Source of the DNA: Candidatus Dormiibacterota bacterium
GTDB taxonomy: Bacteria; Chloroflexota; Dormibacteria; Aeolococcales; Bog-877
Length of the DNA stretch: 64,000 nt
Direction of reading: 5' to 3'
Assembly (NCBI GenBank): GCA_049799515.1
Contig: JBARIA010000028.1
Coordinates: forward strand, 783 to 64,782
Part shown: in pieces, positions 1-64,000 of the stretch
Layout of the letters: each line of letters starts with the position of its first letter
Numbering within the stretch: the stretch's first letter is position 1
Notes under the pieces: generated by a model
The model's database searches: none
Told to the model about the DNA's origin: nothing
Seen by the model: only the letters and a program-made list of their open reading frames with translations
Made by a program: the position numbers and the translations under genes

Positions 1-699
1 GGGATCGGGGAGGTGGTGCTCCGAGTCGATCTCGGCTCTTCGACCTCCAAATCGCTGGCGGCGCTGGCGCTGGCGGCCGAGCCGGACCCGGTGCGCTGTC
101 CCGATCCAGCGATCTCGGAGAGGATGGTGGCCGCCATCGATCTGGCCAAGGAGGAGCGCCAGACCCTGGGTGGAACCTTCATCGCCTTCGCGGCTGGGGT
201 GCCGGTGGGTCTCGGCTCCTACACCCACTGGGATCTGCGCCTGGACGGCCGTCTGGCACAGGCGATCTGCTCAATTCCGGCGATCAAGGGGGTCGAGATC
301 GGTCCGGGGTTCGAACTCTCCTCCCTCACCGGGAGCCGGGGCCAAGACGCCATTCTCGGCTCCCCCGGCAAGCTGGTCCGGGGCTCCAACTACGCGGGAG
401 GAGTCGAGGGAGGAATGAGCAACGGGGAGCCGATCGTCTTGCGGGCGGCGATGAAGCCCCTCTCCTCGACCAGGGCTCCGGCCACCTCGGTGGACCTCAA
501 AACTGGGACCGCAGCCGATCCGCCCTACGTCCGGTCAGATGTCTGCGCGGTACCGGCAGCAGCGGTGGTCGGCGAGGCCATGCTCGGCTGGGTCCTCGCC
601 CAGGCACTCATCGAACGGTTCGGAGGTGACCGACTGGACGCTTCCCTGGCTGCATTCCGACAGGTAGCGGAGCAGCCGATTCCGGGTGCCGGCGAGTGA
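1..699 (+). CDS. aroC: chorismate synthase, C-terminal part (5' end outside window)
   Basis: Frame is open from nt 1. Motifs GVPVGLGSYTHWDLRLDGRLAQAICSIPAIKGVEIG and GGMSNGEPIVLRAAMKP are typical of AroC. Followed by aroKB and aroQ. Confidence 0.9.
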   Translation, partial: GIGEVVLRVDLGSSTSKSLAALALAAEPDPVRCPDPAISERMVAAIDLAKEERQTLGGTFIAFAAGVPVGLGSYTHWDLRLDGRLAQAICSIPAIKGVEIGPGFELSSLTGSRGQDAILGSPGKLVRGSNYAGGVEGGMSNGEPIVLRAAMKPLSSTRAPATSVDLKTGTAADPPYVRSDVCAVPAAAVVGEAMLGWVLAQALIERFGGDRLDASLAAFRQVAEQPIPGAGE

Positions 700-2387
700 G
701 AGAAGTGCTGATGCCGGCTCCAGCTTTGGGTGGTGGCCGGGCCAACCTGGTGCTGGCCGGGTTCAGTGCAACCGGTAAGAGCTCGGCTGGGGCCCTGGCG
801 GCGGAGCTGCTCGAGATGCCCTTGGTGGACCTGGACCAGGTTGCGGAACGCCGCTCCGGGCTGTCCCTGCCCGAGCTCTTCCGCACTCTCGGTGAGAGCC
901 GGTTCCGGAAGCTGGAGGCCGAGTTGCTGAGAGATGCAGCTCGACTCTCGGGAACGGTGATCGCCACCGGTGGGGGTGCCGTGCTGCGGCCGGAGTTCGC
1001 GGCTCTGGCGGCGGGCTCCGTGGTCGCGGTCCTGACCGCCACGCCCCAGGAGATTGAGGCCAGACTGGGAGAGCCTTCCTCTAGACCGCTCCTGGCGGAT
1101 TCTCCCGGGACTCGGATTCGAGAGCTTTTGGCGGAGCGCGCGACTGCCTACTCCGCCGCCGGTCCCGCGCTCGACACAACAGGAAGGAGCATCCGGGAGG
1201 TGGCGGCCCTGGTCGCAGACCGATACCGGTCGGGGGAGGCTCTCCGGTCCCAACCGGTTACCGTCCAGGGACCCCGGGGTGAGTACCCGGTGCTGGTCGG
1301 ATCAGGGGCGGTGGGCCGCCTGGACGAGCTGCTCCGGTCCCTGCTGCCCCAGGTCCGGCGGGTGGTGGTGGTCTTTGACCGGGCAATCGCTGGCAGCGCT
1401 GGTGTAGTTGTCGAAGCTGCCCTGCGGCTGGCCGGCCGGGAGGTTCTCCCGCTGGCCGTGCCCGCCGGCGAGTCCGCCAAGGAGCTCGCCGCCATAGCGG
1501 AACTCTGGGACAGCTTCCAGTCGGTGGCGGTGGACCGGGGTGACCTGGTGGTCGCGGTTGGTGGTGGAGCAGGACTCGATGCCATCGGATTCGCCGCCGC
1601 CACCTGGGGACGGGGAGTGCCGTGGGTCACTGTACCGACCACTATCCTGGCCATGGTCGACGCATCGATCGGGGGCAAGGTGGCAATCGACCGCCCGAGC
1701 GCCAAGAACGCAGTCGGCGCATTTCACCATCCCCGGGCCGTGGTCTGTGACCCGGATCTGCTGGCAACCCTTCCTAGCGAGGTGGCCAAGGACGGGCTCG
1801 CCGAGGTGGTCAAGGAGGCGACTCTGGCCTCGCCGCTGCTGCTCGACGCCATGGTGCAAGCCCCCCCGGTCGGAGATCTGCTGCCTCCCCATCTCAGCTG
1901 GCTGATCGAGCAGTCGGCCCGGATCAAGGCGGCCTACGTGGCAGCCGACCCCGAAGACCACGGCCTGCGCCAGTCCCTGAACCTGGGCCACACGTACGCC
2001 CACGGCCTGGAGGCGGCCAGCGGGTACCGGGTCCCACATGGCCGGGCGGTGGCCGTGGGCCTCGTCGCTGCCTCACGGCTGGGCAGCGGCCTGGGACTCA
2101 CCGAGCCGGGTCTGCCGGCGCAGCTGCAGCGGGCCCTCGGTCAACTCGGGCTCCTCGAACCGCTGCCCGCGCTCGACCGGTCGCGGGTGCGATCAGCTCT
2201 GCTGCTGGACAAGAAGCGGCGTGGTGGAGAGCCCGCCTTCGTGGTGCCAACAACCGGAGGCGCGGCGCTGGTGAGTGGAGTGGAGCTGGACCTGGCCCTG
2301 GAACCGCTCTGGGTATTCCTGGCTGAGGGGGGAGAAGGCCAGCTGGAGCGGTCCGCGGCGGCTGACCCGCAGGAGGTGCCTCGATGA
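696..2387 (+). CDS. aroKB: bifunctional shikimate kinase / 3-dehydroquinate synthase
   Basis: N-terminal P-loop GFSATGKSS with a shikimate-kinase-like 170 aa. The C-terminal 380 aa carry AroB motifs (GGGAGLDAIGFAAATWGRGVPWVTVPTTILAMVDASIGGKVAID). Single uninterrupted frame; GTGA overlap with the aroC stop. Confidence 0.9.
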   Translation: MREVLMPAPALGGGRANLVLAGFSATGKSSAGALAAELLEMPLVDLDQVAERRSGLSLPELFRTLGESRFRKLEAELLRDAARLSGTVIATGGGAVLRPEFAALAAGSVVAVLTATPQEIEARLGEPSSRPLLADSPGTRIRELLAERATAYSAAGPALDTTGRSIREVAALVADRYRSGEALRSQPVTVQGPRGEYPVLVGSGAVGRLDELLRSLLPQVRRVVVVFDRAIAGSAGVVVEAALRLAGREVLPLAVPAGESAKELAAIAELWDSFQSVAVDRGDLVVAVGGGAGLDAIGFAAATWGRGVPWVTVPTTILAMVDASIGGKVAIDRPSAKNAVGAFHHPRAVVCDPDLLATLPSEVAKDGLAEVVKEATLASPLLLDAMVQAPPVGDLLPPHLSWLIEQSARIKAAYVAADPEDHGLRQSLNLGHTYAHGLEAASGYRVPHGRAVAVGLVAASRLGSGLGLTEPGLPAQLQRALGQLGLLEPLPALDRSRVRSALLLDKKRRGGEPAFVVPTTGGAALVSGVELDLALEPLWVFLAEGGEGQLERSAAADPQEVPR

Positions 2388-2830
2388 GGGTTCTGGTGTT
2401 GCACGGTCCCAATTTGAACCTGCTCGGGACCCGACAGCCCGAGATATACGGCACGGCAACCCTGGCGGAGATCGACGCCGCAATCGCCAGCAGGGGAACC
2501 GAGTTGGGGGTAGAGGTCCACTCCGAGCAGTCCAACTCCGAGGGCGCGCTGGTTGATGCCGTCCAGGGCGCCCGCGAGTCCGCCGACGGCATCGTGATCA
2601 ACCCTGCCGGCTACTCCCACACCAGCGTCGCGCTCCGAGACGCCCTGCTGGCAGTTGCGCTCCCGGCTGTGGAGGTCCACCTCTCAAACCCCTCGGCCCG
2701 AGAGGAGTTCCGGCATGTGGACCTGGTAGCGGGAGCGTGTCTGGGGGTGGTGGCCGGATTCGGCCCGGCCGGGTATCTGGTGGCTCTGGAGCAGCTGGTG
2801 GTCCATCTCCGGGGGGTGGCCGACAGCTGA
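2384..2830 (+). CDS. aroQ: type II 3-dehydroquinate dehydratase
   Basis: MRVLVLHGPNLNLLGTRQPEIYG and INPAGYSHTSVALRDA motifs; ATGA overlap with aroKB. Confidence 0.92.
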   Translation: MRVLVLHGPNLNLLGTRQPEIYGTATLAEIDAAIASRGTELGVEVHSEQSNSEGALVDAVQGARESADGIVINPAGYSHTSVALRDALLAVALPAVEVHLSNPSAREEFRHVDLVAGACLGVVAGFGPAGYLVALEQLVVHLRGVADS

Positions 2831-2897
2831 TCGGCACCTCTGGTCCGGGTGGATGGCGGAGTCAGCTTAGCTTTCGTTCAACCAGGACAATGACCAG

Positions 2898-3752
2898 GTG
2901 GAATTCGCCTTCAGCATCGACCCTGCTCAGGCCCTCAGCCCCGGCGACGAGTTGGACTGCGTCCGCCTGGCCGCTGAGCTCGGGTACCGGTCCGCCTGGA
3001 CTCCCAGTCGCGGCGACGCCTCGGCATTTGATCGGTGCCTGGCCTGGCACCGAGCCTCCGGCCTCGCGACCGGGGTCGCGGTGGTACCGGCCTCGAATCA
3101 GCCCCCGGAGTTCTACGCCCAGCTAGCGAGGAGAGTCTGGGACGCGTGCCGAGGGAACTTCGTACTGGGAGTGGGCAGCGGACAGATGGCCCACGCCTCT
3201 CGCGAGATGGTCCCATACATCACGACGCTCCGCCGACTGCTGCCGCCCGACCTACCCATCTACCTGGCGGCGCTGGGTCCTCGGATGCTTCAGCTGGGTG
3301 GCGAGCTCGCTGATGGGATCGCGCTCAACTGGTGCTCGGCGGACCAGGTGGCTTGGTCCCGGGCCGAGGTGGCGCTGGCCGCCTCTCGGGTCGGACGGCC
3401 AACTCCACCGATCGCCGAATACATCAGGACCGCCGTGGACCCCGATCCGAACGTTGCGGCCCAGGTTCTGGGGGAGGCGATGCTGGGGTATGCCCTCGGC
3501 CCCAGCGCCTACCGCCGGCACTTCGAGAGGATGGGGTTCGCCGGGGAGTTGGCCGGAGTAGAGAGCGCCCAGTCCGAACCCGGCCCGGTTTTGCTCTCGG
3601 CGGTTGGCGCCTCCGGTGCGCCTGGGGCGGTGCGCCAGCGGTTCCTCGACCTGACCCGAGGGTTGGACTGCGCGATCGTCCGGGTGCTGGTGAGCCGGCC
3701 TGGGGACGCCGAATCGGCCCGCCGAGTACTTGAGGAGTGCCGTCCAGGCTAA
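2898..3752 (+). CDS. luciferase-like monooxygenase (LLM) class, probably F420-dependent oxidoreductase
   Basis: LLM-like features: LGVGSGQ, LAALGPRMLQLGGELADGIALNW. Length 284 aa. Confidence 0.75.
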   Translation: MEFAFSIDPAQALSPGDELDCVRLAAELGYRSAWTPSRGDASAFDRCLAWHRASGLATGVAVVPASNQPPEFYAQLARRVWDACRGNFVLGVGSGQMAHASREMVPYITTLRRLLPPDLPIYLAALGPRMLQLGGELADGIALNWCSADQVAWSRAEVALAASRVGRPTPPIAEYIRTAVDPDPNVAAQVLGEAMLGYALGPSAYRRHFERMGFAGELAGVESAQSEPGPVLLSAVGASGAPGAVRQRFLDLTRGLDCAIVRVLVSRPGDAESARRVLEECRPG

Positions 3753-3836
3753 CCCGCTTTGATCTGCGCTCGGGGTCTTGCCTCAGAACGCGTTGGCCCG
3801 AACTCGACCTTATGTTGCGAGGCAACCCGGACAGGA

Positions 3837-4775
3837 TCATCGAAAGTCGTCGATGCCCTCCGAGCCCGCGTAATCGATTCCATACTTGTCGACGAAGCCC
3901 CAACAGTCCGGCCGCGAACCATCGACGTCGGTGACGTCATAGGTATCGGCCAGCTGTCTCGCCGTCAGGACCTGCCCGGCGAATCGACGGGCGTCAGAAT
4001 CCGCCGCGAGGGCTGCGACCCCACGACCGATGTAAGTGGGAGATTCCGAGATGGCGAATCCTGGTCTCTCTCGGCACGCGTCGCGCCAGTTCTCCTCGCG
4101 CACACCGAAGTCCTCCAGCATCCTCTCAGAACGCAGCCAGCCGGGCGTGACGCCGAGCGCGACCACGGGCAGATCGGCGAGTTCGACGTTGAGCCCCTTC
4201 ACGACGCGGTCGATGCTTCCTTTCACGAGGTCGTAGTAAAACCCAACATTGCGGCGAAAGTTCGCGTTGAACTTCGATGTGCCGTCGGTCACCTCGATCA
4301 CCATGCCCGACTTTCCCTTGAGTAGTAAGGTCATCGCCTTGGTGATCGTGATCAAGTGAGTGTCCACTCCCACCCGGAGCATCCGCAGGCCACCTTCCAG
4401 ATCGTGTTCCCAAAGTGGCTTGTCCCACTGCATGTAGCGGTCGCCGCCGAAGATGTCGTTCACGAGGATGTTGAGTTCCCCCTGCTCCCGCCCGATCAGC
4501 TCAACAAGTGCTTCCACTTGTCGAGGTTCGAGGTGGTCCACTGGAAGCGACTTTCCCTCGCCCCCTGCCTGCTTCATCAGGGCCTCGGTTTCCTCTATCG
4601 TCTCGGGGCGGCCGAGTTCGGAAGGCCCGGTCATGCGGCTGCTGCGCCCCGTCGCGTACACGAATGCACCCGCGCGAGCCAGCTCCACGGCGATGGCTCG
4701 GCCAGCACCCCGAGTCGCTCCTGCGACAAGGGCAACTCGGTCTTTGACTGGCCTGCTCGGGATCACGGGAGCCAT
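3837..4775 (-). CDS. SDR family oxidoreductase (atypical long form)
   Basis: N-terminal Rossmann motif VALVAGATRGAGRAIAVELARAG; 312 aa. Confidence 0.8.
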   Translation of the reverse strand: MAPVIPSRPVKDRVALVAGATRGAGRAIAVELARAGAFVYATGRSSRMTGPSELGRPETIEETEALMKQAGGEGKSLPVDHLEPRQVEALVELIGREQGELNILVNDIFGGDRYMQWDKPLWEHDLEGGLRMLRVGVDTHLITITKAMTLLLKGKSGMVIEVTDGTSKFNANFRRNVGFYYDLVKGSIDRVVKGLNVELADLPVVALGVTPGWLRSERMLEDFGVREENWRDACRERPGFAISESPTYIGRGVAALAADSDARRFAGQVLTARQLADTYDVTDVDGSRPDCWGFVDKYGIDYAGSEGIDDFR

Positions 4776-5119
4776 GTCACCCTCCTGGATCGCCAGGCCC
4801 CGCGCTGTCGGGGATCGGATCGGGGTCTGTAGCGCTGCTTGCTGGTTGCCTTATTCTCCCGCGCTCGTGACTAGCCCACAAGCGCCTAGGGCTGCTCGAG
4901 AGTTCGTCTAGCCCCGCAGAGTTCCCTCGGCTGCTCTGCTCAATTCGGTTTCCATTCCTCGCACGTTCTCTGGGAGGTCGAGGCACTCTGCGGACGCGCG
5001 GGGCTCCTGGGTGACGGCCAGCTGGGAGAGGGGCGTAGGAGCCGGGTCCGCTGGGAGGGGCCAGCGCTGGGTGGCTCCCGGGCCCGGCCTATTTGGTATC
5101 CCACGCACTCCTTGTGCTA

Positions 5120-5133
5120 CGAACAAGTGTTTG
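5120..5133 (+). promoter_or_regulatory. candidate LexA (Cheo-type SOS) box upstream of the helicase gene
   Basis: CGAACAAGTGTTTG matches the Gram-positive consensus CGAACRNRYGTTYC at 13 of 14 positions. It lies 14-27 nt upstream of the ATG at 5147. A further TGTTCG at 5141-5146 is the exact complement of CGAACA at 5120-5125. Confidence 0.35.
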
Positions 5134-5146
5134 GTATGTTTGTTCG

Positions 5147-7633
5147 ATGAGTCAGAGGGTGCGGCAAACCGTCCTTCCGGAGCGCCCGGCCTCAACCTGG
5201 TCGGAGATCCTGAACGACCCCGAGCTGAGGTCGCGAATAGTTCTGGACCGGCTGATCCCGGCCAAGGAGGCCGAGTACCGACCCGTTCCCGGTGATATTC
5301 ATCCTCAGCTGCGCGACGGGCTACAGCGTCATGGGATCGCGGCCCTGTACACGCACCAGGTGGAGGCCATTGAACTGGCCATGGCCGGACGGAGCCTGGC
5401 AGTGGTTACCCCCACGGCATCTGGCAAGTCGCTCTGCTACCTGATCCCGGTCCTCGACGCCATCGCCAAGGCGCCCGAGTCCACCGCCATCCTTATGTAC
5501 CCCACCAAGGCTCTGGCTCAGGACCAGCTCACCGAGCTGCGCGGGCTCAGTGATGCCGCGGAGCTGGAGCTGCGTACCTTCACTTACGACGGCGACACCC
5601 CACCGGGCGCCCGGAGCGCCCTGCGCCAGGCTGGCCAGGTCGTGCTCACCAACCCCGACATGCTCCACACCGGGATCCTGCCCCATCACACCCAGTGGGT
5701 CCGTCTCTTCAAGGGCCTTCGCTACGTGGTCCTGGATGAACTCCACACCTATCGAGGCGTCTTCGGCAGCCATGTCGCCAACGTGATCCGACGCTTGGAT
5801 CGGATCTGCGCCTTCTACGGTGCGAAGCCGACCTACATCTGCTGCTCTGCCACCATAGCCAATCCCAAGGAGCTGGCCGAGCGGTTGTTGGGTCGCCAGG
5901 TTGAGTGCGTCGACCGGAACGGGGCACCGGCTCCGGCCCGGAGGGTGGTGGTGCTCAACCCGCCGATCGTCGAACCACGGCTGGGGATCAGACGGAGTGC
6001 AAGCCGCGAGGCCACCGGGTTGGTGCCGCAATTGGTCCGGAGTGGATCGCAGACGATTGTCTTTGGACAGACTCGGTTGCAGGTCGAACTCCTGCTCAAC
6101 TACCTGCGCCGGGAGCTGGAGAGTCCCGGAATGGCGAGCCAGGCCACTCTTCAGCACGAGGTCCGGGCGTACCGAGGGGGCTACCTGCCGCTCGAGCGGC
6201 GGGCGATTGAGTCCGGGCTCCGCACCGGTGCGGTGCGCTGCGTGGTCTCCACCAGCGCCCTGGAGTTAGGCATCGACATCGGCCGTCTCGATGCCGCAGT
6301 TCTGGTCGGTTACCCGGGAACCATTACCAGTACTTGGCAGCGTCTGGGCCGGGCGGGTCGCCGCAACGAGCCCGCTCTGCAGATGCTGATCACGGGTGGC
6401 GGTCCACTCGACCAATACCTGGCCAAGCATCCCGATTTTCTGCTGGACCGTTCGCCGGAGCATGCCTTCGTCGACCCGGACAACCTGCTCATTCTGGCGG
6501 GCCATCTTCAGGCGGCTATCTTCGAGCTTCCTCTGCGGGACGGTGAACCGTTTGGCCCAAGCGACGATGGCGAGCTGCTCGAGGTACTCCAGGAGGATGG
6601 GCTTATCCACCACTCCGGTGGCAGTTGGCACTGGGCCGCTGACGCCTTCCCGGCTGACGCCATCAACCTGCGCACGGCCGCCGCCAGCAATGTGGTGATC
6701 CTGGACACCGCGGTTGACGCGCAAGCGTCCTCGCAGGGGCCGCAGGGCCCCTTCTCGGGGAGCTCGGGCGGGCACTCAGGCGCTGGCTCACGGGTGGTGG
6801 GAGAGCTGGACGAGTGGTCGGCTCCCTTGTTGGTCCACGACGACGCCATCTACATGCATCAGGGAAGGCAGTACCACGTCGAGCGGTTGGACTGGGAGGA
6901 GCGGCGTGCCTATGTGCATCCGGTCTCGGTGGATTACTACACCGACGCCGATCTGCGGGTCGGCCTGCAGGTTCTAGAACGCATGGCCGGTCCGGTCTCG
7001 GACCAGGGACGGCTCACCTCGCGGGCGCATGGCGAGGTCCGGGTCAGCGTCCTCGCTGCCATGTACCGGAAGATTCGCCTGCTGACCAATGAAACAGTTG
7101 GTGCAGGGCCGATCCGGGTGCCTGAGCGTGATCTGCAGACCACCGCTTACTGGTGTTCGTTCGCGGCGGCGACGCCCGCATTGACCGGAACGCTCGAGGT
7201 CGGGGTGGAGGCAGTCGGTCATGTGCTGGGGCAGGTGGCCTGCTTCCTGGCCATGTGTGACCGCCGCGACCTCGGCGTGGTGGCCCAGGTCAGAGCTTCA
7301 TTGGGCTCCATCACTGCTCAACGGATCGTCCCCGCGCAGTCGGAGTTCATGCCTGGGGACCGGCCGCCGGTGCAGCCGGCCGGTATCCCTGAGGCGCCGG
7401 CCAGTAGTCGGGATGACCCACCATCGGTGTTCATCTACGACGTCCATCCCGGTGGAGTTGGGCTCAGCGCCCGTCTCTTCGATCTGCATGCCCAGCTGCT
7501 CGAGGCGGCGGCCAGCTTGCTCCGGGACTGCGACTGCGAGGCGGGTTGCCCAGCCTGCGTCGGTCCGGTGTCCGGAGTGGAGCCACAGGCCAAGGCCACG
7601 GCACTGGCCCTGCTGGAATCGTGCGGCTGGTGA
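5147..7633 (+). CDS. mrfA: DEAD/DEAH-box helicase with C-terminal DUF1998 four-Cys domain (MrfA/YprA-like)
   Basis: Walker A TPTASGKS, DELH box (VLDELHTYRG), helicase C motifs, and a C-terminal CDCEAGCPACVGP zinc-type motif. Start set at the ATG at 5147 (MSQRV) rather than 5093. Confidence 0.8.
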   Translation: MSQRVRQTVLPERPASTWSEILNDPELRSRIVLDRLIPAKEAEYRPVPGDIHPQLRDGLQRHGIAALYTHQVEAIELAMAGRSLAVVTPTASGKSLCYLIPVLDAIAKAPESTAILMYPTKALAQDQLTELRGLSDAAELELRTFTYDGDTPPGARSALRQAGQVVLTNPDMLHTGILPHHTQWVRLFKGLRYVVLDELHTYRGVFGSHVANVIRRLDRICAFYGAKPTYICCSATIANPKELAERLLGRQVECVDRNGAPAPARRVVVLNPPIVEPRLGIRRSASREATGLVPQLVRSGSQTIVFGQTRLQVELLLNYLRRELESPGMASQATLQHEVRAYRGGYLPLERRAIESGLRTGAVRCVVSTSALELGIDIGRLDAAVLVGYPGTITSTWQRLGRAGRRNEPALQMLITGGGPLDQYLAKHPDFLLDRSPEHAFVDPDNLLILAGHLQAAIFELPLRDGEPFGPSDDGELLEVLQEDGLIHHSGGSWHWAADAFPADAINLRTAAASNVVILDTAVDAQASSQGPQGPFSGSSGGHSGAGSRVVGELDEWSAPLLVHDDAIYMHQGRQYHVERLDWEERRAYVHPVSVDYYTDADLRVGLQVLERMAGPVSDQGRLTSRAHGEVRVSVLAAMYRKIRLLTNETVGAGPIRVPERDLQTTAYWCSFAAATPALTGTLEVGVEAVGHVLGQVACFLAMCDRRDLGVVAQVRASLGSITAQRIVPAQSEFMPGDRPPVQPAGIPEAPASSRDDPPSVFIYDVHPGGVGLSARLFDLHAQLLEAAASLLRDCDCEAGCPACVGPVSGVEPQAKATALALLESCGW

Positions 7634-9057
7634 CCACGCAACTTCGGCTCAAGATCGAGGCGCTCCAACGGGGCCGGAGTTGGGCTTCAGCTCCGTCAGG
7701 CAGCGATGACCGCTGGCTGGCGCTCGGACCGGCTATCCCGCCGCGGAGCGGGCGGACCCCCGACGGCGCCGTGGCGGAGCTTGGCTTCACCTGGGACGGG
7801 TCTCGCTCCCTCTGGGTGCGCCGCAACAGCCTCCGACTCGACGAGCTGGAGATAGATTTGAGGGCGCTCGCGCCAGCCGCTCTCCGGTCGCTCTCCCCCC
7901 TGGTAGGTGGTCAGCTGGACGGTCCGCTCGTCTGCTTCGATCTGGAGACGACTGGCCTCCAGCGGGGGACCGGCACGGTGCCGTTTCTCTACGGATGGGC
8001 GCTGGTCTCTGGCGACCGGGTCGAGGTCGAGCAGTGGCTCCTTCCCGACTTGGGCCAGGAGGGCCCCCTGGTTGCGGCGGGGCTGGAGATGATCAGGCGC
8101 GCCGGTCTCGTGGTCACCTACAACGGTGCCAGCTTCGACCTCCCCCTCCTCAGGACCCGCACTGTGATGACGGGACTGGAGAGACCCTGGCCGGCCACCC
8201 CTCATCTCGACCTTCTGCCACTGGTGCGTCGCCTCTTTCGCCACCGGCTGAGCCGTTGCAGTCTGAGGAGGGCGGAGGAGGAGTTGCTGGGACGCCCTCG
8301 AGAGGGAGATGTCCCCGGCAGTGAAGCTCCCGAGCGTTATCGAGGCTTTCTCCGAGACGGAGACCCGGCGCCACTGGAGCCGGTGTTGCGGCATAACCGT
8401 CTGGACCTCCTCTCGCTGATCCGACTGATCGACCACCTGGAACGACACCTCGAAGTAGCGCGGCCCCACCCCTCCGACTGGTACAGCCTGGGGCGGTATG
8501 CGGAGGACCGGGGCAACCTGGAGCGGGCTGACGCTCTCTACCTGGGCGCCGAGTCCGAGTCCCCGCCACCGCTCGATCGGGCCGCCGCGCTTCGCCGAAC
8601 CAGGATGCTGCGGCGCCAGGGTCTCGACGGAGAGGCCCGCGCCGCTTGGGAGGCGATCTGGGATCGGTGGCGCGATCCTGAGGCGGCCGAGGCGCTATGC
8701 GTCGACATGGAGCGCCGGACCGGCGACTTGGCGGGCGCTCTGGCGCTTGCCCAGGAGGCCCTCGCCACTGCAGCGGTGGGCTGGGATCGTAGGTTCGCCA
8801 AGCGGATCTGGCGACTCCAGGCTCGGCTCGAGAGCAGAGGCCTGTTGGAGAAGGTGAACCTCCCAACGCTGGCCGAGCCTGCACCGGATGCCCCCCGGCG
8901 CCCCTGGGCCGCCTGGCTGCCGGGCGGAACCTCTTACGAGGCGTGGCTGACCCTGAAGCGTGGTCGAGTCGGCCGAGCGACCACCACCATGGGCGCCGCC
9001 AGCCCGGTGGCTACCCGCAGGGTGTCCCTGGCCAGGGGGGTCAATCGGGAGCGCTGA
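7621..9057 (+). CDS. mrfB: RNase H-like (DnaQ-fold) exonuclease with TPR-like C-terminal region (MrfB/YprB-like)
   Basis: LVCFDLETTGL...VTYNGASFDLPLL exonuclease motifs and an Ala/Leu-rich helical repeat tail. GTG at 7621 overlaps the helicase stop by 13 nt. Confidence 0.7.
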   Translation: MRLVTTQLRLKIEALQRGRSWASAPSGSDDRWLALGPAIPPRSGRTPDGAVAELGFTWDGSRSLWVRRNSLRLDELEIDLRALAPAALRSLSPLVGGQLDGPLVCFDLETTGLQRGTGTVPFLYGWALVSGDRVEVEQWLLPDLGQEGPLVAAGLEMIRRAGLVVTYNGASFDLPLLRTRTVMTGLERPWPATPHLDLLPLVRRLFRHRLSRCSLRRAEEELLGRPREGDVPGSEAPERYRGFLRDGDPAPLEPVLRHNRLDLLSLIRLIDHLERHLEVARPHPSDWYSLGRYAEDRGNLERADALYLGAESESPPPLDRAAALRRTRMLRRQGLDGEARAAWEAIWDRWRDPEAAEALCVDMERRTGDLAGALALAQEALATAAVGWDRRFAKRIWRLQARLESRGLLEKVNLPTLAEPAPDAPRRPWAAWLPGGTSYEAWLTLKRGRVGRATTTMGAASPVATRRVSLARGVNRER

Positions 9058-9097
9058 CCCACCATCTCGACGATGGTTTCACCTGGTCGACTAGCCG

Positions 9098-10369
9098 TTG
9101 TCGATAACGTCCCCTTTGGTGCTAGCCCAATTGGTTCTGCTCGCGCTCTTCCTCTTGACTGCGGCCGCGGTCACGCTCCGACTGTGGCGGATTCCGGAGG
9201 GCTGGTGGCCCATCGCCGCGGTTGTGATCGCCCTGGCGGTCGGGGCGATCCCGGAGGCGACCGCCGCCCGAGGGCTGGGCAGCAGCCTCAATGTCCTGGC
9301 CTTCTTCGCGGGTCTGCTCCTACTGGCCTGGGTCCTGCGGGCGACGGGGTCGATGGTCCGTCTGCTGGATCGGATGGAAGGTTGGAGTGGGGATGACCCG
9401 CGCAGTCTTCTGACGGTAGTGGCGCTCGCCACCGTGGCCGTTACCGCTCTTCTCTCCAATGATGCTGCGGCGTTGCTGCTGGCTCCCGAGGTCCTTGACC
9501 GGCTCCAGCGGCGAGGACTTCCTCTGACGCCCTTCGTACTGACCATGGCTTTCAGCGCCAACGCTGCGTCCGCGCTGCTGCCCATCAGCAATCCCGTCAA
9601 TCTGCTGATCTTGGACCGGTCCAACCTGGCTCTCTCGAGCTACCTGACGGTGGTCACGCCCGGGGCTGTCGTCGGCGTTCTGATCACTGTGGCTGGCTGC
9701 CTACTGCTGACCGGCAGGGGAATTCCTCACCGTCAGCCCGCGGCGGCGGAGACTCCTCAGCAGCCCGCGGTCCATCGCCTCCGGGCCCGATGGGTCGCCG
9801 CCCTGCTGGCCGTCCTGACACTCACTGACGTGGGGTTCGCGGTGGCCCGCCTCCCCATCGGTCCGCCGACGCTTGTTGCGGGAGCACTGGCGACTGGGAT
9901 GATTTGGTCCGCCGCCGGATCCCGCGAACGTCCTCGAGGCTTGGGCTGGTCGATCCTAGCTCTGGTGGCGGGCTTCTCCGTCCTCGCGTCAGGGCTCGGT
10001 CAGTCCCCGTGGCTGGCAAGGGCCGCCGAGTGGTTCGCTGGCTCAGGCTCGATATGGGTGGGTGGGGTCGCCACCGGGTTGGTCACGGCGGTCGTCTCGG
10101 GGGTGATCAACAACCTGCCCGCGGCCCTGCTGGTCACCGCGGGTCTGCAGGCAGCTCACCACCTCGGCGCCCTCACCTTGCCAGCGATCGTGGGCGCAGA
10201 TTTCGGCCCCAACTTGGCCCCCTTCGGGTCTCTCTCCACGATCCTGATCCTCAGCGCCCTCCGGCCCCGGGGCCAACTGGTGCCGTGGGGGCAGGTGTGG
10301 AGGCTCGGGCTGATCTTGGGTCCGCTGGCGCTGCTCCCGACCATCTGCCTGGTGGCGCTCGCCCGCTGA
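9098..10369 (+). CDS. ArsB/NhaD (citrate transporter-like) superfamily permease
   Basis: Polytopic protein with LLSNDAAALLLAP and INNLPAALL motifs typical of the ArsB/NhaD permease fold. Start uncertain (TTG 9098 or GTG 9119). Confidence 0.7.
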   Translation: MSITSPLVLAQLVLLALFLLTAAAVTLRLWRIPEGWWPIAAVVIALAVGAIPEATAARGLGSSLNVLAFFAGLLLLAWVLRATGSMVRLLDRMEGWSGDDPRSLLTVVALATVAVTALLSNDAAALLLAPEVLDRLQRRGLPLTPFVLTMAFSANAASALLPISNPVNLLILDRSNLALSSYLTVVTPGAVVGVLITVAGCLLLTGRGIPHRQPAAAETPQQPAVHRLRARWVAALLAVLTLTDVGFAVARLPIGPPTLVAGALATGMIWSAAGSRERPRGLGWSILALVAGFSVLASGLGQSPWLARAAEWFAGSGSIWVGGVATGLVTAVVSGVINNLPAALLVTAGLQAAHHLGALTLPAIVGADFGPNLAPFGSLSTILILSALRPRGQLVPWGQVWRLGLILGPLALLPTICLVALAR

Positions 10370-10427
10370 TCGTGGCGGCCAGGCGAGATCGATTGTCGCT
10401 GGCCGTCGCTGGTGTCCTCGCTGCGCG

Positions 10428-10463
10428 GCGGGAGTGGCTCAGTGGTAGAGCGTCTCCTTGCCA
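10428..10463 (+). pseudogene. displaced 5' half of tRNA-Gly(GCC), nt 1-36
   Basis: 36/36 identity to 12638-12673. Identity ends right after the anticodon-loop heptamer CTTGCCA. Confidence 0.85.
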
Positions 10464-10493
10464 CGGTGGCCGCCGCGGGGCCGATGTGAGCTG

Positions 10494-11048
10494 TCACCTG
10501 AATCCTCCTTCTCCTGCGACGGCCCCATCCTTCGGTTGAAGCTCGAAGAGTGGGTTGAGTCGAGCTGCGGTGATGTAGTCCTCGAGCGTGTCATCGACGC
10601 GGACCCGCAACGTCCACAGGACCCCGATGGGCGGCCTAAATCTTGACCCGAGCAGCGCACGGAAGACGCGCGACCGCCGGAACGGCTGGAGTGCGCGCTG
10701 CAGCACATCTCCCGCTTCCTCGGGCGAGAGCTCGACGGCATGGATCGCTACCCGACGGCCTCCAGGATGGGTGACTATGGCCTCGGCGTCCACCCGAAGG
10801 TTGGCGACCCATCCGGTCTGGCCGTAGGAAGCCTGCACGATCCAGCGACCGTCGCGGTCGAGCATGCCAACCGGTACCGTTCGAAGCTTGCCGGACCGCC
10901 GACCGCGGGTCGTGAGGAGCACGTTTGGGGCACCCGTCGGTAGCCCGGCCGAGATCAGCCAACGGGCCAGCGGGTTGAGTAGGCGGAGCATTCGCCCGGC
11001 CACCCGATTGCGGACATCCAGCCGAGGGGAAGCGAGACGATCATTCAT
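10494..11048 (-). CDS. nitroreductase-family deazaflavin (F420)-dependent oxidoreductase (DUF385/Ddn-like)
   Basis: LLTTRGRRSGKLRTVPV...GWVANLRVD pattern typical of the DUF385 split-barrel family. Start set at ATG 11048 (MNDRL), because the 11216 start would overlap the divergent sigma gene. Confidence 0.75.
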   Translation of the reverse strand: MNDRLASPRLDVRNRVAGRMLRLLNPLARWLISAGLPTGAPNVLLTTRGRRSGKLRTVPVGMLDRDGRWIVQASYGQTGWVANLRVDAEAIVTHPGGRRVAIHAVELSPEEAGDVLQRALQPFRRSRVFRALLGSRFRPPIGVLWTLRVRVDDTLEDYITAARLNPLFELQPKDGAVAGEGGFR

Positions 11049-11056
11049 GAACAGAG

Positions 11057-11083
11057 CACGAACCGAACCACCCGGATGTGACG
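11057..11083 (-). promoter_or_regulatory. candidate ECF41-type promoter for the DUF385 gene
   Basis: The minus strand reads CGTCACA-n16-CGTG, 8 nt before the ATG. The ECF41 target consensus, as I recall it, is TGTCACA-n16-CGTC. Confidence 0.4.
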
Positions 11084-11104
11084 GCCAGGATCGCTCCGCG
11101 ACCA

Positions 11105-11131
11105 TGTCACACTCGATGGATTCGATCCGTG
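11105..11131 (+). promoter_or_regulatory. candidate ECF41-type promoter for the sigma factor gene
   Basis: TGTCACA-n16-CGTG on the plus strand, 34 nt upstream of the GTG at 11166. Confidence 0.4.
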
Positions 11132-11165
11132 TTCCTATTATGACGACCCGGAGCAGGACGACGAC

Positions 11166-12041
11166 GTGACCAGACGCGACTGGCTTGCTGCGGAGTTCGA
11201 GCGACACCGTCGGCACCTGCGCGCGGTCGGCTACCGCATGCTCGGATCGGTATCCGAGGCCGAGGACGCCGTGCAGGAGGCCTGGCTGCGGCTCGATCGA
11301 GGCGACCCGGGCGGGACTGATGACCTGCGGGGCTGGCTAACGGTGGTGGTAGGCCGGATCTGCCTGGATACCCTGCGCAGGCGGAAGGCACGCAGGGAGC
11401 AGCTCGCTGGTTCGTGGCTTCCGGAGCCGATCAGTTGCACCGCGGCCGACCACGACCCAGAGCGCGACATAGTTATGGCCGACTCGGTCGGGCTGGCCTT
11501 GCTGGTGGTCCTCGAGTCGCTGACCCCATCGGAGAGGCTCGCGTTCGTGCTTCACGATGTATTCGGCATTCCGTTCCTGGAGATCGCCCCGCTGGTGGAG
11601 CGCTCGCCGTTGGCGACCCGGCAACTCGCCAGCCGAGCCCGGCGACGGGTCAGAGCCGAGGCGCCGGACCCGGACGCCGATTTTGCAGTACAGCGAGGGG
11701 TAGTCGACGCCTTCCTGGCCGCCGCACGCAAGGGCGACTTCGAGGCTCTCCTTCAGGTGCTGGATCCGAACGCCGTCCTCTGCATCGACGGAGGCCCGAA
11801 TGCACCGCGACCGCTCGCGCAACCACCAATCGTCGGTGCCGTGGCTGTGGCAAACGGCGTAAAGAATTTCCGGGATGCCGGGGCCAAGGTCGAGCCAGTG
11901 ATTGTCAACGGCGCTCCGGGGCTGGTGGTTCGGTATCCGGCGCGATCACTCCTCGCCGCCTTCACGGTGGCCAATGGGCGGATCGTCGAAATCGACCTCA
12001 TTGCCGACCCGGACAAGCTGCGGAGTCTGACGCTGGACTGA
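11166..12041 (+). CDS. ECF sigma factor, group ECF41 (SigJ-like) with fused C-terminal regulatory domain
   Basis: Sigma-2 and sigma-4 regions plus the ECF41 signatures WLPEP (linker), DGGPN (DGGGK-like) and DPDKL (NPDKL-like) in a roughly 100-aa C-terminal extension. No anti-sigma gene adjacent. Confidence 0.85.
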   Translation: MTRRDWLAAEFERHRRHLRAVGYRMLGSVSEAEDAVQEAWLRLDRGDPGGTDDLRGWLTVVVGRICLDTLRRRKARREQLAGSWLPEPISCTAADHDPERDIVMADSVGLALLVVLESLTPSERLAFVLHDVFGIPFLEIAPLVERSPLATRQLASRARRRVRAEAPDPDADFAVQRGVVDAFLAAARKGDFEALLQVLDPNAVLCIDGGPNAPRPLAQPPIVGAVAVANGVKNFRDAGAKVEPVIVNGAPGLVVRYPARSLLAAFTVANGRIVEIDLIADPDKLRSLTLD

Positions 12042-12637
12042 CTGCGCTCCAGGACCGCTGACCTCTTCGTGGCGCGATCACGGTGCTCGCGAAGCAGCTG
12101 AAGGCCGGAGGGAGTGCTGCGAGCTGCGGTGGCTTTGAGACCCTTCGGCGATGGCCGTTGGCGAGTTGAACGCAGAGAGAGACGATCTCCTGCACCCGAG
12201 GGTCCACGCTGCCGTAGTAGATCGACCGCCGCTGGGGACGTCCCCTCACCAACCCGGACTTCACCAGTCTCCAATTAGCGGCCTACGCCTTGATGATCGG
12301 CGAGGCCCCAAGCCCGCCTCGAACCAAACCGGAAAAAGGGGGCCCGTCGGGTTACCAACGGATGAGGGTAGCCCGCAATTCCGTGATGCCTTGGGGCAGC
12401 GACCTACGCAACCGAGATAGCAACGGAGCACCCCAGCGATGGAGGCAGTTGGGGCGGCCGGTATCCTGCCTCGCCACCGCTCGGTCCGAGATGGACGGGC
12501 TGGGGCTTATCGCCTTCCCTATACTCTCCCGGTACGGTCCCGACATCCGCAAGGAATAGCCGTAAGAAGCGTGATCTCCCTAGTCGACACGAATCAGTGC
12601 TAAATCCCTGATCTCACGCGGAGTTCGGGGCCAGATC

Positions 12638-12712
12638 GCGGGAGTGGCTCAGTGGTAGAGCGTCTCCTTGCCAAGGAGAAGGTCGCGGGTTCGACCCCCG
12701 TCTCCCGCTCCA
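12638..12712 (+). tRNA. tRNA-Gly (anticodon GCC), CCA encoded
   Basis: GCGGGAG...CTCCCGC acceptor stem, GGCTCAGTGGTAGAGC D-arm, anticodon loop TTGCCAA, GGTTCGACC T-loop, and terminal TCCA. Confidence 0.95.
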
Positions 12713-12725
12713 CTGATCTCAGCTA

Positions 12726-12744
12726 GAGCTTATAAGTGGACAAA
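12726..12744 (+). repeat. 19-nt direct repeat copy 1 (GAGCTTATAAGTGGACAAA)
   Basis: 17/19 identical to 13887-13905. Lies 14 nt after the tRNA 3' end. Confidence 0.6.
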
Positions 12745-12927
12745 CGGACCGCCGCTCCCACACGCACAACGTTGCACAGCCGCACCAGACGCCCTTCCCC
12801 AACCGACCGATACCAGGGGCGCTCTGGGCCGGTCTGCCCATGCGCGGAGCCGCCGGGGGTCGACCGGCGCGCGGGAGGATGAGGCGGCTATCATCCCGCT
12901 AGCGCTGGCTTGGGAGGAGGGTCGGAC

Positions 12928-13713
12928 GTGCTGCTGGACGGCAGGACCGCGGTCGTGTACGGAGGGGGCGGCGCGCTCGGCGGCGCGGTCGCGGAGGCGT
13001 TCGCTGAGCAGGGGGCGCACGTCATCGTGGCGGGGCGCACGCCGTCGTCGCTCGAGCGGGTCGTCAAACCACTCACCGAGCGCGGTCTCAGCGCGCAGGT
13101 CGCCCGGGTCGACGCGCTCGTCGAGAGCGAGGTCGAGGCGCACCTCGACGGGGTCGTCTCCGAACTCGGAGGCATCGACATCTCGTTCAACGCGATCAGC
13201 GTTGCCTACATCCTCGGAGGACCGCTTCACGAGATCCCCGTGGACGACTTCGTCAGGGGTATCGCCGATGGGATGCGCACCAACTACCTCACCGCTGTCG
13301 GAGCTGCGCGACGGATGGCGGCGCGCCACACCGGCGTCGTCCTCGGGCTCACCGCCAGCTCCTGTCGCCGGCCGCTTGCCCACCAGGGCAGCTTCTCCGT
13401 CGCTGGGGCCGCCATCGAGGCGCTCTGCCGTCAGATCGCGACGGACTACGGTCCCGAGGGGGTGCGGGCGGTGTGCATCCGGTCAGCCGGGTCGCCTGAC
13501 GCGCCCGGGGTCGATGCCGCCCTCACCGCGCTCGCCGAGGTCGAGGGCATCTCCCGCGACGCGTTCGAGGCGCGTATGGCCGAACGTACCATGCTCAAGC
13601 ACATGCCGCGGCTGCGTGAGATCGCCAACCTCGCTGTGCTGGCTGCCTCCGACCTCGCGTCGTCGATGACTGGCGTCATCGCCAACGGCACCTGCGGCGA
13701 AGCGACCGACTGA
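12928..13713 (+). CDS. SDR family oxidoreductase
   Basis: TAVVYGGGGALGGAVAEAFAEQGAHVIVAGRT Rossmann motif. GGGAGGAGGG Shine-Dalgarno sequence 8 nt before the GTG at 12928. Confidence 0.8.
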   Translation: MLLDGRTAVVYGGGGALGGAVAEAFAEQGAHVIVAGRTPSSLERVVKPLTERGLSAQVARVDALVESEVEAHLDGVVSELGGIDISFNAISVAYILGGPLHEIPVDDFVRGIADGMRTNYLTAVGAARRMAARHTGVVLGLTASSCRRPLAHQGSFSVAGAAIEALCRQIATDYGPEGVRAVCIRSAGSPDAPGVDAALTALAEVEGISRDAFEARMAERTMLKHMPRLREIANLAVLAASDLASSMTGVIANGTCGEATD

Positions 13714-13886
13714 CCTCTCAACGGGTCGTTGGGTCGGTGACAGTGGGCTGGTTCGCGAGCATGAGTTTGCCGCGGTGCGTGAGCGACGCTCCGTACCGGC
13801 TAGCCGATTCAGCACCTCACCGAAGCCCGAATTGGAGTGCCTACGGCCCGGAGGCAAGCTGTAAGTAACGTATTGCCGCCTGCGGG

Positions 13887-13905
13887 GAGCAGATAAGTGG
13901 ACAAA
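13887..13905 (+). repeat. 19-nt direct repeat copy 2 (GAGCAGATAAGTGGACAAA)
   Basis: 17/19 identical to 12726-12744. Lies 46 nt before the displaced tRNA 3' half. Confidence 0.6.
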
Positions 13906-13951
13906 GTGGTGACCCCGCCGATCTCGGCCGCATAGCGCATAGCTTCAAATA

Positions 13952-13996
13952 CTTGCCAAGGAGAAGGTAGCGGGTTCGACCCCGACTCCCGCTCCA
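13952..13996 (+). pseudogene. displaced 3' half of tRNA-Gly(GCC), nt 30-75
   Basis: Starts with CTTGCCA. 42 identical columns of 46 versus 12667-12712, with one indel. CCA is retained and the T-stem pairing is lost. Confidence 0.85.
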
Positions 13997-14071
13997 GCGA
14001 GTCCCCTGCCGACCCCCGAGCGCCGATCTAGGCGGAGCCTGGGGTAGCGACAACTAGGGTCGCGTTCGTCG

Positions 14072-14392
14072 TCAGCTGGACTTTCCGGCGCCGTCTCCTT
14101 CGGCCTGCTGGCCTACCCCAGGTGGCACCCACGAGGAGTCGGCGCTGGAGCTGCCCGCCTGGTTCGCGTCTTGAGAGGGTACCGGTGTGCTGGCGGTCGA
14201 GGCGCCAGCGCCTCCCAGGCCGTGATCTTTGCCGTACTCGTTGGCCCGCGCCGCCGCGTTGGCGGCGGCCTCCTTGGCGGCCGCAATCTTGGCGTCAATC
14301 ATCGGCGCCTTCTCGGCTGCCTTGGCTTGGAGATCGGCCGCCACCGCTTTGCTCTTGTCATCGATCGACTTGTACAAGTCCTTGAAACCCAT
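14072..14392 (-). CDS. hypothetical small Ala/Lys-rich helical protein
   Basis: Strong AAGGAGG Shine-Dalgarno sequence before the ATG at 14392 (MGFKDLYKSIDDKSK...). The upstream part of the 192-aa track ORF is not protein-like. Confidence 0.6.
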   Translation of the reverse strand: MGFKDLYKSIDDKSKAVAADLQAKAAEKAPMIDAKIAAAKEAAANAAARANEYGKDHGLGGAGASTASTPVPSQDANQAGSSSADSSWVPPGVGQQAEGDGAGKSS

Positions 14393-14612
14393 CTCAGCCT
14401 CCTTAGGCAGCATCAAGTGGTGATCGAGACGGAGTCTATCGCGGACCTTCATTAAGTGGTGATTCCCAGAAGGGCAGACGGATCGGGTAGAGCGGGCCGG
14501 CCACTCGATGTCTTGCTGTCGGCGGTGTGCGGGTAATTGCCGCCGTCCGGGAAGACCTCTCATGGCTAGACTCCGATCGTTGGCGCAGCCGGAGCGATCA
14601 CGGAGGGTAGTG

Positions 14613-14891
14613 ATGGTATCCAGTGAGGGAAGCGGCACCCGAGAGGCCACTTGGAAGCAATACGGGCGGGCCCTGATTCACGCCATGGCGGAGGTCACCG
14701 GTGAGATCCCGGAGGAGTTCCACGACCTCCTCTTGGAGACGGCTGATTACTGGCTCTCTTTGGGGATGACGATCGGAACCCAGCAGCCGGAACAGGCGCT
14801 GAGGCTGCTTGACCTAATCGAGACCGACACTGCGGAGCAGAAGGAACTTGCCGCCGACGCCCAGGCCTTCTCCGCGGAGGCCCTGGCATGA
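14613..14891 (+). CDS. hypothetical acidic 92-aa protein
   Basis: GGAGGG Shine-Dalgarno sequence 5 nt before the ATG at 14613. Helical, Glu/Asp-rich sequence. Confidence 0.55.
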   Translation: MVSSEGSGTREATWKQYGRALIHAMAEVTGEIPEEFHDLLLETADYWLSLGMTIGTQQPEQALRLLDLIETDTAEQKELAADAQAFSAEALA

Positions 14892-15055
14892 GGAGGCGCA
14901 GCTTGGTCTCCCAGATGTACCGGGCGGCCAGGGTCACCAATGACCTCAGCACCCTGGCCTCCGGGAACCCCCACCGGATTGCCCGGCGAGCCCGGAACAA
15001 GATCGTGGGCCGGGCGTTGGGCCGGGCGGGCATCTGGCGGGCCCTCTGGCGCTGA
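14888..15055 (+). CDS. hypothetical highly basic 55-aa protein (not in the ORF track, below its length cutoff)
   Basis: ATGA overlap with the preceding stop. MRRRSLVSQMYRAARVTNDLSTLASGNPHRIARRARNKIVGRALGRAGIWRALWR has 14 Arg/Lys and 1 Asp. Confidence 0.5.
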   Translation: MRRRSLVSQMYRAARVTNDLSTLASGNPHRIARRARNKIVGRALGRAGIWRALWR

Positions 15056-15167
15056 GGCGCCGGGCCCAGCGGCTCATAAATGCTCCGGTAGAGGCCCCAT
15101 TCGGAATCCGATATCCTGAGTGCCGGTCGAATTCGGCGGGTGGGCGAACGGCACGAGGACGTGAGCC

Positions 15168-16187
15168 ATGACGGCACGGGTGACGTCGCCGGAGGTGATC
15201 CGCCGGATCAAGCTGACCATGGTCTGGGGCGTGGCCCTGCTTTGGTTGCTCGATGCCGCCCTTCAGGCGCAGCCAACGATGTTCACGGTCGACTTCGTCA
15301 GCAACATCATGAAGCCGTCGATCGCCATCTCCCCCTCAGCGCTGGGGGCGCTCTCGACCTGGACCCTGCAGTTCATCAGTCCCCACATCGCCGACTGGAA
15401 CTGGCTGTTCGTCATCGTGCAGGCGGCGATCGCGGTGGGCCTGATTACTGGCCTGCTTCGGCACGACCACCGCCTGATTCGAGCTGGACTTCTGCTCTCG
15501 ATTGCCTGGGGAATCGGGGTTTGGGTATTCGGGGAGGGAACCAGCGGAGTCTTCACCGGAAACGGGACACTGCTCACCGGAGCTCCGGGATCGGTCACGC
15601 TCTATGTCGCGATCGCTGTGCTCTACCTGCTCCCCGATCGTTGGTGGCAGCTCTCAGGCCGGTTCTGTCTACCTCGAGACCTGCTCGCATTGGTGTTCCT
15701 GTACGGCGCGGCGGCCCAGATCGCCACCCCTGGGTTTTGGGGCTCCAGGGGCACCGCCGTGTTGATCGAGGGGCAGGCGAGCATGGCACCCTCTTGGATG
15801 GTGGCCTCGATGACCCCACTGGTGACCTATACCCACGCCCATCCCGTCCTCTTCAATGCGGTCTTCGCCGCGTCGCTGTTGGCAGTGGCACTGCTTCTCT
15901 TCGGGCGGGCTCCCAAGGCTATTGGCTTCCTGCTTCTAGGGGCGGTGTTGGGGGTCATGTGGTATTGGGGCCAGGCGTTTGGTGGGATCTTCTCGGGCAT
16001 GGGAACCGATCCTGGTAGTCCGCCTCTGCTGACGCTACTGGCAGTTCCTGCCGTGGTGACCTGGCACTTGCGGCGGCACCCCGTCTCCCTCGAAGCCATG
16101 CCCGGTGGTCCGGCAGCTCGGTTAGTGCGCAGTGAAGCAGCGGCAGCAGCGCAGAGCTCGGCGCTGGCCGACGGTCCCCGGGGATGA
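15168..16187 (+). CDS. polytopic membrane protein, unrecognised family (paralog A of the 20562 membrane domain)
   Basis: About 8 predicted TM segments. Colinear similarity to residues ~75-365 of the 585-aa protein: LQAQP, SIAWG..VWV.GEG, GAPG, GRAP[KR], W.GQ.FG......TDP..SPLL. Confidence 0.8.
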   Translation: MTARVTSPEVIRRIKLTMVWGVALLWLLDAALQAQPTMFTVDFVSNIMKPSIAISPSALGALSTWTLQFISPHIADWNWLFVIVQAAIAVGLITGLLRHDHRLIRAGLLLSIAWGIGVWVFGEGTSGVFTGNGTLLTGAPGSVTLYVAIAVLYLLPDRWWQLSGRFCLPRDLLALVFLYGAAAQIATPGFWGSRGTAVLIEGQASMAPSWMVASMTPLVTYTHAHPVLFNAVFAASLLAVALLLFGRAPKAIGFLLLGAVLGVMWYWGQAFGGIFSGMGTDPGSPPLLTLLAVPAVVTWHLRRHPVSLEAMPGGPAARLVRSEAAAAAQSSALADGPRG

Positions 16188-16231
16188 GTCCAGCTGGCCC
16201 GTTGGAGACGGGAGAGTTCTGAGAGTGGCCT

Positions 16232-16987
16232 TTAGCGTGGCAGCAGCGGCAGTCCGTCGGAGTCCAGCGCGGTCAGTCGGATGGGGGAGAAGCCGGTGAC
16301 TCCCAGCCGGCCGCCGGCTCGCCGCAGAGTTGAATTGGCGGACGCGAGATTTTGGGCGGCCCATCCCGCCTGCCGGAGGTAGGCGGTGGCGGCACTTTGA
16401 TCTCCTGGGCGGCGCAGTAACTCCTCCTCATTTCGCATGGCGGGAACTACGTCCTCCTCGGCCCACACCCCAAGGCAGCTGACCGCGTAGCCGAGGTGCA
16501 GCGCCGAAAGCGAAGTTGGCACCGCGTACAGAGTGAGATCGAAGATGGCATCGTCGGTGCCGGGTGAGCAGGCGCGGACGGTGGCCCGAGCCGCTCTCTC
16601 GGCCGGGATCGCAGAATCGGGCTGTTGTTCCGTCAGCCGCCAAGTCGAGATCGCGGTCGCCGCCCGGGAGTTGCAACCAGCCAGGTCGGCTCGGAGAGTT
16701 CGCACCATGGTTGTGAAATCGGATCGTTGCTGGGCAGCCCCGGCAGGTCGGCTGACCAGGATCGCCGCACCGACCGCCACCAAGGTGATCACGACCACCG
16801 CTACTGCCAGCCAGCGCCAGCGGCGCAGAGTGCGACCGAGCGGGGGAGACCCCGAGCCAGGCACTGGAGACGACAAGGACGGTTTCCGCTCTGTGCTCAC
16901 CGTGCTCCTCCCACGAAGAGTCGGCAGCGGCGGGCAGGGCGAGGGGTCTGGAGATCGGGGAGGGCTGCCGCCGGCTCGTCTCGGCAC
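16232..16987 (-). CDS. hypothetical N-terminally membrane-anchored protein downstream of copA
   Basis: Pro-rich N-terminus, one TM segment (WLAVAVVVITLVAVGAAILV), then a 170-aa domain with 4 Cys. Lies 21 nt downstream of the copA stop. Confidence 0.6.
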   Translation of the reverse strand: MPRRAGGSPPRSPDPSPCPPLPTLRGRSTVSTERKPSLSSPVPGSGSPPLGRTLRRWRWLAVAVVVITLVAVGAAILVSRPAGAAQQRSDFTTMVRTLRADLAGCNSRAATAISTWRLTEQQPDSAIPAERAARATVRACSPGTDDAIFDLTLYAVPTSLSALHLGYAVSCLGVWAEEDVVPAMRNEEELLRRPGDQSAATAYLRQAGWAAQNLASANSTLRRAGGRLGVTGFSPIRLTALDSDGLPLLPR

Positions 16988-17008
16988 ACGCCGGACGGTG
17001 GCCGGTGG

Positions 17009-19429
17009 CTACTCCGCGAAGTCAGGGAGCGCTCGAACCGGTCCCCCCGACGCCGCGGCAGCCAGTTGGGGTCGAGGTGGGCCCGGCGACCCCTCGAAGT
17101 GTCGCAGCCGGGAGCTGTTCCATACCACGAACGCCGAGGAAAGGGCCATGGCTCCGCCGGCGATCAGGGGATCCAGCCGACCTAGGGCGGCGAGAGGAAT
17201 GGCGATTACGTTGTATCCGAAGGCCCACATCAGATTGCCGCGGATGGTGCGGATGGTTCGGCGTGCCAGTCGGAGGGAATCCGGGACGACTCTGAGATCG
17301 TCGCGGACCAGGATCAGGTCGGCAGCGTTGATCGCGACATCCGTCCCCGAGCCGATCGCCAGCCCCAGATCGGCCTGAACCAGGGCTGGACCGTCGTTGA
17401 CTCCATCGCCGACCATGGCCACCGAGTGGCCTCGCGCCTGCAACTCCCTGACGATCCTGACCTTCTCCGTCGGCAGGGCACCAGCGACCACATCGTGGAT
17501 CCCGACCTCGGCGGCGACGGATCGAGCGGTCGCCTCGTTGTCCCCGGTCACCAAGATGCAGTGGAGTCCCAGCTGCTGCAACTCCCGGACCGCCGGAGCG
17601 GCCGACGGCTTGATCACGTCGGCGACCGCCAGCGCTCCCACGGTCTGACCATCCCGGGCCACCAGGACCGTGGTGTGGCTCATCACCTCCCAGCTGCGGC
17701 ACTGGGCGGCGATCTCCTTCGGGATGCTGACCCCTTGCTCCTGGAGGAGCTTTTGCCTGCCCACCAGCAGCCAGCGGCCGTCCACCATTCCACTAGCTCC
17801 GAGCCCGGCCAGGCTCTGGAAGTCAGCTGGTTGCGGCAGCTCCGGGAATTCGGAGCGAGCGGCGGCCGTGAGGGCCGCCGCAACCGCGTGCTCGCTGGCC
17901 TGCTCCAGGGCTCCGACCTCGTGCAGCACGCTGGCGCGGTCGACCCCGGGAACCGTGATCAGCCCTGCCAACTCCATCTTGCCTTGGGTAACCGTGCCGG
18001 TCTTGTCCAGAACCACTGTGTCAACGGTTCTGGAAGTCTCGAGACCCTGGTGCCCCTTGAAGAAGATCCCCAGTTGGGCGCCCCGCCCGGAGGCGACCCG
18101 CAGGGCTGCCGGGGTTGCCAGACCCAGGGCGCAGGGGCAGGCGATGATCAGCACGGCTAAGGCGGCGCTGAAGGCGGACTCCAAGGATCCCGAGAGCAGC
18201 ATCCAGACGATGAAGGTGAGGATCGCGCCGGCGATCACCGTCGGCACGAAAACAGCCGAGATCCGATCCGCCAGGCGCTGTACCGAGGCCTTCTGGAGCT
18301 GGGCCTGCTCGACCAGTTCGACCATGTGTGCCAGCTGGGTGTCTCCTCCAAGCTTGGTGGCCTTGACGATCAGCCGGCCGGTCACCACCACGGTCCCTCC
18401 TAGGACTCGGCGCCCCTCGAGGACGTCGATCGGAACCGACTCTCCAGTCATCGAACTGCAGTCGACCGCCGACTGGCCCAGCACTACCCGTCCGTCGGTG
18501 GCGATCGTCTCGCCCGGGCGGACGATGAACCGATCTCCCAGGCGGAGCTGGGCCACCGGAAGTCGCCGCTCGGAATCGTCGTCCTGGAGGATCGATACGT
18601 CCTTGGCCCCCACGGCAGCCAGCGCTCTGAGGGCATTGCCGGCCCGCCGGCGAGCTCGGGCCTCGAAGTAGCGCCCGGCGAGCAGGAAGGTGGTGACCCC
18701 AGCCGCGACATCCAGGTAGAGGGCTCCGCCCCCTTGATGGAGCAGGACGTAGAGCCCGGAGCGGCCCGGCTCACTGAAGTCCCTGAAGAACATCGCGTAG
18801 AGCGACCAGCTGGTGGCGGCGATGATTCCCATCGAGACCAGGGTGTCCATGGTCGAAGTTCCGTGCCGCGCGGCCCGGAGGGCGGCCCTGTGGAACGGCC
18901 AGGCTGCCCACAACACGACCGGAGCGCCCAGGGCGATGAACAACCACTGCCAGCCGGGAAAGCGCAGCCAGGGAAGCAGTGAGAAGGCTGTCGACCACTC
19001 GCCGAGCGGCATGAAGAGGAGAGCGGCCACCAGCAGTCGCCGTCCCAGGTACCGTACTCGCCGGTCATCTTCGGCCGCGTCGTCGTCGTCGCTGTGGCTG
19101 CTGCCAGCCAGCTCTGCCCCGTACCCCACCGCCTCCACTCGCTTGATCAGGAGAGGGATCGGTACCTCGGAGAAGAGAGAGACGGTCGCCCGCTCCGAGG
19201 CGTAGTTGACCTGGGCGCTCACGTGGTCGAGCTGGTTGAGGCTCCGCTCGATCTTGGCGGCGCAGGCGCCGCAACTCATCCCGCGGATCGTGAGTTGGAG
19301 CTGCCGAAATTGCGGGCCTGGCTCTTCACCGACCGGGGCCACCGCCACCGCCTCGCCTTGAGGGGGGGCCGCCTGGTCGGCGAGACCGGTTGCCGGATGA
19401 ACTCCGGGGTTCTCGGAGATTTCCTTCAT
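17009..19429 (-). CDS. copA: copper-translocating P1B-type ATPase
   Basis: N-terminal HMA domain GMSCGACAAKIE, CPCALGLATP transmembrane metal site, DKTGTVT phosphorylation site, and GDGVNDGPAL. Confidence 0.95.
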   Translation of the reverse strand: MKEISENPGVHPATGLADQAAPPQGEAVAVAPVGEEPGPQFRQLQLTIRGMSCGACAAKIERSLNQLDHVSAQVNYASERATVSLFSEVPIPLLIKRVEAVGYGAELAGSSHSDDDDAAEDDRRVRYLGRRLLVAALLFMPLGEWSTAFSLLPWLRFPGWQWLFIALGAPVVLWAAWPFHRAALRAARHGTSTMDTLVSMGIIAATSWSLYAMFFRDFSEPGRSGLYVLLHQGGGALYLDVAAGVTTFLLAGRYFEARARRRAGNALRALAAVGAKDVSILQDDDSERRLPVAQLRLGDRFIVRPGETIATDGRVVLGQSAVDCSSMTGESVPIDVLEGRRVLGGTVVVTGRLIVKATKLGGDTQLAHMVELVEQAQLQKASVQRLADRISAVFVPTVIAGAILTFIVWMLLSGSLESAFSAALAVLIIACPCALGLATPAALRVASGRGAQLGIFFKGHQGLETSRTVDTVVLDKTGTVTQGKMELAGLITVPGVDRASVLHEVGALEQASEHAVAAALTAAARSEFPELPQPADFQSLAGLGASGMVDGRWLLVGRQKLLQEQGVSIPKEIAAQCRSWEVMSHTTVLVARDGQTVGALAVADVIKPSAAPAVRELQQLGLHCILVTGDNEATARSVAAEVGIHDVVAGALPTEKVRIVRELQARGHSVAMVGDGVNDGPALVQADLGLAIGSGTDVAINAADLILVRDDLRVVPDSLRLARRTIRTIRGNLMWAFGYNVIAIPLAALGRLDPLIAGGAMALSSAFVVWNSSRLRHFEGSPGPPRPQLAAAASGGPVRALPDFAE

Positions 19430-19714
19430 AGCCGACCTGCCAAGGCGCTCGGCACCCGGTCTGAGAGCTCAGCCGAACTGATCGACCAGCTGAGCACAGG
19501 GGCTCCGGTCGAGGTCCGGAGGCTAGACCCAGACCCGTTCTCTGCTGAGCGGATACCGGCGGTTCCGATCACGATGCGATCTACTCTAACGAGGGCAGAG
19601 TTGGCCGGTCGACTGTGGTGGCACCTCCTATGCCGTGGACTGGGCCCCCCCTTCCGACCGAATGCCCCGCTGGCGGCAGATTTCCGAGGACCCCAGCGCC
19701 GCTGGCCACCGAGC

Positions 19715-20350
19715 TCAGGTGAAAAGTTGGGGCCACTGGGTGACGGTGAGCATCAGCATCATCGAGAAAGCGATCGTGAAGTCGCCGTTGGTGCCTAGAG
19801 TCCTGAGCGACGGGCGGTCCCCGCGGCTCGCGGCGGGGGCCCCCGAGGCCCGGCGGGCCGCGCTCAGGGTGCTGCCGATGAAGCCTAGGTAGATGACCAA
19901 GCAGGCGATGGTTATCCCGGAGACGCTAGTCGCCGAAAACATGTAAGCCATCGACGCGTTGATGAAAAGATGCCAGCACTCACTGCTTCGATCGCAGGAA
20001 TTCCAGCGAACAATCAGCCGGATCAGAAAAATTCCAGCAAACACTGCGAATGCGACAACATAGCCCAGCAGTGGACCGAGGTACGGAATGGTGCCGATCA
20101 TCAGCAGTGCCATGCCGATCATGCCCACGGCGTGGACTGTGTGACCCAAAAGATCGGGGAGTGTGTGATAGCGGGCGATGTGTCCGCGCTGTAGATATCG
20201 CCAGATGAAGATGAACAGAACGTAGGAGGAAAGAATGACAACGATGATCAGAGCCAGCTCGATGACGGGAGGTCCCGACTGAGAATGTGATGGAGGAACT
20301 GACGATGCGCACCCCGGCATCACCATGCCAGGCATGCACTCGGCTTTCAT
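19715..20350 (-). CDS. membrane protein with Met/Cys-rich N-terminus (DUF5134-like, tentative)
   Basis: MKAECMPGMVMPGCASS... followed by 5-6 TM segments with conserved His. Lies in a markedly lower-GC patch. Confidence 0.7.
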   Translation of the reverse strand: MKAECMPGMVMPGCASSVPPSHSQSGPPVIELALIIVVILSSYVLFIFIWRYLQRGHIARYHTLPDLLGHTVHAVGMIGMALLMIGTIPYLGPLLGYVVAFAVFAGIFLIRLIVRWNSCDRSSECWHLFINASMAYMFSATSVSGITIACLVIYLGFIGSTLSAARRASGAPAASRGDRPSLRTLGTNGDFTIAFSMMLMLTVTQWPQLFT

Positions 20351-20561
20351 CGATCACTTCTCCCCAATTGGCGCACGCTCCCTCGACGTCATCGCCAAGA
20401 CGCGACCATCGGGGTAGAGCACCGAAGCGTCGCTTCCACGCAGCTCGGCGCTGAAATGATAGACGCCGGAAGTTCGGCCGTCGCTCCGATCGTCCCAATT
20501 GGAGCCCAGAGTATTATGGCTGGTGCCGACTGGGGCCACAGTCTAGGGACCGGGGACCGAA

Positions 20562-22319
20562 ATGCCTGGGATGGGAAACTACGGTACAGAGACCATTGGG
20601 GGCTTCTACCCGTACCTCTTCATAGACCTGCTGATCATTCTGGGATTGGTCTGGGTTTGTTGGGGAGTGCAGGTCGGCTTCCGCTACCTGGACGAGCGCG
20701 AGGGTCGAGTCCTCGACAAGGCTTCCCAGGCGACTCCCAGCCCGATTCCTCTGATCCCGGCGCGACTCTTCCTCCGTCGGGCGATCGGGATCATCTGGAT
20801 CGCCGATGGGCTGCTCCAGGCCCAACCGGCGATGCCCGGGGGATTCGCCAAGAACGTGGTGGCGCCGCTGGCCGCCGGTCAGCCGCACCTGCTGGCCAAC
20901 CTACTGAACTGGGAAGTCTACTTCTGGCAGGCTCACCCCCTAGACCTGGCGGTTGCCACAGTGTTCATTCAAGTCGGCATTGGGGTGGCCATCCTGGCGG
21001 GCGGCGACTCTCCCCTGGGCAAGTTCGGACTGTGGGCCTCGATCGCCTGGGGGCTCTTCGTCTGGGTAGGAGGGGAGGGGCTCGGAGGCATTTTGATCTC
21101 CGGCACCACTGAGCTGATGGGAGCTCCAGGGGCGGTGCTGGTCTATGTCGCCGCGGCCGGCCTGCTGCTGGCGCCCCGGCGAATCTGGGAGAGCGGTCGA
21201 GCCTATCGGGGAATCCGCATCGGCGTCGGGGCTGTTCTTCTGCTTGGCGCACTCCTGCAGGCGATCCCCTGGGAGGGGTTCTGGACAGGGCACGGCCTCA
21301 GCGCGATGTTCTTGGCGATGGCGGGGGTCCCCCAACCAGGCTTCCTGTCCGGCCCGGTGCTGGCCGTCGCCCACCTGGCTCGATCCCAGCCGATCCTCCT
21401 GAATTCCGTCTTCATCGCCGTGATGTTGGCGCTCGGGTCTGGCCTTATCCTGGGGCGCGCGCCCAGGCGCTGGACCATCGCGACGCTGGTCTGGCTGGCG
21501 ATCACCTGGTGGATCGGACAAGACTTTGGCGCCCTCGGCAGCAAGACGGCCACCGATCCCAATCTCTCTCCCTTGCTGGCGGTGATGCTGGTCTGCGCCT
21601 GGATCGGCACCCGGCCTCAGCCGGCGGTGAGTCGGGTTGAGAAGGTCTCGGGTCGGGTGATCGGCTTACGCCGGACGGCGGCTCTGGGCGGGCTGCTCGC
21701 CCTGGGGGTGGCGATGGTTCCGGTGCTGCTCGGGCTGCCGGTGGCGGCGGCCCAGTCGGCGACCATCGAGGCCCTGAACACGGGCGGGAGCCTGGACCCG
21801 GTTAGCAATCAGAGCCTCCCTGATCTGACGCTGGTCAATCAGAACGGCCGCACGGTTGACCTGCGCCAGTGGTCGAACAAAGTGGTGGTGCTGACCTTCC
21901 TGGATCCGCTGTGCTACTTCCAGTGTCCGATCGTCGCCGAGCAGGTCGCCCAGGCAGATCGGCAATTGGGCCCACTTGCCAAGCAGGTGGAGTTCGTCGC
22001 GGTAGTGGCGAACCCCATTTACCACAGTATTTCGGTGGTCCGGGACTTTGACTCGACCACGCTTGTGAATCGCTTGCCCAACTGGGAATACCTCACCGGC
22101 TCGCTCTCCCAGCTGGAGCGCGTCTGGTCCGATTTCTCGTTACCCATTGAGATCCCCCGCTTGGACATGGTGGAGCACCCCACGGTGCTCTATTTCGTCA
22201 AGCCTGGTGGGCAGGAGGTCAGCCTGGCTCAGGATGCGGCGCTCAGCCAGGCCAGCGTCATAACTTCATACGCGTCGCTGATAGACCAGCAGGTCAAGTC
22301 GATCATTAGTGGTCAGTGA
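20562..22319 (+). CDS. fusion of unrecognised polytopic membrane domain (paralog B) with C-terminal SCO1/SenC thioredoxin-like copper chaperone domain
   Basis: Residues ~75-365 are homologous to the 15168 product. The C-terminal domain has VVVLTFLDPLCYFQCP (CxxxC) and a downstream His (EHPTVLYFV), as in SCO proteins. Confidence 0.85.
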   Translation: MPGMGNYGTETIGGFYPYLFIDLLIILGLVWVCWGVQVGFRYLDEREGRVLDKASQATPSPIPLIPARLFLRRAIGIIWIADGLLQAQPAMPGGFAKNVVAPLAAGQPHLLANLLNWEVYFWQAHPLDLAVATVFIQVGIGVAILAGGDSPLGKFGLWASIAWGLFVWVGGEGLGGILISGTTELMGAPGAVLVYVAAAGLLLAPRRIWESGRAYRGIRIGVGAVLLLGALLQAIPWEGFWTGHGLSAMFLAMAGVPQPGFLSGPVLAVAHLARSQPILLNSVFIAVMLALGSGLILGRAPRRWTIATLVWLAITWWIGQDFGALGSKTATDPNLSPLLAVMLVCAWIGTRPQPAVSRVEKVSGRVIGLRRTAALGGLLALGVAMVPVLLGLPVAAAQSATIEALNTGGSLDPVSNQSLPDLTLVNQNGRTVDLRQWSNKVVVLTFLDPLCYFQCPIVAEQVAQADRQLGPLAKQVEFVAVVANPIYHSISVVRDFDSTTLVNRLPNWEYLTGSLSQLERVWSDFSLPIEIPRLDMVEHPTVLYFVKPGGQEVSLAQDAALSQASVITSYASLIDQQVKSIISGQ

Positions 22320-23506
22320 CCTCGGGCCCGGGCAAGCCATGGTGGCGGACATGGCGCGCCTGGATCCTTCCCGCTGTGCTGGGCCTGGGCTTGGTGATTC
22401 TCGGGATCAGCCTTCTCCCGGTGGCACCTGTGGCTCCCACCACGGCTACCCTACCCGACACCGCGGCGGGGAAGCTCGTCGAGAAGATCGAGACCATCGA
22501 CTACCCAACTCCCCAGGTGGGCTGGGCCTTGGTCGCAGCTTCACCCTATTGGAAGCTGGTGAGAACCGTCGATGCCGGCGGGAAGTGGCAGGATGTCAAC
22601 CCCGCCGGTGACGCGAGCCGCGGCGGCGTCGTCCTGACTGTGATGGGTCCTGAAGCGGCGGCGGTGGTTATTCTCCCCTTCGAATACATCCGCGACTCCG
22701 CGTTCGCCGTTACCACCGACGGTGGCGCCCGATGGAGTGCCGGCGTCCTTCCCAATGGGGCATCCTCCGGGCCGGACCCGATCTTCGCTCTCAGCGCTCA
22801 GCGGATCTTCGCTGTGCTTGGGAGCGGGACCGTTGTCGCCAGCACCGACGGGGGTGGCCAGTGGGCGACTGTGAATCTTCCGGCGCTGGCATCGGGTACA
22901 TGCACGCCGACATCTATCTGGTTCACAGCGCCAGCCAGTGGGTGGGTTACTGGCAGCTGTACTGGGGTCGCTGCGCTATGGCACAGCAGCGATGCTGGTC
23001 AATCCTGGCAATCGGAGGTGCTGTCCAGTACCTACGGGAGTTCCACTCCTGTCTCGGTGGCCCCGCCACAGGCCACCCCTTCTGGCGGCGCGCTGACGAC
23101 CACGGTGGCCACTGTCGGCAGCACCGAGTCGCTGCGGGTCTTTGATGACTCGTCGGGAAGCTGGCGGGCGGCGCCAGCTTTGTCCCTGCCTGCGGGCCGG
23201 GTGCTGGTATCGTTCGCCAACCCGTCCGATGGCTGGGTGGTGGTCGCGCCCCGGGCAACCGGTGCCCTCGCCCTCGCCTATTACACCTCGAGTGAGGGCA
23301 ACTACTGGTCGGTGAGGACTACCCCAATTTCCGCTGGTCAGGTTACCGGCCTCGACCTAAGTTCTTCGGAAAACGTCGTGGCGCTGGCTCAGGCAGGTCG
23401 TGTCCACCTGCTCTGGACCAGCAGCAACGCCGGAGTCAAGTGGACCAGTTCCGAGTTGACGATCGTCAACGGACCGGCCCCGGTGGTCAACGGAATCACG
23501 CCCTGA
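22316..23506 (+). CDS. N-terminally anchored BNR/Asp-box beta-propeller protein (Ycf48-like)
   Basis: TM anchor, then at least five Asp-box-like repeats (TVDAGGKW, TTDGGARW, STDGGGQW, SSDAGQSW, SSNAGVKW). GTGA overlap with the SCO fusion gene. Confidence 0.8.
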   Translation: MTSGPGKPWWRTWRAWILPAVLGLGLVILGISLLPVAPVAPTTATLPDTAAGKLVEKIETIDYPTPQVGWALVAASPYWKLVRTVDAGGKWQDVNPAGDASRGGVVLTVMGPEAAAVVILPFEYIRDSAFAVTTDGGARWSAGVLPNGASSGPDPIFALSAQRIFAVLGSGTVVASTDGGGQWATVNLPALASGTCTPTSIWFTAPASGWVTGSCTGVAALWHSSDAGQSWQSEVLSSTYGSSTPVSVAPPQATPSGGALTTTVATVGSTESLRVFDDSSGSWRAAPALSLPAGRVLVSFANPSDGWVVVAPRATGALALAYYTSSEGNYWSVRTTPISAGQVTGLDLSSSENVVALAQAGRVHLLWTSSNAGVKWTSSELTIVNGPAPVVNGITP

Positions 23507-23581
23507 GTTGGGCGGCAATCGCCAAGGCAACACCGGTTCCAGCCGCTGTTCAGGAATACAAGCCGGCGCGCCTTGCCCCGC

Positions 23582-24907
23582 TCACTCCTCCGCATCGTTG
23601 GTCTGGCTCGCCGGGCCGGCGGGCCTTGCTCCAACCAGTAGCCTGATCGGGCGATCCACCGCGACGTAGTCCCAGGCCCAGTTCATCAGGGTGACGACCC
23701 TGGCCCGGAAGGTCAGGATGTTGACCAGGTGCACCACCAGCCAGAGCACCCAGCCGATGAAGCCGCTGAACTGAAGCGGTCCGATCTGGGCGATCCCCGA
23801 GTTCCGCCCGACCGTGGCCATGATCCCTCGATCGTGGTATCGGAGATTGGCCACCGGCTGGCCCTTCGTCATGGCTTCGATGTTGCGGGCCGCCAGCCGG
23901 GCCTGCTGGATGGCCACCTGGGCGAGCATCGGAAGGTCGTCCAAGACGGCGAGGTCTCCGATCACCATCACCTCGGGATGTCCCGCCAATTGCAGTGTCG
24001 AGCTAACCGGAACTCGACCGGCCCGGTCCGGATCAACCCCGAGCTTCTTCCCCAGGGGAGCTCCGCAGACGCCGGCGGTCCACACCACCGAGGAGGTGGG
24101 GACGACCCGGCCATCGAGCAGGACCAACCGATCGCTCTCGATGCTCTGGACCGGGCTGTTCAGCAGCACCTGGACCCCCCTACGGATCAGAGATCGGGTG
24201 GCGGCCCGGCGAAGGCCCGGCTTGAAGGCTCCCAGCAATTCATCGGCGGCCTCGACCAGTAGCACCTGAGACGCCGAGATGTCGACGCCCCTGAAGTCCT
24301 TGGTGAGCACCAGGTGGATCAGCTCCAGCAGTGCGCCGGCGAACTCCACTCCGGTGGGGCCACCGCCGACCACCGCGAAGGTGATCAGCTGGGCCCGGCG
24401 CTCTGGGTTGGTCTCCCAGCTGGCCATCTCGAATCGTTGCAGGACCCAGTTGCGCAGGGTGAGGGCGTCAGGGAGCGTCTTCAACCCCAGGGAGTGCTGT
24501 TCTAGGGTGTGGTTACCGAAGTAGTTGCTGACACTGCCGGCGGCGATCACCAGATAGTCATATGGGATCCGGCCCTGGTCAGTCTCGATGAAGTGGTGAT
24601 CAAGGTCCACATCCGAAACCTCCGCCACATGGAAGGTGCAGTTGCGAATCCGGCGCACCAACTTACGCACCGGCTGGGCAATCTCCGAAGGGTTCAGCAG
24701 CGAGGAGGCCACCTGGTAGAGGAGGGGGGTGAAGAGGTGGTAGTTGCGCTGGTCCAGCAGGGTCACGTCGACCCGGGCCCGCTTCAGGCTACGGGCTAGC
24801 GTGAGACCGGCGAAGCCTGCCCCAACGACGACCACGCGCGGTCGGCTAGCCGTGGTTGGCGCCTGGGTAATGAGGGCAGTCGCCGGTTCGCGATCCACTC
24901 TGGCCAT
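23582..24907 (-). CDS. ndh: type II NADH dehydrogenase (NDH-2)
   Basis: VVVVGAGFAGL and FAVVGGGPTGVEFAG dinucleotide folds, GDLA motif. Start is probably ATG 24907 or GTG 24898 after AAGGAG, rather than 25000. Confidence 0.85.
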   Translation of the reverse strand: MARVDREPATALITQAPTTASRPRVVVVGAGFAGLTLARSLKRARVDVTLLDQRNYHLFTPLLYQVASSLLNPSEIAQPVRKLVRRIRNCTFHVAEVSDVDLDHHFIETDQGRIPYDYLVIAAGSVSNYFGNHTLEQHSLGLKTLPDALTLRNWVLQRFEMASWETNPERRAQLITFAVVGGGPTGVEFAGALLELIHLVLTKDFRGVDISASQVLLVEAADELLGAFKPGLRRAATRSLIRRGVQVLLNSPVQSIESDRLVLLDGRVVPTSSVVWTAGVCGAPLGKKLGVDPDRAGRVPVSSTLQLAGHPEVMVIGDLAVLDDLPMLAQVAIQQARLAARNIEAMTKGQPVANLRYHDRGIMATVGRNSGIAQIGPLQFSGFIGWVLWLVVHLVNILTFRARVVTLMNWAWDYVAVDRPIRLLVGARPAGPASQTNDAEE

Positions 24908-25084
24908 CTCCTTGGAGTCAGTTAAGCAGCTTCGTATTGGAGTTTGACTCGGTCCACAGAAGTGGCCGGCCTGGTATCGGCGGATGTCCATCTCGCCCAC
25001 TCGGCGAACCCGAAAAAGGAGTGTCCCCCCGGTCCGTTGACCGGGGGGACACCAGATGCTGTCAGCTTATCCGGATGGAGGGGA

Positions 25085-26614
25085 TCAGCCTGCCGGGCCG
25101 GTGCCCAGGGTCACCGAGGCCGTGTGGCTGGTGTCACTGGAGTCGACCCAGGTCAATGAGATGGTCTGGCCGGGCTTGGCGCTTTCGATCACGGTTGAGA
25201 GTGAGGCCTCGGTGGTGATGGTGGTGCCGTTGGCTGCGGTGATGACGTCACCTGCCACCAGGCCGGCGGACGAGGCCGCCGTTTGGGCGATGACAGAGGT
25301 GATCAAGGCTCCCGAATCGACTGGAGGAGTGTACTGGCCGTAGCTTCCGCCGTAGCCGCCCGGCCCGCTGCTGCTCGCGCTGCTGGCGTTCTCGACGTCA
25401 ACTCCGAGGAAGGCGGGAAGGCCCAGGTGGACGGTGGAGCTGCCTTGCCCCTGCTGGATCTCGCTGGCGATTGACAGGGCGGTGTTGATCGGAATCGAGA
25501 AGCCCACCGTCGAACACTCGCTCGAGGAGGAGCCGGTGTAGGCAGCCGTATTCATCCCGATCACCTGACCGGCTGAGTCGGCTAGCGGTCCTCCGGAGTT
25601 CCCCTCGCAGAGCGAGGCGTCACTCTGCAGGAGTCCGGTGAGATTCTCGCTGCTCTCATTGCCCTCGTCGCTGGCGGTGATAGATCGGTCGAGGTTGGTG
25701 ATGGCCCCGCTGGTGACGGTTGGCTTGCCGGGCAGATCGAGCGCGTTGCCGATGGCGACTACGGGCAGGCCTACGGAGAGGTCCGACGAATTACCGACCG
25801 GGATCGTTTTCAACCCAGAGGCGTTCTCGAGTTGCAGCAAGGCGACATCCTGAGTGTCGTCGTAGCCGACCACCTTGGCGGTGTACTTGGTTCCGGCTCC
25901 GTCGACCTGGGCGGTGATGCTGGTGGCTCCGTTGATAACGTGATTGTTGGTCAACACCTCGCCGTTCGAGGTCAGGATCATGCCGGTGCCGGCCGAGGTG
26001 GCGTTCTGATCGCCGTCGACCGCGGTGATGTCTACCACCCCGGGCTCGACCTTGGCGGTTACCGCTGACACATTCAGGGTTCCGGTCTTGGCCGTCACCC
26101 CTGACGACGCCGCCGGCTTGGGGATTGGCTGGTTTGCCAGCGGGGCGTTGCCGGAGTTGCCGAGCCGGTAGCCGACAAAGCCCACGCCCACCAGGATTGC
26201 CAGCACAGCCACCCCGGCGCCCGCGCGCCTTCCCCAACTGGGACCTCCGGAGCCTGGCGTACCGAGGGCGTCGACGATCTGAGGCGGTCCCGATCCGCCT
26301 GGGGGAGGGGAGAAGGGCCCTGCGAACTCCGCGTTGGGACCCTGACTGGGCACCGGCCCCGACGACTCGGGCTGGGCCGGAGGTGTCCACGGGACTGAGC
26401 CGGGAGCAGCCTCGGGAGGCTGGGGGACCGGGTTTTCGGGTTGGGGATCGGAGTTGCTGTCCACTGGTCTGGCACCTATCTTGCGCGCGTCCCGGCTCAG
26501 GTCGAAGGCGGGAACTTCGCTTGGTTGCTCTGTGCTTAGGCTTTGACTTTGCTCCCTCCAGATTGGATTAGTGTGAGAGAAACCTGGGAAGACGTCGAGA
26601 ATTCCAACTCGCAC
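25085..26614 (-). CDS. S1C (HtrA/DegP-like) serine protease with C-terminal PDZ domain
   Basis: Pro-rich N-terminus, TM anchor, catalytic motifs TNNHV / DVALL / GNSGGPL, and a PDZ-like tail. Start uncertain. Confidence 0.9.
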   Translation of the reverse strand: MRVGILDVFPGFSHTNPIWREQSQSLSTEQPSEVPAFDLSRDARKIGARPVDSNSDPQPENPVPQPPEAAPGSVPWTPPAQPESSGPVPSQGPNAEFAGPFSPPPGGSGPPQIVDALGTPGSGGPSWGRRAGAGVAVLAILVGVGFVGYRLGNSGNAPLANQPIPKPAASSGVTAKTGTLNVSAVTAKVEPGVVDITAVDGDQNATSAGTGMILTSNGEVLTNNHVINGATSITAQVDGAGTKYTAKVVGYDDTQDVALLQLENASGLKTIPVGNSSDLSVGLPVVAIGNALDLPGKPTVTSGAITNLDRSITASDEGNESSENLTGLLQSDASLCEGNSGGPLADSAGQVIGMNTAAYTGSSSSECSTVGFSIPINTALSIASEIQQGQGSSTVHLGLPAFLGVDVENASSASSSGPGGYGGSYGQYTPPVDSGALITSVIAQTAASSAGLVAGDVITAANGTTITTEASLSTVIESAKPGQTISLTWVDSSDTSHTASVTLGTGPAG

Positions 26615-26694
26615 CCGGCTAGGCTGCTCGGCATTAGATTTGCTGGGTAGGCGGGCTTGGGGGTCCGTCCGGAAAGCAGCAGGGAGGTGCGCTC

Positions 26695-27894
26695 ATGCCC
26701 GAGATCACTCTTTACGGGGCTCCCTGGTGCCCTGACTGCAAGCGGAGCAAGCTGTTCCTGGCCCAGCACCGGGTCGCCTTCAACTGGGTCGACATTGACC
26801 AGGACCAGGACGGGCTGCGCTACGTGGAGCGGCTGCAGCAGGGGGGGCGCACCATTCCCACGATCGTATTTGGGGAAGGGGACTTCCTGTTGGAGCCGAC
26901 CGACGAGGCGCTGGCCAAAAAGCTCGACCTCTCCTTGCAGGCCGACCGCGACTTTTATGACGTAGCCATCGTCGGGGGCGGCCCCGCCGGGCTGGCCGCC
27001 GCCATCTATGCGGCCCGGGAGGGGATGGATGCGATCGTGATCGACCGGAGCGCCCTGGGCGGACAATCCGGGGTCACCGAGCGGATCGACAACTACCCGG
27101 GCTTCCCTGAGGGCATCGGCGGTGCCGAATTAGCGGATCGGTTCATCGCCCAGGCTCGCCGTTATCTGGTCGAGTTGCTCCCTGCGGTGTCGGTGGCCGA
27201 GATCGGCAGGGATGGGGAGGATGTGGTGGTTCGGTTGGGGACCGGGCAGGAGGTCGCCGCCCACGCGGCGATACTGGCCACCGGCTCCTCCTACCGCCGA
27301 CTGGGGGTCCCCGGTGAGGATGAGCTGATCGGGGCCGGGGTCCACTTCTGCGCCACCTGCGACGGGCCCTTCTACAAAGGTGCGGAAGAACTGATGGTGA
27401 TCGGCGGGGGTAACTCAGCCCTGGAGGAGGGGCTGTTCCTGACCCAATTCGCCAAGAGGATCCGGATCCTGCAGCGGGGGCCGGAGCTCACGGCTTCCCG
27501 ACTGCTGCAGGACAAGGTGTTCAATCACCCCCAATTCACCGTCCACCCCAACGTCGAGGTGATGGAGCTGCAGGGTCAAGGTCGGCTGGAGGGAGTGGTG
27601 GGCAGGGATGTGGGGACGGGGGAGGAGTTCCGCTGGAATCCGGCGGCCGCCTTCATCTTCATCGGACTCGATCCCAACACCGAATTCGTCAAGGATAGGG
27701 TGGCCCTCGATGACCGCGGCTTCATCCAGGCCGACGCCATGTTCCGCACCTCGCTCGACGGGGTGTTCGCGGCCGGAGATGTCCGCGAAGGATCCACCAA
27801 GCAGCTGGGCTCAGCAGTGGGGGACGGGATCGCGGCGCTCCTGGCGGTGCGCCGGTACCTCCAAGAGCATCATCACCTAGCCGAGATCGTCTAA
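26695..27894 (+). CDS. glutaredoxin-like domain fused to thioredoxin-reductase-like flavoprotein
   Basis: The N-terminal 80 aa carry WCPDC. Then YDVAIVGGGPAGLAAAIYAARE, redox-active CATC, and an NAD(P)H fold. Confidence 0.85.
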   Translation: MPEITLYGAPWCPDCKRSKLFLAQHRVAFNWVDIDQDQDGLRYVERLQQGGRTIPTIVFGEGDFLLEPTDEALAKKLDLSLQADRDFYDVAIVGGGPAGLAAAIYAAREGMDAIVIDRSALGGQSGVTERIDNYPGFPEGIGGAELADRFIAQARRYLVELLPAVSVAEIGRDGEDVVVRLGTGQEVAAHAAILATGSSYRRLGVPGEDELIGAGVHFCATCDGPFYKGAEELMVIGGGNSALEEGLFLTQFAKRIRILQRGPELTASRLLQDKVFNHPQFTVHPNVEVMELQGQGRLEGVVGRDVGTGEEFRWNPAAAFIFIGLDPNTEFVKDRVALDDRGFIQADAMFRTSLDGVFAAGDVREGSTKQLGSAVGDGIAALLAVRRYLQEHHHLAEIV

Positions 27895-27987
27895 GCCGAC
27901 CTTCGGGCACAGCAACTGACCGCGGTACTCCAGGCTCGGGGACTTGGACGATCAGCTCAGCGAAATCCGCAGCTGACAGCTCAACGC

Positions 27988-28004
27988 GCTGACCCAAGGT
28001 CAGC
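27988..28004. terminator. short perfect hairpin between convergent genes (weak terminator candidate)
   Basis: GCTGACC-caa-GGTCAGC, a 7-bp stem with no U-tract. Confidence 0.25.
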
Positions 28005-28023
28005 CTACCGCCAAACCCGCCGC

Positions 28024-28212
28024 CTACAGACTCTGGCGCTTGCGCTGGTGGTCGCGATGGAACCGTAGGAGTGCCAAGACGACCCAGATGATCAGAGCCA
28101 GCAGAACCAAGTGGAGTACCAGCCCGACCACGAACGGCAAGACGAAGAAGACCACGAAGAGGGCCAGCAGGACCACGAAGACTGCCATCAAGGGGTGACG
28201 TAGCAAGTGCAT
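28024..28212 (-). CDS. small hydrophobic membrane protein (two TM segments)
   Basis: 62 aa, almost entirely Leu/Val/Phe, with a basic C-terminal tail RFHRDHQRKRQSL. Lower GC than its surroundings. Confidence 0.5.
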   Translation of the reverse strand: MHLLRHPLMAVFVVLLALFVVFFVLPFVVGLVLHLVLLALIIWVVLALLRFHRDHQRKRQSL

Positions 28213-28347
28213 GACGGCCCCAACCTTACGCGAATCCGCGGAGGATTGTCAGCCTGCGCTCGCTCCAGATCCCCCGCGACGCCCGATTTCGACCCTTATC
28301 GCTGGCTGAGCCCACCGGTCTTCAGAGGCAGATTTAGCCCGCCAACT

Positions 28348-29631
28348 TCAGCCCAACGACTGGTCGGGGAGGTCGAGGCCCGGCACCTCCATCAACGACG
28401 CCGCCTGGTCCGACCTCCGCCGTCCTCGGCGAATGGCCATGAACCCCAGCCCGGCCGCCACCACGCAGCTGGCGCTGCCAGTCGCCAGACCAATCCGCGG
28501 TCCGGCGGCGCTGGTGATCCAGCCGATCAGGGGCCCCCCGATAGGAGTCGTGCCCTGGAAGGCGATTGCCCACAGCGCCATCACCCGCCCCCGCATCTGG
28601 GGTTCGGCGGAGAGCTGGAGAGTGGTGTTTCCCCGGGCGATGAACGAGATGCTGGCCCAACCAACCATGGCCAGAGCGATGTATTCCAGCGTCAAGGAGG
28701 GCGCCGCGGCGGCCAGCAGCAGCACCACCGCGAAGACGGCGGCTGCGATCGACACGGTCCGCAAGCCGGTGCGGCCGCGGGCCGCAGTGACCAACCCGCC
28801 CCCGATGGCCCCGATCCCCATGGAGGCAGTCATGAACCCGTAGGCCCTCGGGCCACCATGAAACGTGTGGCTGGCGACGACGGGCAGCACCACCTGGAAC
28901 TCGTATGCCAGGGTTCCGACCACCGCCATCATCAATAGGGGTATGGCCAGGTTGGGGACCCCTGCCACGTAGCGGAGGCCTGCGCGCAGCTGCCCCCGGG
29001 CGCGCGCGGTGGGCAGGCTGGGGCGGAGCTGGGAGAGGTCCATGGTGACCAGGGAGGCCACCACGGCCACGAAGCTTCCCGCGTTGATGATGAAGCACCA
29101 ACCGATCCCGACCGATGCGATCAGCAGTCCGGCCGCCGCTGGTCCGACCGCACGGGCCACGTTCACCAAAACCGAGTTGAGGCTGACCGCGTTGCGCAGA
29201 TCCTTGCTGCCGACCATCTCCATCATGAAGGCTTGGCGGCTGGGGTTCTCGAAGGTGTTGTTCAGTCCCAGCAGGGCTGCCAGGATGAAGATCTCCCAGA
29301 TCTGAATCAATCCGGTGAGGGTGAGGATGCCAAGGACCAGGGCCTGGATCCCCATCATTGATTGCAGAATCACCATCAGCCGTCGCTTGTCCACCCGGTC
29401 GGCGATCACTCCGCCGTAGGCCCCGAGCACCAGAACTGGCAGGGTCTGGGTGGCGACCACCAATCCCAGCACCACGGCGGAGTGGGTGATGGTCAGCACC
29501 AGCCACGACTGGGCCGTGGTCTGCATCCAAGTGCCGATCATCGAGACCGACTGACCCGACGCGTAGCGCCGGTAGTTGGGGATCGAGAGGGCCGCGAAGG
29601 TTACCCGCGTCGCCCGTAGGACTGAGCTCAA
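28348..29631 (-). CDS. MFS transporter
   Basis: About 12 TM segments and the MFS loop motif GVIADRVDKRRLM. Confidence 0.9.
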   Translation of the reverse strand: MSSVLRATRVTFAALSIPNYRRYASGQSVSMIGTWMQTTAQSWLVLTITHSAVVLGLVVATQTLPVLVLGAYGGVIADRVDKRRLMVILQSMMGIQALVLGILTLTGLIQIWEIFILAALLGLNNTFENPSRQAFMMEMVGSKDLRNAVSLNSVLVNVARAVGPAAAGLLIASVGIGWCFIINAGSFVAVVASLVTMDLSQLRPSLPTARARGQLRAGLRYVAGVPNLAIPLLMMAVVGTLAYEFQVVLPVVASHTFHGGPRAYGFMTASMGIGAIGGGLVTAARGRTGLRTVSIAAAVFAVVLLLAAAAPSLTLEYIALAMVGWASISFIARGNTTLQLSAEPQMRGRVMALWAIAFQGTTPIGGPLIGWITSAAGPRIGLATGSASCVVAAGLGFMAIRRGRRRSDQAASLMEVPGLDLPDQSLG

Positions 29632-29635
29632 CGGC

Positions 29636-30091
29636 TCACGGATCGGGGACCAGCAGAGAGTCGGACAGGGCCTCCAGTGCGGGGATCGCCTGCGTCAGGA
29701 GCTGGCGCTGGGCCGCGGGTAGCTCCTGAAAGCGCTTACTCAAGACATCATTTCTCTCGGCCTGGATTCGTCGCTGGAGCCGGCGGCCCCTCTCCGTGGC
29801 CAGGAGCAGAGCGGCCCGACCGTCGAGCGGATCTGCCTTGCGGGTGACCAGGTCGGCTCCGGTCAGCTTGGCCACCATCCGGGAGAGCATGGTCGGGTTG
29901 ATTCCCTCTCGTTGGGAGAGCTGGGCGAGGCCTAAGGGCCCGTGGTGGACCACGGAGGCCAGGACCGAGAGCTGGGTGGGGGTCAGGCCGGCGCCAGCCT
30001 GGGTCTGACGGAGGCGGCGAGAGAGCCTGCCGATCAGAATCCGGAGAAGGGCGCCCGGCTGGCTCTCGGGTGGTTCAGTCGGGGTTGGCAT
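29636..30091 (-). CDS. MarR family transcriptional regulator
   Basis: Winged-helix region LTPTQLSVLASVVHHGPLGLAQLSQREGINPTMLSRMVAKLTGADLVTRKADPLDGR. Lies upstream of the MFS gene. Confidence 0.9.
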   Translation of the reverse strand: MPTPTEPPESQPGALLRILIGRLSRRLRQTQAGAGLTPTQLSVLASVVHHGPLGLAQLSQREGINPTMLSRMVAKLTGADLVTRKADPLDGRAALLLATERGRRLQRRIQAERNDVLSKRFQELPAAQRQLLTQAIPALEALSDSLLVPDP

Positions 30092-30106
30092 TGATCTTCC
30101 AATAGT

Positions 30107-30122
30107 TGCTTGCTGGCAAGCA
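30107..30122. promoter_or_regulatory. candidate MarR operator palindrome
   Basis: TGCTTGC-TG-GCAAGCA perfect inverted repeat 16 nt upstream of the marR ATG, in an AT-rich stretch. Confidence 0.4.
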
Positions 30123-30298
30123 TTATATCTCGCTCAGCCAGCGGGCTCCATCGAGCGCCGGACACTGTGGTCGGCGCCGCCCAGACGAGACCCCGAAACG
30201 ATGGTGGCCGGGCGGCTGCCCAACGCCAGTCTTGACTGGATCGCTTTTCGTGGATGTGTGACATTCTGTTAGCTGGCGCGTTGTCCTAATCACCAAAG

Positions 30299-31099
30299 AT
30301 GAGCTTCCAGCCGACCCGTGATGAAGGCGTGGAGACGGGACCCTCTCAAGTCGCCGCCTCGGTCCGCCTCGGACCTGGAGGGGGCACCCATGCGCCATTT
30401 GACCTCCCTCCCGAGCAGGCCATGGCCTTGGCCGAGATCTCTACCGATGGCATCCTGGACACTCAGTTCGCGCACCGCCTGGGGATGTCCTCAGCCGAGG
30501 CGGCCAGGATCAAGGGGACCCTGATGCGCCGACGGCTGGTGCACCGAACCCCACCTGGGCGGGCGAGAACCAGCTCCCGATTGGCCTTGACCGAGCGCGG
30601 GGAGCAGGGCCTCCGATGGCTGGAGCAGCTTCAGACCTCCCTTCCGACCACCCTTTTCGACCGAGTCGAGCCGCTGGTCGGTCCGTTCAAGTTGGTCGAT
30701 GGGGTTTCTCCGCCGGAGGAGACGGCAGCTGCCAAGACCAGTTTCTTCGCGAGACTGCACAAGCTCCACTCGGAGACCCGCCCGCGGGAACCATCGGCCG
30801 ACTTCGGGACGTCACCGGCGGAGATATTCCCGCGGGTGTTTTTCAACGTGACCCTCGGAACTGGATTGTTCGGCACCGCGGTGCTGGTCGGAATCCTTCA
30901 GCAGACGGAAAGAGCGGCGCTGGTAGCCCTGGGGGTGGGTTGCCTGCTGGCGCTGATCTTCTTTTTGCGCGCGGGCGCCGTCTTGTTCCGCCATGCCCGA
31001 GCTCGGGCGTGGTTCGCCCGCAGGTTGCGGCGCTTGAGAGGGGAGCACCGGCCGACTTGGCCGCGACACCGCCCGCCCTCTGGGCGGGCGGTGGACTGA
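30299..31099 (+). CDS. hypothetical protein: N-terminal winged-helix-like region plus two C-terminal TM segments
   Basis: MarR-like segment (MSSAEAARIKGTLMRRRLVHR...LALTERGEQGLRWL), then the hydrophobic segments LGTGLFGTAVLVGIL and LVALGVGCLLALIFFL. Confidence 0.55.
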   Translation: MSFQPTRDEGVETGPSQVAASVRLGPGGGTHAPFDLPPEQAMALAEISTDGILDTQFAHRLGMSSAEAARIKGTLMRRRLVHRTPPGRARTSSRLALTERGEQGLRWLEQLQTSLPTTLFDRVEPLVGPFKLVDGVSPPEETAAAKTSFFARLHKLHSETRPREPSADFGTSPAEIFPRVFFNVTLGTGLFGTAVLVGILQQTERAALVALGVGCLLALIFFLRAGAVLFRHARARAWFARRLRRLRGEHRPTWPRHRPPSGRAVD

Positions 31100-31189
31100 A
31101 CTTCGGGGATCCAGTTCGGGCCTAACCACGGCGGAGCCGCCACGCTGAAAGTCGACAGGGTGAGTGGAATTTGGCATGATAGCCAGAGC

Positions 31190-31729
31190 ATGAGTCGGGT
31201 CAGTCAGGTTTTCAGCTTTCCGAACCCGGTGAACGAGGTGGCGGCTCGGACGGTGGCCGGGTGCGTCGCCTTGATCGGCCTGGTGGCGATTTCCGCCCAC
31301 CTGCCTTGGCTGAGCGCGGTTCTGGCGGCTGGCTTCCTGGCCCGGGTAGCCAGCGGACCAACACTTAGCCCACTCGGGCAGGTGGCCACCCGGGTGATCG
31401 CTCCGCGACTCGCTCATCCCAAGCTGGTGGCAGGGCCACCGAAGCGCTTCGCCCAGGGGATCGGAGCCGTCCTGACCGTCGCCGCCACCATCACCTACTT
31501 CGGGCTGGGGCTGACCACGGTTACCTACCTGTTGCTGGCCGCTCTGGTGTTGGCTGCGACTCTGGAGTCCGTGTTCGCGCTCTGTCTCGGCTGCCAGATA
31601 TTCGCGGTGCTGATGCGGCTGGGGGTGATCCCCTCTGACGTCTGTGTCGCCTGCGCCGACATCTGGAGCCCCGCCGCCAGGGCGTTGCGGGCGGAGTCGG
31701 CCGCCGTCCCCGAACCGGTCAGTCAGTAG
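31190..31729 (+). CDS. DUF4395-like membrane protein
   Basis: FPNPVNEVAAR N-terminal motif, four TM segments, and a C-terminal CxxC (CVAC). Start set at ATG 31190. Confidence 0.7.
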   Translation: MSRVSQVFSFPNPVNEVAARTVAGCVALIGLVAISAHLPWLSAVLAAGFLARVASGPTLSPLGQVATRVIAPRLAHPKLVAGPPKRFAQGIGAVLTVAATITYFGLGLTTVTYLLLAALVLAATLESVFALCLGCQIFAVLMRLGVIPSDVCVACADIWSPAARALRAESAAVPEPVSQ

Positions 31730-31906
31730 CTCCCGACACCGACGTCGTCGAGCGCTTCGGTCTGGAGCCGCACCTCTGCCGCTAGGTCGCGCGGGGATGT
31801 CGACCGACTGGGCCATGGCTGGTACGGTGGCCGGGGGATCTCTCGATCCGCTAGCGAGCACCAGTAGCCTTGCGCGGGACCAGCTGCGCTCAGTAGCGTC
31901 CTCGAG

Positions 31907-32542
31907 GTGCGCCTTCTCCCCATCTTCGACATTCGCATCCGGACTGAGAGACTGGAGTTGCGGCTGCCTGACCTGGAACTGCTGGAGGAGCTGGCTACAC
32001 TCGCCGCAAAAGGGATTCACCCACCAGAGGCCATGCCCTTCGGAGCGCCGTGGACGGACCTGCCCTCGCCCGAGCTGGAGCGAAGCACCATCCGCTGGAA
32101 CCTGCTCCAGATGGGCGGCTGGCGGCCCGAGGCCTGGAGTTTCAACCCGGTGGTGCTGATGGCGGGCAAGGTGGTCGGCACGCAGGGGATCTCGGCCGAC
32201 CGCTTCGCCGTCACCCGCACGGTCAAGACGGGGTCTTGGTTGGGGCGCGACCATCAGGGCCACGGGCTAGGTCGAGAGATGAGGGCGGCGATCCTCCACT
32301 TCGGCTTCGTGTGTCTGGGAGCGAAGACTGCCGAGAGCACCGCCTTTCGGGACAACCTGGCATCGCTGGCCGTTTCCCGCTCTCTCGGCTACCTGGGGAA
32401 TGGCGAATTTGTGGTCGAGCGACGGGGCCTGCCGGCGGTGGAGGTTGGCCTCCGGCTCACCCGGGAGCGGTGGGAGCTGACCGAGCGGCCAGCGGTGCAG
32501 GTCCAAGGGGTTGAGAGTTGTCTCGACTTCTTTGGGCTCTAG
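31907..32542 (+). CDS. GNAT family N-acetyltransferase (RimJ/RimL-like)
   Basis: IRTERLELRLPDLELLEEL N-terminus and a HQGHGLGREM acetyl-CoA site. Confidence 0.85.
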   Translation: MRLLPIFDIRIRTERLELRLPDLELLEELATLAAKGIHPPEAMPFGAPWTDLPSPELERSTIRWNLLQMGGWRPEAWSFNPVVLMAGKVVGTQGISADRFAVTRTVKTGSWLGRDHQGHGLGREMRAAILHFGFVCLGAKTAESTAFRDNLASLAVSRSLGYLGNGEFVVERRGLPAVEVGLRLTRERWELTERPAVQVQGVESCLDFFGL

Positions 32543-32546
32543 TCAG

Positions 32547-33512
32547 ATGACGGGCGGCCACCGGGGCGGTGGCGCCAAGCTGCTGTTGCTCAGTGGGGAG
32601 CAGGTCGCGTCGGTCCTCTGCGGCCCGGAACTGCTGGAACCGATCTCCCGCGCTCTGGTCAGCTACAGCGCCGGGGCGGCTGCCTCGCCTCCCCGCGCCG
32701 GAGCCCAGACGCCTCGAGGGTGGCTGGGGGCGATGCCGGCCTATCTTCCCGAACTCACCCTGTCGGCCAAGCTGGTCACGGTGTTTCCAGGCAACACCGT
32801 GACCGGGAGACCCTCCCACCAGGGGATCGTCGCCCTCTTCGACGCGGAGGACGGGCGGCCACTTTGCGTGATGGACGCCCGCCACATCACCGCGCTGAGG
32901 ACCGCGGCGGTATCAGCCCTCTCGGTCAGAGAGCTGGCTCGCCCGGGAGCCCGGGTGCTGGCCGTGCTCGGTTCAGGGGAGCAGGCCAGATCGCACCTGA
33001 AGCTGGTACCCACCGTGCGTCAGTTCTCCGAAGTGCGGCTTTCGGCACGAAGTCGGGAACGTGGCCAAGCGCTGGCCGCGGAGTTCTCCGACTGCCAATT
33101 TCTCTCATCGTTCGAGGAGGCGGTGAGGGGGGCGGACGTGGTGATCTGCTGCACCGACTCACCTGAGCCGGTGGTGCGGCTCTCCTGGCTCAGCCGGGGG
33201 GCGCACCTAGTCTCCGTCGGGATGGGGCCTGAGGTGGACGAGTACACCCTGCGGGAAGCCCGCCTCTTCGTTGAGTGGCGGGGCGCGGTGAGCACCCCAC
33301 CTCCGGCGGGAGCCACCGAACTGCAGGGGCTCAACCCCGAGGCGGTCACTGAACTCGGTGAGGTTCTGGCTGGGAGTCAACCGGGGAGGTTGTCTGCCGA
33401 GGAGGTCACCGTTTTCAAGTCAACCGGACTGGGAGTGGAGGACGCCGCGGTAGCCAGGGCGGTCTACGATGCCGCACTGAATGGGAAACTGGGTGCGGCG
33501 GTGGAGTGGTGA
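32547..33512 (+). CDS. ornithine cyclodeaminase / mu-crystallin family protein
   Basis: ITALRTAAVSALS and VLGSGEQARSHL motifs. ATG at 32547 follows the GNAT stop. Confidence 0.85.
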   Translation: MTGGHRGGGAKLLLLSGEQVASVLCGPELLEPISRALVSYSAGAAASPPRAGAQTPRGWLGAMPAYLPELTLSAKLVTVFPGNTVTGRPSHQGIVALFDAEDGRPLCVMDARHITALRTAAVSALSVRELARPGARVLAVLGSGEQARSHLKLVPTVRQFSEVRLSARSRERGQALAAEFSDCQFLSSFEEAVRGADVVICCTDSPEPVVRLSWLSRGAHLVSVGMGPEVDEYTLREARLFVEWRGAVSTPPPAGATELQGLNPEAVTELGEVLAGSQPGRLSAEEVTVFKSTGLGVEDAAVARAVYDAALNGKLGAAVEW

Positions 33513-33547
33513 GCTCGCTCGAGGAAGGCCAGCTGCTGCGGCCCGGC

Positions 33548-36106
33548 TCATTCGGGCTTGGAGTCCTCCTCGTCCTGGAGTCGTGCCCGCAGGAACCTTT
33601 CGGTGTCCTCCAAGAGGTCGGAGAAAATCCGTCGAAGGACAGGGTCAAGGTCTTGGCGGGCTAAGTTCTTTCGGCAAACGCGGGTGAGCTGAACGCTCGG
33701 GGAGAGGGAGGGTGGCAGCCAGCTACCCAGCTGAACGGTGAACTCGGCTCCCCGGTTGGCGAGCAACTGGTCGAAAAATTTAGGTAGCCCGGGCAGGTAC
33801 GGCGTAAGCAGCTCCTCCTGCCTGAGACCTCCCAGCCGGGCGCTAATCAGGCGGGCCTCCTCGAGGGAGACATCCGGATCGGCGATCCGCGCCCAGGCCT
33901 CCTTCTTGGCGGCGGCCGTGGGTCGGCTGGCCCGAACTGCCGCTGCGCGCACCAGTCCTGTGGAGCTGGGATCGGCCGCCATGGCCGCGTCGATCTCCGG
34001 CTGGTCAGCAGCCCCGCGGGCGGCCAGGGAACCCACCAATGACCAGCGCAGCTCGGCGTCCAATGAGACCCCGTTCGGGAGGTCGCGGTCGTCAAGGAAC
34101 GCCCGACAGCGGTCCACCTGCTCGGCGGTGGTGGCCAGTCCGATGAAGGCCCGAAGCCATACCGCCTGCTGGTCACCGTGGGGCTCGGACCGAGTCATCG
34201 CCTCCCAGGCCGCCTGGGCCATCTGCTCCTCTAGGTTCCGCCCCCGGCGGGGCGCGCCGTAGCGCCTGGTGGCCGCCCGAAAGTTGCCCAGTACCACAGC
34301 CACCAAGGTGGTGTCGGACTCGGCGGCTAGGTGGGCCGTGACCATCTGGGCGTAGCGGTGGGCGGGCAGCTCCAGGTCTCGGACGGTGTCCCAGTTGCGA
34401 TCCCATAGGAGCGCTCGGGCCAGTGAGTCACTGATCGAGCTGAGATGGCGCTCAGCGGTCGCGAGAGAGAGTGGGTCCAGTCGAATCTTGGCGTAACTGA
34501 GGTCGCCGTCGTTGGGCAATAGCAGTGCCGGCCGCCGGGTACCCACCAGCTCGTCCGCCTCGGTCCGCGGTCCCTCCACGTCCAGTTCGACGACTCCAAC
34601 CCGTTCCAGCTGGTCACCGACCCAGTCGAAGCGACCCAGCCGGATTCGGTGGGGCCGCAGGGTCGGTTGGCTTGCGCTCGCGGTCTGAAGCACTGCTGCC
34701 TGCGAGATCACCCCGCCCGCCTCCGACCCCGAACTCTCGATCTCACAGCGCAGGAGGTTGATCCCCGGCGTCTCCAGCCAGGCCCGGGCCCAACCTTGGA
34801 CATCGCGTCCTGAGGACGTGTGGAGTGCCTCCACCAGATTCCCGAACTCCGCGTTCGCCTCACGGTGATCGGTGAGGTGGGAGTGAAGCGCGTCGAAGAA
34901 GTTCTCCTCTCCCACATACGCCACTAGCTGGCGCAGGGTGGCCGCCCCCTTCTCGTAAGTGATCTGGTCGAAATTGGCGCGCACCGACTCCACATCGGGG
35001 ACCGCGGTCACCACCGGGTGAGAGGTCTGAAGTTGGTCCTGCTCACTGGCCAGCTGTTTGTTCACGGTGGCGAAGGCCACCCAGGCATCGTCAAACTCGG
35101 TCGCCCGATCGACGGCGAAGACCGACATCAGGGTGGCGAAGCTCTCGTTGAGCCAGAGATCGTCCCACCAGCGCATGGTCACCAGGTTCCCGAACCACAT
35201 GTGGGCCATCTCATGCATGATCAAGTCGGCCCGGATCGAGCGCTGCCGGGTAGTCACCTGACCCCGCCAGAGGATGTCGTCGGCGATGGTCACACAGCCG
35301 GGTGACTCCATCGCCCCGTTCACCTTCTCCGGGCAGAAGACCTGATCGTACTTGGCGAAGGGATAGGGGATGCGAAAGACCTTCTCGTAGTAGTCCAGAC
35401 CCTGCGAGGTGATCCGGAACAGCTCCTCGGCGTCCAGGTAGGGCGCTAGCGACCTGGCGCAGTAGAGGCCGAGCGGAGTCGAACCGCGTTTGCCCTCGAC
35501 CCGGTGAAAGGGGCCCGCAGCCAGCCCGATCACATAGGGCGACAGCGGCATGGTGGGAGGAAAGCTCCACCACCGGCAGCGATCAAGTGGATCGAGCTCC
35601 TCCGGCTGGCCCGGGTCGGTGGAGACCACCACCCAGTCCTCGGGCACCCGGACCCGGAAGCGGAACGAACCCTTGAGGTCGGGCTGGTCGAAGCAGGGGA
35701 AGCTCCGGTGGGCTTCGTAGGGCTCGAAGTCGCTGTATATGTAGACACAGCCGTCAACCGGGTCGATGCTTCGATGAAGGCCCAACCCAGTCTGGTCAAA
35801 GAGTGCCTCACCTCGGACCATAGCGGCGTTGCGCTTCTCGAGCGGGGGAAGGGCTATTCGGTGCCCGTCGTACGCGGATTCGGGCAGGACGTTGCCGTTC
35901 CAAGCCATCTGGGTGACCCGGGCCACCTCCGTTTCCAGGAATGTGAGCGCTCCTGGCTGCTGGGCTGAGAATTCGAGCCGGGCCTCGAATCCGAAGTGGT
36001 CCTCGCCCCTGGTCAGATCCAACTCGATGAAGTAGGCGATCGTCCCAATCAGCTGGGCCCGCTCCCAGGCCTCGGACTGGGTCAGGGAGGTGGGCCGGCT
36101 GGGCAT
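33548..36106 (-). CDS. pepN: aminopeptidase N (M1 family)
   Basis: GAMES-type site (NGAMESPG) and HEMAHMWFGNLVTMRWWDDLWLNESFA zinc motif; 852 aa. Confidence 0.95.
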   Translation of the reverse strand: MPSRPTSLTQSEAWERAQLIGTIAYFIELDLTRGEDHFGFEARLEFSAQQPGALTFLETEVARVTQMAWNGNVLPESAYDGHRIALPPLEKRNAAMVRGEALFDQTGLGLHRSIDPVDGCVYIYSDFEPYEAHRSFPCFDQPDLKGSFRFRVRVPEDWVVVSTDPGQPEELDPLDRCRWWSFPPTMPLSPYVIGLAAGPFHRVEGKRGSTPLGLYCARSLAPYLDAEELFRITSQGLDYYEKVFRIPYPFAKYDQVFCPEKVNGAMESPGCVTIADDILWRGQVTTRQRSIRADLIMHEMAHMWFGNLVTMRWWDDLWLNESFATLMSVFAVDRATEFDDAWVAFATVNKQLASEQDQLQTSHPVVTAVPDVESVRANFDQITYEKGAATLRQLVAYVGEENFFDALHSHLTDHREANAEFGNLVEALHTSSGRDVQGWARAWLETPGINLLRCEIESSGSEAGGVISQAAVLQTASASQPTLRPHRIRLGRFDWVGDQLERVGVVELDVEGPRTEADELVGTRRPALLLPNDGDLSYAKIRLDPLSLATAERHLSSISDSLARALLWDRNWDTVRDLELPAHRYAQMVTAHLAAESDTTLVAVVLGNFRAATRRYGAPRRGRNLEEQMAQAAWEAMTRSEPHGDQQAVWLRAFIGLATTAEQVDRCRAFLDDRDLPNGVSLDAELRWSLVGSLAARGAADQPEIDAAMAADPSSTGLVRAAAVRASRPTAAAKKEAWARIADPDVSLEEARLISARLGGLRQEELLTPYLPGLPKFFDQLLANRGAEFTVQLGSWLPPSLSPSVQLTRVCRKNLARQDLDPVLRRIFSDLLEDTERFLRARLQDEEDSKPE

Positions 36107-36138
36107 CCGGCGAAGTTTAGCGGGGTCGATCCTCCGGC

Positions 36139-38739
36139 TCAGAGGTCGGCCAATTCATAAGTCACGTCGGCAACTGCGAAGTCGGAACGGCCGAGCAGGG
36201 CGGCCTTGATGTGGAAGGCCCGATGGTTGTGGAGGATCTGATTCCACCAGTGCCGGGTTACCAGTTCCGGGAGTACCACGGTGCAGAGGGCGTCACGATT
36301 CTTCTCGCGATAGGCGGCCAGGTAGCGAAGTACCGGTTGCACCACGGTTCGGTAGGGCGAAACCAGGATCTCCAGCTGGGGGCGGGGGCGCTCGGGGTCC
36401 CATCCCAGCTGGTTCTCCACCCAGCTTTCCCAGCTGGCGGCCAGCTCGCGCGCCTCCTCATCCGGCAGCACCCCGAGCTCGTCCTGCTTGATCTCGCCCC
36501 GGGCCCGCTCAGCCTTGGGGGCGACATCGCCAGGCTGTCCGGTCGCGATATGGAGCGCGATCACCTCATCGGCGATCGCCTGGGCATAGTGGAGGGCCCG
36601 CAAGGCGAGCACGTCGAGCCCGGAGACAGGGACGATCGCCACCCGGCGCCTGGTGCCGGTGATCTCCGGGCTTAGCGACTCACCCCGCCACTCGGCGGGA
36701 TAGCTCACCGCCACCACCCCCTCTCGCCGCAAGAGCGCCAGCTTGAGCCGAAGCGCCCTGGGACGCCGGAGCAGCCCCAGCAAGCCAGAACTGGTGACGG
36801 AGTCGGGGACCATAACCGTGACCAGGCCGGGGCGAGATTCGCGCGATAGCCGGTCGATCAGCTGCAGCAATGGCTTCAAGCGCTGACCGCTGGAGGAGGT
36901 CTCCACCTGGACCCGAACCCGGCGATGGGTGCCGGCCACCGCCTCCTGAATCCGATCCGCCAGCGCCGGGTCGCCGCCCAGGTTGATGGCAACCACGTCC
37001 CGTCCCAGGGTTGCCGAGTATTCGAGGGCGCGACGGGTGGGTGGGTCGAGGGCCCAGATCGGAACAACCGTCCGATATGGATCCAGTGGCTGGTCCCCGA
37101 CGGCGGCCACCCGGACCCGACGCCGGATCTCGACGTAGTGGCGGCCCACGAACCAGAAGAGGAGCACCAGCAGGGGCACGATGATCAGCACCACCCAGGC
37201 ACCCAGCCGGAACTTGACCACCATCACGATGATGTCGACCACCAGGGTGACGAAGGCGCCCAGGCCGTTGACGAAGACGTTGCGTCGCCAGTGACCGCTG
37301 CGATGGCGCAGCTGGTAACGAACCAGGGCAGCCTGAGCCAGCGTGAAGGCGGTGAAGACGCCGATGGCGTAGAGGTTGATCAGATGGTCGGTGTTGGCGT
37401 CGAAGGTCACCACCACCAGCACCGCCACCGCGGTCAGGAAGAGGATGGCGGCGGAGTAGACGAGCCGGTCGCCGAAGGCCCCGAAACGGTGGGGCAGACG
37501 GTCGTCGCGGGCCAGGAAGGCGCAGAGCCGGGGGAAGCCGTTAAAGCTGGCGTTGGCCGCCAGGATCAGCACCATGGTGGTCGAGAACTGAATCACGTAG
37601 AAGAAGAAATGGCCGGGACCCCGGAAGGTGTCGGAGGCGATCTGGGCCAGCACGGTGGGGCTTCCCGACGGCTTGGGCTCCACCCCGAAGATCACATCCA
37701 GCAAGGTCACCCCGATGAAGAGCAGGACCAACAGGGCGCCCAGGAGCACCAGAGTCTTGGCGGCGTTGTCACCGGGAGGGTCGCGGAAGCTGCGCACGCT
37801 GTCGGACACCGCTTCGATCCCGGTCATCGAGGAGCAGCCCGAGGCGAAGGCCGTCAGCACCAGGAAGGGGGTCAGCGCCTCGGTCGGATTGATGATCGGG
37901 GGGTAGACCCCTATCGCATGGTGGGCGCCGCCGGTCAGACCGGTGAACAATCCGACCCCGATCAACACCAGCATCGCGCCGACGAAGAAGTAGGTCGGGA
38001 GTGAGAAGAAGGCGCCCGCTTCCCGCACCCCGCGAAGATTGCCGGCGCACAGCACCAGGATCAGCAGCACGGCCAGGGGGAGTCGCAGTGGGATCAGGGC
38101 GGGAAAGGCGGAGGCCAGGGCATCCGACCCGGACGAAACGCTGACCGAGACGGTGAGTACGTAGTCGATCAGCAGGGCGGCGGCCGCCACCATGGCCGGC
38201 CACTGTCCCAGATAGTCGCGGGCGACCGCGTAGGACCCGCCGTCGGCCTGGCGGGTGATCACCACCTGGCGGTAGGAGATCACTACCAAAATCATCAGTA
38301 CCGCGATGGCGATGGCGATCGGTAGCTCGAAGACCAGTGCCCCTACCCCGGCCGCCACCAGGACGGTGAGACCGGCTTCCGGGCCGTAAGCCACCGAGGA
38401 GAGAGCGTCCGAGGCGAGGGTGGGGAGGGCTTTGAAGATCGGCAGCCGCTCCCCCTCCATCGCCGAGGTGGGGAGTCGCGGCCCCAGCACCACGCGCTTC
38501 AGCAGGTACTGAAATTTGGCCAATCCTGCCTGCGGGACATCGGCTTGCCGGGTGGCCACGAGCATGCCCGCGCGACTGCGCCGGAACTCGTCCATGCGCT
38601 CGACGGCGATATACCGGTTGCCGGGCAGCTGACCCTGGCGCGCGATGCGCTGCTCCAGGTCGCTGCGGGGACGTGGCTGACCGGCGGGCCGCTCGGTGCC
38701 GGAGTCGCCCGGCTTCGGTTCAGGTCCCTGGTCGCTCAC
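36139..38739 (-). CDS. APC superfamily amino acid permease with long C-terminal cytoplasmic extension
   Basis: About 12 TM segments in residues ~90-480, followed by ~390 soluble residues containing two similar modules. Confidence 0.85.
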   Translation of the reverse strand: MSDQGPEPKPGDSGTERPAGQPRPRSDLEQRIARQGQLPGNRYIAVERMDEFRRSRAGMLVATRQADVPQAGLAKFQYLLKRVVLGPRLPTSAMEGERLPIFKALPTLASDALSSVAYGPEAGLTVLVAAGVGALVFELPIAIAIAVLMILVVISYRQVVITRQADGGSYAVARDYLGQWPAMVAAAALLIDYVLTVSVSVSSGSDALASAFPALIPLRLPLAVLLILVLCAGNLRGVREAGAFFSLPTYFFVGAMLVLIGVGLFTGLTGGAHHAIGVYPPIINPTEALTPFLVLTAFASGCSSMTGIEAVSDSVRSFRDPPGDNAAKTLVLLGALLVLLFIGVTLLDVIFGVEPKPSGSPTVLAQIASDTFRGPGHFFFYVIQFSTTMVLILAANASFNGFPRLCAFLARDDRLPHRFGAFGDRLVYSAAILFLTAVAVLVVVTFDANTDHLINLYAIGVFTAFTLAQAALVRYQLRHRSGHWRRNVFVNGLGAFVTLVVDIIVMVVKFRLGAWVVLIIVPLLVLLFWFVGRHYVEIRRRVRVAAVGDQPLDPYRTVVPIWALDPPTRRALEYSATLGRDVVAINLGGDPALADRIQEAVAGTHRRVRVQVETSSSGQRLKPLLQLIDRLSRESRPGLVTVMVPDSVTSSGLLGLLRRPRALRLKLALLRREGVVAVSYPAEWRGESLSPEITGTRRRVAIVPVSGLDVLALRALHYAQAIADEVIALHIATGQPGDVAPKAERARGEIKQDELGVLPDEEARELAASWESWVENQLGWDPERPRPQLEILVSPYRTVVQPVLRYLAAYREKNRDALCTVVLPELVTRHWWNQILHNHRAFHIKAALLGRSDFAVADVTYELADL

Positions 38740-38923
38740 GTCTGGCGCAGCTCTCTCCCCCGGACTTGACCAGCCGGCCGGCTCCAGCTAAACGGCGACG
38801 GCATCTGGATTCCTCGCCTCAAGACGCGCAGATTGCGGGACCGGGATGGTGCTGAACGGGGCGCCCTCCGAGCCAGGTATCTCGCCCGGGAGCATAACGG
38901 CCCGCTAACCTGGACAATCTCAG

Positions 38924-39985
38924 ATGGAGTCTGACGCACTTCCCTTCGAACGGGCCCGGGACCGAGTCAAGCTGGGGTTGACCCTGGGCTACTGGGGCGC
39001 CGGACCTCCCGCTGATGTCCAGCAGCTGGTCGCCGAGGCGGAGAGGCTCGGCTTCGACTCGGTCTGGACCTCCGAGGCCTACGGCTCTGATGCCTTGACC
39101 CCGCTGGCTTGGTGGGGCAGGGGAACAGCGACGCTGCGTCTGGGCACGGCGGTGGCCCAGATCCATGGCCGCACCCCGGCCGCCACCGCGATGGCTGCCG
39201 CTACCCTGGACCACCTCAGCGGCGGTCGCTTCATCCTCGGGTTGGGCGCCTCTGGACCCCAAGTGGTCGAGGGCTGGCACGGGGCCAGCTTTCAGGAGCA
39301 GCTCCAAACCACCAGGGAGTACTTTGCGATCGTCCGTCAAATCCTCCGGCGCGAGGGACCGCTGGAGTTCTCGGGCAGCCGGTTTCAGCTGCCGCGTCGG
39401 GGAGGCCGGGGCAAGCCTCTGACCCTTACCGTCCACCCCCGCCGACCCACCCTGCCCATCTGGCTCGCTGCCCAGGGGCCCAGAAACACGGCGCTGGCGG
39501 CTGAGATCGCGGACGGCTGGCTGGCTGGCTTTTACGCGCCTCGGGCCTCCGGCTGGCAGCGACAGGCCCTGGCCGATGGTTTTAGGAGGCGAGCAAAATC
39601 GCTCGACCCCACCGGCTTTGAGGTGGCTGCCAGCCTCTTTCTGGCGATCGATGACGATCTTGAGGTTGCCGCCGATCGATTCCGGCCCCTGTTGGCCCTT
39701 TATATCGGGGGAATGGGCTCGGGGCGGCAGAACTTCTACTTCGATCTCTTCGCCAGGATCGGGCTGGAGGAGGACGCGACCCGAGTTCGGGAGCTCTTCC
39801 TCAAGGGCGAGCGAGAGGCGGCCATCCGGGCCGTCTCGACGCGCTTGGTGGAGGAGGTGGCACTGGTGGGTCCCCTGGCCAAGGTCCGCGAGGAGGCAGC
39901 GCTCTGGAGGTCGTCGCTCCCGACGTTGCTCTTGGTGGGCGGACCCCCTCCCCAGCTACGGGCAGCGGCTGAGCTGTTCGCCTAA
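38924..39985 (+). CDS. LLM class F420-dependent oxidoreductase
   Basis: LGLTLGYWG...AERLGFDSVWTSEAYGSDALTPLAWW and LGLGASGPQVVEGWHG are typical of this class. Confidence 0.85.
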   Translation: MESDALPFERARDRVKLGLTLGYWGAGPPADVQQLVAEAERLGFDSVWTSEAYGSDALTPLAWWGRGTATLRLGTAVAQIHGRTPAATAMAAATLDHLSGGRFILGLGASGPQVVEGWHGASFQEQLQTTREYFAIVRQILRREGPLEFSGSRFQLPRRGGRGKPLTLTVHPRRPTLPIWLAAQGPRNTALAAEIADGWLAGFYAPRASGWQRQALADGFRRRAKSLDPTGFEVAASLFLAIDDDLEVAADRFRPLLALYIGGMGSGRQNFYFDLFARIGLEEDATRVRELFLKGEREAAIRAVSTRLVEEVALVGPLAKVREEAALWRSSLPTLLLVGGPPPQLRAAAELFA

Positions 39986-40007
39986 GCGCGGCTCCCCTTG
40001 GGTTGGC

Positions 40008-40559
40008 TCAGCCGACGCCCGGCACCGGGTCAATCGGGGGCAGCAACCACTGGGCCAGGTAGGGGAGCTCGCGGTGCCGGCTGTCGTGGTCCAGGCCGTA
40101 GCCGACCACGAATCCTGGGCCCACCAGTGTGAAGCCGAGATAGCGGGGGTGGACCGGCATCACCCGGGCGGCCGGGCGGTCCAGGAGGGCGCAGATCTCG
40201 AGGGTTCGGTCGGGAGCCGCCAGAGTCTGCACCATGGCCTGGATTGTCCGGCCGGCGTCCACTATGTCGTCGACGATGATCACCGGGCCCGTCTCGGGCA
40301 GGTTGACCCGTCCCAGAGCGCTCACCACCGGCTCGGAGACTGCTCGCTCACCTCGGTAGCTGGTCGACTGGAAAAACTCCATACCCAGTACGTCGACCTC
40401 GTATTCCCAGAGCTGGCGGATCAAGTCGACCGCGAAGACGAACCCGCCGCGCATCACCACCACCAGCGCCACCGGGGTCCCGTGGTGCACTGTGGCGATC
40501 TCCTCAGCGATGGCCCTAACCCGGTCCTGAATCTCTTCTGGGGTGGCGATCTGGCGCAT
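40008..40559 (-). CDS. hpt: hypoxanthine phosphoribosyltransferase
   Basis: VVVMRGGFVFAVDL and the PRPP site IIVDDIVDAGRT. Start is probably ATG 40559 (183 aa) rather than 40688. Confidence 0.85.
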   Translation of the reverse strand: MRQIATPEEIQDRVRAIAEEIATVHHGTPVALVVVMRGGFVFAVDLIRQLWEYEVDVLGMEFFQSTSYRGERAVSEPVVSALGRVNLPETGPVIIVDDIVDAGRTIQAMVQTLAAPDRTLEICALLDRPAARVMPVHPRYLGFTLVGPGFVVGYGLDHDSRHRELPYLAQWLLPPIDPVPGVG

Positions 40560-41104
40560 GTTGAGGGCGGCCGGATCCCGGCGATCGGTCCAGAAGGCGG
40601 GCTGAAAGGCCGGCCCGGTGGCGGGCACCTGGAGAGTGGGGGCGGTCATCTGCCCCGGCACCGTCGACAACTCCGCATCTGTGCTCAAGTGGGACTCCGT
40701 CTCGGCGCGTCGCCGCCATCCCGGCCGGCGGGCGCAGCCGCCGGTCCACCCAGTATCCCCGATCCGGTCGGGTAGGCAGCCCTCCGTCTCGCCCCAGCAC
40801 CCTGGCCGCCGGCTTCCACCGACCGCTGGCTCAGGTGCGGGCGGGCCCTGCCCGCTGAGGTTGGGTGAGACAACCAGCCCTCCCCGAGCCAGGGTGCAGC
40901 TCCACCGACCGCCTTCAGGGTTGGAGCCAAGCTGCCTATTCGAGCCAGGCGAGGATGCCCGGAAGGTCTGAACGCGGCTCGCTGCCGCGGTTAGAAAGCC
41001 CCCGGTCGCACTGGTTGCCCAACACCTGACGCCGCCACTCTTCAGTCAGGCGCATTCCCCGCCCCTGCTTTCGGAGCACCTCGGCACGGCAGCCGAGGGC
41101 TACC

Positions 41105-41725
41105 TCAGCCGCCCGGAGCGCGCCGAGGCCGTCCCACCCGGGCTGCCAGCTCGCGGAATACATCGTCGGATCTGAGTCCCGCGGAGACCAGCAGCAGCAG
41201 GGTGTGGAACCAGAGATCCGCGACCTCGGCGACCAGCTGCGATGAGTCGCCCTGGTGGGCGGCCAAGATGACCTCGGTCGCCTCCTCGCCGACCTTGCGA
41301 CAGATCGCCGGAGTGCCAGCCCGAAGAAGCTCGGCCGTGTAGGAACCCTCGGGAGCCCCCTGGCGTCGGCTGGCCAACGTCGCCTGGAGATGGTCGGTCA
41401 CGGTGGCGGGCTCGGCGAAACAGGAGCGCCGCCCGAGGTGACAGGTGGGGCCCTGGGGACGCACCGAGAGCAGGACGGCGTCGTCGTCGCAGTCCATCTG
41501 GAGACGCTCGACCAGTAGCACCGCGCCCGAGGTCTCGCCCTTCTTCCAGAGCCGCTGCCGGCTCCGGCTCCAGAAATGCGCCTCTCCGGTTGCAACGGTG
41601 CGCTCCAACGCCTCACGGTCCATGCAGGCGACCATCAGTACTGTTCCGGTCGACCAGTCCTGGGCGACTGCCACCACCAGGCCCCGGTCATCGAATCGAA
41701 CCTGGGCGGGAACCGCGAGGCTCAC
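41105..41725 (-). CDS. hisIE: bifunctional phosphoribosyl-AMP cyclohydrolase / phosphoribosyl-ATP pyrophosphatase
   Basis: HisI motifs ([36 protein letters not shown]) followed by a HisE helical domain. GTGA overlap with the hisF stop. Confidence 0.9.
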
Positions 41726-42477
41726 CGGCGGACCGGCACCCCGGCCGCCGCCAACTCGCCCTTGAGGGCATCCACCGTCCATTGCCCGCTGTGGAAGATA
41801 GACGCCGCTAGGGCGGCGTCGGCGTGTCCGTCGATCAGGACCGCGGCAATGTCCTGCGGGCTGCCCGCCCCTCCCGACGCGATCACCGGGATGCCGACGG
41901 TGTCGGCGATGGCCGAGGTCAGGGCCAGGTCATATCCGGTCCTCGTCCCATCGGCGTCCACGCTGGTCACCAGCAGCTCGCCGGCACCGAGCCGGAATAG
42001 CTCTCCGGCCCAGGCGATGGCGTCGATCCCGGTGGCTGTCCTGGCTCCGTGGGTGAGTACTTCCCAGCCATCCGGGCGGCGCTGAGCGTCGATCGCCACC
42101 ACCACGCACTGGGATCCGAACGTGCTGGCCGCAGCGCTAACCAGATGCGGGTCGGCAACCGCCGCAGTCTGGATGGAGACCTTGTCGGCCCCGGCGCGCA
42201 GGAGTTCCCGGATGTCTTCGGTGGTGCGCACGCCACCTCCCACGGTGAGCGGGATGAACACCTGGCGGGCCACCTGGGTGACCAGGTCGACCAGGGTGGC
42301 CCGACCCTCGACGGTGGCCTCGATGTCGAGGAAGACCAACTCGTCAGCTCCGGACTCACCGTAGGCCGCCGCCAGCCCGATCGGATCGCCTTGGTCCACC
42401 AGCCTGCGGAAGTGCCGTCCCTTGACCACCTGGCGGTGGGCGACATCCAGGCAGGGGATGATCCGTTTAGCCAGCAT
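41722..42477 (-). CDS. hisF: imidazole glycerol phosphate synthase, cyclase subunit
   Basis: [12 protein letters not shown]..., DELVFLDI, and [23 protein letters not shown]. Confidence 0.95.
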
Positions 42478-43090
42478 GGGAGTCGCTTGTGACGGGTGCC
42501 AGGAGGCAGAACTGGTTGAGCAGTCGTAGTCCGTCGCGGCCACTGCGTTCCGGATGAAACTGGACCCCGAAGACCCGCTCACACCCGATCGCGCTGACGA
42601 AGGTGCCCCCGTGATCGGTTTCGGCTTCGACCACGTCCTGGCTGGTTGGCCGGACCACGTAGGAGTGGGTGAAGTAGAAGTAGGCGCCGTCAAGTCCCGT
42701 CAGCAGGGGGCTGGGTCGAACCACCGCGACGGTGTTCCAACCGACGTGAGGGACCTTCTGGGAAGTGGCCAAGCGCTCCACTTCGCCTCCCAGAAAGCCC
42801 AGACAGGGGCTGTCATCCTCGGAACTGCGCTGGAAGAGCAGCTGCAAGCCGAGGCAGATTCCCAGATACGGTCGGCCCGAGCGCAGGAATTCGAGCAGTC
42901 CTTGGTCTAGGCCGCTGGCCCGCAGTCCGGCCATGGCCGGACCGGCGGCGCCGACTCCGGGGAAAACCACCGCGTCCGCCGCCAGCAATTGCGGAGTGGA
43001 GCTAGCGTGTTGCCAGGGCACTTCCAGAAAGTCCAGGGCGTTGGTGACGCTGGCCAGGTTGCCGGCCCCATAGTCGACCACCCCGATCAC
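42467..43090 (-). CDS. hisH: imidazole glycerol phosphate synthase, glutaminase subunit
   Basis: [24 protein letters not shown] (catalytic Cys), and [14 protein letters not shown] overlap with the hisB stop. Confidence 0.92.
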
Positions 43091-43680
43091 AGGGATCCCT
43101 TGGCACTGGCCGACCGTCCTTGTAGGCGCGGGTCCCGGCGCGAGGCTTGGCGGAGGGCTCGGGCCAGGGCCTTGAAGCTGGCTTCGGCAATGTGGTGATT
43201 GTCGGCTCCCGACGCGGCCAGATGGAGGGTGAGCTTTCCACTTCTGGACAGCGCTTCGAAGAAGTGCTCGAGCAGCGAGGTGGGGATTCCACCAACCTCG
43301 CCACTGACGAAGCCGATGTCGATTGAGGCGTGGGCCCGCCCGGAGCAGTCGACAGTGGCCGCCGCCAGGCTCTCGTCCATCGGTACTACTGCATGGCCGA
43401 AGCGCTCGATGCCGCGCTTGTCTCCCAGGCACTCCAGCAGGGCCTCGCCCAGGACCAGGGCCACATCCTCGACGGTGTGGTGGGCATCCACCTGGAGGTC
43501 TCCCTGAGCAGACACTTCCAGGTCAAAGCCGGAGTGGGTGGAGAGCGAGGTCAGCATGTGGTCCAGGAAGCCCACTCCGGTCGAGACCGTCGACAGACCG
43601 CGGCCATCCAGATCGAGGGTCACCGTGACGCTGGTTTCCCGGGTCTGGCGGCTGCGCGTCGATCGCCGCTCAGCTGGCAT
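43087..43680 (-). CDS. hisB: imidazoleglycerol-phosphate dehydratase
   Basis: TRETSVTVTLDLDG, GFLDHMLTSL, and DAHHTVEDVALVLG motifs. Confidence 0.92.
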   Translation of the reverse strand: MPAERRSTRSRQTRETSVTVTLDLDGRGLSTVSTGVGFLDHMLTSLSTHSGFDLEVSAQGDLQVDAHHTVEDVALVLGEALLECLGDKRGIERFGHAVVPMDESLAAATVDCSGRAHASIDIGFVSGEVGGIPTSLLEHFFEALSRSGKLTLHLAASGADNHHIAEASFKALARALRQASRRDPRLQGRSASAKGSL

Positions 43681-45997
43681 TAGCCGGGCCCCCCAGCCGC
43701 ACAGCTTCCACCAACCGGTCGTTCTGCTCGGCCGACCGCACGGTGACCCGTACCCAGTCAGCCATCGAGGAACCAGCGGCAAAGGTCCGGACCACCAACC
43801 CCCGCCCGGCCAGTTCTTGCCTCAGTCGCGGCGTCGCCCCGAGCAGGATGAAGTTGGCGGGAGTTCTCCGGACCGGCCGGCCCAGCAGTTCCAGCTGGTC
43901 AGCTAAACGCTCCTGGAGGAGTCTCAGCTGCTCCACCCTCCTGCGCATCCCCGCCTGGTCGGCGAGAGCGCGGGCACCCAGCGCCGCCGCCATCGAGCTG
44001 ACACTGCCGGGCGGCCGCACCAGTGCCAGGGAGGCGGCGACCTCAGGGTCGGAGATGGCGTAGCCGATTCTGGCCCCGGCCAAACCAAAGCCCTTGCTCA
44101 AAGTGCGGACCACCACCAGATTGGGGAGCTCGGCGAAGAGAGCCGTCGCCGTGGTCCCGGTGAATTCGTAGTAGGCCTCGTCGACCACCACCAAGCCGGC
44201 GGTGCTGCTGGCCAATTCACCGATGAACTCCAAGGGCAGCAACTCCCCGGAGGGATTGTTGGGGTTGCAGATCCAGGTGACCCGGGCCTGTGGCGTCAGC
44301 TCCAGAAACCGCTGGCGATCCAATTGCCAGTCTTGGGCCGAGACCTCCAGGATCTGCCCCCCGGCCAGCTCGCTCAGGGTCCGGTACATCGAGTAGGTGG
44401 GGTCCGAGAGGAGGACCGGATCTGAGGGGCCGACGAAGGCCTTGACCAGGAGGTCGAGCAGTTCGTCGGCCCCGGCGCCCACGGTGATGTTCTCCGTCCC
44501 GCCCCCGGCGTAGTTGGAGATGGACCGGGTCAGCTCCTCGTAGCTGGAGTCCGGGTACTCATTCAGGTCGAGTGGTCCGAGGCCGCTCAGGTCAGCGCCG
44601 GGCCAGGGCGACGAGTTGGTGTCGAACCTGATCACCTGGCCCTGCTCGATACCGGCCGTCCGGGCCGCCTCCGCCGTCGACGTCTCCCACTGGTAGGGAT
44701 GCATCGCCCGAACGCTGGCGCGGGGGAGGGGTGGCGTTGGCAGGGCGGCTGATTGGTCGACGACGCGGAGCCGTACCGATTCCCAATGGCGGGTGAAGCC
44801 TTCTGCGCTGGCGATCTCGTGGACCACTGGCCCCAGGTGGGCCAATCCCCCGGGCGAGGTGGACTGGACTTGGATGACATGCCCGAAGGCCTCCAGTCCG
44901 AGGGCGCTGAAGCGACGGGCCGAACCGCCGGTGGGCAGGACATGATTGGCGCCGGTGGCGTAGTCGCCGGCCGCCGCCGGAGTGCCGCAGCCGAGGAAGA
45001 CCGAGCCCGCGTTGGAGACTTCCTTCAGCCAGCGGTGCGCTTCTTGGAGGGCAAGGACGAGGTGTTCCGGTGCGAACTCGTTGGCAAATTCGATGGCCGT
45101 CGCTGGGGAGTCGGTGGTCAGGATCCGGATCTGGTGCAGGTAGTGGTCGCCGATGTCCGACTGCACCCGACTGGCCAGGGCGGCGTCCGCCGTCACCAGC
45201 AGCGCGAGGGCGTCGGGCGCATGCTCGGCCTGGGCCGCCAGATCGGCGCAGACCCATTCCGGAGGAGCGGAGCGGTCCGCGATGACCACTACCTCGGAAG
45301 GCCCTGCCGGCATGTCCACTGCAACCTCGCCGAAAACCTGGCGCTTGGCGGAGGTGACGTGAGGGTTTCCCGGCCCGAATACCTTGTCGACCTTGGCCAG
45401 GGACTCGGTGCCGAAGGCCATCGCCCCAATCGCCTGGGCTCCGCCAATCGCGTGTACCTCGGTGACCTGGGCCACCGCCGCCGCCGTCAGGACTGAGGCA
45501 GCCACCCGGCCAGACAGATCAGGCGGTGAGCAGAGGACGACCTCGCGACAGCCGGCAAGGCGAGCCGGGACCGCCATCATCAGGACCGAAGATGGATAGG
45601 CGGCCCGGCCCCCCGGCACATAGATGCCAACCCGGTTCAGCGGACGCCACATCCGACCGACCGTGACTCCGGGCACCACCTCCACCAACTCCTCGGCGAA
45701 TCGCTGGGCGCTGTGCACTCTGGCCAGGTGGCGGGCGGCCGTCTCCAGGGCTCGGAGCAGTTTTGGGGGGGCGCCTTCCAGGGCCAGCTCCAGCGCTCGG
45801 GAGTCGACCCTGGTCCGTTCCAGGTCGACATGGTCGAACTGCAGGGTCAGCTCCCGAACCGCAGCGTCCCCGCCCTGGCGGACCCGCTCCAGTACCGCGG
45901 CCGATTCCAGGTCCACAGTGGGGGAGGACAGGGTCCGGTCCACCAAGGCCCGGTAAGCGCGGCTTCCCCGGGGGGGCAGCGATTGAATCTCGATCAA
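43670..45997 (-). CDS. hisDC: fusion protein: histidinol dehydrogenase (N-terminal, ~410 aa) + histidinol-phosphate aminotransferase (C-terminal, ~345 aa)
   Basis: The HisD part contains GIYVPGGRAAYPSSVLM, AIGGAQAI and QAEH. The HisC part follows the linker DQSAALPTPPLPRAS and has a PLP-class-II pattern (YPDSSY, NPNNPSG, RTLSKGFGLAGARIGY). No stop codon between them; TTGA overlap with the hisG stop. Confidence 0.85.
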   Translation of the reverse strand: MIEIQSLPPRGSRAYRALVDRTLSSPTVDLESAAVLERVRQGGDAAVRELTLQFDHVDLERTRVDSRALELALEGAPPKLLRALETAARHLARVHSAQRFAEELVEVVPGVTVGRMWRPLNRVGIYVPGGRAAYPSSVLMMAVPARLAGCREVVLCSPPDLSGRVAASVLTAAAVAQVTEVHAIGGAQAIGAMAFGTESLAKVDKVFGPGNPHVTSAKRQVFGEVAVDMPAGPSEVVVIADRSAPPEWVCADLAAQAEHAPDALALLVTADAALASRVQSDIGDHYLHQIRILTTDSPATAIEFANEFAPEHLVLALQEAHRWLKEVSNAGSVFLGCGTPAAAGDYATGANHVLPTGGSARRFSALGLEAFGHVIQVQSTSPGGLAHLGPVVHEIASAEGFTRHWESVRLRVVDQSAALPTPPLPRASVRAMHPYQWETSTAEAARTAGIEQGQVIRFDTNSSPWPGADLSGLGPLDLNEYPDSSYEELTRSISNYAGGGTENITVGAGADELLDLLVKAFVGPSDPVLLSDPTYSMYRTLSELAGGQILEVSAQDWQLDRQRFLELTPQARVTWICNPNNPSGELLPLEFIGELASSTAGLVVVDEAYYEFTGTTATALFAELPNLVVVRTLSKGFGLAGARIGYAISDPEVAASLALVRPPGSVSSMAAALGARALADQAGMRRRVEQLRLLQERLADQLELLGRPVRRTPANFILLGATPRLRQELAGRGLVVRTFAAGSSMADWVRVTVRSAEQNDRLVEAVRLGGPANAS

Positions 45998-46869
45998 GGG
46001 ATCAGCTTCTCGATCGGCAGCACCAGGATTGAGGAGGCCCCGAGCTGGCGGAGTGGGCTGAGCAACTCCCAGATGGCCCCGCTGTCTACCACCGCGTGCA
46101 CCGCCACCATGGCTGGGTCGGCGAGTTGAAGGACCGAGGGTGAACCCATTCCCGGGAGCAGCTCGCGGATGGCCGGCACCGCACTCCCGGGCGCGTTCAG
46201 CATCAGGTACTTGCGGTCCCTGGCCGCGATCACGCTGGCGAGCACCATTCGGACGTGGTCGGCCAGCTGACGACGCTCGGACTCCAAATGGGGCCTGGCG
46301 ACCAGCTCGGCCTCCGACTCAAGGATTGTCTCCAGGGGGCGCAACCCGTTGGTGGCCAAGGTGGTCCCGGTGGAGACCAGGTCCACGACCGCGTCGGCCA
46401 CCCCCAGGAGCGGGGTGATCTCGACCGCGCCTCTGATCTCGACCAGCCGCATCTCCACTCCCCGCTCGGCGAAGAAGGCGGTGGTGGCCCGGGGGTGGGA
46501 GGTGGCTACCAAGCGACCAGCCAGCTCCTCCAGGCTGGAGAGCGTCCCTCGGCTCGGCACCGCAACCTGCAGCCGGCACCGCCCGAATCCCAGGGAGATG
46601 CAGTGATCAACCTCAGCCCCAGACTCCACCAGCAGGTTGGAGCCGGTGATACCGAGATCGACCACCCCATCCTGGGTGTACTCAGGGATGTCCTCAGCTC
46701 GCACGAAGAGCAGGTCGAGTGGATAGTTGGAGCAGGAGGCGAACAGCCGTCGATCATCAGCCTCGAATCCGAACCCTGCCTCGCTAAGCAGGGACACCGC
46801 TGGCTGGGAGAGGCGGCCTTTGTTCGGTAGGGCCAGACGGATCCGGCTCGGGTCCTCCCGGTTGATCAC
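45994..46869 (-). CDS. hisG: ATP phosphoribosyltransferase (long form)
   Basis: IRLALPNKGRL, EDIPEYTQDGVVDLGITG, and a C-terminal regulatory domain. GTGA overlap with the upstream regulator gene. Confidence 0.9.
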   Translation of the reverse strand: MINREDPSRIRLALPNKGRLSQPAVSLLSEAGFGFEADDRRLFASCSNYPLDLLFVRAEDIPEYTQDGVVDLGITGSNLLVESGAEVDHCISLGFGRCRLQVAVPSRGTLSSLEELAGRLVATSHPRATTAFFAERGVEMRLVEIRGAVEITPLLGVADAVVDLVSTGTTLATNGLRPLETILESEAELVARPHLESERRQLADHVRMVLASVIAARDRKYLMLNAPGSAVPAIRELLPGMGSPSVLQLADPAMVAVHAVVDSGAIWELLSPLRQLGASSILVLPIEKLIP

Positions 46870-47195
46870 CGAGCCCTTGTCCGCTGGCGCCGGTCCAGCA
46901 TGGTCCGATAGCCGCCACTGCCGAAGCGCAGCCAGTTGCTGACCCTGGTGATGGTGGCGGTGCTGGCACCGGTGCGCTGGGCGATCTCCAGGTAGTGCAG
47001 GCCCTGGTCGAGCAGGACGGCCATCTGCCACCTACCGCCCATTGCCTTCAGCTCGGCGATGGTGCAGAGATCCCGAAAGAAGGCCGCGGTCTCGTCCACG
47101 GTCTTCAGCTGGGTGATCGCCTGGAAGAGGTCGGTTATCTCGGGAGACGAGAGGGCGCCGGGAGAGGCTGTGGGGCTGGGCGGTGACTTTGCCAT
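46866..47195 (-). CDS. TrpR-related YerC/YecD family DNA-binding protein, first gene of the his operon (HisR-like)
   Basis: FFRDLCTIAELKAMGGRWQMAVLLDQGLHYLEIAQRTGASTATITRVSNWL is the YerC/TrpR-like helix-turn-helix pattern. Confidence 0.85.
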   Translation of the reverse strand: MAKSPPSPTASPGALSSPEITDLFQAITQLKTVDETAAFFRDLCTIAELKAMGGRWQMAVLLDQGLHYLEIAQRTGASTATITRVSNWLRFGSGGYRTMLDRRQRTRAR

Positions 47196-47196
47196 G

Positions 47197-47212
47197 TTAG
47201 CATGCTAGCATG
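47197..47212. promoter_or_regulatory. candidate operator / bidirectional promoter core in the 53-bp hisR-like / hisA intergenic region
   Basis: TTAGCATGCTAGCATG contains overlapping perfect palindromes TAGCATGCTA and ATGCTAGCAT, with a CTAG core. It offers TAGCAT (-10-like TANNNT) on both strands, 6 nt from the minus-strand ATG. Confidence 0.45.
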
Positions 47213-47248
47213 ACAGAGCAGCGGTCGACAGGCCGGGATTGACCGGCA

Positions 47249-47986
47249 ATGGAGGTAGTGCCGGCCATCGACCTGCTCCAGGGAAGGCTGGTCCGGCTGG
47301 TGCAGGGGAGGTACGACCGGGTACTGGGCTACGGACAGGCGCCGCTGGAGCTGGCCGAGACGTACGTGCGAGCTGGGGCGGCCAGGCTGCACCTCATCGA
47401 TCTGGACGGCGCCCGGATCGGTAGCTGGCAGAACCTCGAGCTGATCGGGGAGGTCGCCAGATCGGCCGGTGTGCCGGTTCAGGCGGGGGGAGGGGCCAGG
47501 GATGATGTCCAGGTGCGGGCGGCACTGAAGCTCGGGGTCGATCGAGTGGTGATCTCGACAGCGGCGATGGGAGACCGGAGGGTCCTGGAACAGCTGGTCA
47601 GAGAGTTCGGATCCCAACTGGTGGTCAGCCTGGACGTTCGCTCGGAGCAGGTGGTCACCGAGGGTTGGAGGGTCGGAACCGGCCAGGGGCTCAGGGAAGC
47701 CGCCCGGCGAATGGTGGACGCCGGCGTCGCTCGTCTGATCCACACCGACGTGGTGCGCGACGGCATGCTGTCCGGTCCCGGATTGGGGGGGCTCAGCGAG
47801 CTGACGGACCTGGGGGTTCCCGTAATGGTGGCGGGGGGTGTGAGCAGCTACCAGGACCTGGAGCAGATTCGCGACGGCGGGGCCGAGGCCGCGATCGTGG
47901 GACGGGCCCTGCTCGACGGGACCATCACCCTGTCGGCCGCGATCGTCGCCGCAGGCGGGGTAGCTCCAGCACAGGCCGAGGCGTGA
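47249..47986 (+). CDS. hisA: ProFAR isomerase (HisA, possibly PriA-type)
   Basis: VVPAIDLLQGRLVRL, HLIDLDGA, and GGVSSYQDL motifs. Confidence 0.92.
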   Translation: MEVVPAIDLLQGRLVRLVQGRYDRVLGYGQAPLELAETYVRAGAARLHLIDLDGARIGSWQNLELIGEVARSAGVPVQAGGGARDDVQVRAALKLGVDRVVISTAAMGDRRVLEQLVREFGSQLVVSLDVRSEQVVTEGWRVGTGQGLREAARRMVDAGVARLIHTDVVRDGMLSGPGLGGLSELTDLGVPVMVAGGVSSYQDLEQIRDGGAEAAIVGRALLDGTITLSAAIVAAGGVAPAQAEA

Positions 47987-48816
47987 CCGTCACCCCGACG
48001 GTCCCCTCCTCGATCACGGTCCCAGGGGACCTTCACGTCCACAGCGAATGGTCCTGGGACGCGCCCCGGGGGGCCATGGAGGAGAGCTGTCGTAGGGCGA
48101 TCGCCCTCGGTCTCCAGGCCGTGGCGTTCACCGATCACGCGGACTATTCGGCGCTGGCCGCCGGCAGTCGCCTGGACGTGGCCGGATATCTGGAGACGGT
48201 CGCCCACTGCCAGCGCGAGTTTCCTCGGCTGGCGGTCTGGAGCGGGGTCGAGCTGGGCGAGCCGCACCGCTTTACCAGCGAGGCGTCAGCTGTGCTCAGT
48301 CAGGGAAACTTCGACCTGGTGCTGGGTTCGGTGCACTCGGTCATCTCCAACAACGCGGTGCTGGAGTTGAGCGAGCCGGACCAGCTGGCGACCGTCAACC
48401 CGCGGCAGATGATGCGTGCATATTGCGAAGAACTGGTTCAGCTTATTGAGGGGCCGGTGCCGTTCGAGGTCCTCACCCATCTCGAATACCCCAAACGTTT
48501 TTGGCTCCCGCAATGGCCGCCCTATCACTCGGACGAGTACCAGCTCGAAATCCGGGCAGTGCTGGAGGTCGCGGCCGGCCGAGGCCTGGCGCTGGAGCTG
48601 AACACCAGTCGTGGGGGAGACCCGGCCCGAGCGCTCTGTCCAAGCCCGGAGGTGATCGGATGGTGGCGGGAGGTGGGCGGGAGGAAGCTCTCGGTCGGCA
48701 GCGACGCCCACGATCCCTCCACAGTAGCCGCCGGGTTCAAGCTGGCTGGTGAGATCGTGGCGGCCGCCGGCTTCGCGCCGCCCACGGCCAGAATTGGTCT
48801 GTGGGCCAGTTCCTGA
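47983..48816 (+). CDS. hisJ: PHP-family histidinol-phosphate phosphatase (HisJ/HisK type)
   Basis: DLHVHSEWSWD, FTDHADY, GVELGE, GSVHSV and GSDAHD metal-ligand pattern. GTGA overlap with the hisA stop. The upstream part of the track ORF is a shadow over hisA. Confidence 0.8.
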   Translation: MTVTPTVPSSITVPGDLHVHSEWSWDAPRGAMEESCRRAIALGLQAVAFTDHADYSALAAGSRLDVAGYLETVAHCQREFPRLAVWSGVELGEPHRFTSEASAVLSQGNFDLVLGSVHSVISNNAVLELSEPDQLATVNPRQMMRAYCEELVQLIEGPVPFEVLTHLEYPKRFWLPQWPPYHSDEYQLEIRAVLEVAAGRGLALELNTSRGGDPARALCPSPEVIGWWREVGGRKLSVGSDAHDPSTVAAGFKLAGEIVAAAGFAPPTARIGLWASS

Positions 48817-49304
48817 GGCTTCCTTAGCCGTCCCGAGCTCAGGCTGGTCGGGTCCCGGGCAGTTCAGCTGTTGGGCTGAGGTCGGCATGCCTTGGGCCAG
48901 GTTTGGAAGAGGAATTTGCTGGGCGCTCGGGCTTGCGGTGCGGCCAGGGCTTGTGGTAGAAAGTTCCCCACACAACCGAATAGCAAAGGCGACGACGAGG
49001 AAGAGTACGGAGACCCGGCTCCCTCAAGAGAGCGGCTGGTAGCTGGAAAGGCCGCAGGGAACCCCTTCAGAAAAAGACCTCCGAGCCGCGGGAAGAAATC
49101 GGTCCGATGACCGGAAGTAGACCCCGCCGGGAGCCCCGCCGTGATGGGGGCAGGGTGTGATTGCACCCGAAGAGGCCAGTGCCGCGAGGCGCTGGCGAAA
49201 AGAGGTGGTATCGCGTGGCCGGAGCCCCGGGCTAGGCCCCGCCCTCTTGGCCGACCGCATCAGGTCGGCTGGAGTAGGCGTGGCCGGGTGGCCTGGAGGC
49301 AACG

Positions 49305-50462
49305 ATGAGAACGCGAAGCACCGAAGTCAGACCCTTGAGGGTCGTCGATAGCACCCTCCGGGAAGGCGAGCAGTTCGCCCAGGCGCAATTCAATCCGGAG
49401 GACCGGATCCGGCTGGCGCGGGCCCTGGACGCCTTCGGGGTCGACGAGTTGGAGCTACCTTCGCCAGCGCTCGGCCCGGCGGCGGCCGAGGAGGTGGTGG
49501 CGGTCGTCGGACTGCGGCTCCGAGCCGCGGTCAGGGTGCACGTCCGCTGCCATCCGGGGGACATCGAGGCGGCCCTGGCGGCTGGCGCCACCGGGCTACA
49601 CCTATATCTGGGGACATCACCGGCGAGGGCCGCTAGCCGGGCTAGTTCGTGGCCGCGGCTGGCCCGGGAGATCCGCGACTCGGTCACGCTGGCCAGGTCG
49701 TCAGGCGCCTTCGTCCGATTCAGCGCCGAGGACGCCTTCCGCACCCCGATCCGGCGGCTCTTCGCCGCCTTCGACGTGGCCGTGGAAGCGGGGGCGCAGC
49801 GGCTCGGGGTGCCAGACACCGTCGGGGTGGCCACCCCCGAACTGGTGGCCAGCACGGTGCGGCGGGTCGGTCGCCGCTACCCCGGGATCAGCCAGGAGTT
49901 CCATGGCCACAACGACACCGGCTGCGCCGTGGCCAACTCGGTCGCGGCCTGGTGGGCGGGGGCGGAGTGTCTGGACGTCACCGTCCTCGGAATCGGGGAG
50001 CGTGTCGGGATCACCTCGCTGAGCGGGCTGATGGCCCGGCTCTACACCCTGGCTCCGGCATCGGTCTCGCGCTACCAGCTGGCCCAGCTGCCGGAGCTCG
50101 ACGCCCAGGTCGCCCAGCTTTCCGGAATGGCGATTCCCTTCAACCAGCCGCTGACCGGCGAGCACGCTTTCACTCACGTGGCGGGGGTCCACACCCACGC
50201 GGTGCTGCGAGCTCCCGACACCTACGAGGCGATCGACCCCGCGGTAGTCGGCCGGTCCCGGGTCATCTCGGTCGGATCCCGCCTGACCGGTCGCCACGCA
50301 GTCGCCGACTTCGCTGGCCGGCTGTTGGGCAGAGAGGTCGAGAGTGGGGAGGTCCAGGCCGCCACTCTGGCACTCAGGTCCGCCGCCGCCACCGGGCGGC
50401 TCGGACCCCTGGCCGCTGCCGGCGTTGTGCGGGCGGCGCTGGCAACTCCGGGGAGGGAGTAG
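49305..50462 (+). CDS. hcs: homocitrate synthase (short, no regulatory domain)
   Basis: VVDSTLREGEQ, FHGHNDTGCAVANS and GIGERVG motifs of the HCS/IPMS family. Context with homoaconitase and LysW genes. Confidence 0.85.
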   Translation: MRTRSTEVRPLRVVDSTLREGEQFAQAQFNPEDRIRLARALDAFGVDELELPSPALGPAAAEEVVAVVGLRLRAAVRVHVRCHPGDIEAALAAGATGLHLYLGTSPARAASRASSWPRLAREIRDSVTLARSSGAFVRFSAEDAFRTPIRRLFAAFDVAVEAGAQRLGVPDTVGVATPELVASTVRRVGRRYPGISQEFHGHNDTGCAVANSVAAWWAGAECLDVTVLGIGERVGITSLSGLMARLYTLAPASVSRYQLAQLPELDAQVAQLSGMAIPFNQPLTGEHAFTHVAGVHTHAVLRAPDTYEAIDPAVVGRSRVISVGSRLTGRHAVADFAGRLLGREVESGEVQAATLALRSAAATGRLGPLAAAGVVRAALATPGRE

Positions 50463-50464
50463 CT

Positions 50465-51700
50465 GTGGGAACTCTCTCCGAGGAGATTCTGAGCAGCCGC
50501 CTGGGCCGGGCGGTCGAGGCGGGGGAGACCGTGGTGGTTCCGGTGGACGTGGTGATGAGCCACGACACCACCACCGCCTTGGTGGCCGAGGGCATGGATG
50601 ACCTGGACCGGATGGTGGCCCACCCCGAGCGCGGGGTGGTCGTCTTCGACCACATCACCCCGGCCGCCACGGTCGCCGCCGCCCAGCAGCAGCAGCGCGC
50701 CCGGGAGTTCGTCGCCAAGCAGGGGATTCCCAATCTGCTGACCGACGGCATCTCCCACCAGGTACTTCCCGAGCACGGCCTGGTTGCCCCCGGCGACGTG
50801 GTGGTGGGGGCTGACAGCCACACCGTGACCCTGGGAGCCTTCGGCGCCTTCGCCACCGGCATGGGTTCCACTGACGTGGCGGTCGCTTATGCCACCGGGG
50901 AGAGCTGGCTGCGGGTGCCCAGCACCCTGGCGATTCGACTCGAGGGCCACTTCCCGCCGGTGGTCGAAGCCAAGGATCTGATCTTGGAGGTGGTCCGCCG
51001 GGTGGGCAGCGACGGAGCTCGCTATCAGGCGGTCGAGTTCATCGGGGCGGCCGCCCGAGAACTCTCGATCGGCGACCGCATGACCCTCTGCAACATGGCC
51101 GTGGAGATGGGTGGCAAGGCCGGTCTCTTCGCCGCCGACGAGCTCACTCTGGGTTGGCTGGCAGGCAGAGGCTCCCGGCCCGCCCGGATGCTCCAGGCCC
51201 ACGACCCTGACTACCAGCGGGTGGAGACATTCGATCTCGATCAGCTGGAGCCGATGGTGGCCACTTCACCGAGGGTGGACACCGGCCGGCCGGTGCGTGA
51301 ACTTGCCGGGATGGCGGTGGATCAGGTCTTCATCGGGACCTGCACCAATGGTCGGCTGGCCGACTTCGCCACCGCGGCAGCCGTGCTGGCCGGGCGCCAG
51401 GTGGCGGTTCGGACGGTCGCGGTGCCGGCATCTCGTGAGGTCTATCTGGCCGCGCTCAGGGCCGGGTACATCGAGACCCTGGTCCAGGCCGGGGTGGCGG
51501 TCGAGTCGGCCGGCTGCGGACCCTGCCTCGGGCGGCACAAGGGCGTTCTCGGTCCCGGGGAGCGGGCGGTGACAACCATGAGCCGCAACTTCCGGGGCCG
51601 GATGGGTGACCCCACAAGCGAGATCTACCTGGCCAGCCCCGCCACCGCGGCGGCGACCGCCCTTCTGGGTCGGCTGGCGGATCCCCGGGAGCTTGCCTGA
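50465..51700 (+). CDS. lysT: homoaconitase large subunit (LeuC-like)
   Basis: Aconitase-family motifs (VMSHDTT, GADSHT, GTCTNGR, GCGPCLG). Start is the GTG at 50465, just after the hcs stop. The N-terminal 272 aa of the track ORF are a shadow. Confidence 0.85.
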   Translation: MGTLSEEILSSRLGRAVEAGETVVVPVDVVMSHDTTTALVAEGMDDLDRMVAHPERGVVVFDHITPAATVAAAQQQQRAREFVAKQGIPNLLTDGISHQVLPEHGLVAPGDVVVGADSHTVTLGAFGAFATGMGSTDVAVAYATGESWLRVPSTLAIRLEGHFPPVVEAKDLILEVVRRVGSDGARYQAVEFIGAAARELSIGDRMTLCNMAVEMGGKAGLFAADELTLGWLAGRGSRPARMLQAHDPDYQRVETFDLDQLEPMVATSPRVDTGRPVRELAGMAVDQVFIGTCTNGRLADFATAAAVLAGRQVAVRTVAVPASREVYLAALRAGYIETLVQAGVAVESAGCGPCLGRHKGVLGPGERAVTTMSRNFRGRMGDPTSEIYLASPATAAATALLGRLADPRELA

Positions 51701-52236
51701 TGGCCCGGGCCTGGCGGTTCGGCGACTTCGTCAACACCGACCAGATCATTCCCGGCCGGTACAACGTCACCACCAATCCGGAGGAGCTGGGCCGGGCCTG
51801 CTTCATTGAGCTGCGGCCAGAGTTCGCGGGGGCGGTGCGCCCCGGTGATCTGATCGTGGCCGGTGAGGACTTCGGCTGCGGCAGCTCGCGGGAACACGCT
51901 GTAATCGCCATTCTGGCGACCGGGGTCACCGCGGTCCTGGCCCCCAGCTTCGCCCGGATCTTCTACCGCAACGCCATCAACCGGGGTTTGGCAGTGCTGG
52001 AGTCCGCAGAAGCTTCTGAAGTTGAAGACGGGGCTGAGGTCGATCTGGACCTGACCCGGGGAAGGGTGGTGGACCGGACCGGCGGCAGGGAGCTGGTGAC
52101 CCGGCCCCTCCCACTGTTCGCCCAGAGGATCGCCCGCCACGGCGGAGTCCTGGAGCTGGTGCGCGCTCACGGAAGTTTGAACGGGGACTGTGGACCCGCC
52201 TGCCAGCCGGTGCTGGCCCCCACCCATGCGGAATAG
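51700..52236 (+). CDS. lysU: homoaconitase small subunit (LeuD-like)
   Basis: NTDQIIPG and GEDFGCGSSREHA motifs. 1-nt TGATG overlap with the large-subunit gene. Confidence 0.85.
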   Translation: MARAWRFGDFVNTDQIIPGRYNVTTNPEELGRACFIELRPEFAGAVRPGDLIVAGEDFGCGSSREHAVIAILATGVTAVLAPSFARIFYRNAINRGLAVLESAEASEVEDGAEVDLDLTRGRVVDRTGGRELVTRPLPLFAQRIARHGGVLELVRAHGSLNGDCGPACQPVLAPTHAE

Positions 52237-52252
52237 ACAAGAGGAGGATGCC

Positions 52253-52441
52253 ATGAGCACGGCGGTTTCGATCGGGGTGGCCGAGTGCCCGGAGTGCTCG
52301 GCCCTTTTGGGGGTTCCCCGGGGAACGGTCACCGGAGAGATCCTCCCCTGCGGAGAGTGCCTGGCCGAGTTGGAGGTGACCGCGCTCGCGCCGGTCAGCC
52401 TGGCCCTGGCTCCTGAGGTCGAGGAGGACTGGGGGGAGTGA
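52253..52441 (+). CDS. lysW: amino-group carrier protein LysW
   Basis: 62 aa with zinc-ribbon CPEC...CGEC and an acidic C-terminal tail ending EEDWGE. GAGGAGG Shine-Dalgarno sequence before the ATG at 52253. Confidence 0.9.
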   Translation: MSTAVSIGVAECPECSALLGVPRGTVTGEILPCGECLAELEVTALAPVSLALAPEVEEDWGE

Positions 52442-53319
52442 GCCCAATCAGGGTCGGGCTGGTCTGCTCTCGGGTACGGGTGGAGGAGAAGATGCTGCTG
52501 GAAGCCTTCTCCCGGCGCCCTGGAGTGGAGGTGGTCCGGATCGACGACGAGCTGATCCAGGCGCCCCTGGTCGGCCCGGTCAAGCCGGGTGGCCCGGCGG
52601 CCGATCTGCACGGCTGCGACGTGGTGCTGCTGCGTGGTCTGGGCCATTACCGCCAGCTGGCCCTGGCCCGCCTGGTCGAGGCCTGGGGGTTGTCGGTGGT
52701 CAATCCCGCGGCGGTGGTGGACATCTGTGGTGACAAGCTCAGCACCACCTTGGCCCTGGCGGCCGCCGGAGTCCCCACTCCGGCGGCCCGGGTGGCGTTC
52801 ACAGTGGAGGCCGCCCTGGCGGCGATCGAGGAGCTCGGCTACCCCTGCGTGGTCAAGCCCACGGTGGGGTCTTGGGGGCGGCTGGTGGCCCGGCTCAACG
52901 ATCACGACGCGGCGGAGGCGGTGCTCGAGCACAAAGTGCTCCTCGGGGGTCCGTTGCACAAGGTGCTCTACCTCCAGGCGTACATTGACAAACCCGGACG
53001 GGACTTGCGGGCCTTCGTGCTGAACGGCCAGACCGTCGCGGTGATCGGCCGGCGCTCTGAGCACTGGATCACCAACACCGCCAGGGGTGCCCGGGCCGAA
53101 GCGGTAGTGATCTCCCCGGCGCTGGCAGACCTCTGTGCGCGAGCGGCGGCCGCAGTGGGAGGAGGGGCGCTGGCGGTTGATCTGCTGGAGAGCGCCGACG
53201 GCCTGCTGGTGAACGAGGTGAACTCGACCATGGAGTTCCGCAATAGCGTGGCTCCAACCGGGGTCGACATTCCCTCGCTGTTGGTGGACCATGCGCTGGC
53301 GCTGGTAGCGGGGAGTTGA
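52438..53319 (+). CDS. lysX: RimK-type ATP-grasp ligase, alpha-aminoadipate--LysW ligase
   Basis: ATP-grasp pattern (CGDKLSTTLALAAAGVPTP, YPCVVKP, EVNSTMEF). GTGA overlap with lysW. Confidence 0.9.
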   Translation: MSPIRVGLVCSRVRVEEKMLLEAFSRRPGVEVVRIDDELIQAPLVGPVKPGGPAADLHGCDVVLLRGLGHYRQLALARLVEAWGLSVVNPAAVVDICGDKLSTTLALAAAGVPTPAARVAFTVEAALAAIEELGYPCVVKPTVGSWGRLVARLNDHDAAEAVLEHKVLLGGPLHKVLYLQAYIDKPGRDLRAFVLNGQTVAVIGRRSEHWITNTARGARAEAVVISPALADLCARAAAAVGGGALAVDLLESADGLLVNEVNSTMEFRNSVAPTGVDIPSLLVDHALALVAGS

Positions 53320-54353
53320 CCAGGGTCAGCGTGGTCGGCGGAGCCGGTTACGTGGGCGGAGAGCTGGTGCGGCTGCTGCTGGGCCATCCCGGTCTGGAGC
53401 TTGGCCAGGTGACTTCCCAATCCCATCGAGGTCGGCCGCTGGCCAGTGTCCACCCCAACCTGCGCGGGTTCACCGAGCTGCGCTTCACCGACCACCACCA
53501 GTTGGAGAGCTGCGACGCAGTCGTCTCAACGGGAACCGGTGTGAGCGCCCAGCCATCGCTTTCGCAGCTCCGCCAGCTGGCACCGGTGGTGCTCGACTGC
53601 AGCCCCCGGCTAAGGCTGCGGAGTTCCATCCAATATCGCAGCTGGTACCAAACCGATCCCGAGCCAGAGGGGGTGCTGGCCGAGGCGGTCTACGGGCTGC
53701 CCGAAATCAACCGCTCGGCCTTGAGCCAGACGAAGCTAGCCAGCGGAGTTGGCTGTTCGGCGGCGGCGACCATCCTGGCCCTGCTCCCCCTGGCGCGCGC
53801 CGGTTGGCCGCTGGCCACCCCCGCCTTCGTCGAGGCCAGGTTTGGCTCCTCGGCAGCGGGATCGAAGCCCGGCCCAGGAGGACATCACCCGGAGCGCAGC
53901 GGGGCGGTCAGGGTCTTCGCACCCGAGGGTCACCGGCACCAGGCCGAGGTGACCCAGGCGCTGGGATGGGACCCGGCCCAGCTCAGCTACTCCGGGGTGG
54001 CGGTCGAGATGGTCCGGGGCATCTCGGTCTCGGTCCGCTGCTTTCTGCAGCGACCGGTCACTGAGGCGGAGCTCTGGGACGTCTTCCGGGCGACCTACCA
54101 GGAGGAGCCTTTCGTCCGGATCGTGGCCCAGCACTCGGGTCTGCACCGCTATCCGGATCCCCGCTGGCTAGTGGGCACCAACATCTGCGATGTCGGCTTC
54201 TCGCTTGATGGTTCCGGGGAGCGTCTTACCCTGCTGGCGGCCCTCGACAACCTGGGCAAGGGCGCCGCCGGGAACGCCGTCCAGTCCCTCAACTGCATGC
54301 TGGGTCTGGAGGAGCGGGCGGGGCTCGGCTTCACCGGGCTGCATCCCCTGTGA
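53316..54353 (+). CDS. lysY: [LysW]-aminoadipate-6-phosphate reductase (ArgC-like)
   Basis: VVGGAGYVGGELVRLLLGHP and the active-site region GVGCSAAA. TTGA overlap with lysX. Confidence 0.88.
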   Translation: MTRVSVVGGAGYVGGELVRLLLGHPGLELGQVTSQSHRGRPLASVHPNLRGFTELRFTDHHQLESCDAVVSTGTGVSAQPSLSQLRQLAPVVLDCSPRLRLRSSIQYRSWYQTDPEPEGVLAEAVYGLPEINRSALSQTKLASGVGCSAAATILALLPLARAGWPLATPAFVEARFGSSAAGSKPGPGGHHPERSGAVRVFAPEGHRHQAEVTQALGWDPAQLSYSGVAVEMVRGISVSVRCFLQRPVTEAELWDVFRATYQEEPFVRIVAQHSGLHRYPDPRWLVGTNICDVGFSLDGSGERLTLLAALDNLGKGAAGNAVQSLNCMLGLEERAGLGFTGLHPL

Positions 54354-55222
54354 CTCCCTCTGCCTCCAGGTCGCCGAGAGCTACCGAGTCGGTTCTGGTG
54401 GTGAAGATCGGTGGCGGTGGGGAGATCGATCAGGAGGCGGTCTGCCGAGACCTGGCGAGCCAGTGGTCGCGGCGGCCCTTGGTGGTGCTCCATGGAGCGT
54501 CCAAGGAGCTGGATCAGGTCTCGACCGCGTTGGGCCATCCGCCGGTGCGGGTGACGTCGATGTCGGGGATCGAGAGTCGCTTCACCGACGACGCCACCAT
54601 GGCGATCTTCAACATGGTCTACGCCGGCAGCGCCAAGGTCAGCTGGGTCGAGTGCATGCAGCGCGCCGGGGTGGCCGCGGTGGGACTGAGCGGCGTCGAC
54701 GGCGGCCTGCTCCGGGGTCCCGAGAAGGGGGTGTTGCGCTCCCGGCTGGGAGACGACCGCCAGCAACTGCATCGGGGGGACCGCAGCGGCCGGGTCACCG
54801 AGGTGAACGTTGAGCTGTTGCGGCTCCTGCTGGGAGCGCGCTATCTGCCGATCCTCAGCCCGCCCGCCCTCTCCCAGGCCGGGCGGTCGATGAACGTGGA
54901 TGCGGATCGTGCCGCGGCCCAGATCGCCATCGCTCTGGGAGCAGCGACCCTGATCTTCCTCAGCGACGTTCCCGGGCTGATGCTGGACCTGAGCCAGCCG
55001 GCGAGCCTGGTGCCGGACGTCCGCCGCCACGAGATTCCCCGGGCGATGGAGATCGCCAGGGGGCGGATGCGGACCAAAGTCCTGGCCGCCAAGGAGGCGC
55101 TCCAGGGCGGTGTTCGGCGGGTGGTGCTGGCTGACGGTAGGATCCCCAATCCGGTCGAGATGGCCCGCCTGGGTCACGGGACCGTGTTCCGCCGCAACGG
55201 GGTTTCCCGGACTGCCGGATGA
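54350..55222 (+). CDS. lysZ: [LysW]-aminoadipate kinase (ArgB-like)
   Basis: VVKIGGG, VLHGAS and NVDADRAAA motifs of the amino acid kinase family. GTGA overlap with lysY. Confidence 0.88.
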   Translation: MTPSASRSPRATESVLVVKIGGGGEIDQEAVCRDLASQWSRRPLVVLHGASKELDQVSTALGHPPVRVTSMSGIESRFTDDATMAIFNMVYAGSAKVSWVECMQRAGVAAVGLSGVDGGLLRGPEKGVLRSRLGDDRQQLHRGDRSGRVTEVNVELLRLLLGARYLPILSPPALSQAGRSMNVDADRAAAQIAIALGAATLIFLSDVPGLMLDLSQPASLVPDVRRHEIPRAMEIARGRMRTKVLAAKEALQGGVRRVVLADGRIPNPVEMARLGHGTVFRRNGVSRTAG

Positions 55223-56295
55223 GCGCGGCGGAGCAGCTGAGCCAGTGGGAGTTGGAGCTGATCACTGGGCTGGTGGCAATCCCTAGCCCAACCGGAGAGG
55301 TGGGGGACGCTGCCGCCTGGTTGGTCGCCCAGCTTCGTCAGCAACAGCTGGCCGCGGAAGTGGACTCGGTGGGTAATGTGCTGGCGGTGGTTGAGCCCAG
55401 CCATCCCGAGCCGCGCAGCGGCGAGGTCTACCTGCTGGGCCATCTCGACACGGTCGAGGGATTCTGGCCGCCTCGGGTGGAGCGGGGCCGACTTTCGGGG
55501 CGGGGAGCCTCCGACGCCAAAGGTCCCTTGGCCGCCTTCGTCGCGGCCGCTGTGCGGGCCCGCGAATCCGGCGAGCTGCGCCGGCTGGTCAGGATCCTGG
55601 CGGCGGTGGACGAGGAGGGAGAGTCGGAGGGAGCGCGGCAACTGGGGGCCAGCCTGGCTCCGCCGGCCTTCCTGGTGGTGGGCGAGCCCTCGGGGTCGGC
55701 CAGGGTGGTGCTTGGGTATCGCGGTCGACTCCGCTGCCGCTGGCAGCTGAGCTCCCCGGCGGGGCACAGCTCCCGGCCCGAGCCCACCGCCGCGGAGCTC
55801 GGCGTTTCCGCTTGGACCGCGATCCAGTCCCTGGTGGAGGCGACCAACGGCCCAGCTTTCGGATTCGATGCCATCGATGCCCACCTCCTGGAGATCGACA
55901 GCCGGAGCGATGGTCTCCAGGACACTGTCAGTCTGGAGCTCGGATTCCGCCTGCCCCCGTCGGTTGGTGCCGAGGCTCTGGTGGAGCTGCTGCGGGGATT
56001 GGCCCTCGGCGGGGAGTTCTTGGTCAGAGGCTCGGAAGAGGCGGCGCTGGTGCCGCGGGTCGGGATCCTTCCCACCGCCTTCGCCAGGGCCATTGCGGGC
56101 GACGGAGTGAAGGTCACCTGGCAGCGGCGACTGGCCACCTCCGACCTCAACGTGGTGTTGCCCAGGTGGAGGTGCCCTGCCCTGGTCTACGGACCGGGCG
56201 ACTCGGCGCTGGACCACACGCCGGAGGAGTCGATCGAGCTGGCCGACTACGCCCGGGGGATCCGGGTCCTCACCACCGTCTTACTGGGGCTCTGA
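55219..56295 (+). CDS. lysK: [LysW]-lysine hydrolase (M20/ArgE-like)
   Basis: LLGHLDTV, GRGASDAKG and DEEGES metal-site motifs. ATGA overlap with lysZ. Confidence 0.85.
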   Translation: MSAAEQLSQWELELITGLVAIPSPTGEVGDAAAWLVAQLRQQQLAAEVDSVGNVLAVVEPSHPEPRSGEVYLLGHLDTVEGFWPPRVERGRLSGRGASDAKGPLAAFVAAAVRARESGELRRLVRILAAVDEEGESEGARQLGASLAPPAFLVVGEPSGSARVVLGYRGRLRCRWQLSSPAGHSSRPEPTAAELGVSAWTAIQSLVEATNGPAFGFDAIDAHLLEIDSRSDGLQDTVSLELGFRLPPSVGAEALVELLRGLALGGEFLVRGSEEAALVPRVGILPTAFARAIAGDGVKVTWQRRLATSDLNVVLPRWRCPALVYGPGDSALDHTPEESIELADYARGIRVLTTVLLGL

Positions 56296-56586
56296 CCGCC
56301 GCCCTCGAGCAGGCGGCGCGGAGCCCTGGCCGAACTCCGCCGGCTGGCGGGCCAGGCTGGTGGGGGCCGGCCTTCCGGTGGCCGGGTCTGAACGGAGGGT
56401 CAGGGCCAGGGTGGGGCAGAACGAAACTGCCCGCTGGGCGTGCTGGCGCAGACCCGGCGGGATGGGCCCGACGTCGATGATCGGGTACCCCCAGTCGTCC
56501 ATCCGCACCATCTCGGGCAGCAGCTCGGCGCACAACCGGTGGCCGGCGCAGGCGGTGGGGTCGATCCGGAGGTACTCGGCCGTCAT
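56281..56586 (-). CDS. small ferredoxin (single-cluster type) with C-terminal extension
   Basis: IDPTACAGHRLCAELLPE...AVSFCPTLAL follows the CxxxxxC...CP ferredoxin pattern. ATGA overlap with the upstream gene. Confidence 0.8.
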   Translation of the reverse strand: MTAEYLRIDPTACAGHRLCAELLPEMVRMDDWGYPIIDVGPIPPGLRQHAQRAVSFCPTLALTLRSDPATGRPAPTSLARQPAEFGQGSAPPARGRRSEPQ

Positions 56587-57899
56587 CAGGGCGTCCCGTT
56601 AGGCGCCGATTGGGCCTCGAACCGACTGGTCTGGCCGGCCGTGCACCGGCCGGCCAGGTGGGCTGCCACCTCGCTGGCGAAGGTACCGATAGCGCTTCGG
56701 GCCAGCCGGACCGCCCCGTCCGGGTGATGGCAGGCGCCCCGTCCCTGAACGTCGTCGCACCACCTGAGGAGCTGGCTCACCAGACCGTCCGACGCCGAGG
56801 CTGGGTCTGCCAGCCGCTCCAGCGCTCCGGCAATTGCAGGAAGTCCAAGCTGGCAGGGGCCGCACTGGCCCGAGCTCTGCTCGGCCAGCCAGCGCTGTAC
56901 CCTGGCTGCCTCCTTCACCCCGCAGGCGGATGCGGGGAGAACGACAATCACCCCGGAACCGGGGGCCGCCCCCAGCGATTCCAGGTCAGCGCCACAGAAC
57001 CGCATCGGGGCTGCGGTCGCTGCGTCGACCCAGGTGCCGAAGTACCCCCCGACCAGGAGGGCCTGGGCCGAGTCGTCCCAGCCGGCTCCCCGCAGGAGGC
57101 CATGCATCGGGGCTCCAATGGCCACCTCGTAGACGCCCGGCCGAGAGACCGCGCCACTCACGGTGATCAGGCAGGTGCCGGGCTCCTCCGCCAGTCCCCC
57201 GGACCGAAACCAGTCCGCGCCGAAGCGGGCGATCAGGGCCAGGTGGGACAGGGTCTCCACGTTCTGTACCAAAGTTGGGTGGCCGCCAATCCCTCGCTGG
57301 AAGGGTCGCGGAGGCACCGGCCGGGGCTTCGGGGGGGCGCCAGCCACCCAGGAGATGAGCGCCGTCTCCTCGCCGGCCACGAAGCCGCCCGGGCTGACCA
57401 CCAGCTCGACGGCGATCTCGTCGGCGATACGAGTGCGGCGCTCGAGCAGGGCTTGTTGGATCACCCGGAGGGTCTGGCCGTCCCTGCCCAACGCCAGGAT
57501 CAGCCGGTCAGCGCGCACCAGCTGACCGGCCAGTTGCAGCCCATCTAGAACCAGATGGGGGCGCCGGCAGAGGAGGACTCGGTCCTTGGCACTAGCCGGC
57601 TCACTCTCGACCCCGTTGCCCACTACCACTGCAGTACTTCCCGCGTCGGCCTGCGCCTTCACCGCGGCCATCTTCTGGCCAGCCGGGAAGCCGCCTCCGC
57701 CTCGACCCCTCAGCCCGGCCGCACGGACCTCGTCGATCAGTTGGCGCCGGGGCCGGGCGTCCGGGCCCAGCCGAGCCAGGTGGTGGTCGAGCCCCTCCGG
57801 TGCGGTCCCCTCCGGGCCAGCCAGGAGCCGCAGCGGTCCGGAGATCCCGGTGCCCTCCGCGTCGCCGGGTGTCACTGGCGGTTCCGCACCGGAGCTCAC
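56586..57899 (-). CDS. NuoF-like NADH-binding FMN / iron-sulfur flavoprotein
   Basis: GLRGRGGGGFPAGQKM, GNGVESEPAS, FVAGEETALI, VQNVETL, and C-terminal SGQCGPC...GACHH. Start is the GTG at 57899 (GTGA overlap). Confidence 0.85.
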   Translation of the reverse strand: MSSGAEPPVTPGDAEGTGISGPLRLLAGPEGTAPEGLDHHLARLGPDARPRRQLIDEVRAAGLRGRGGGGFPAGQKMAAVKAQADAGSTAVVVGNGVESEPASAKDRVLLCRRPHLVLDGLQLAGQLVRADRLILALGRDGQTLRVIQQALLERRTRIADEIAVELVVSPGGFVAGEETALISWVAGAPPKPRPVPPRPFQRGIGGHPTLVQNVETLSHLALIARFGADWFRSGGLAEEPGTCLITVSGAVSRPGVYEVAIGAPMHGLLRGAGWDDSAQALLVGGYFGTWVDAATAAPMRFCGADLESLGAAPGSGVIVVLPASACGVKEAARVQRWLAEQSSGQCGPCQLGLPAIAGALERLADPASASDGLVSQLLRWCDDVQGRGACHHPDGAVRLARSAIGTFASEVAAHLAGRCTAGQTSRFEAQSAPNGTP

Positions 57900-58651
57900 C
57901 GGAGCCCCCGGTTGGCGGGGGACTTGGCCTGAGGCTGTGTGCCGGCCGAGGCGCTGCTGGAGGTATCGGAAGTATCTGAGGATGCCAGCAGCGAGCTCGG
58001 GGTGCCGGCGGAGCGGGCCCACCCGCTGCGCAGCGGTCCAACTTCGGCCCAGGCCACCACCGCGACGGGAAAGGCCACCAGGACCAGTGCCGCCCCCACC
58101 TTGAGAGTTCGAGAGTTGAGTTTGGCGGTCCGCAGCCGGGCGCCGGCTGCCACCACTACCGTCGCTAGGCAGACCATCTGCACTGCGAACGCCCACGCCA
58201 GTCTGGTGTCAGTTCCGGTTCCCAGGCAGTGCAGTAGCGCAACTGGCCAGGAGAGGTAGGCCAGCCAGTGAACCGTCTTCCAGGTGCGGTACCCCACCAG
58301 GGGCCGGACCAAGCTGGTGGCCACCACCGCGATCAGGATGTCGACGCTCAGGGTACCCAGCCCGAGCCAGACAGCTCGGTAGGGCGAGAGGAAGGGGACA
58401 GCGACCGCCAGCCAGCCCAGCGGAGCGAAGGGATCTAGCTCGGCAGTTAGGACGTGGACCACCAGGAGCGCCACCGCCAGGAGGGACAGATTGCGGTGCA
58501 ATCCGGTGACCACGAAGCGCGGCCACTGCTGCGGAGCCCATCCGGCGCTGCTAAGAATTCCCACCACCACACTGGCAGTGAGCACTACCAACAGCACCAA
58601 ACCGCTGCCCCTGGTCAGATACCAGAGGGTCGAGGCGGAGAAGCCGAACAT
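57896..58651 (-). CDS. ferric-reductase-like (NOX/MsrQ-type) bis-heme transmembrane domain protein, no dehydrogenase domain
   Basis: Six or seven TM segments with two His pairs spaced 14 and 13 residues apart (HRNLSLLAVALLVVH and HWLAYLSWPVALLH). ATGA overlap with the apbE stop. Confidence 0.85.
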   Translation of the reverse strand: MFGFSASTLWYLTRGSGLVLLVVLTASVVVGILSSAGWAPQQWPRFVVTGLHRNLSLLAVALLVVHVLTAELDPFAPLGWLAVAVPFLSPYRAVWLGLGTLSVDILIAVVATSLVRPLVGYRTWKTVHWLAYLSWPVALLHCLGTGTDTRLAWAFAVQMVCLATVVVAAGARLRTAKLNSRTLKVGAALVLVAFPVAVVAWAEVGPLRSGWARSAGTPSSLLASSDTSDTSSSASAGTQPQAKSPANRGLR

Positions 58652-59652
58652 CAGCCGGCTCTCGGCATCGATTCGAGGACGTCCTCGCACAGGGGCATCT
58701 CGTCACCCTCTGCGGGCCACCCTCCCAGGTGGAGCGCAGTCCCGGTCGCGGACACCAGCCGCGCGGGATAGCTTCGCTGCAACAACCATTGCGGCGCCGC
58801 CCTCCCGGCCACGATCCCCGCTGTGGAGGCGGTGTTTGCCGCCACACACGATGCACCGGCCACCGAGATCGTTCGCCAGGGGCCCTGGGCAGGTCTCCCG
58901 GTGCGGGGATCGATGATGTGGTGCATCAGCTGGCCGCTCCTCGTCCAGCGGCGCTGAGTCGTGGATGAGGTAGCCAGAGCCGGGCTCGTAAGTCTGACGT
59001 TCTGGCCGAGACCAGGCGAGCCAGGGTGGTGATCATCCGCCACCCGCACCACCCATCCGCCGGGGGGTGGCGGACCAGCCGTTGCCAGGTCGCCACCGAG
59101 ACTGACCAGAGCCGAACAGCCCAGCTCCAGCGCGAGCTCGGAGGCCGTCCGGTCCGCCGCCCAGGCCTTGGCTGTGGCCCCGAGATCGAGCAGCATCCCC
59201 ACCGGCAGTTGCACGGTGTCTCCCTGGAGCTGAACTCGCCGCCAATCCGACTCCAGCCTGCCGGCCGGAGTGGAGGCAGCCTGATCACCCGAAATCTGGG
59301 CAAAGTCCCGGGCGTACCCGGCCTCGGTCAGAGGACCTCCCACCGTCGGATCGACCAACCCATCGGTGGTCCGGGCTGCCTCCAGGGCGACTGCGAGCAG
59401 CTCTGCCAGCAGGGCCCCTACCCGATGCGGGGTGCCGGCGGCCCGGTTGAGCCGGTAAAGTTCGGAGTCCTCCCGGAATCGGCTGGCTGCGCGATCGAGC
59501 TGTTCCAGCAACGAGTCGACGACAGCCTCGGCTGCCGCCACCCCGCTTGGAGGATGGACCAAAAGCTCGACGGTGGTGCCCAGAGCCTGCCTGCGGGTGA
59601 GCGCCAGGTACCGGGGGCCAGCCGACCGGAGCCAGCTCCCGTCAACCCTCAC
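58651..59652 (-). CDS. apbE: ApbE family FAD:protein FMN transferase, no signal peptide of its own
   Basis: ALGTTVELLV, SELYRLN and LDLGATAKAWAADR motifs. GTG start overlaps the upstream stop (GTGA). Confidence 0.9.
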   Translation of the reverse strand: MRVDGSWLRSAGPRYLALTRRQALGTTVELLVHPPSGVAAAEAVVDSLLEQLDRAASRFREDSELYRLNRAAGTPHRVGALLAELLAVALEAARTTDGLVDPTVGGPLTEAGYARDFAQISGDQAASTPAGRLESDWRRVQLQGDTVQLPVGMLLDLGATAKAWAADRTASELALELGCSALVSLGGDLATAGPPPPGGWVVRVADDHHPGSPGLGQNVRLTSPALATSSTTQRRWTRSGQLMHHIIDPRTGRPAQGPWRTISVAGASCVAANTASTAGIVAGRAAPQWLLQRSYPARLVSATGTALHLGGWPAEGDEMPLCEDVLESMPRAG

Positions 59653-59957
59653 GAACCTCCCGAGCTGACGCTGGGCCTAGAATTCGCCGCCGCCGTGGGC
59701 GCGCTGGTTGGCACCGCCGCCGGGGTGCTGGCCGCGGGCCGGTGTGATTCGCCAGGCGAGGGGGTTGCGCCCACAGTTGGGGTCGAGGCTGCCGTGTTGG
59801 AGGTGGCGCTCCTGCCGGGCAGCGCCTGGCTGACCAGGACCGCCGCCAGGAACATGGCGCCGGTTGCGCCGATGATGGCGCGCCTCGTCCAGCGCCTGAG
59901 GGTTCGCAGACCGTCGTCCCGAGTAGCCGCTGAGGGCGATGCCGGACCCTTCATCAC
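59649..59957 (-). CDS. 102-aa protein consisting of a Tat-like signal/anchor and a Pro/Ala/Ser/Thr-rich tail
   Basis: WTRRAIIGATGAMFLAAVLVSQALPG (twin-Arg plus hydrophobic core) followed by low-complexity sequence. First gene of the coupled operon. Confidence 0.5.
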   Translation of the reverse strand: MMKGPASPSAATRDDGLRTLRRWTRRAIIGATGAMFLAAVLVSQALPGRSATSNTAASTPTVGATPSPGESHRPAASTPAAVPTSAPTAAANSRPSVSSGGS

Positions 59958-60203
59958 CAGAGTCTGTCAGATGGAGATCAGAAATTCCTGGGTGAATCTG
60001 GGAGCGGGCCGCGCCTGGCTAACCGAGTGTCTTCCGCGGGCTATCCGCGTCCAGTCTCGTGATGCTGGGAGGCGCCGGCGCGCTGCCGAAGTCAGTGACG
60101 GTGGTGGCGCAGGAGGACTGCCGTGACCCCCACCAGGGCCACCAGGCATATCAGGACCGCGATCGGCGACAGCCCGCCACCCACGGCAGTCAACCGCTGG
60201 TGC

Positions 60204-60836
60204 TCATGGCTGGCGGCTGGGCGGGGTCGCGGGCCGCGACCGGCGACTCCTGGTAGGGATGGCAGCTGTCGCGCAGATGCCGACCGCGAGGACGCTAACC
60301 GAGATTTGGAGTGGCCAGTAGAGGGCCATCCAGGTCCAAGCGGGTGGCAGTTGGCTGCTCGGGTCCAGCAGTCGCTGAAGAGAGAAGGGAACTTCCGAAC
60401 TGATGGTCCACTGCCCGGCGAGGATGCTGATGCCGGTCCCCACAGTCAGCGCGACCGCGGCCACCTTCCAGTGCTCGCGCCAGGCCAGCCAAACGCCGGC
60501 CAGCAGTACCAGCGCGCCCAGGAGGACCTTGGCCACCACCGAAATCCACCACCAACCGAAGATCCCCGCCGGTTCCATCTCCGGGATGGAGACCGCCCGA
60601 TACACCGCGAATCCCACTGACACCAGCCCCGCAGCGGTGGCCCAGCTGGCGAGCCAGGGAGCACCCAACGGCGATTGACCCTGTGCCGGCGGGTCGAACC
60701 AGGCGTCGGCGGCTCCCCGGAGCAGGTCGAAGGCGGTTCGGGGACTCCAGGGGACCTCCGCCAACACCTCGGCCATCTCGTCCTCGTACCGAGCCCGCCA
60801 AGTGGACGGGAAGAGTCGCGCCCATTTCCGGGTCAT
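60204..60836 (-). CDS. PadR-associated membrane protein
   Basis: MTRKWARLFPSTWRARYEDEMAEVL N-terminus, then four TM segments. ATGA overlap with the padR stop. Confidence 0.65.
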   Translation of the reverse strand: MTRKWARLFPSTWRARYEDEMAEVLAEVPWSPRTAFDLLRGAADAWFDPPAQGQSPLGAPWLASWATAAGLVSVGFAVYRAVSIPEMEPAGIFGWWWISVVAKVLLGALVLLAGVWLAWREHWKVAAVALTVGTGISILAGQWTISSEVPFSLQRLLDPSSQLPPAWTWMALYWPLQISVSVLAVGICATAAIPTRSRRSRPATPPSRQP

Positions 60837-61150
60837 CCGGTGGGTCGGGTGGCCAAGACTGCCTCGGCGAAGGCCAGCAGCTGGGTGCACTCCTCCTGGA
60901 GAATCTGCCGGCCGCCCGGGGTGATCTGGTACGGGTGCCGCCGATCCGCCGCCGGGAGGGGACGGATCCAGCCCCTGCGTTCGAGGCGCGAGAGGGTGCC
61001 GTACAGAGTCCCCGGACCCATCCGGACGTTGGCCTTGAGCTCGACGTCTCGCATCACCGCGTAGCCGTGCTTCGGGCCCTCGGCCAGGCTGGCGAGGACC
61101 AGCAGTGCCGAGTCGGCGAAGCGTCCCAATCCCGACAGGTCAGTGGTCAC
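60833..61150 (-). CDS. PadR family transcriptional regulator
   Basis: LLVLASLAEGPKHGYAVMRDV...GTLYGTLSRLERRGWI. Start is probably the GTG at 61150, since the region 61151-61210 is an AT-rich promoter-like stretch. Confidence 0.85.
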   Translation of the reverse strand: MTTDLSGLGRFADSALLVLASLAEGPKHGYAVMRDVELKANVRMGPGTLYGTLSRLERRGWIRPLPAADRRHPYQITPGGRQILQEECTQLLAFAEAVLATRPTG

Positions 61151-61282
61151 AAGCTTCTTCGCATGATATATCGACCACAGTATGATAGCTGGGATTGCCG
61201 ACGTCAAGGCGGTTGCCCTGAGATGGCGGTGGAGACTCCCTGGACACGGTCGGGCCGGCCCTGGGCCAGCCCTAGTGGTCGG

Positions 61283-63610
61283 TCAGGAGGCTTGCAGTCC
61301 CGCCAACTCGCGGACCGGGATCCCGAATCCGGCGCGGCCCTCGAACTCGCGAGCCGGTGCGGGCCTTCCGATGAAGTAGCCCTGGGCTAGGTCACAGCCC
61401 ATCCCGGTGAGCAGGTTGAGCGTCGGGTCATCCTCGATCCCCTCGGCGACCACCCGAAGTCCCAGGGCGTGACCCAGTTCGATGGTGGCCCGGACCAACG
61501 CCTGGTCTGCTTCCAGGCCAGACTGCAACCCGACGATGAAGGTGCGGTCCAGCTTCAGTTCGCTGACCGCCAGGTTGCCCAAGTAGGCGAGTGAGGTGAA
61601 GCCGGCGCCGAAGTCATCGACCGAGACCTCCACCCCCTCGGTCCTCAGCTCCTGGATCACCGATTTGCAGCCATCAAAGTCCTTGATGATGGTGGTCTCG
61701 GTGATCTCAAGGAGGAGGCACGAAGCGGGCAGCTGATAATGACTGAGTCGCTCCCGGACCTGGTCGACGAAGGTGGGATCGAGCAGGTTGGTGATGGAGA
61801 TGTTGACCGAGACCGTCAACTCTCGACCGGCCGAGCGCCAGGCGGCGCACTGGGTCAGAGCGGTGTCCAGCACCAGGGCCGTCAAGGGCCGCATCAGGCC
61901 GACCTCTTCGGCCAGCGGCAGGAAATCCATGGGGGCCACCATGCCCAGTCGAGGGTGCGGCCAGCGCAGGAGCGCCTCGACGGTGGAGATCACGCCGGTG
62001 TGCAGATCCAGCTGGGGTTGGTAGTGGAGCTCGAACTGATGATCCTCGACAGCGACTCTGAGCTCGTCCACCAGGCGAAGTCGACTGCCCTCGTCGTCGA
62101 TCTCCCGGTTGTAGACCTCGAAGGGCTTGCCACTGACCTTGGCCCGGTACATCGCGAGATCGGCGCAGCGGAGCAGGCTAGCGCTGTCCGATGCATCGGT
62201 GGGGGCGACGGCGATGCCGATGCTGGCACTGATCCGGACGGTCACTGAGTCTAGATGGAAGGGCTCGGTGAGCTTGGCCACCAGCCGTTCGGCGACCGCC
62301 GAAGCGTAGCCGGGGTCGCTGCCAGTGACGATAACCCCGAGTTCGTCTCCTCCCACTCTGACCAGGGCGTCGGAACTGCGCAGAGCGCCGCTGAGGCGCG
62401 GGCCCAGCTGGCGGAGGAGGGCGTCTCCGGCGGAGTGGCCGAAGGAGTCGTTGATCTCTTTGAAGTGATCAAGATCGATGAACAGGAAGGCCAGCAGGCG
62501 ATCTGGAGTGCTGGGGTCCGCCCGGTCGGCGAAATAGGCGTCCAGCAGGGCGAACAGTCGGCGGCGATTGCCTAGGTCGGTGAGGTGGTCGGTGACCGAC
62601 TGGCGCTGCCGCTCATCGGTGAGTTTCCGCAGCCGTACCGCCGAGAGACCGGCTCGAATCCCAGCTATCGCCAATGTTGCGATCGCCAGTCCCACCGCGA
62701 TCTTCGCGGTTGGGTCGACCACGATGATGATCAGGGCGCCAGCCGCAGCCAGGCCGGGGAGGAGGAATCCCGGAGTTCTCTGGATCAGGAGCAGGTTGGT
62801 GGGGCCGCTGCGCAACCACATCGAGCTGGACACCAGCAAGATGGTGATTGGCCAGGCGATCCCGTTGCTGATGTCGGCGATGGCACTGTCGTGGTTGGCG
62901 AGCTGCAGCAGGTTGAAGCTGTCGCCCACCGCGATCGTGATGCAGGCCACTGCCAGCACGATCCACTGAGCCTTGGGCCGTCCCGGGAAAGTGGCGGTAC
63001 CACCGATCACCAGGGCCAGAAGCAGCAGGTCGCCGACCGGGAAAGCCAGATTGACCGCCACTCCTAGAGGGTGGCGGCCGAAGGCCCCGAGAGACTGGAC
63101 AAAGGCGTGCCGGAAGATGAAGCAGGCACACACTGCCGCGGCCCCCAGTCCGGCCACCAGCCCGTCGAGCCAGGTCGCGGGAACCAGGTGCCTGATGTCG
63201 CGGCGCATGACTTGGACCAGCCCCACGTAGGCGAGGGGGTAGAAGAGCAGGTAGAAGACGTCTGCCACCGAAGGCTGGGGTGGGGTCGCGTTGTTAAAGC
63301 TCTGGAATGTGGTGACGCTATCCCCCACAGTCCAACTGAGCAGGGCGGCCCCGAGGACCAGTGGGATGATCCGGTTGCGGCGCTTTCCGAACGCCAGGCC
63401 GAGGCACAACAAGGAGGCCGCGAACTCGAAGGCATCCACCCCAAACCCGTCGAGCGGAGTGGAGTACTTGTAGTTGCGAAGGATCAGGGAGATGAGATAG
63501 GCGACGATCAGGGCAGCCATCACCCCGTAGACGATCCAGATCAGCTTCGGCGATCGACCTCTCTTGGACACTTCAGCAGTACGACGCGCCAGAGAGAGCG
63601 TGTTGAACAC
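61283..63610 (-). CDS. membrane-anchored GGDEF-EAL protein (diguanylate cyclase / phosphodiesterase domains)
   Basis: About 9 N-terminal TM segments. GGDEF domain with RSSD-x5-GGDEL. EAL domain with EALLRW, LLLEITE and DDFGAG. Confidence 0.92.
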   Translation of the reverse strand: MFNTLSLARRTAEVSKRGRSPKLIWIVYGVMAALIVAYLISLILRNYKYSTPLDGFGVDAFEFAASLLCLGLAFGKRRNRIIPLVLGAALLSWTVGDSVTTFQSFNNATPPQPSVADVFYLLFYPLAYVGLVQVMRRDIRHLVPATWLDGLVAGLGAAAVCACFIFRHAFVQSLGAFGRHPLGVAVNLAFPVGDLLLLALVIGGTATFPGRPKAQWIVLAVACITIAVGDSFNLLQLANHDSAIADISNGIAWPITILLVSSSMWLRSGPTNLLLIQRTPGFLLPGLAAAGALIIIVVDPTAKIAVGLAIATLAIAGIRAGLSAVRLRKLTDERQRQSVTDHLTDLGNRRRLFALLDAYFADRADPSTPDRLLAFLFIDLDHFKEINDSFGHSAGDALLRQLGPRLSGALRSSDALVRVGGDELGVIVTGSDPGYASAVAERLVAKLTEPFHLDSVTVRISASIGIAVAPTDASDSASLLRCADLAMYRAKVSGKPFEVYNREIDDEGSRLRLVDELRVAVEDHQFELHYQPQLDLHTGVISTVEALLRWPHPRLGMVAPMDFLPLAEEVGLMRPLTALVLDTALTQCAAWRSAGRELTVSVNISITNLLDPTFVDQVRERLSHYQLPASCLLLEITETTIIKDFDGCKSVIQELRTEGVEVSVDDFGAGFTSLAYLGNLAVSELKLDRTFIVGLQSGLEADQALVRATIELGHALGLRVVAEGIEDDPTLNLLTGMGCDLAQGYFIGRPAPAREFEGRAGFGIPVRELAGLQAS

Positions 63611-64000
63611 GAGGTCAGCTTAGGCTTGACTTCGCGGAGCCGAAGTCACGGCGTCGGGACGACACCGAAACAACAAGTTCACGAAGGGGGCCGCCGGTGT
63701 GCGCACCGTGGAACCGCCGCCGCGGACTTGCCTCGCCTTTGCTAGCCCCCTGGCGGGTTTGTGCTGTGCCGGGCAGATCGGCCCGGGGTTCCTGTGAGAT
63801 CCGCTTGCTTTCGATCCGACTAGCGCCTGACTTCGCTGCGGCGTCGATCGCCTGGACCCCCGGGACCAATCAGATCAGACCCAGCGATCAACCGCTCCAG
63901 AGACCGGTTTTAGATCTCCTGTAGATGGTCGAAGGCCCCGCTTGGTCAGGGTGGCTGGGGCTGGGACCGGACTCGCTGCCCCGGCGACCCGATCGAGGGG

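Follow-up and report, generated by a model that had tools for sequence, protein, structure and literature searches.

The locus described here, in a soil genome of Candidatus Dormiibacterota, raises the question of how an intact tRNA-Gly(GCC) gene came to lie between a 5' half and a 3' half of what appears to be a second copy of the same gene. The analysis covered a 64-kb stretch of DNA (the window) and comparison loci, which are given L numbers; the relatives among them are Candidatus Dormiibacterota MAGs. The features are listed in Table 1.

Table 1. Features of the tRNA-Gly(GCC) locus, in window coordinates.
Feature	Position	Strand	Evidence
CitMHS/ArsB-type transporter gene, final gene of the conserved left flank (helicase, RNase_H_2 protein, transporter)	9098–10369	+	Pfam; synteny with L001–L004, L006, L007, and L017
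Native upstream (promoter) region of the original tRNA-Gly gene	10370–10427	+	Homologous to the sequence before the tRNA or stump in L002, L004, and L007
5' stump of the original tRNA-Gly(GCC), nt 1–36; left junction of the left block	10428–10463	+	36/36 identity; position is that of the intact tRNA in L002 and L004
CTTGCCA, copy 1 (tRNA nt 30–36), putative crossover segment	10457–10463	+	tRNA identity ends there; the loop also ends the 5' stumps of L001, L003, L006, L007, and L011
Left inserted block, 2,174 bp, without a recombinase gene	10464–12637		Missing from L002 and L004; 10464–12139 common to L011 at about 91% identity
Portable 1.58-kb DUF385-SigJ module	10472–12047		88–89% identical in L012–14, L020, L021, L022, and L023/24
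DUF385 / F420H2-dependent quinone-reductase-like gene, 184 aa	10494–11048	-	Pfam PF04075; intact orthologues in L011 and L012
SigJ/ECF41-like sigma factor, 291 aa, divergent from the DUF385 gene	11166–12041	+	Pfam Sigma70_r2, Sigma70_r4_2, weak SnoaL_2; homologues named SigJ by NCBI
Unique non-coding DNA of the left block, immediately preceding the working tRNA, with the CTGATCTCA motif at 12608–12616	12140–12637		Motif located; no homologue
Working tRNA-Gly(GCC)	12638–12712	+	ARAGORN, Rfam; 75/75 identical to the tRNA of L002, L003, and L004
Right block, 1,239 bp	12713–13951		L027 joins the right-end arm to the left-end arm around CTTGCCA
tRNA-adjacent arm: CTGATCTCAGCT, 7 nt, then ATAAGTGGACAAA	12713–12744	+	Two-motif layout also after the tRNA in L011 and L017–19; motifs repeated on the other arm
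SDR-family oxidoreductase gene, 261 aa, cargo of the right block	12928–13713	+	Pfam; 92% identical proteins in Dormiibacterota MAGs
Far arm of the right block: ATAAGTGGACAAA at 13893–13905, CTGATCTCAGCC-like CCGATCTCGGCC at 13918–13929	13887–13951	+	Homologous to the L027 arm left of CTTGCCA
Displaced 3' stump of tRNA-Gly, nt 30–75, decaying	13952–13996	+	43/46 identical columns; begins CTTGCCA (L011 stump: CTCGCCA)
Conserved right flank: unnamed genes, P-type ATPase, SCO1-like gene, BNR-repeat protein gene	14095–22437		72–78% DNA identity with L016–L019

ARAGORN, whose use had been proposed in a preliminary description of this DNA, called one tRNA in the whole window, the tRNA-Gly(GCC) at 12638–12712, which scored 71.2 bits against the Rfam tRNA model, in agreement with its earlier designation as canonical. 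The anticodon loop comprises nt 31–37, the anticodon nt 33–35, and the heptamer CTTGCCA nt 30–36. The 36-mer of nt 1–36 occurs twice with no mismatch, at 10428–10463 and 12638–12673 (0 matches expected in shuffles), as had been reported. Global alignment of 13952–13996 with nt 30–75 gave 43 identical columns of 46, with two mismatches and a one-base deletion; the start, the single indel, and the preserved CCA of the earlier alignment were reproduced, but its count of 42 identical columns was one too low. Both stumps are on the + strand, with the 5' half upstream and the 3' half downstream of the intact tRNA, and the spacing between the two shared 7-mers is 3,488 bp, the value given previously. 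At the outer edge of each half the similarity ends abruptly. The earlier statement that nothing similar lies past the junctions holds for this outer stop and needs a slight qualification beyond nt 36 of the 5' half, where 13 of 21 positions are in register with the tRNA, a resemblance that is not significant (p about 0.3 in gapped tests against shuffles). An intact tDNA with cognate fragments on the same strand is the arrangement seen in tRNA-gene islands, and the breaks of both fragments within CTTGCCA place the crossover in the anticodon loop, which, like the T-loop, is a canonical sublocation. This supports reading the breaks as scars left by site-specific integration with crossover in the anticodon loop.

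The native position of the gene was recognized from the flanks. The region 10370–10427 is related to its counterparts in L002, L004, and L007, which precede the tRNA or stump there (z 4.8–8.8 relative to shuffles), and the distance from the transporter stop is 59 nt to the intact tRNA in L002 and L004 and 58 nt to the 5' half in the window. L002 and L004, with an intact tRNA at the native position, represent the unoccupied site (attB). Since the 5' half lies at the position of the relatives' intact tRNA and behind the native upstream region, it is the stump of the original gene, still at its native position. The sequence preceding the working tRNA, in turn, is unrelated to the native upstream; a 5' fragment at the native site together with a working gene that has a foreign 5' flank is the arrangement of a reversed (5'-replacing) element. 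A sigma-70 consensus scan, which is uncalibrated for this phylum, returned no promoter in window 10300–14200. The tRNA itself is identical at 75 of 75 positions across lineages with flanks that are 70–80% identical. The comparison with relatives advocated in the preliminary description thus yielded both intact sites (L002 and L004) and differently occupied ones.

The left block recurs in L011, a distant relative, where the 5' stump, the same junction, the DUF385 gene, the SigJ gene, and a further 98 nt are present at 91% DNA identity. L011 is an independent assembly, and its 5'-half/DUF385 junction shows that the half-copies, for which an artefactual origin had been considered, are real. Between the two genomes, dS is 0.17–0.19 for the left block (non-coding identity 83–89%) versus 1.3–1.5 for the flanking helicase and RNase_H_2 genes. 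As the dS of the block is far below that of the flanks, these values show that the block is of foreign origin and was acquired horizontally. The evidence also supports the view that it supplies the 5' part of the working tRNA and its upstream region. The copies of the DUF385-SigJ module elsewhere are up to 96% identical among themselves, have unrelated flanks, and carry no tRNA-Gly piece. The non-coding segment 12140–12637 had no homologue in any compared locus and no Pfam or PHROG match, and the compared loci include no joined-arm (attP) version of the left block. The ~0.5 kb preceding the working tRNA differs between the window and L011, although it would be expected to lie within the arm of that element. 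In addition, a lineage-specific D-stem variant is common to the stump and the working tRNA in both genomes, which requires either host-matched elements or gene conversion.

Pfam analysis returned the gene assignments made earlier, namely F420H2_quin_red/DUF385, a sigma factor with sigma-70 regions 2 and 4 and a weak SnoaL-like tail, and an SDR. In the sigma factor, Sigma70_r2 and Sigma70_r4_2 are above the cut-off, and SnoaL_2 scores 20.8 bits, below the Pfam cut-off of 27. We take ECF41 (SigJ-type) factors to combine regions 2 and 4 with a SnoaL-like C-terminal extension and an adjacent oxidoreductase-type gene. The sigma factor of the window similarly adjoins a small redox-enzyme gene, with no anti-sigma gene apparent; this likeness, in which the SnoaL_2 match stays below the cut-off, concerns the cargo and not the tRNA structure.

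The two arms of the right block bear the same two motifs, and the SDR gene between them has a dS of 0.33 relative to L017, as against 0.8–1.2 for the flanks. In L027, a separate contig, the arm left of CTTGCCA matches window 13877–13951 (26/40 ungapped and about 75% gapped over 75 nt for the far arm), and the arm right of CTTGCCA is identical to window 12674–12728 at 55 of 55 positions and continues into the SDR gene at 90.5%. Judging from these alignments, L027 represents the P-O-P' form matching attL and attR of the window, in the classic attL/attR/attP relationship; for the right block, the joined arms of L027 (attP) and the intact tRNA of L002 and L004 (attB) are thus both available. The right block is a deletion derivative of a conventional 3'-replacing element in which both arms were kept. 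The 5' part of the working tRNA comes from the left block, and its 3' part is of right-block or chromosomal origin. L027 could alternatively be read as attR followed by native chromosome. The tRNA flank and the SDR gene are also syntenic in L016–L019, with no significant 3' stump after the SDR gene there. Indirect hints bearing on mobilisation come from the joined form of L027 and from a polymorphism between L002 and L006.

This polymorphism belongs to a wider pattern among the relatives. 5' stumps reaching the anticodon loop are present in six of the eight related alleles (the window, L001, the L003/L017 group, L006, L007, and L011), that is, in five lineages besides the window, and the sequences adjoining them comprise at least four unrelated inserts. 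As far as tRNA nt 38, L006 matches L002 at 99.9% identity; beyond that point the two diverge, indicating that the insertion is polymorphic within one population. Tyrosine integrases are encoded directly after this tRNA in L002 and L003, and a matching 3' fragment lies further downstream in L016; these integrases are candidates for the enzyme. The phage contig L009 displays the textbook form, a tRNA-Gly fragment from nt 27 beside an integrase gene, and the L003 genome shows stacking in the order 5' stump, insert, tRNA, integrase element, 3' fragment, and SDR block. The ORFs of 10464–13951 contain no Phage_integrase, other recombinase, or transfer genes, consistent with the earlier statement that no integrase or transposase gene lies in the interval, and no integrase, excisionase, or transposase was found among the window ORFs tested (Pfam on most ORFs of at least 220 aa; tblastn with the L002 and L003 integrases). 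Two left-hand inserts, that of the window and L011 and that of the L003/L017 group, were visible over their full length and contain no integrase, and the same holds for the 10 kb available beyond the L001 stump.

The two blocks assort independently. L011 has the left block and left junction of the window with a different right block and right junction, the L017–L019 group has the tRNA flank and SDR gene with a different left block, and in L027 the two arms of the right block are joined to each other and not to the left block. This assortment argues against a single 3,488-bp insert and led us to conclude that the left and right blocks are two independent integrations, one of them in the rare reversed orientation. 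The preliminary description had offered two origins, of which integrations from opposite sides, later reduced to cargo, is the better fit; its other option, an integrase-less cassette mobilised in trans, is less likely but conceivable for either block. We consider it probable that the locus comprises at least two anticodon-loop integrations and their decayed remnants, at an integration hotspot formed by the single tRNA-Gly(GCC) downstream of the conserved transporter gene. Recombination of the tyrosine-integrase type, with crossover in the anticodon-loop 7-mer CTTGCCA, would have hit the gene at least twice. A reversed element would have carried in the tRNA 5' part and a new upstream region, stranding the original 5' half at 10428–10463 behind the native promoter; its remnant would be 10464–12637, with the horizontally mobile DUF385-SigJ pair and 0.6 kb of non-coding DNA. 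A conventional element would have carried in the tRNA 3' part on the other side and displaced the original 3' half to 13952–13996, leaving 12713–13951 with two arms and the SDR gene. The working tRNA at 12638–12712 would be the gene rebuilt between both elements, and the two recombinase-less remnants would be of the decayed cis-mobilizable (CIME) type, having kept attL and attR and lost the integration genes. The nature of the integrating enzyme, the order of the events, and the loss of the integrases by deletion are inferred.

The blocks might instead be live, CIME-like cassettes without an integrase of their own, for which an integrase from another part of the genome or from an incoming element would catalyse excision and integration in trans, with the invariant anticodon loop of tRNA-Gly as a common docking site. 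Both blocks keep att-like direct-repeat ends, in two genomes the flanks of the left block are far older than the block itself, the arms of the right block are known in joined form, the left-hand inserts of relatives are free of integrase genes in the parts available, the clade has integrases targeting this tRNA, and the tRNA is invariant across lineages with diverged flanks. We nevertheless regard this as rather unlikely: the window's own blocks were not seen in excised form, the window has no integrase, L027 may show a junction inside a tandem array and not a free circle, and the decay begun in the 3' stump and the deletion scar in the right block suggest inactivity. It is also quite unlikely that the blocks are tRNA-Gly-adjacent chromosome pieces of other strains, brought in by aberrant integrase-mediated excision at a secondary site (cf. 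specialised transduction) or by homology-facilitated recombination anchored on the invariant tRNA, and do not belong to dedicated elements. Their gene content is indeed ordinary chromosomal, and DUF385-SigJ is found in some six contexts without a tRNA. Moreover, the gene between tRNA and 3' stump in L011 (401 aa) is a paralogue of the post-stump gene (403 aa), a frameshifted fragment of this family follows the tRNA in L017, and the final 10 nt before the working tRNA of the window (GGGCCAGATC) resemble the 10 nt before the L011 stump (GGGCCAGACC). However, SigJ was not found in a native position ahead of an unsplit tRNA-Gly in any genome, the matching arm motifs and joined form of the right block are those of a dedicated element, and the recurrent break at nt 36–38 would still require a site-specific enzyme.

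A single event could be imagined, in which one composite 3,488-bp element entered the anticodon loop, duplicated 7 bp, and carried a complete replacement tRNA-Gly as cargo for the destroyed target. Joining the halves at CTTGCCA yields a complete tRNA, and the sole intact copy is enclosed between them. The CTGATCTCA motif on both sides of the working tRNA would agree with such an event, as would the weak resemblance to the tRNA, in register, that follows the left junction (13/21 positions in the window and 14/21 in L011). Against this very unlikely course stand L011, which shares the left junction and block and differs on the right, the L017 group, which shares the tRNA flank and SDR gene and differs on the left, and L027, which links the far right arm to the tRNA 3' half and SDR gene and not to the DUF385 end; the two halves also differ in preservation (36/36 identical versus 3 differences in 46 columns). 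Gradual decay of tandem copies in place, which the preliminary description had named as the outcome that would contradict it, was not observed, and this explanation, like that of an assembly artefact, is largely refuted and has only a minimal probability. In the L003/L017 group a loose alignment of the left copy can be carried past the anticodon loop, with GGAGA and GTCTCCC at about the expected spacing, but this extension lacks significance (p about 0.4). One tRNA occupies the site in relatives, identity in the window drops from 36/36 to background at one point, the L011 assembly has the same junction, and a mis-join at a repeat would leave the repeat whole and not halved.

The reading of two independent integrations has counterparts among known systems. 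Anticodon-centred attP sites and islands with 5' fragments are documented (PMC4383910 and PMC6563490); the 5' relic was rightly called unusual, but it is not new, as 159 of 3,919 Islander islands have a 5' tDNA fragment (PMC4383910). Like tRNA-gene islands and prophages with an anticodon-centred attP (Williams' sublocation class; Islander, PMC4383910), the window has its crossover in the anticodon loop, a target gene rebuilt by element DNA, a displaced 3' fragment in the same orientation, and arms related to a joined form as attL and attR. The right block, however, is just 1.2 kb, and with no integrase between tRNA and fragment the blocks would fail the Islander integrase filter. Reversed-orientation elements replacing the tRNA 5' part (Zhao & Williams 2002, J Bacteriol 184:859, as cited in PMC6563490) are resembled in the upstream 5' fragment and in the 5' part and promoter region of the working gene, which appear to come from the insert, and are not matched in that the window has no integrase and the joined-arm form is unseen. 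The reversed type makes up the majority at this locus (6/8 related alleles), compared with about 4% in Islander. CIMEs have lost integration and transfer genes, keep attL and attR, and accrete in tandem at att sites (PMC5704250); similarly, the blocks of the window retain target direct repeats and lack recombinase and transfer genes, and several elements are stacked at one target gene, e.g., in the L003 genome. CIMEs were defined for ICE/IME remnants that occupy gene 3' ends in Firmicutes, whereas the remnants here flank the tRNA on both sides and are putatively mobilisable. We regard the locus as a fossil of a known kind of mobile-element integration, from which the recombinase genes appear to have been lost.

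ARAGORN detected a single tRNA in the whole window, a tRNA-Gly(GCC) hereafter called the working tRNA, and Rfam concurred (71.2 bits). Its nt 1-36 are repeated with no mismatch in a 5' stump, for which shuffled sequences gave an expectation of 0, and its nt 30-75 are repeated in a 3' stump that differs by two substitutions and one missing C and retains the CCA. As the anticodon occupies nt 33-35, CTTGCCA, the 7-mer common to all three copies and the presumed site of crossover, corresponds to nt 30-36 and so covers the anticodon loop plus the last stem base. Similarity is lost immediately beyond both half-copies; a weak in-register likeness to the tRNA past nt 36 of the 5' stump (13/21, ungapped) received no support in gapped alignments against shuffles. 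These results confirmed the two half-copies breaking at CTTGCCA and the abrupt junctions reported in the preliminary description. Its calls of a DUF385 enzyme, a sigma factor and an SDR all agreed with our domain matches, and, as it had also stated, no recombinase domain was found among the genes of the interval.

Positions of the features discussed in the window and in the comparison loci (Candidatus Dormiibacterota MAGs and soil metagenome or JGI contigs)
Feature	Locus	Position	Strand	Remark
5' stump	window	10428-10463		36/36; D stem GCTC/GAGC
Left block	window	10464-12637		
Core of DUF385-SigJ module	window	10472-12047		1.58 kb
DUF385/F420H2_quin_red gene	window	11048 to 10494	minus	domain match
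Sigma-70 r2/r4 protein (SigJ)	window	11166-12041		domain match; weak SnoaL-like tail
Terminator-like hairpin and T-run	window	12343-12362	minus	
cAAGGA..CGT..TAAG motif	window	about 12551-12570		
CTGATCTCA copy	window	12608-12616		22 nt before working tRNA
Working tRNA-Gly(GCC)	window	12638-12712		D stem GCTC/GAGC (12638-12673)
Right block	window	12713-13951		
CTGATCTCAGC	window	12713-12724		arm next to tRNA
ATAAGTGGACA	window	12732-12744		arm next to tRNA
SDR	window	12928-13713		domain match
ATAAGTGGACA	window	13893-13905		far arm
CTGATCTCAGC, degenerate copy	window	13918-13929		far arm
3' stump	window	13952-13996		43/46 identical columns
Four ORFs of right flank	window	14072-16987		no Pfam family
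5' stump	L001			28/36
Intact tRNA	L002	11329-11403		followed by integrase
5' stump	L003/L017-L019 group			perfect for 14 nt; alignment with indels continues to nt 32
5' stump	L006	8121-8158		35/36; followed by arm unrelated to L002 and shared with L007
cAAGGA..CGT..TAAG motif	L006	8285-8300		
5' stump	L007			36/36
cAAGGA..CGT..TAAG motif	L007	11500-11516		
5' stump	L011	9263-9298		35/36 vs L011's own tRNA; D stem GCGC/GCGC
cAAGGA..CGT..TAAG motif	L011	about 11440-11460		
Working tRNA, 5' part	L011	11509-11544		D stem GCGC/GCGC
~400-aa membrane protein	L011	11845-13050, 13544-14755		flanking 3' stump
cAAGGA..CGT..TAAG motif	L017	about 6735-6755		
~400-aa membrane protein	L017	6963-7919		frameshifted fragment
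~400-aa membrane protein	L017	8907-10214		intact
tRNA/tmRNA-like 3' end	L021	3546-3644	minus	60 nt past SigJ stop
tRNA-Gly(CCC)	L025	10881-10952		on strand opposite to SDR
CTGATCTCAGC/ATAAGTGGACA motifs	L027	1013-1060		
tRNA-Gly 3' fragment	L028	2598-2646	minus	

The 5' half is the stump of the original tRNA gene. The transporter gene at 9098-10369, used as a query, retrieved loci from Candidatus Dormiibacterota MAGs and soil metagenomes, in every one of which the left-flank order of helicase, RNase_H_2 protein and transporter is syntenic. The tRNA is identical at 75 of 75 positions in three of these loci (L002, L003, and L004), with flanks just 70-80% identical. The intact tRNA of L002 and L004 begins 59 nt past the transporter stop, and the 5' half in the window begins 58 nt past it. 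These 58 nt show homology (z 4.8-8.8) to the upstream DNA native to L002, L004, and L007, and the DNA preceding the working tRNA is unrelated to that region. Since native upstream DNA precedes the stump and not the working tRNA, the 5' part of the working gene and its upstream region arrived with the inserted DNA. The stump and the working tRNA have a D-stem variant in common, and a 73-kb JGI contig (L011) carries its own variant in both copies. This genome-specific match points to gene conversion acting on the 36-nt repeats or, alternatively, to host-matched elements, and the presence of a lineage-specific variant in both copies makes the perfect 36/36 match unsafe as a clock.

An allele survey of the native tRNA site covered eight alleles from seven lineages. 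The tRNA is intact in two of the eight (L002 and L004), and the other six have a 5' stump, in each case extending into the anticodon loop. The sequences adjoining the stumps belong to at least four unrelated families: that of the window and L011, that of L006 and L007 (alike over about 185 nt beyond the stump), that of L001, and that of L003 and L017. Among the arms (the block DNA adjoining the crossover) of different left-hand inserts, no DNA similarity was found except for L006/L007 and, upstream of the tRNA, L011/L017. L006 is 99.9% identical to L002 over 8,158 nt and diverges from tRNA nt 38, indicating that such an insertion is polymorphic inside one population. Repeated independent breaks in one 7-nt segment would require a site-specific enzyme. 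Tyrosine integrases lie directly 3' of this tRNA in L002 and L003, and the L003 element has its matching 3' fragment about 17 kb farther along, in L016. A motif of the form cAAGGA..CGT..TAAG, which includes CCAAGGAG (tRNA nt 34-41) and resembles a ribosome-binding site, is repeated in the left-hand-insert DNA of four lineages.

The left block is, judging from sequence divergence, foreign and young. A SigJ protein 93% identical to that of the window led to L011, where the order is 5' stump, a junction as in the window, DUF385, SigJ, and then 98 nt, with 91% DNA identity to window 10428-12139. In the L011/window comparison, the left junctions read CTTGCCA followed by AGGTGCC... versus CTTGCCA followed by CGGTGGCC.... 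The dS between the two is 0.167 for DUF385 (dN 0.093) and 0.186 for SigJ, and the non-coding parts of the block are 83-89% identical, whereas the flanking helicase and RNase_H_2 genes have a dS of 1.3-1.5. The block dS, far below that of the flanks, implies that the block was acquired well after the two lineages split, in one of them at least. Copies of the module core, which share 88-89% identity with the window and as much as 96% with one another, occur in L012-L014, L020, L021, L022, and L023/L024, every one with different neighbour genes and none with a tRNA-Gly piece beside it; in L015 the module is rearranged. Its recurrence among unrelated neighbours shows that DUF385-SigJ is a portable two-gene module, i.e. 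cargo. The neighbours elsewhere include a HipA toxin gene, an RsmD-like methylase with an IS21-like gene, and an ArsR/AHSA1/CMD cluster, and the module homology ends within ~20 nt of both stop codons. The tRNA/tmRNA-like 3' end in L021 (T-arm, acceptor strand, and CCA; weak Rfam tmRNA match of 16.9 bits, E 0.002) may represent a further tDNA fragment adjoining the module. Two further candidates, a decayed tRNA 3' half at the DUF385 end and decayed tRNAs hidden in the other module contexts, were rejected, as gapped alignments against shuffles were not significant (p 0.09-0.4). The 0.5 kb separating the module from the working tRNA (12140-12637) does not match its counterpart in L011, and neither a homologue nor a recognisable remnant of a gene was found for this window segment. 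The terminator-like hairpin in this unique non-coding part may be the trace of a lost gene or of a small RNA. For the left block, no form with joined arms was found.

For the right block, synteny first suggested that the SDR gene is native chromosome: L016-L019 match the window in the tRNA, a 29-nt flank, the SDR, and the genes from 14095 on. The SDR is less diverged (dS 0.33) than its surroundings (0.8-1.2), and it is followed by the 3' stump in the window and by a 435-aa membrane-protein gene in the L017 group. L027, a locus without the tRNA, contains to the left of the crossover an aldehyde-dehydrogenase gene ... AGATAAGTGGACA ... CTGATCTCAGCC ... CAGATA, then CTTGCCA, and to the right of it tRNA nt 37-75, CTGATCTCAGCTAGAG, the SDR upstream region, the SDR, and a further 107 nt. 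The left-hand DNA is homologous to window 13877-13951, the arm preceding the 3' stump; the right-hand DNA equals window 12674-12728 at 55/55 positions and continues into the SDR at 90.5%. With homology to both arms, L027 has the two ends of window 12713-13951 brought together at the crossover. It thus reads as the attP-type (or tandem-array) form corresponding to attL and attR, the ends of the integrated element, in the window, though it may instead be an attR that runs on into native chromosome. The SDR dS, the position of the stump, and the joined arms of L027 led us to abandon the native-chromosome reading.

Both arms of the right block carry two short AT-richer motifs, CTGATCTCAGC and ATAAGTGGACA, which lie on both sides of the crossover, also in L027, and are candidate arm-type binding sites. 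The layout of tRNA, CTGATCTCAGC-like sequence, 7 nt, and AAGTGGACA-like sequence is also present 3' of the tRNA in L011 and L017. The right block of the window does not have the interior seen in L027 and is therefore a deletion derivative. L011 offers a parallel, in which the tRNA and a like flank are followed by a 401-aa membrane-protein gene, a 3' stump whose first base is nt 30 (CTCGCCA), and finally a 403-aa paralogue; in L017, a frameshifted fragment of the same family lies between the tRNA and the SDR. These multi-pass proteins of roughly 400 aa belong to no Pfam family and are entirely lost from the window. A T-arm-like sequence after the L017 SDR stop was rejected as a decayed 3' stump, being not above background in the locus scan. 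The aldehyde-dehydrogenase gene beside the L027 arm, traced for a full-length element, led only to an island-like contig, L028, in which a tRNA-Gly 3' fragment lies 7 kb from a related aldehyde-dehydrogenase gene; no integrase was found in its visible part. In L025, an 89%-identical SDR gene adjoins a tRNA-Gly(CCC) in an unrelated context. The four ORFs of the right flank keep their position and sequence in L016-L019 (72% DNA identity), and this conservation indicates that they are real genes.

The preliminary description had left a choice between two integrations and a single insert. The left block is common to the window and L011, but their right blocks and right junctions differ; the right block is common to the window and L017, but their left blocks differ. 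Moreover, the far right arm pairs in L027 with the tRNA 3' half and the SDR, not with the DUF385 end. Because the blocks assort independently, a single 3,488-bp unit is unlikely and two integrations at the tRNA-Gly are favoured, so that the former alternative was essentially right and the latter was not borne out. No integrase was found in the window by Pfam with most ORFs of 220 aa or more, by tblastn with the L002 and L003 integrases, or by Pfam/PHROGs with small ORFs of 12042-12637 and 13483-14053, and none was found in the visible parts of the relatives' left-hand inserts. In scans of viral contigs, neither the 5' half nor the L006/L007 arm had a match, and the 3' part matched only unrelated low-GC phage or host contigs. 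No promoter was found in 10300-14200 with a sigma-70 consensus, which may not fit this phylum.

The two integrated blocks may still be movable in trans, and some blocks may have originated as captured chromosomal DNA of other strains. A more far-reaching reading, which we consider improbable, is that the perfectly conserved tRNA-Gly(GCC) anticodon loop is a two-sided docking site where integrase-less blocks are swapped between Dormibacterota lineages in trans, usually by insertion on the 5' side. The DUF385-SigJ pair (88-96% identity, about half a dozen unrelated contexts) would then be one such block, and 5'-side insertion, which replaces the promoter of the tRNA gene, would be the usual mode and not a rare exception.

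An anticodon-centred attP (the joined-arm form) is commonplace among islands in tRNA genes: Islander contains 2,083 such sites, and in it 3,760 islands have a 3' fragment compared to 159 that have a 5' fragment (PMC4383910). Zhao & Williams (2002) described the reversed orientation, which is termed 'considerably less frequent' in PMC6563490. Cis-mobilizable elements (CIMEs) keep attL and attR, have lost the integration genes, and are often arranged in tandem (PMC5704250). Apart from its missing integrase, the window conforms to these descriptions and differs in detail only, in that remnants flank one tRNA on both sides and the reversed type predominates locally. A viral contig, L009, displays the textbook form at the same tRNA, with a fragment from nt 27 adjoining an integrase. 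The phylum is new for this island structure.

The locus neatly illustrates how a tRNA gene gathers foreign DNA on either side, in a soil phylum that is uncultured and little studied. It goes slightly beyond the textbook in that the normally rare 5'-replacing orientation dominates in this clade, and in that the inserted blocks are short and recombinase-less, yet clearly exchanged between lineages. Programs requiring an integrase would miss such a locus, which calls for caution in tRNA and island annotation. If the blocks are not moved in trans, the locus would be an ordinary decayed island pair, useful mainly as that caution; if they still are, the site would offer gene cassettes in Dormibacterota a natural landing pad.

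Follow-up and report, generated by a model that had tools for sequence, protein, structure and literature searches.

Two paralogous membrane proteins flanking copA in a Candidatus Dormiibacterota bacterium belong to an unnamed eight-helix family associated with extracytoplasmic copper proteins

Which function is performed by two related polytopic membrane proteins encoded on either side of a copper ATPase gene was the question raised by a 64,000-nucleotide stretch of DNA from a Candidatus Dormiibacterota bacterium (the window). Paralog A (339 aa) was encoded on the plus strand by the ORF at 15168..16187, and paralog B on the same strand by the ORF at 20562..22319, at the coordinates given in the preliminary description. 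By BLASTP, residues 15-295 of A were colinear with residues 68-346 of B at 35% identity across 285 aa (E 3e-30), and all the shared blocks listed before were present in the alignment, namely LLWLLDAALQAQP/IIWIADGLLQAQP, SIAWG..VWV.GEG, L.GAPG.V.YVA, GRAP[KR] and W.GQ.FG...TDP..SPLL, which establishes A and B as paralogs. The membrane domain common to both is referred to by the working name FAM. A was a stand-alone member of this family and was 100% identical to a hypothetical protein of a Dormibacterota MAG at NCBI. The gene for an ECF sigma factor carrying a SnoaL_2 domain lay 3 kb upstream of A.

The genes between the paralogs, all on the minus strand, were an anchored Cys-containing protein, copA and a Met/Cys-rich membrane protein, as previously described. 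The 251-aa product of 16232..16987 had a single TM helix and three conserved Cys and was without match in Pfam or NCBIfam. The copA gene (17009..19429) encoded a P1B ATPase of the Cu(I) type, in which a single HMA domain was located at the N-terminus (Pfam E1-E2_ATPase 5e-51, Hydrolase, HMA 6e-11) and with the CPC and GMSCGAC motifs in its translation. The 211-aa Met/Cys-rich protein (19715..20350) was assigned to Pfam DUF5134 (34.9 bits, cut-off 29); a periplasmic location was predicted for its N-terminal CMPGMVMPGC, and His and Met were abundant in its TM helices. The divergent intergenic region between the DUF5134-copA genes and B (20351..20561) contained a -10-like GTATTATGG ~45 nt upstream of B, conserved in comparison with the intergenic regions of two other loci (L094 and L095). 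In these two loci, the DUF5134 gene was kept beside the B orthologs, and homologs of the 251-aa protein (47-49% identity) came after copA. A second DUF5134 paralog (41% identical, E 8e-59) adjoined an A ortholog in locus L009, so that DUF5134 stands beside both paralog lineages and is a recurrent partner of FAM; it was adjacent to FAM in ~9/80 Thermoleophilia loci and fused to it in one representative. In a sister genome, ~330 kb separated the A ortholog from the B/copA cluster. A copA gene with a paralog on either side is thus specific to the lineage of this MAG, and the conserved unit is B together with the DUF5134 gene, copA and the 251-aa gene. A Pfam scan of 14 ORFs of the window, with small ORFs covered in part, gave no metal regulator, as had been stated.

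B carried the membrane core between two additional parts. Its N-terminal extension (residues 1-67, 20562..20762) started with MPGMG and comprised one extra TM helix (15-54 in the predicted model) and a basic cytoplasmic linker, and it was kept in the relatives P0055 and P0059. The core (residues 68-346, 20763..21599) had all the invariant residues of the family (W79, D82, Q86, Q88, M91, Q137, E172, GAPG, T331 and D332), with pLDDT 80-96 in the predicted model. It was followed by a linker and TM9 (residues 347-410, 21600..21791), the additional TM segment of the preliminary description being located at ~370-407 between core and SCO, and by a SCO1/SenC domain (residues 411-585, 21792..22319). 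The described fusion to a SCO-like domain with CYFQC and a downstream His was borne out by Pfam (SCO1-SenC PF02630 at 423-550, E 4.4e-7, 30.3 bits, cut-off 22.8), by alignment with B. subtilis Sco, in which CYFQC and VEHPT faced C45/C49 and H135, respectively, and by Foldseek, in which the domain was placed on Sco structures with probability 1.0. The predicted model, with linker pLDDT < 50 and a whole-protein pTM of 0.64, indicates that the linker and TM9 form a flexible tether, and the signal-peptide-like TM9 (RRTAALGGLLALGVAMVPVLLGLPVAAAQS) places the SCO domain outside the membrane. The start of a plus-strand gene for a 396-aa Ycf48/BNR-like beta-propeller protein (22316..23506, Pfam PSII_BNR 2e-8) overlapped the stop of B by 4 bp. 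This arrangement was repeated in loci L094 and L095, and no such gene was present near FAM in the Thermoleophilia loci examined.

The FAM domain was without match to any Pfam, NCBIfam or PDB-sequence entry, and no confident match to a characterised non-metal family was obtained; the earlier statement that the family is unrecognised therefore stands. At 50% identity and E<=1e-3, it comprised ~3,445 clusters spread over three phyla. FAM is an 8-TM, N-in/C-in protein in which a 4-TM unit has been duplicated in tandem. Eight TM helices were seen in the AF2 model of A (pLDDT 89.8, pTM 0.85), the loops of A contained 10 K+R on the cytoplasmic side and 2 on the periplasmic side, and the N-half and C-half matched each other in HHalign with probability 99.8 and E 4e-28 over 138 columns. 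From conservation and HHalign, the N-terminal repeat of A was delimited at residues 8-162 (15189..15653) and the degenerate C-terminal copy at residues 163-306 (15654..16085). The N-terminal repeat has D29, Q33, Q35, M38, Q85, E123, GAPG (138-141) and Y146; the C-terminal one has Q in the place of E123 and TDPN for GAPG, and keeps G272, T280, D281 and P282. Over 136 members, the invariant set (D29, Q33, Q35, M38, Q85, E123, Y146, T280 and D281) was located entirely in the periplasmic half (Q85 100%, E123 100%, D29 95%), and no conserved polar residue was found in the cytoplasmic half. The invariant residue types were Asp, Glu, Gln, Tyr, Thr and Trp, with M38 as the single conserved Met, and the signature motifs were WLLDxxLQxQPxMF, VWWFGEGxGG, LTGAPG and ATDPN. 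No Cys or His was conserved among the same members (best Cys column 13%, best His column 58%). The Met/His-rich loop of A (MAPSWMVASM...THAH) was present as described, but it was conserved among close A orthologs only and fails as ligand evidence for the family.

The link to copper was found in fusions and operons of homologs in other genomes, a census of which had been proposed earlier. Of 149 representatives, 107 were stand-alone. Fusions in the family included those to SCO, PCuAC, CopC, YtkA, MCO, P19, DUF5134 and Met-rich lipoprotein domains. In unannotated extensions, a TM or lipobox was combined with a Met-rich tract and a Cys/His domain; many of these extensions resembled captured lipoprotein signal peptides, and no haem c or HMA motifs were found in them; a fused cytoplasmic metal-binding domain was never found among the 149 representatives. 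The operon FAM-P19-DUF7405, with or without SCO (also described as FAM-P19-DyP-like-SCO), was present in ~63/80 Thermoleophilia loci, in which neither Ftr1 nor another permease recurred, and a type II Cys/His/Met domain was fused or adjacent to FAM in 20/80 metagenome loci. In the associated P19s the Cu ligands were kept (66/69 each), and Met had taken the place of the iron-site residues Glu44, Asp46 and Asp92 in 67, 54 and 63 of the 69 sequences, respectively. Kept Cu ligands and Met-for-carboxylate exchanges together mark the system as Cu(I)-oriented and not iron-oriented, and iron is probably not the cargo, as judged from these sequences. Redox neighbours other than the recurrent copper proteins were a cytochrome c gene 11 bp upstream (locus L096), a cupredoxin (L097) and a sulfocyanin-PQQ protein (L010); the first two were single cases that did not recur in the metagenome census, and NDH-2 stood beside FAM in Dormibacterota only, with 1/80 loci elsewhere. 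Partners were thus either tethered through one extra TM helix or encoded alongside, the latter including Met-substituted P19, Tat-exported DyP-like protein, SCO, cupredoxin, cytochrome c and DUF5134. These associations link FAM strongly to extracytoplasmic copper proteins, and it is read as a membrane protein dedicated to copper-binding and redox metalloproteins outside the cytoplasm.

A distant fold relationship was weakly indicated for one group of families. Sub-threshold matches were obtained for 13/138 members, to DoxX_3 (7, best 6e-5), DoxX (3+1) and MauE (2); no member reached the Pfam gathering score, and no unrelated family recurred more than twice among the weak matches. Profiles of FAM aligned with E. 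coli DoxX in one register, Q85 facing the TM2 Glu of DoxX/MauE. The sole coherent PDB matches by Foldseek were GGCX (HTTM), with probability 0.77-0.93, TMq 0.38-0.42 over ~320 columns and E-values of 0.26-0.7, all other matches having TMq < 0.2; in a replicate with the B model, SCO matches masked the membrane domain. DoxX was the only secondary Pfam match of the GGCX HTTM domain, in the same region of the model. The FAM consensus sequences gave no DoxX match, and HHalign gave a probability < 1% against a shallow enterobacterial DoxX profile and nothing against a single GGCX sequence. The exclusion of DoxX in the preliminary description is not retained, as this family alone drew repeated matches, albeit below threshold. 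The sequence matches and the predicted model weakly suggest that FAM may have a distant DoxX-type quinone-binding fold. DoxX, MauE, DoxD and HTTM (GGCX), of the Pfam DoxD-like clan, share with FAM a four-TM unit with the N-terminus inside, polar positions in the first two helices, conservation of the periplasmic loop between TM3 and TM4, and periplasmic redox partners (MauE/Trx-fold, DoxD/DoxA, DoxX/bufferin copper-chelator clusters). FAM differs from them in that it is a tandem duplicate of the unit (8-TM, ~290 aa), passes no family threshold, gives no significant profile-profile result, lacks the CXC motif, and has motifs of its own, with Asp/Gln in the place of the Lys/Glu pair of DoxX/MauE.

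On this basis FAM is tentatively read, at a probability of about 0.4, as a quinol-linked redox site serving periplasmic copper proteins. Each repeat would be a very distant, Cys-less bundle of the DoxX/MauE/HTTM quinone-binding type, and the N-terminal one would hold a polar outer-leaflet pocket formed by D29 (TM1), Q85 (TM2), E123, Y146 and the Gly/Pro-rich mobile loop after TM3, with M38 at the surface. Menaquinol may be oxidised there and its electrons passed to a metal centre offered by the partner; in the simplest form, Cu(II) on hard O/N ligands would be reduced to Cu(I) and then captured by a soft-ligand partner, such as the Cys-Cys-His site of SCO, Met tracts, Met-P19 or DUF5134. Applied to the window, this scheme would have B provide or condition Cu(I) for the SCO domain that it carries, next to DUF5134 and CopA as a pair for export and uptake, with A as a stand-alone copy. 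Precedents are MauE and DoxX. MauE has four TM helices and an active loop on the periplasmic side between TM3 and TM4; its Lys on TM1 and Glu on TM2 lie close to the docked quinone, and fusions to Trx-fold partners are found in 8% of MauE proteins. DoxX genes belong to the core of the bufferin and oxazolin clusters, in which periplasmic copper chelators are encoded. Counting against the redox reading are the replacement of that Lys/Glu pair, the restriction of NDH-2 adjacency to Dormibacterota, the single-case status of the cytochrome c and cupredoxin neighbours, and the lack in FAM of a Cys relay, haem ligands or an evident cofactor site. To our knowledge, direct quinol-to-Cu(II) chemistry is without precedent in the DoxX-type fold.

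The operon slot of FAM is occupied by CopD or EfeU in other systems, and a permease would fit it equally well. FAM would then stand in functionally for CopD (YcnJ/SLI_4212) or Ftr1/EfeU/FetM without being homologous to them. A tethered or co-encoded periplasmic partner would capture Cu and hand it to a carboxylate/amide site (D29, Q85, S111, E123 and D281) located where the two parallel repeats meet, from which the metal would be imported or handed across the membrane. FAM is the sole conserved polytopic membrane protein of the P19 operon, and in every characterised system P19/FetP goes with Ftr1/FetM, EfeB (a Tat-exported DyP) with EfeU, and Fet3 (an MCO) with Ftr1; FAM occurs with all three partner classes, and SCO takes the position of the thioredoxin-fold accessory FetE/F of these OFeT systems (EfeUOB, FetMP/P19-cFtr1, Fet3-Ftr1). 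The S. lividans set sco-ecuc-SLI_4212 (putative Cu transporter)-dtpA is matched component by component. CopD-type proteins are likewise polytopic and either fused to or encoded with CopC, YtkA, Sco, PCuAC-like chaperones and Tat-exported DyP, and the CopC and YtkA fusions mimic the architecture of YcnJ. Met-rich tracts next to the membrane domain are reminiscent of the ectodomain found in Ctr1-type importers, and the invariant acidic residues with the mid-membrane Q85/S111/W114 cluster suit a single central cation site. However, soft ligands (Cys, His or Met motifs) are missing from the TM helices although the partners are all binders of the Cu(I) type, the cytoplasmic half offers neither conserved polar residues nor metal-binding fusions, and the P19s have lost the iron site. 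FAM has no sequence similarity to CopD and no RExxE motifs, and no weak match to CopD, FTR1, NRAMP or ZIP was seen among the 138 members; the one weak family signal leads to DoxX-type proteins, none a known transporter. DUF5134, with its TM His/Met motifs and its co-occurrence with FAM, would be a more natural Cu(I) conduit, and the CopD-type mechanism is itself only putative. A permease is regarded as the main rival of the redox reading and as somewhat less probable.

The diversity of the partners, whose only constant is the tether of one flexible TM and linker, the numerous extensions like captured lipoprotein signal peptides, and the lack of phenotype after deletion of the analogous SLI_4212 in S. 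lividans would also suit a non-catalytic anchor or docking platform, on which chaperones, DUF5134 and possibly CopA are gathered, Cu(I) passes directly between them and the conserved periplasmic face serves contacts between proteins. Anchoring, however, needs only one TM helix or a lipid anchor, as in most SCO, PCuAC and P19 proteins; buried polar invariance (Q85, E123 and D29) and Gly/Pro loops are typical of a catalytic or ligand site, and the majority of representatives stand alone, which makes such a platform improbable. DsbB and VKOR-thioredoxin proteins are likewise quinone-linked 4-TM bundles serving a periplasmic thioredoxin-fold domain, sometimes fused through an extra TM, and a thiol oxidoreductase of the DsbB/VKOR/MauE type, in which quinone oxidises or quinol reduces the CxxxC of the fused SCO, would parallel the VKOR-Trx and MauE-Trx architectures, the SCO CxxxC being redox-active and TlpA-ScoI being a known thiol-reduction pair (PDB 4txo, which was among the structure matches of the B model). 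Those enzymes need Cys pairs, and it is because FAM has no conserved Cys that this activity is disfavoured; moreover, most partners (P19, PCuAC and Met-rich domains) have no disulfide to service, and menaquinol is, by established redox potentials, too weak a reductant for the SCO disulfide. Such an activity is considered highly implausible.

The occurrence of FAM in many soil bacteria, fused to copper proteins or encoded beside them, points to a so far unrecognised step in bacterial copper handling.

The ORFs of the stand-alone paralog A (15168-16187, 339 aa) and the SCO-fused paralog B (20562-22319, 585 aa) were located by translation of the window exactly as in the preliminary description. 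The window comes from a Candidatus Dormibacterota MAG, as A was 100% identical to a protein of such a MAG at NCBI. By pairwise alignment, residues 15-295 of A were colinear with residues 68-346 of B (35% identity, E 3e-30), and all of the shared motif blocks named earlier were seen in this alignment. The claimed SCO fusion was borne out as well, since the C-terminal domain of B is of the SCO1/SenC type by HMM score (residues 423-550; PF02630, 30.3 bits against a gathering threshold of 22.8), by the CxxxC motif with a His, and by the thioredoxin fold. CYFQC and the distal His were aligned with Cys45, Cys49 and His135 of Bacillus subtilis Sco (BsSco), and in a Foldseek search with the full-length B model this domain was placed on Sco1, ScoI and BsSco (probability 1.0, TMt 0.65-0.72). 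Three genes lie between A and B, encoding a 251-aa Cys-containing protein with a single TM segment and no known family, the P1B ATPase CopA with an HMA domain, and a 211-aa Met/Cys/His-rich DUF5134 membrane protein (19715-20350; Pfam 34.9 bits against a gathering threshold of 29), respectively. An ECF-type sigma factor carrying SnoaL_2 as its C-terminal domain (11166-12041) was located 3 kb upstream of A, and no other regulator-like gene was found near the locus.

No match to A was found in Pfam or NCBIfam, the matches to B in these databases were confined to the SCO/thioredoxin-fold domain with the membrane core left unmatched, and the family alignment, used as a profile against PDB sequences, gave 0 matches at E≤10. 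The family of A and the B core, provisionally called FAM, is new to the databases queried. Relatives of the domain numbered 87 by single-sequence search and at least 1,412 by profile search, and a HMMER search of 1.84 billion representatives gave 3,445 clusters (50% identity) at E≤1e-3, of which 1,216 were at E≤1e-30. The named hosts were Dormibacterota, Solirubrobacterales, Conexibacter and other Thermoleophilia, other Actinomycetota and Chloroflexi, among them at least one cultured strain, Conexibacter sp. DBS9H8 (locus L089). Genomes were scanned for family loci (L numbers) with the family alignment A4; a 338-aa divergent neighbour in L002 was considered as a family paralog and rejected.

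The AlphaFold2 model of A (pLDDT 89.8, pTM 0.85) had eight TM helices, TM1 and TM5 each being followed by a helical hairpin on the periplasmic side. Lys and Arg accounted for 10 of 51 residues in the cytoplasmic loops versus 2 of 115 in the periplasmic loops of A, and because of this skew the topology of FAM was assigned as N-in/C-in; a ninth TM segment is therefore needed in B to place the SCO domain outside. TM9 of B (residues ~367-410; window 21660-21790) has the look of an internal signal peptide, with RR, a hydrophobic core and the AxA-like VAAAQS, and lipoboxes were seen at the equivalent position in several other FAM fusions. Once inserted, the periplasmic domain might be released by cleavage or anchored to lipid. 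The TM1-4 and TM5-8 halves were homologous (HHalign probability 99.8%, E 4e-28, 138 columns), which makes the domain a tandemly duplicated 4-TM unit of ~150 aa. Conservation of at least 95% in 136 members was found for W26, D29, L32, Q33, Q35, M38, P56, Q85 (100%), W114, W119, E123 (100%), G138, P140, G141, Y146, P156, G272, T280 and D281 (A numbering). The polar invariants were in the periplasmic half of the N-terminal repeat, and the C-terminal repeat was a degenerate copy, with Q for E123 and TDPN for GAPG. No Cys or His was conserved among the 136 members, the best columns reaching 13% and 58%, respectively. The Met/His-rich loop of A (MAPSWM...THAH), earlier proposed as a ligand site, was kept in close orthologs only and was rejected in that role because it is not conserved family-wide.

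As to fold, the only coherent PDB target of the A model in Foldseek was the vitamin K gamma-carboxylase GGCX with its HTTM domain (three entries: probability 0.77-0.93, TMq 0.38-0.42, 313-327 columns, E 0.26-0.7), all other matches having TMq <0.2; with the B model, the list was filled by SCO matches, by which the membrane domain was masked. HTTM is in the same Pfam clan as DoxX, which was also the only secondary Pfam match of the HTTM domain, and the DoxX, MauE and SURF4 models overlapped on the same proteins. Sub-threshold Pfam matches were obtained in 13 of 138 members (DoxX_3 in 7, best 6e-5; DoxX in 4; MauE in 2), no unrelated Pfam family being seen more than twice among the matches listed for the 138. 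The DoxX_3 match inspected in detail covered the equivalent TM6-TM7 hairpin (model positions 22-69 of 102, E 0.53). When family HMMs were compared with E. coli YqjF and YphA, one register was obtained, with Q85 opposite the DoxX TM2 Glu (E55).

The 4-TM unit and the N-inside topology of the DoxX/MauE superfamily are present in FAM as well, there as a tandem pair, but the TM1 Lys and TM2 Glu of the superfamily are replaced by D29 (TM1) and Q85 (TM2). In MauE, these conserved Lys and Glu residues flank a docked quinone and the active CXC is carried by the periplasmic TM3-TM4 loop; the same position is occupied in FAM by its most conserved loop. Direct searches gave no significant match at their respective depths: neither A nor B matched the DoxX, MauE, DoxD or HTTM HMMs at E≤10; consensus sequences of the whole domain, the halves and the merged 4-TM unit matched no DoxX in Pfam and gave weak DUF6041 only (E 0.009); HHalign was not significant against two E. 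coli DoxX proteins, gave a probability <1% with an alignment colinear across TM1-TM4 against 122 enterobacterial DoxX sequences (a shallow, narrow profile, Neff 1.6), and returned nothing against a single GGCX TMD sequence, both references being too shallow for a fair comparison; and no bridging sequences to DoxX-type proteins were found among the collected loci. Membership of FAM in the DoxX/MauE/DoxD/HTTM superfamily was judged to be evenly balanced.

A census of fusions and neighbours tied FAM to extracytoplasmic copper proteins, so that the earlier reading of the membrane domain as a copper-handling module was supported by gene and domain association, but not by the ligand argument offered for it. 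SCO1 was fused to FAM in P0055, P0059, P0061, P0072 and P0087, PCuAC in P0058, and P19/Iron_transport with DUF7350 in six proteins; further fusion partners were CopC, YtkA, an MCO domain and DUF5134. Among the best 149 representatives, 107 were stand-alone and 27 had unannotated C-terminal extensions, in which a linker was followed by a TM or signal-peptide-like segment (with a lipobox in several cases), a Met-rich tract (e.g. MPGMSMPGM) and a globular Cys/His domain of one of two recurrent unannotated types; no CxxCH or HMA motifs were found in the extensions. Within 8 kb of FAM in 80 Thermoleophilia loci, P19 was encoded in 66, DUF7405 in 56 and SCO in 42, mainly in the co-directional order FAM, P19, DUF7405 and, in some, SCO. 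In 80 soil/peat metagenome loci (L098-L177), representing another family branch, the type II extension domain was fused in 10 and encoded directly upstream in 10 others, and PCuAC, SCO and CopA were each present in 3. In single cases, a cupredoxin preceded an ECF sigma/anti-sigma pair (L097), a PQQ-sulfocyanin protein was encoded near FAM (L010), and 11 bp separated the end of a cytochrome c gene from the FAM gene downstream of it (L096).

Three further features of these neighbourhoods were recorded. A ~200-aa unannotated ORF, without a Pfam match and unrelated to DUF5134, was directly upstream of and co-directional with FAM in 22 of the 80 Thermoleophilia loci (L016-L086; e.g. L019:7300-7929). 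Long SCO proteins (~465 aa; L002:11059-12468, L005:11102-12493) had an N-terminal region weakly similar to Metal_resist, and ECF sigma/anti-sigma (zf-HC2/RskA) pairs were near FAM in L002, L005, L011 and L097. The long SCO proteins and these pairs may constitute the system's regulatory arm.

In canonical FtrA, FetP and P19, a Cu site is adjacent to an acidic Fe site formed by Glu3, Glu44, Asp46 and Asp92 (PMC9174327). The operon-encoded P19s (L012-L091, e.g. L023:8998-9666, L008:6674-7315) retained the Cu ligands His42, Met88 and His95 (66/69 each), with Met substituted for Glu44 in 67, Asp46 in 54 and Asp92 in 63 of the 69, and their motifs were HLMVML and WPM(L/I)SxxMGPHYG versus canonical HLEADI and MPMVANDGPHYG. 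By these substitutions they form a variant of the P19 fold that is not of the iron type, and each is probably a two-site Cu(I) protein rather than an iron shuttle. The DUF7405 proteins (~425 aa; L002:9611-10882, L008:7312-8601, L005:9787-11061) have a twin-arginine signal and a weak DyP_C match, are encoded after Met-P19 in 56 of the 80 Thermoleophilia loci, and are probably divergent Tat-exported DyP-like haem proteins. The two extension domains both follow Met-rich tracts and had no match in Pfam. Type I (~140 aa, lipoprotein-like; C-termini of P0238, P0298, P0307 and P0333) has the pattern ARMVC...Y.C.Y...LVLSV...LGLP.YQ...FLKD..L.VDAT...IL.CW.GK, and type II (~250 aa, periplasmic; C-termini of P0234, P0254, P0283 and P0344) has the conserved motifs GHxMQTPxC, VHYxNP, MPGGCLTQWHxHTNLC, GFxPC and MLHVWxVPVPGG.

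DUF5134 is the most persistent partner of FAM, adjoining it in ~9 Thermoleophilia loci and being fused to it once. The context of B was kept in two other Dormibacterota genomes (L094, L095), with a ~210-aa protein, CopA and DUF5134 on one strand, and on the opposite strand FAM-SCO, overlapped over 4 bp by a Ycf48-like gene. In one of these two genomes the A ortholog was ~330 kb from the B context, and its immediate neighbour was a second DUF5134 paralog (41% identical, E 8e-59); the flanking of copA by both paralogs, on which the preliminary description had remarked, is therefore specific to this MAG, and the conserved pairings are those of FAM with DUF5134 and of B with copA. The DUF5134 genes (window 19715-20350, on the strand of copA and upstream of it; L009:11246-11881; L094:8156-8791; L095:8151-8786; L058:6832-7896) encode a conserved CMxGMxMPGC motif at the N-terminus, common to both paralogs and with a predicted periplasmic location, and the TM motifs HxxHxxGMxGM, WHxFxNASMAYMF and SMMLML, i.e. 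the soft ligands that FAM is without. DUF5134 accompanies both paralog lineages of FAM and has the appearance of a membrane protein that binds or transports Cu(I).

The Ycf48/BNR-like beta-propeller gene (window 22316-23506; L094:10752-11942; L095:10752-11954) overlaps the B stop codon by 4 bp, an arrangement conserved in three Dormibacterota genomes, and is apparently co-translated with the SCO fusion; its product is homologous to an assembly factor of photosystem II, here in a non-phototroph. The B cluster is followed by genes for NDH-2 and an HtrA-like protease (window 23582-25000 and 25085-26614), likewise in L094 and L095, where a glutaredoxin-fused pyridine-nucleotide disulfide oxidoreductase comes next. 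NDH-2 adjacency was rejected as general evidence, NDH-2 being near FAM in only 1 of 80 Thermoleophilia loci. The perfect palindrome CCAATTGG was present in 3 copies in 64 kb versus ~0.6 expected, at 20363-20371 and 20494-20502 within the 212-bp B/DUF5134 divergent intergenic region and at 9126-9134; no such pair was seen in the corresponding intergenic regions of L094 and L095, and for this reason it was rejected as an operator, a role that it probably does not have.

FAM is a conserved module of the membrane whose polar site faces the periplasm, and it is dedicated to copper/redox metalloproteins outside the cytoplasm. For the function of this site, a Cys-less DoxX-type quinol site that hands electrons to a partner-presented metal centre is the preferred inference, given a probability of roughly 0.4. 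The quinol site in FAM would donate electrons to the metal centre presented by the partner; in the simplest case, Cu(II) on hard Asp/Glu/Gln ligands would be reduced to Cu(I), which would then be taken up by the soft-ligand partner. Such a site accounts for the absence of soft ligands in FAM, for partners that are uniformly of the Cu(I) type, for occasional non-copper redox partners, and for the otherwise unexplained DoxX genes that are present in bufferin and oxazolin copper-chelator clusters. In yeast, the reductase Fre1 feeds Ctr1, and by the same logic the pairing of FAM with DUF5134 is accounted for. A stronger proposal casts FAM as the first bacterial enzyme dedicated to quinol:Cu(II) reduction, by which Cu(I) would be generated on the outer side of the cytoplasmic membrane; this proposal is considered doubtful.

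The main rival, a CopD/Ftr1-like permease, is somewhat unlikely in our estimation. It fits the operon position of FAM; the S. lividans sco-ecuc-SLI_4212-dtpA operon, labelled by its authors as EfeUOB-like and 'tailored towards Cu trafficking', is a component-for-component match; and Ftr1-type permeases classically work with three kinds of partner, namely P19, DyP and MCO. Replacement of the Fe-site carboxylates by Met in the partner P19s argues against an Ftr1-like iron-uptake role of the operon, and the iron-permease reading was discarded on this ground. Among the matches listed for two family alignments (all 19 families for A1, the best 25 of 43 for A3), FTR1 was absent, as was CopD (PF05425) at E≤10, and the family consensus contained no RExxE motif. 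A passive scaffold fits poorly with the invariant buried polar residues and is improbable. A DsbB-like thiol oxidase has a near-negligible chance, being excluded by the lack of conserved Cys: for a disulfide enzyme of the DsbB/MauE/VKOR type, a Cys pair in a periplasmic loop is missing, and the best Cys column in 136 members is that of 13%.

These results bear on the means by which copper chaperones of the periplasm acquire the metal in its correct oxidation state, and on the real job of polytopic membrane proteins in sco/copCD-type operons. FAM is large (~3,400 clusters at 50% identity in soil Actinomycetota, Dormibacterota and Chloroflexota) and occupies a known slot, that of the membrane protein in operons of the Sco/PCuAC/CopC type; the architecture with which it fills this slot is unrelated and possibly derived from DoxX. 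It brings with it further uncharacterised partners, namely Met-substituted P19, DUF5134 and two new Cys/His/Met-rich periplasmic domains, and its invariant residue set is simple and testable. As a permease, FAM would represent a new family of copper transporters; if redox-active, it would connect copper trafficking outside the cytoplasm with the quinone pool and may account for the DoxX genes of copper-chelator clusters. As a reductase, FAM would supply SCO, PCuAC, Met-P19, Met-rich lipoproteins and DUF5134 with Cu(I), the DoxX genes in bufferin, oxazolin and GIG copper clusters would do the same service, and the DoxX fold would be a general quinone-pool interface for periplasmic metal redox.

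Follow-up and report, generated by a model that had tools for sequence, protein, structure and literature searches.

Five ORFs were confirmed on the minus strand of the window, the 64-kb stretch of DNA that was analysed (64,000 nucleotides), both in its sequence and in the ORF calls. The genes and their main features are the following:

59649..59957, minus strand: mini-protein gene (102 aa); Arg-rich N-terminus, one hydrophobic helix, low-complexity linker, C-terminal SGGS
59880..59921, minus strand: N-terminal motif R-D-x-G/A-L-x-R-h-x-R-x-T-R-R/W of the mini-protein (residues 13-26, RDDGLRTLRRWTRR), including the Tat-like stretch T-R-R-A-I-I
59820..59879, minus strand: hydrophobic Ala/Gly-rich segment (residues 27-46), followed by conserved A-x-A/S and L/F-P/H-G-R/H/K
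59652..59669, minus strand: C-terminal V-S-S-G-G-S (residues 97-102), candidate flavinylation site with Ser102 as FMN acceptor
58651..59652, minus strand: ApbE-family FAD:protein FMN transferase (333 aa; PF02424, E 1.3e-51)
57896..58651, minus strand: ferric-reductase-domain (MsrQ/NOX/STEAP-type) six-helix membrane protein (251 aa; PF01794), the cytochrome
58454..58498, minus strand: His52 (58496-58498) and His66 (58454-58456) in TM2, presumed inner and outer heme ligands
58229..58270, minus strand: His128 (58268-58270) and His141 (58229-58231) in TM4, presumed second ligand of each heme
56586..57899, minus strand: NuoF-like flavoprotein (437 aa from GTG at 57899); NAD(P)H/FMN site, variant 4Fe-4S site
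56281..56586, minus strand: single-cluster ferredoxin (101 aa; C13-x2-H16-x2-C19…C57-P; Fer4_15, 8.2e-12)

The junctions were read from the sequence. The sequence-only reading had claimed 4-nt overlaps at every junction. Overlaps of 4 nt, with the sequence GTGA, were found between the mini-protein gene and apbE (59652-59649) and between the cytochrome and NuoF-like genes (57899-57896). The other two junctions were not ATGA but TGATG with an overlap of 1 nt, i.e. apbE/cytochrome (58653-58649), where the TGA stop and the ATG start share the A at 58651 alone, and NuoF-like/ferredoxin (56588-56584). Relatives such as L002 showed 4-nt overlaps at all four junctions. Overlaps at all four gene borders indicate tight coupling, and the five genes of the window are translationally coupled.

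Of the 67 related loci whose flanking DNA was long enough, 53 had all five genes in this order, and eight others missed only the adjacent apbE. The apbE gene lay directly upstream of the cytochrome gene in 65 of 77 loci, and the NuoF-like and ferredoxin genes directly downstream of it in 66 of 70. Unlike the five-gene core, flanking genes differed between related loci, and no conserved gene was found downstream of the ferredoxin gene in the flanks sampled. Relatives of the cytochrome occurred in at least 598 species genomes, and the operon was distributed over hundreds of genomes of soil Actinomycetota and Dormibacterota. The linkage went far beyond chance in this neighbourhood survey. The notion that they are unrelated, compactly packed neighbours, for which only the general compactness of bacterial genomes speaks, was ruled out by the comparative data; with the same order and overlapping stops and starts recurring in two phyla between unrelated flanking genes, its probability is vanishingly small.

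Pfam profile searches confirmed the domain assignments made earlier for ApbE, the ferric-reductase membrane protein, the NuoF-like protein and the ferredoxin. The match of the cytochrome to PF01794 was 28.1 bits (cut-off 28), and its AF2 model (six TM helices, pLDDT 77) had STEAP2 and STEAP1 as best PDB fold matches in Foldseek, with probability 1.0 and weak E-values; the Pfam match exactly at threshold and these E-values weigh against the reading preferred below. The two His pairs described from the sequence are indeed spaced 14 (H52/H66) and 13 (H128/H141) residues apart, and all four His were invariant in both alignments, A1 and A2, of 21 and 78 homologues. These spacings match those of H101/H115 and H209/H222 in NOX2, respectively. 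The proposed membership of the ferric-reductase superfamily with a NOX-like His arrangement is thus supported by both PF01794 and the alignments. The cytochrome shares the six-helix bundle and the His spacings with NOX/FRE/STEAP enzymes, but its heme helices are TM2 and TM4, both of its termini are predicted to lie outside and it lacks the fused FNR-like or F420-type dehydrogenase domain of those enzymes. No FAD/NAD or FMN_bind domain was detected in it by Pfam, in agreement with the earlier reading. Most relatives carry a C-terminal beta domain, which is absent from the short form encoded in the window; the short form therefore offers no defined flavin docking site, a further point against the preferred reading. 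The cytochrome's own C-terminal linker is of Pro/Thr/Ser/Ala type and is predicted to be outside.

The NuoF-like protein matched Complex1_51K (1.7e-28) and NADH_4Fe-4S (5.2e-14) and aligned with Nqo1 of T. thermophilus (3.9e-48) at GRGGxGFP, ESEP..KDR, GEETAL and PTxxxNVET. The first Cys of its CxxCxxC is replaced by Ser, and C326, C346, C349, C390 and C419 were near-invariant (73-74 of 76 sequences). No NuoE partner was found in the operon. Among the 75 members of the ferredoxin family, 73-75 retained C13, C19 and C57, and 66 retained His16. With no dehydrogenase domain on the cytochrome and with these two proteins as its obligatory neighbours (the 66 of 70 loci above), the most economical reading is a split electron-transfer module of NOX-like type that takes its electrons from NAD(P)H; this supports the earlier suggestion that they stand in for the FNR-like module. 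Electrons of NAD(P)H in the cytoplasm would thus probably cross the membrane via the two-heme cytochrome encoded by the operon.

Homologues of the cytochrome are annotated as YedZ/MsrQ in source records, as would suit an ordinary MsrQ feeding a periplasmic MsrP-type molybdoenzyme in methionine-sulfoxide repair, with the NuoF-like protein and the ferredoxin replacing Fre. The two-component kinases adjacent to the operon, whose best match was TIGR01386 (CopS/CusS/HprS-type) below its cut-off, recall the arrangement in E. coli, where hprRS adjoins msrPQ. Oxidored_molyb accounted for 2 of 107 downstream ORFs, yet a molybdoenzyme gene adjoined the cluster in only 2 loci. E. coli MsrQ and its cytosolic reductase Fre are a split system from the same membrane-domain superfamily that has been studied by experiment; as in the operon, the donor is not a fused domain but a cytosolic NAD(P)H oxidoreductase of its own. 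MsrQ, however, is described as having one heme and a non-covalent FMN at the cytosolic side, and it serves MsrP (PMC12525009). The operon differs in its two invariant His pairs, its NuoF-like and ferredoxin donors and the lack of a linked molybdoenzyme, and its conserved apbE and mini-protein genes would be left unexplained by MsrPQ. We consider this alternative improbable.

The ApbE protein (PDB relatives 1vrm and 4xdt) retained the HHxxDPxTG motif and has an aromatic Phe at the flavin-stacking position. In the ApbE family of the operon the Mg-ligand Asp of ADALxT is Asn, and the window protein has Ala where most relatives have an Asp preceding this position; both replacements weigh against the preferred reading. 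Neither a signal peptide nor a lipobox was found in it, and no family member had an export signal, the ApbE domain beginning about 20 residues past the start codon in all of them.

The mini-protein matched no family in Pfam or NCBIfam, and among database entries its only relatives were two proteins annotated as hypothetical. An ORF with the tail motif was nevertheless present at its position in 76 of 84 related loci; by an alternative count, restricted to loci with enough upstream DNA, a mini-like ORF was present in about 74 of 77. Its N-terminal motif recurred in Dormibacterota, Acidimicrobiia and Thermoleophilia. The N-terminus had been read as a Tat signal, and T-R-R-A-I-I is present in the window protein, but across the family the longer motif is conserved instead of the twin arginine, and a Tat signal that is cleaved off appears less likely than a retained signal-anchor. 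In the helix the best 19-residue window had a mean Kyte-Doolittle hydropathy of 1.87, and the flanks contained on average 4.8 K+R on the N side versus 1.9 on the C side. An N-in/C-out orientation is predicted by the positive-inside rule, because the N flank was the more positive in 68 of 72 mini-proteins. In a few mini-proteins both flanks were equally basic. The linker is hypervariable, rich in Pro/Ala/Ser/Thr and 37-115 residues long. The mini-protein appears to be a conserved, apparently new and so far overlooked subunit of the module.

All 75 mini-proteins collected ended in [ST]G[GAST][ST] (SGGS 63, SGGT 3, SGAS 3, TGGS 2, SGSS 2, TGTS 1, TGGT 1), with Gly at position -2 in every one and Ala at -1 in only three; such a C-terminus occurred in 7 of 7,275 other ORFs of the same loci. 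Mean pairwise identity was 0.76 over the last six residues versus 0.18 over the preceding 30. The codons varied (Gly GGC/GGA/GGG/GGT, Ser TCC/TCG/TCA/TCT), as did the stop (TGA or TAG), so that the Shine-Dalgarno sequence or start of apbE cannot account for the conservation, and the tail is under selection at the protein level. The tail was also kept in about 10 loci in which the cytochrome gene, not apbE, comes next. In L063 and L065 the gene order is apbE-mini-cytochrome and the mini-protein ends in …VSGGTSW. In L080, a divergent relative, a Cys/His-containing tail takes the place of the motif. No conserved [ST]G[AGST][ST] was found in any other protein of the module, no FMN_bind-like motif in real genes of the window and no FMN_bind gene in any locus flank sampled. 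The sequence-only reading had considered the flavinylation substrate to be missing; this view was not upheld, as the C-terminus of the mini-protein carries the module's only conserved flavinylation-like motif.

The tail is similar both to the minimal motif used by ApbE and to the engineered "flavin-tag" placed at protein termini. The minimal motif spans seven residues, the last S/T of which receives the FMN; replacing its Asp by Ala matters little, while changes at the G or A position cost about half of the flavinylation, and flavin tags perform best at a protein terminus (PMC12052999). In FMN_red proteins the flavin is attached to a C-terminal extension that is unstructured (PMC11334425). In the tag (Tong et al. 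2021, as summarised in PMC12052999) and in this extension, a short terminal peptide with no folded domain suffices for ApbE, and FMN goes to the last S/T of [S/T]-G-x-[S/T], as would be the case in the mini-protein. In these accounts, however, D-x-x-[S/T]-G-A-[S/T] is carried on a folded protein, whereas the mini-protein consists only of an anchor and a disordered linker and ends in a putative site V-V-S-G-G-S (window copy V-S-S-G-G-S). Gly instead of Ala at -1, the absence of Asp at -6 and Ser as acceptor in 71 of 75 mini-proteins, where characterised ApbEs favour Thr (PMC12052999), weigh against flavinylation of the tail. We propose that the mini-protein is a cytochrome subunit and a membrane-tethered ApbE substrate, holding a flavin on a flexible tether.

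Alternatively, the mini-protein might be only a structural or assembly subunit, its SGGS conserved for another role such as a plug or contact at the outer face of the cytochrome, and ApbE might serve an FMN-binding-domain or NqrC/RnfG-type protein elsewhere in the genome. A tail lacking the canonical Ala and Asp, mini-proteins kept in about 10 loci with no adjacent apbE and the tail of L080 would fit such a role. However, apbE overlaps or abuts the mini-protein gene in 65 of 77 loci, the variants SGAS, SGGT and TGGT all stay within [S/T]G[A/G][S/T], and the uniqueness of the motif in the module and the lack of FMN_bind genes in the sampled flanks point the same way, making this role doubtful. 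A flavinylated tail could also be cytoplasmic, as an inner relay from the ferredoxin or NuoF-like protein to the cytochrome comparable to the FMN of MsrQ or to STEAP's FAD. An ApbE with no export signal in any family member and the few mini-proteins with equally basic flanks would fit this; cytosolic ApbEs are known (PMC12052999), and the FMN of MsrQ is at the cytosolic face (PMC12525009). The charge bias in 68 of 72 mini-proteins argues otherwise, as do the intact heme sites, which already take up the flavin position of MsrQ/STEAP, the FMN predicted for the NuoF-like protein itself and the similarity of the mini-protein linker to the cytochrome linker predicted outside; a cytoplasmic tail is accordingly regarded as unlikely. 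With an outside tail, on the other hand, an ApbE devoid of a signal peptide requires that modification followed by export be postulated, which weighs against the preferred reading. We know of no direct precedent for such a step with ApbE.

The combination had been taken as undescribed, but Méheust et al. (2021, eLife), in the part of that study concerned with them, define mainly actinobacterial MsrQ-like flavinylation-associated systems of PF01794 plus apbE by bioinformatic prediction alone, and 31 of these clusters include a NuoF-like protein (PF10589) (PMC8238504). The operon shares with them the clustering of a PF01794 cytochrome with apbE and a NuoF-like protein as proposed cytosolic entry of NAD(P)H. 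As defined in that part, such systems should include an FMN-binding-domain gene, with a signal peptide on either ApbE or its substrate, whereas the operon has no FMN_bind, DUF2271 or DUF3570 gene and an ApbE with no signal; neither an SGGS mini-protein nor a dedicated ferredoxin was found mentioned there. The cytochrome-apbE-NuoF-like combination is therefore already described, and the new element appears to be the mini-protein with its conserved tail.

In the preferred reading, NAD(P)H would be oxidised at the FMN of the cytoplasmic NuoF-like protein, whose Fe-S cluster would pass single electrons to the small CxxHxxC…CP ferredoxin and from there to the inner and then the outer heme of the six-helix cytochrome b. 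The mini-protein would be a fifth subunit, its Arg-rich N-terminus cytoplasmic, its helix in the membrane beside the cytochrome and its disordered 37-115-residue linker displaying the C-terminal S-G-G-S. Co-translated ApbE would link FMN to the last Ser by a phosphoester bond, making the tail a natural counterpart of the engineered tag; as ApbE has no export signal, this would happen in the cytoplasm, with translocation of the short unfolded tail coming afterwards. We give this reading as a whole, from NAD(P)H through the NuoF-like protein, ferredoxin, di-heme cytochrome and tail flavin to an outside acceptor, about an even chance of being correct. The extracellular electron transfer system of Listeria, a monoderm (Ndh2, EetA/B, PplA, FmnB; cited in PMC8238504), likewise has an ApbE-type enzyme that makes a covalently flavinylated, membrane-tethered extracytoplasmic carrier for outward transfer, as proposed here. 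It runs through the quinone pool with a folded FMN_bind lipoprotein and an exported FmnB, whereas the operon would use a di-heme cytochrome fed by the NuoF-like protein and ferredoxin. The five genes would make up a self-contained module that draws electrons from the cytoplasm and brings them to the outer side of the membrane, where the tethered flavin may pass them from the outer heme to an extracytoplasmic acceptor not encoded in the operon, such as Fe(III), O2 or an oxidised envelope component.

The operon occupied positions 56281-59957 on the minus strand and consisted of five genes, given here from 5′ to 3′:

59649-59957, minus strand: mini-protein gene, 102 aa
58651-59652, minus strand: ApbE gene, 333 aa
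57896-58651, minus strand: membrane protein (cytochrome) gene, 251 aa from the ATG also used by the database homologues P0001 and P0002
56586-57899, minus strand: NuoF-like gene, 437 aa, counted from GTG
56281-56586, minus strand: ferredoxin gene, 101 aa

Base-by-base reading gave GTGA at the mini-protein/ApbE junction (59652-59649) and at the membrane protein/NuoF-like junction (57899-57896). The tight coupling of five minus-strand genes claimed by the sequence-only reading held, but its 4-nt ATGA overlap was wrong for the other two junctions. Both ApbE/membrane protein (58653-58649) and NuoF-like/ferredoxin (56588-56584) read TGATG, with one A common to stop and start. Overlaps of 4 nt were found at all four junctions (4/4) of some related loci, L002 for example. 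Gene order was scored by tblastn with the five window proteins over the fetched loci. The NuoF-like and ferredoxin genes lay directly downstream of the cytochrome gene in 66 of 70 loci and apbE directly upstream in 65 of 77. The linkage across related genomes was confirmed, as all five genes were kept in order in 53 of 67 loci, and a further 8 of the 67 were without only the adjacent apbE. Scanning this 70% GC DNA for promoters and terminators gave no useful information, and Rfam showed no FMN riboswitch or other RNA leader in the window, the sole match being a tRNA at 12638-12709 on the plus strand. That the five genes are chance neighbours is extremely improbable. The closest homologues of the cytochrome came from Candidatus Dormibacterota. 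Scanning one genome per species yielded at least 598 confirmed relatives, the best 80 of which belonged to Dormibacterota, Acidimicrobiia, Thermoleophilia (Solirubrobacterales, Gaiellales), Streptosporangiaceae, Nanopelagicaceae and Actinocrinis puniceicyclus DSM 45618.

The cytochrome matched PF01794 (Ferric_reduct) exactly at the threshold (28.1 bits against a gathering score of 28.0, E 2.4e-6), and a precomputed PF01794 match was present on most homologues. H52/H66 and H128/H141 were invariant in alignments of 21 and 78 homologues; their spacing of 14 and 13 is that of NOX2. The earlier assignment to the ferric-reductase superfamily was thus upheld by the profile search, at threshold, and by the four invariant histidines of heme-ligand type. 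AF2 models showed six TM helices, with a pLDDT of 77 for the window protein and 83 for a long-form relative, and the top PDB fold matches were STEAP2 and STEAP1 (probability 1.0, TM-score 0.40-0.46, E only 1e-2 to 8e-2). Both termini are predicted to lie outside, from homology to NOX TM3/TM5 and the distribution of Arg and Lys in the loops. Conserved stretches on the predicted outer face are ELDPFAP…SPYRPxW, GTGTD and GPLxxGWAxxAGTP. Unlike NOX/FRE proper, the window cytochrome had no fused FAD/NAD(P)H (FNR-like) dehydrogenase domain detectable with Pfam. It ended 33 residues beyond AGTP, a conserved motif located after the last helix. Most homologues were long forms of 360-397 aa, in which a conserved GPLxxGWAxxAGTPxxLL segment was followed by a disordered linker and an eight-strand beta domain modelled by AF2 with a pLDDT >95 (for example residues 262-375 of homologue P0035; a long-form gene lies at L002:7001-8164). 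The beta domain had no Pfam family and no PDB sequence match, and Foldseek found it weakly streptavidin-like or similar to eight-strand barrels. The window clade has lost this domain, which may serve the long forms as a binder of the flavin tail or of the acceptor.

The NuoF-like protein matched Complex1_51K (E 1.7e-28) and NADH_4Fe-4S (E 5.2e-14) in Pfam. It also aligned with T. thermophilus Nqo1 (E 3.9e-48), including the glycine-rich FMN loop and the motifs ESEP..KDR, GEETAL and PTxxxNVET. Its score against the NuoF equivalog TIGR01959 of NCBIfam fell far short of the cut-off (208.8 vs 558.65 bits), the first Cys of the N3 CxxCxxC motif was Ser throughout its family, and neither NuoE nor any other nuo gene adjoined its gene in the window or in the flanks of sampled relatives. 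In these three respects it is unlike the NuoF of complex I, of which it is a paralogue. C326, C346, C349, C390 and C419 were near-invariant, being present in 73-74 of 76 family members (the extra cysteines C326 in 74 and C419 in 73), and an Fe-S site with a rearranged ligand set within residues 326-419 is therefore likely. The ferredoxin matched Fer4_15 (46.1 bits vs a cut-off of 22.4, E 8.2e-12). It carried the CxxHxxC…CP pattern of 3Fe-4S actinobacterial ferredoxins. Of 75 members, 73-75 kept C13, C19 and C57, and 66 had His where the fourth ligand would stand; from such motifs we infer a 3Fe-4S cluster. The window ferredoxin was longer than its relatives (101 vs 67-84 aa). Its added Pro/Arg-rich C-terminal tail (56281-56390) was unconserved and may be mere read-through into the convergent gene.

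Méheust et al. 2021 describe "MsrQ-like" flavinylation-associated systems as PF01794 genes with apbE, typically together with an FMN-binding-domain gene; a NuoF-like protein belongs to 31 of these clusters, for which NAD(P)H is suggested as the cytosolic donor (PMC8238504). The split NOX-like module proposed by the sequence-only reading is reasonable, but it belongs to a type already described bioinformatically, and the gene combination cannot be called undescribed. The window operon shares with the MsrQ-like system the clustering of a PF01794 gene with apbE. It differs in lacking a recognised substrate gene, as FMN_bind, DUF2271 and DUF3570 were not found in the operon with Pfam; these were also absent among the 25 most frequent families of 215 flanking ORFs from related loci. 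Only clusters with a signal peptide on ApbE or a recognised substrate were kept in that survey (PMC8238504). The window ApbE had neither signal peptide nor lipobox, and the mini-protein has a signal- or anchor-like hydrophobic segment and is not a recognised substrate. The filter of that survey may thus have removed the present family, whose ApbE is signal-less and whose clusters lack a recognised substrate. The experimentally studied split relative is E. coli MsrQ, which is fed by the cytosolic reductase Fre and contains one heme and an FMN on the cytosolic side (PMC12525009). That the operon encodes a repair system of the usual MsrPQ type, with only the donor exchanged, is very unlikely. The Pfam census of the flanking ORFs revealed nothing conserved 3′ of the ferredoxin gene and no shared terminal reductase.

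The flanking genes varied between lineages and none was conserved downstream; the module is therefore self-contained, often lying beside signalling genes. Of 58 related loci, 13-14 carried GGDEF/EAL genes upstream and about 20 carried OmpR/HisKA two-component pairs there (loci with signalling genes upstream include L019, L022, L024, L033, L039, L046, L051, L059, L074, L076 and L081). A specific two-component identity was rejected, since the pairs were generic OmpR/HisKA and the best model, a heavy-metal (CopS/CusS/HprS-like) kinase, remained below cut-off. In the window, a multi-pass membrane GGDEF-EAL gene (61283-63610, minus strand) was situated just upstream of the operon. Directly upstream of the operon, the gene of a PadR-family regulator (60833-61207, minus strand) overlapped that of a multi-pass membrane protein (60204-60890, minus strand; 228 aa) which belongs to no known family. 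Convergent with the operon was a LysW-type (alpha-aminoadipate) lysine/arginine block (52438-56295, plus strand) of genes for an ATP-grasp LysX-like protein, a semialdehyde dehydrogenase, an amino-acid kinase and an M20 peptidase, with 4-nt overlaps; its last gene overlapped the ferredoxin 3′ end by 15 nt (56281-56295). The related locus L001 had the PadR gene in the same position and the same lysine neighbourhood, plus a LysW zinc ribbon, homoaconitase and homocitrate synthase.

The ApbE protein matched PF02424 (E 1.3e-51). Its HHxxDPxTG motif aligned to solved ApbEs and was conserved across the family, and an aromatic residue occupied the flavin-stacking position. The Mg-ligand Asp of A-D-A-L-x-T was Asn in this family (consensus dAN.AsT), the window protein reading AANTAST. 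No member has space for a signal peptide, as only about 20 residues separate the start codon, which overlaps the stop of the mini-protein gene, from the beginning of the domain; the enzyme is predicted to be cytoplasmic.

No Pfam or NCBIfam family matched the mini-protein, and a sequence search returned only two database relatives, both "hypothetical", because the linker is of low complexity. In every locus with apbE, the ORF just upstream ended in [S/T]-G-[G/A/S/T]-[S/T]-stop.

C-terminal tails of the 75 distinct mini-proteins
SGGS: 63/75
SGGT: 3/75
SGAS: 3/75
TGGS: 2/75
SGSS: 2/75
TGTS: 1/75
TGGT: 1/75

Counted from the presumed acceptor as position 0, S/T at −3, Gly at −2 and S/T at 0 were each present in 75 of 75 mini-proteins; position −1 was Gly in 69 and Ala in 3. 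The motif was preceded by V/A, then V/T/S, and position −6 was mostly Val or Pro, with Asp not among the six commonest residues. Mean identity over the 75 sequences was 76% for the last six residues and 18% for the preceding 30, which were composed of Pro, Ala, Ser, Thr, Gly and Gln. Tail codons varied (GGC, GGA, GGG or GGT for Gly; TCC, TCG, TCA or TCT for Ser), as did the stop (TGA or TAG), indicating that conservation acts on the protein and not on the DNA. Several junctions did not overlap the apbE start, and in about 10 loci without adjacent apbE the mini-protein gene lay directly 5′ of the cytochrome gene and retained the tail. An origin of the tail as by-product of the apbE Shine-Dalgarno sequence or start was rejected on these four grounds. 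A reading of the mini-protein gene as a truncated FMN_bind gene or a pseudogene was likewise rejected: no room is left from its stop to the ApbE domain, and about 75 loci share the short architecture. Among the other ORFs of the same loci, only 7 of 7,275 C-termini ended in the motif. In two Acidimicrobiales loci (L063:4617-4976 and L065:4575-4967) the order was apbE-mini-protein-cytochrome and the mini-proteins ended in …VSGGTSW, which places the motif two residues from the terminus with Thr as the presumed acceptor. The mini-protein of a divergent Dormibacterota relative (L080:3587-4075) had the tail …PPPPPPPPPVCHSTPTHPC in place of SGGS; this terminus, containing Cys and His, might bind a metal or other cofactor.

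At the N-terminus, a conserved R-D-x-A/G-L-x-R-h-x-R-x-T-R motif was followed by an Ala/Gly-rich hydrophobic segment of 19-20 residues, then A-x-A/S and L/F-P/H-G-R/H/K, and a tail of 37-115 residues (median 68). The sequence-only reading had seen a Tat signal here. The window clade (T-R-R-A-I-I) and Solirubrobacterales relatives (T-R-R-W-V-I) had twin arginines, but many others had a single Arg or none, so that the twin arginine is not general. The conservation of the N-terminal motif speaks for an anchor that is retained, not for a signal that is cleaved. In 68 of 72 mini-proteins, the bias of basic residues favoured an orientation with the N-terminus inside and the C-terminus outside.

The acceptor of the FMN that ApbE transfers is the last S/T of D-x-x-[S/T]-G-A-[S/T], and seven residues are enough; flavin tags are most effective at a protein terminus, and cytosolic ApbEs exist (PMC12052999). 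Exchange of Asp for Ala in the motif had a minor effect, and exchange of Gly for Ala or of Ala for Val left about half of the flavinylation (PMC12052999). In FMN_red proteins, flavinylation occurs on an unstructured C-terminal extension (PMC11334425). The mini-protein tail fits the three most constrained positions of the motif, stands at a terminus and includes the canonical SGAS among its rare variants. It deviates at −1 (Ala) and −6 (Asp), positions that were tolerant in mutagenesis (PMC12052999). None of the other four module proteins had a conserved [ST]G[AGST][ST] column, and no canonical D..[ST]GA[ST] substrate was found in credible genes of the 64-kb window. The flavinylation substrate had been considered missing from the operon; as the tail is the only flavinylation-like motif conserved in the module, the mini-protein itself is most likely this substrate.

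Against this assignment stand the Gly in place of Ala in 69 of 75 tails, the missing Asp, the Ser acceptor, characterised ApbEs preferring Thr (PMC12052999), and the predicted location of ApbE in the cytoplasm and of the tail outside. That the mini-protein is a structural subunit, with ApbE serving a substrate encoded elsewhere, we regard as unlikely. A cytoplasmic ApbE and an outside tail require that modification before translocation be postulated. Such a step is conceivable for a short unfolded tail and might be aided by translational coupling; we know of no direct precedent for it. It would be unnecessary if, as with the FMN in MsrQ, the flavin tail acted on the cytoplasmic side of the membrane, but the orientation predicted from basic residues is the opposite, and we consider this quite unlikely. 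That the mini-protein stands for a novel substrate class of ApbE, a natural flavin-tag modified in the cytoplasm, with its tail exported to act as a swinging-arm carrier, is put forward tentatively, as a combination somewhat short of probable.

In the best-supported mechanism, electrons would pass from NAD(P)H through the FMN and Fe-S cluster of the NuoF-like protein to the ferredoxin, then to the inner and outer hemes of the cytochrome, and from the outer heme via FMN tethered to the mini-protein to an extracytoplasmic acceptor. In the more tentative flavin-tag reading, the mini-protein would have no folded flavin-binding domain, consisting of a membrane anchor, a disordered tether of 37-115 residues and an FMN-carrying C-terminal Ser. 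The signal-less ApbE, product of the overlapping downstream gene, would flavinylate it in the cytoplasm, and the tail would then be threaded outward to carry electrons from the outer heme to acceptors in the cell envelope, an arrangement that would spare the cell the export of FAD. The electron conduit itself appears probable; for the full chain including flavinylation of the mini-protein, the balance is about even.

ApbE flavinylation is emerging as a widespread wiring of the cell exterior to cytoplasmic reductant. To our knowledge, all natural ApbE substrates so far are folded flavin-binding proteins or domains. In the survey by Méheust et al., about 17% of the genomes that encode ApbE lack a recognised substrate with an FMN-binding domain (PMC8238504). 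As a bacterial model of a NOX-type conduit supplied by a complex-I-like flavoprotein, the module is clean and separable, and the cultured carrier A. puniceicyclus DSM 45618 (locus L049) makes experiments feasible. If the proposed role of the tail is true, nature already employs the minimal tag designed by protein engineers, and the question arises how a flavin attached in the cytoplasm gets outside. The SGGS peptide would then explain one orphan group of ApbE proteins, comprising at least 598 species among abundant soil Actinomycetota and Dormibacterota.
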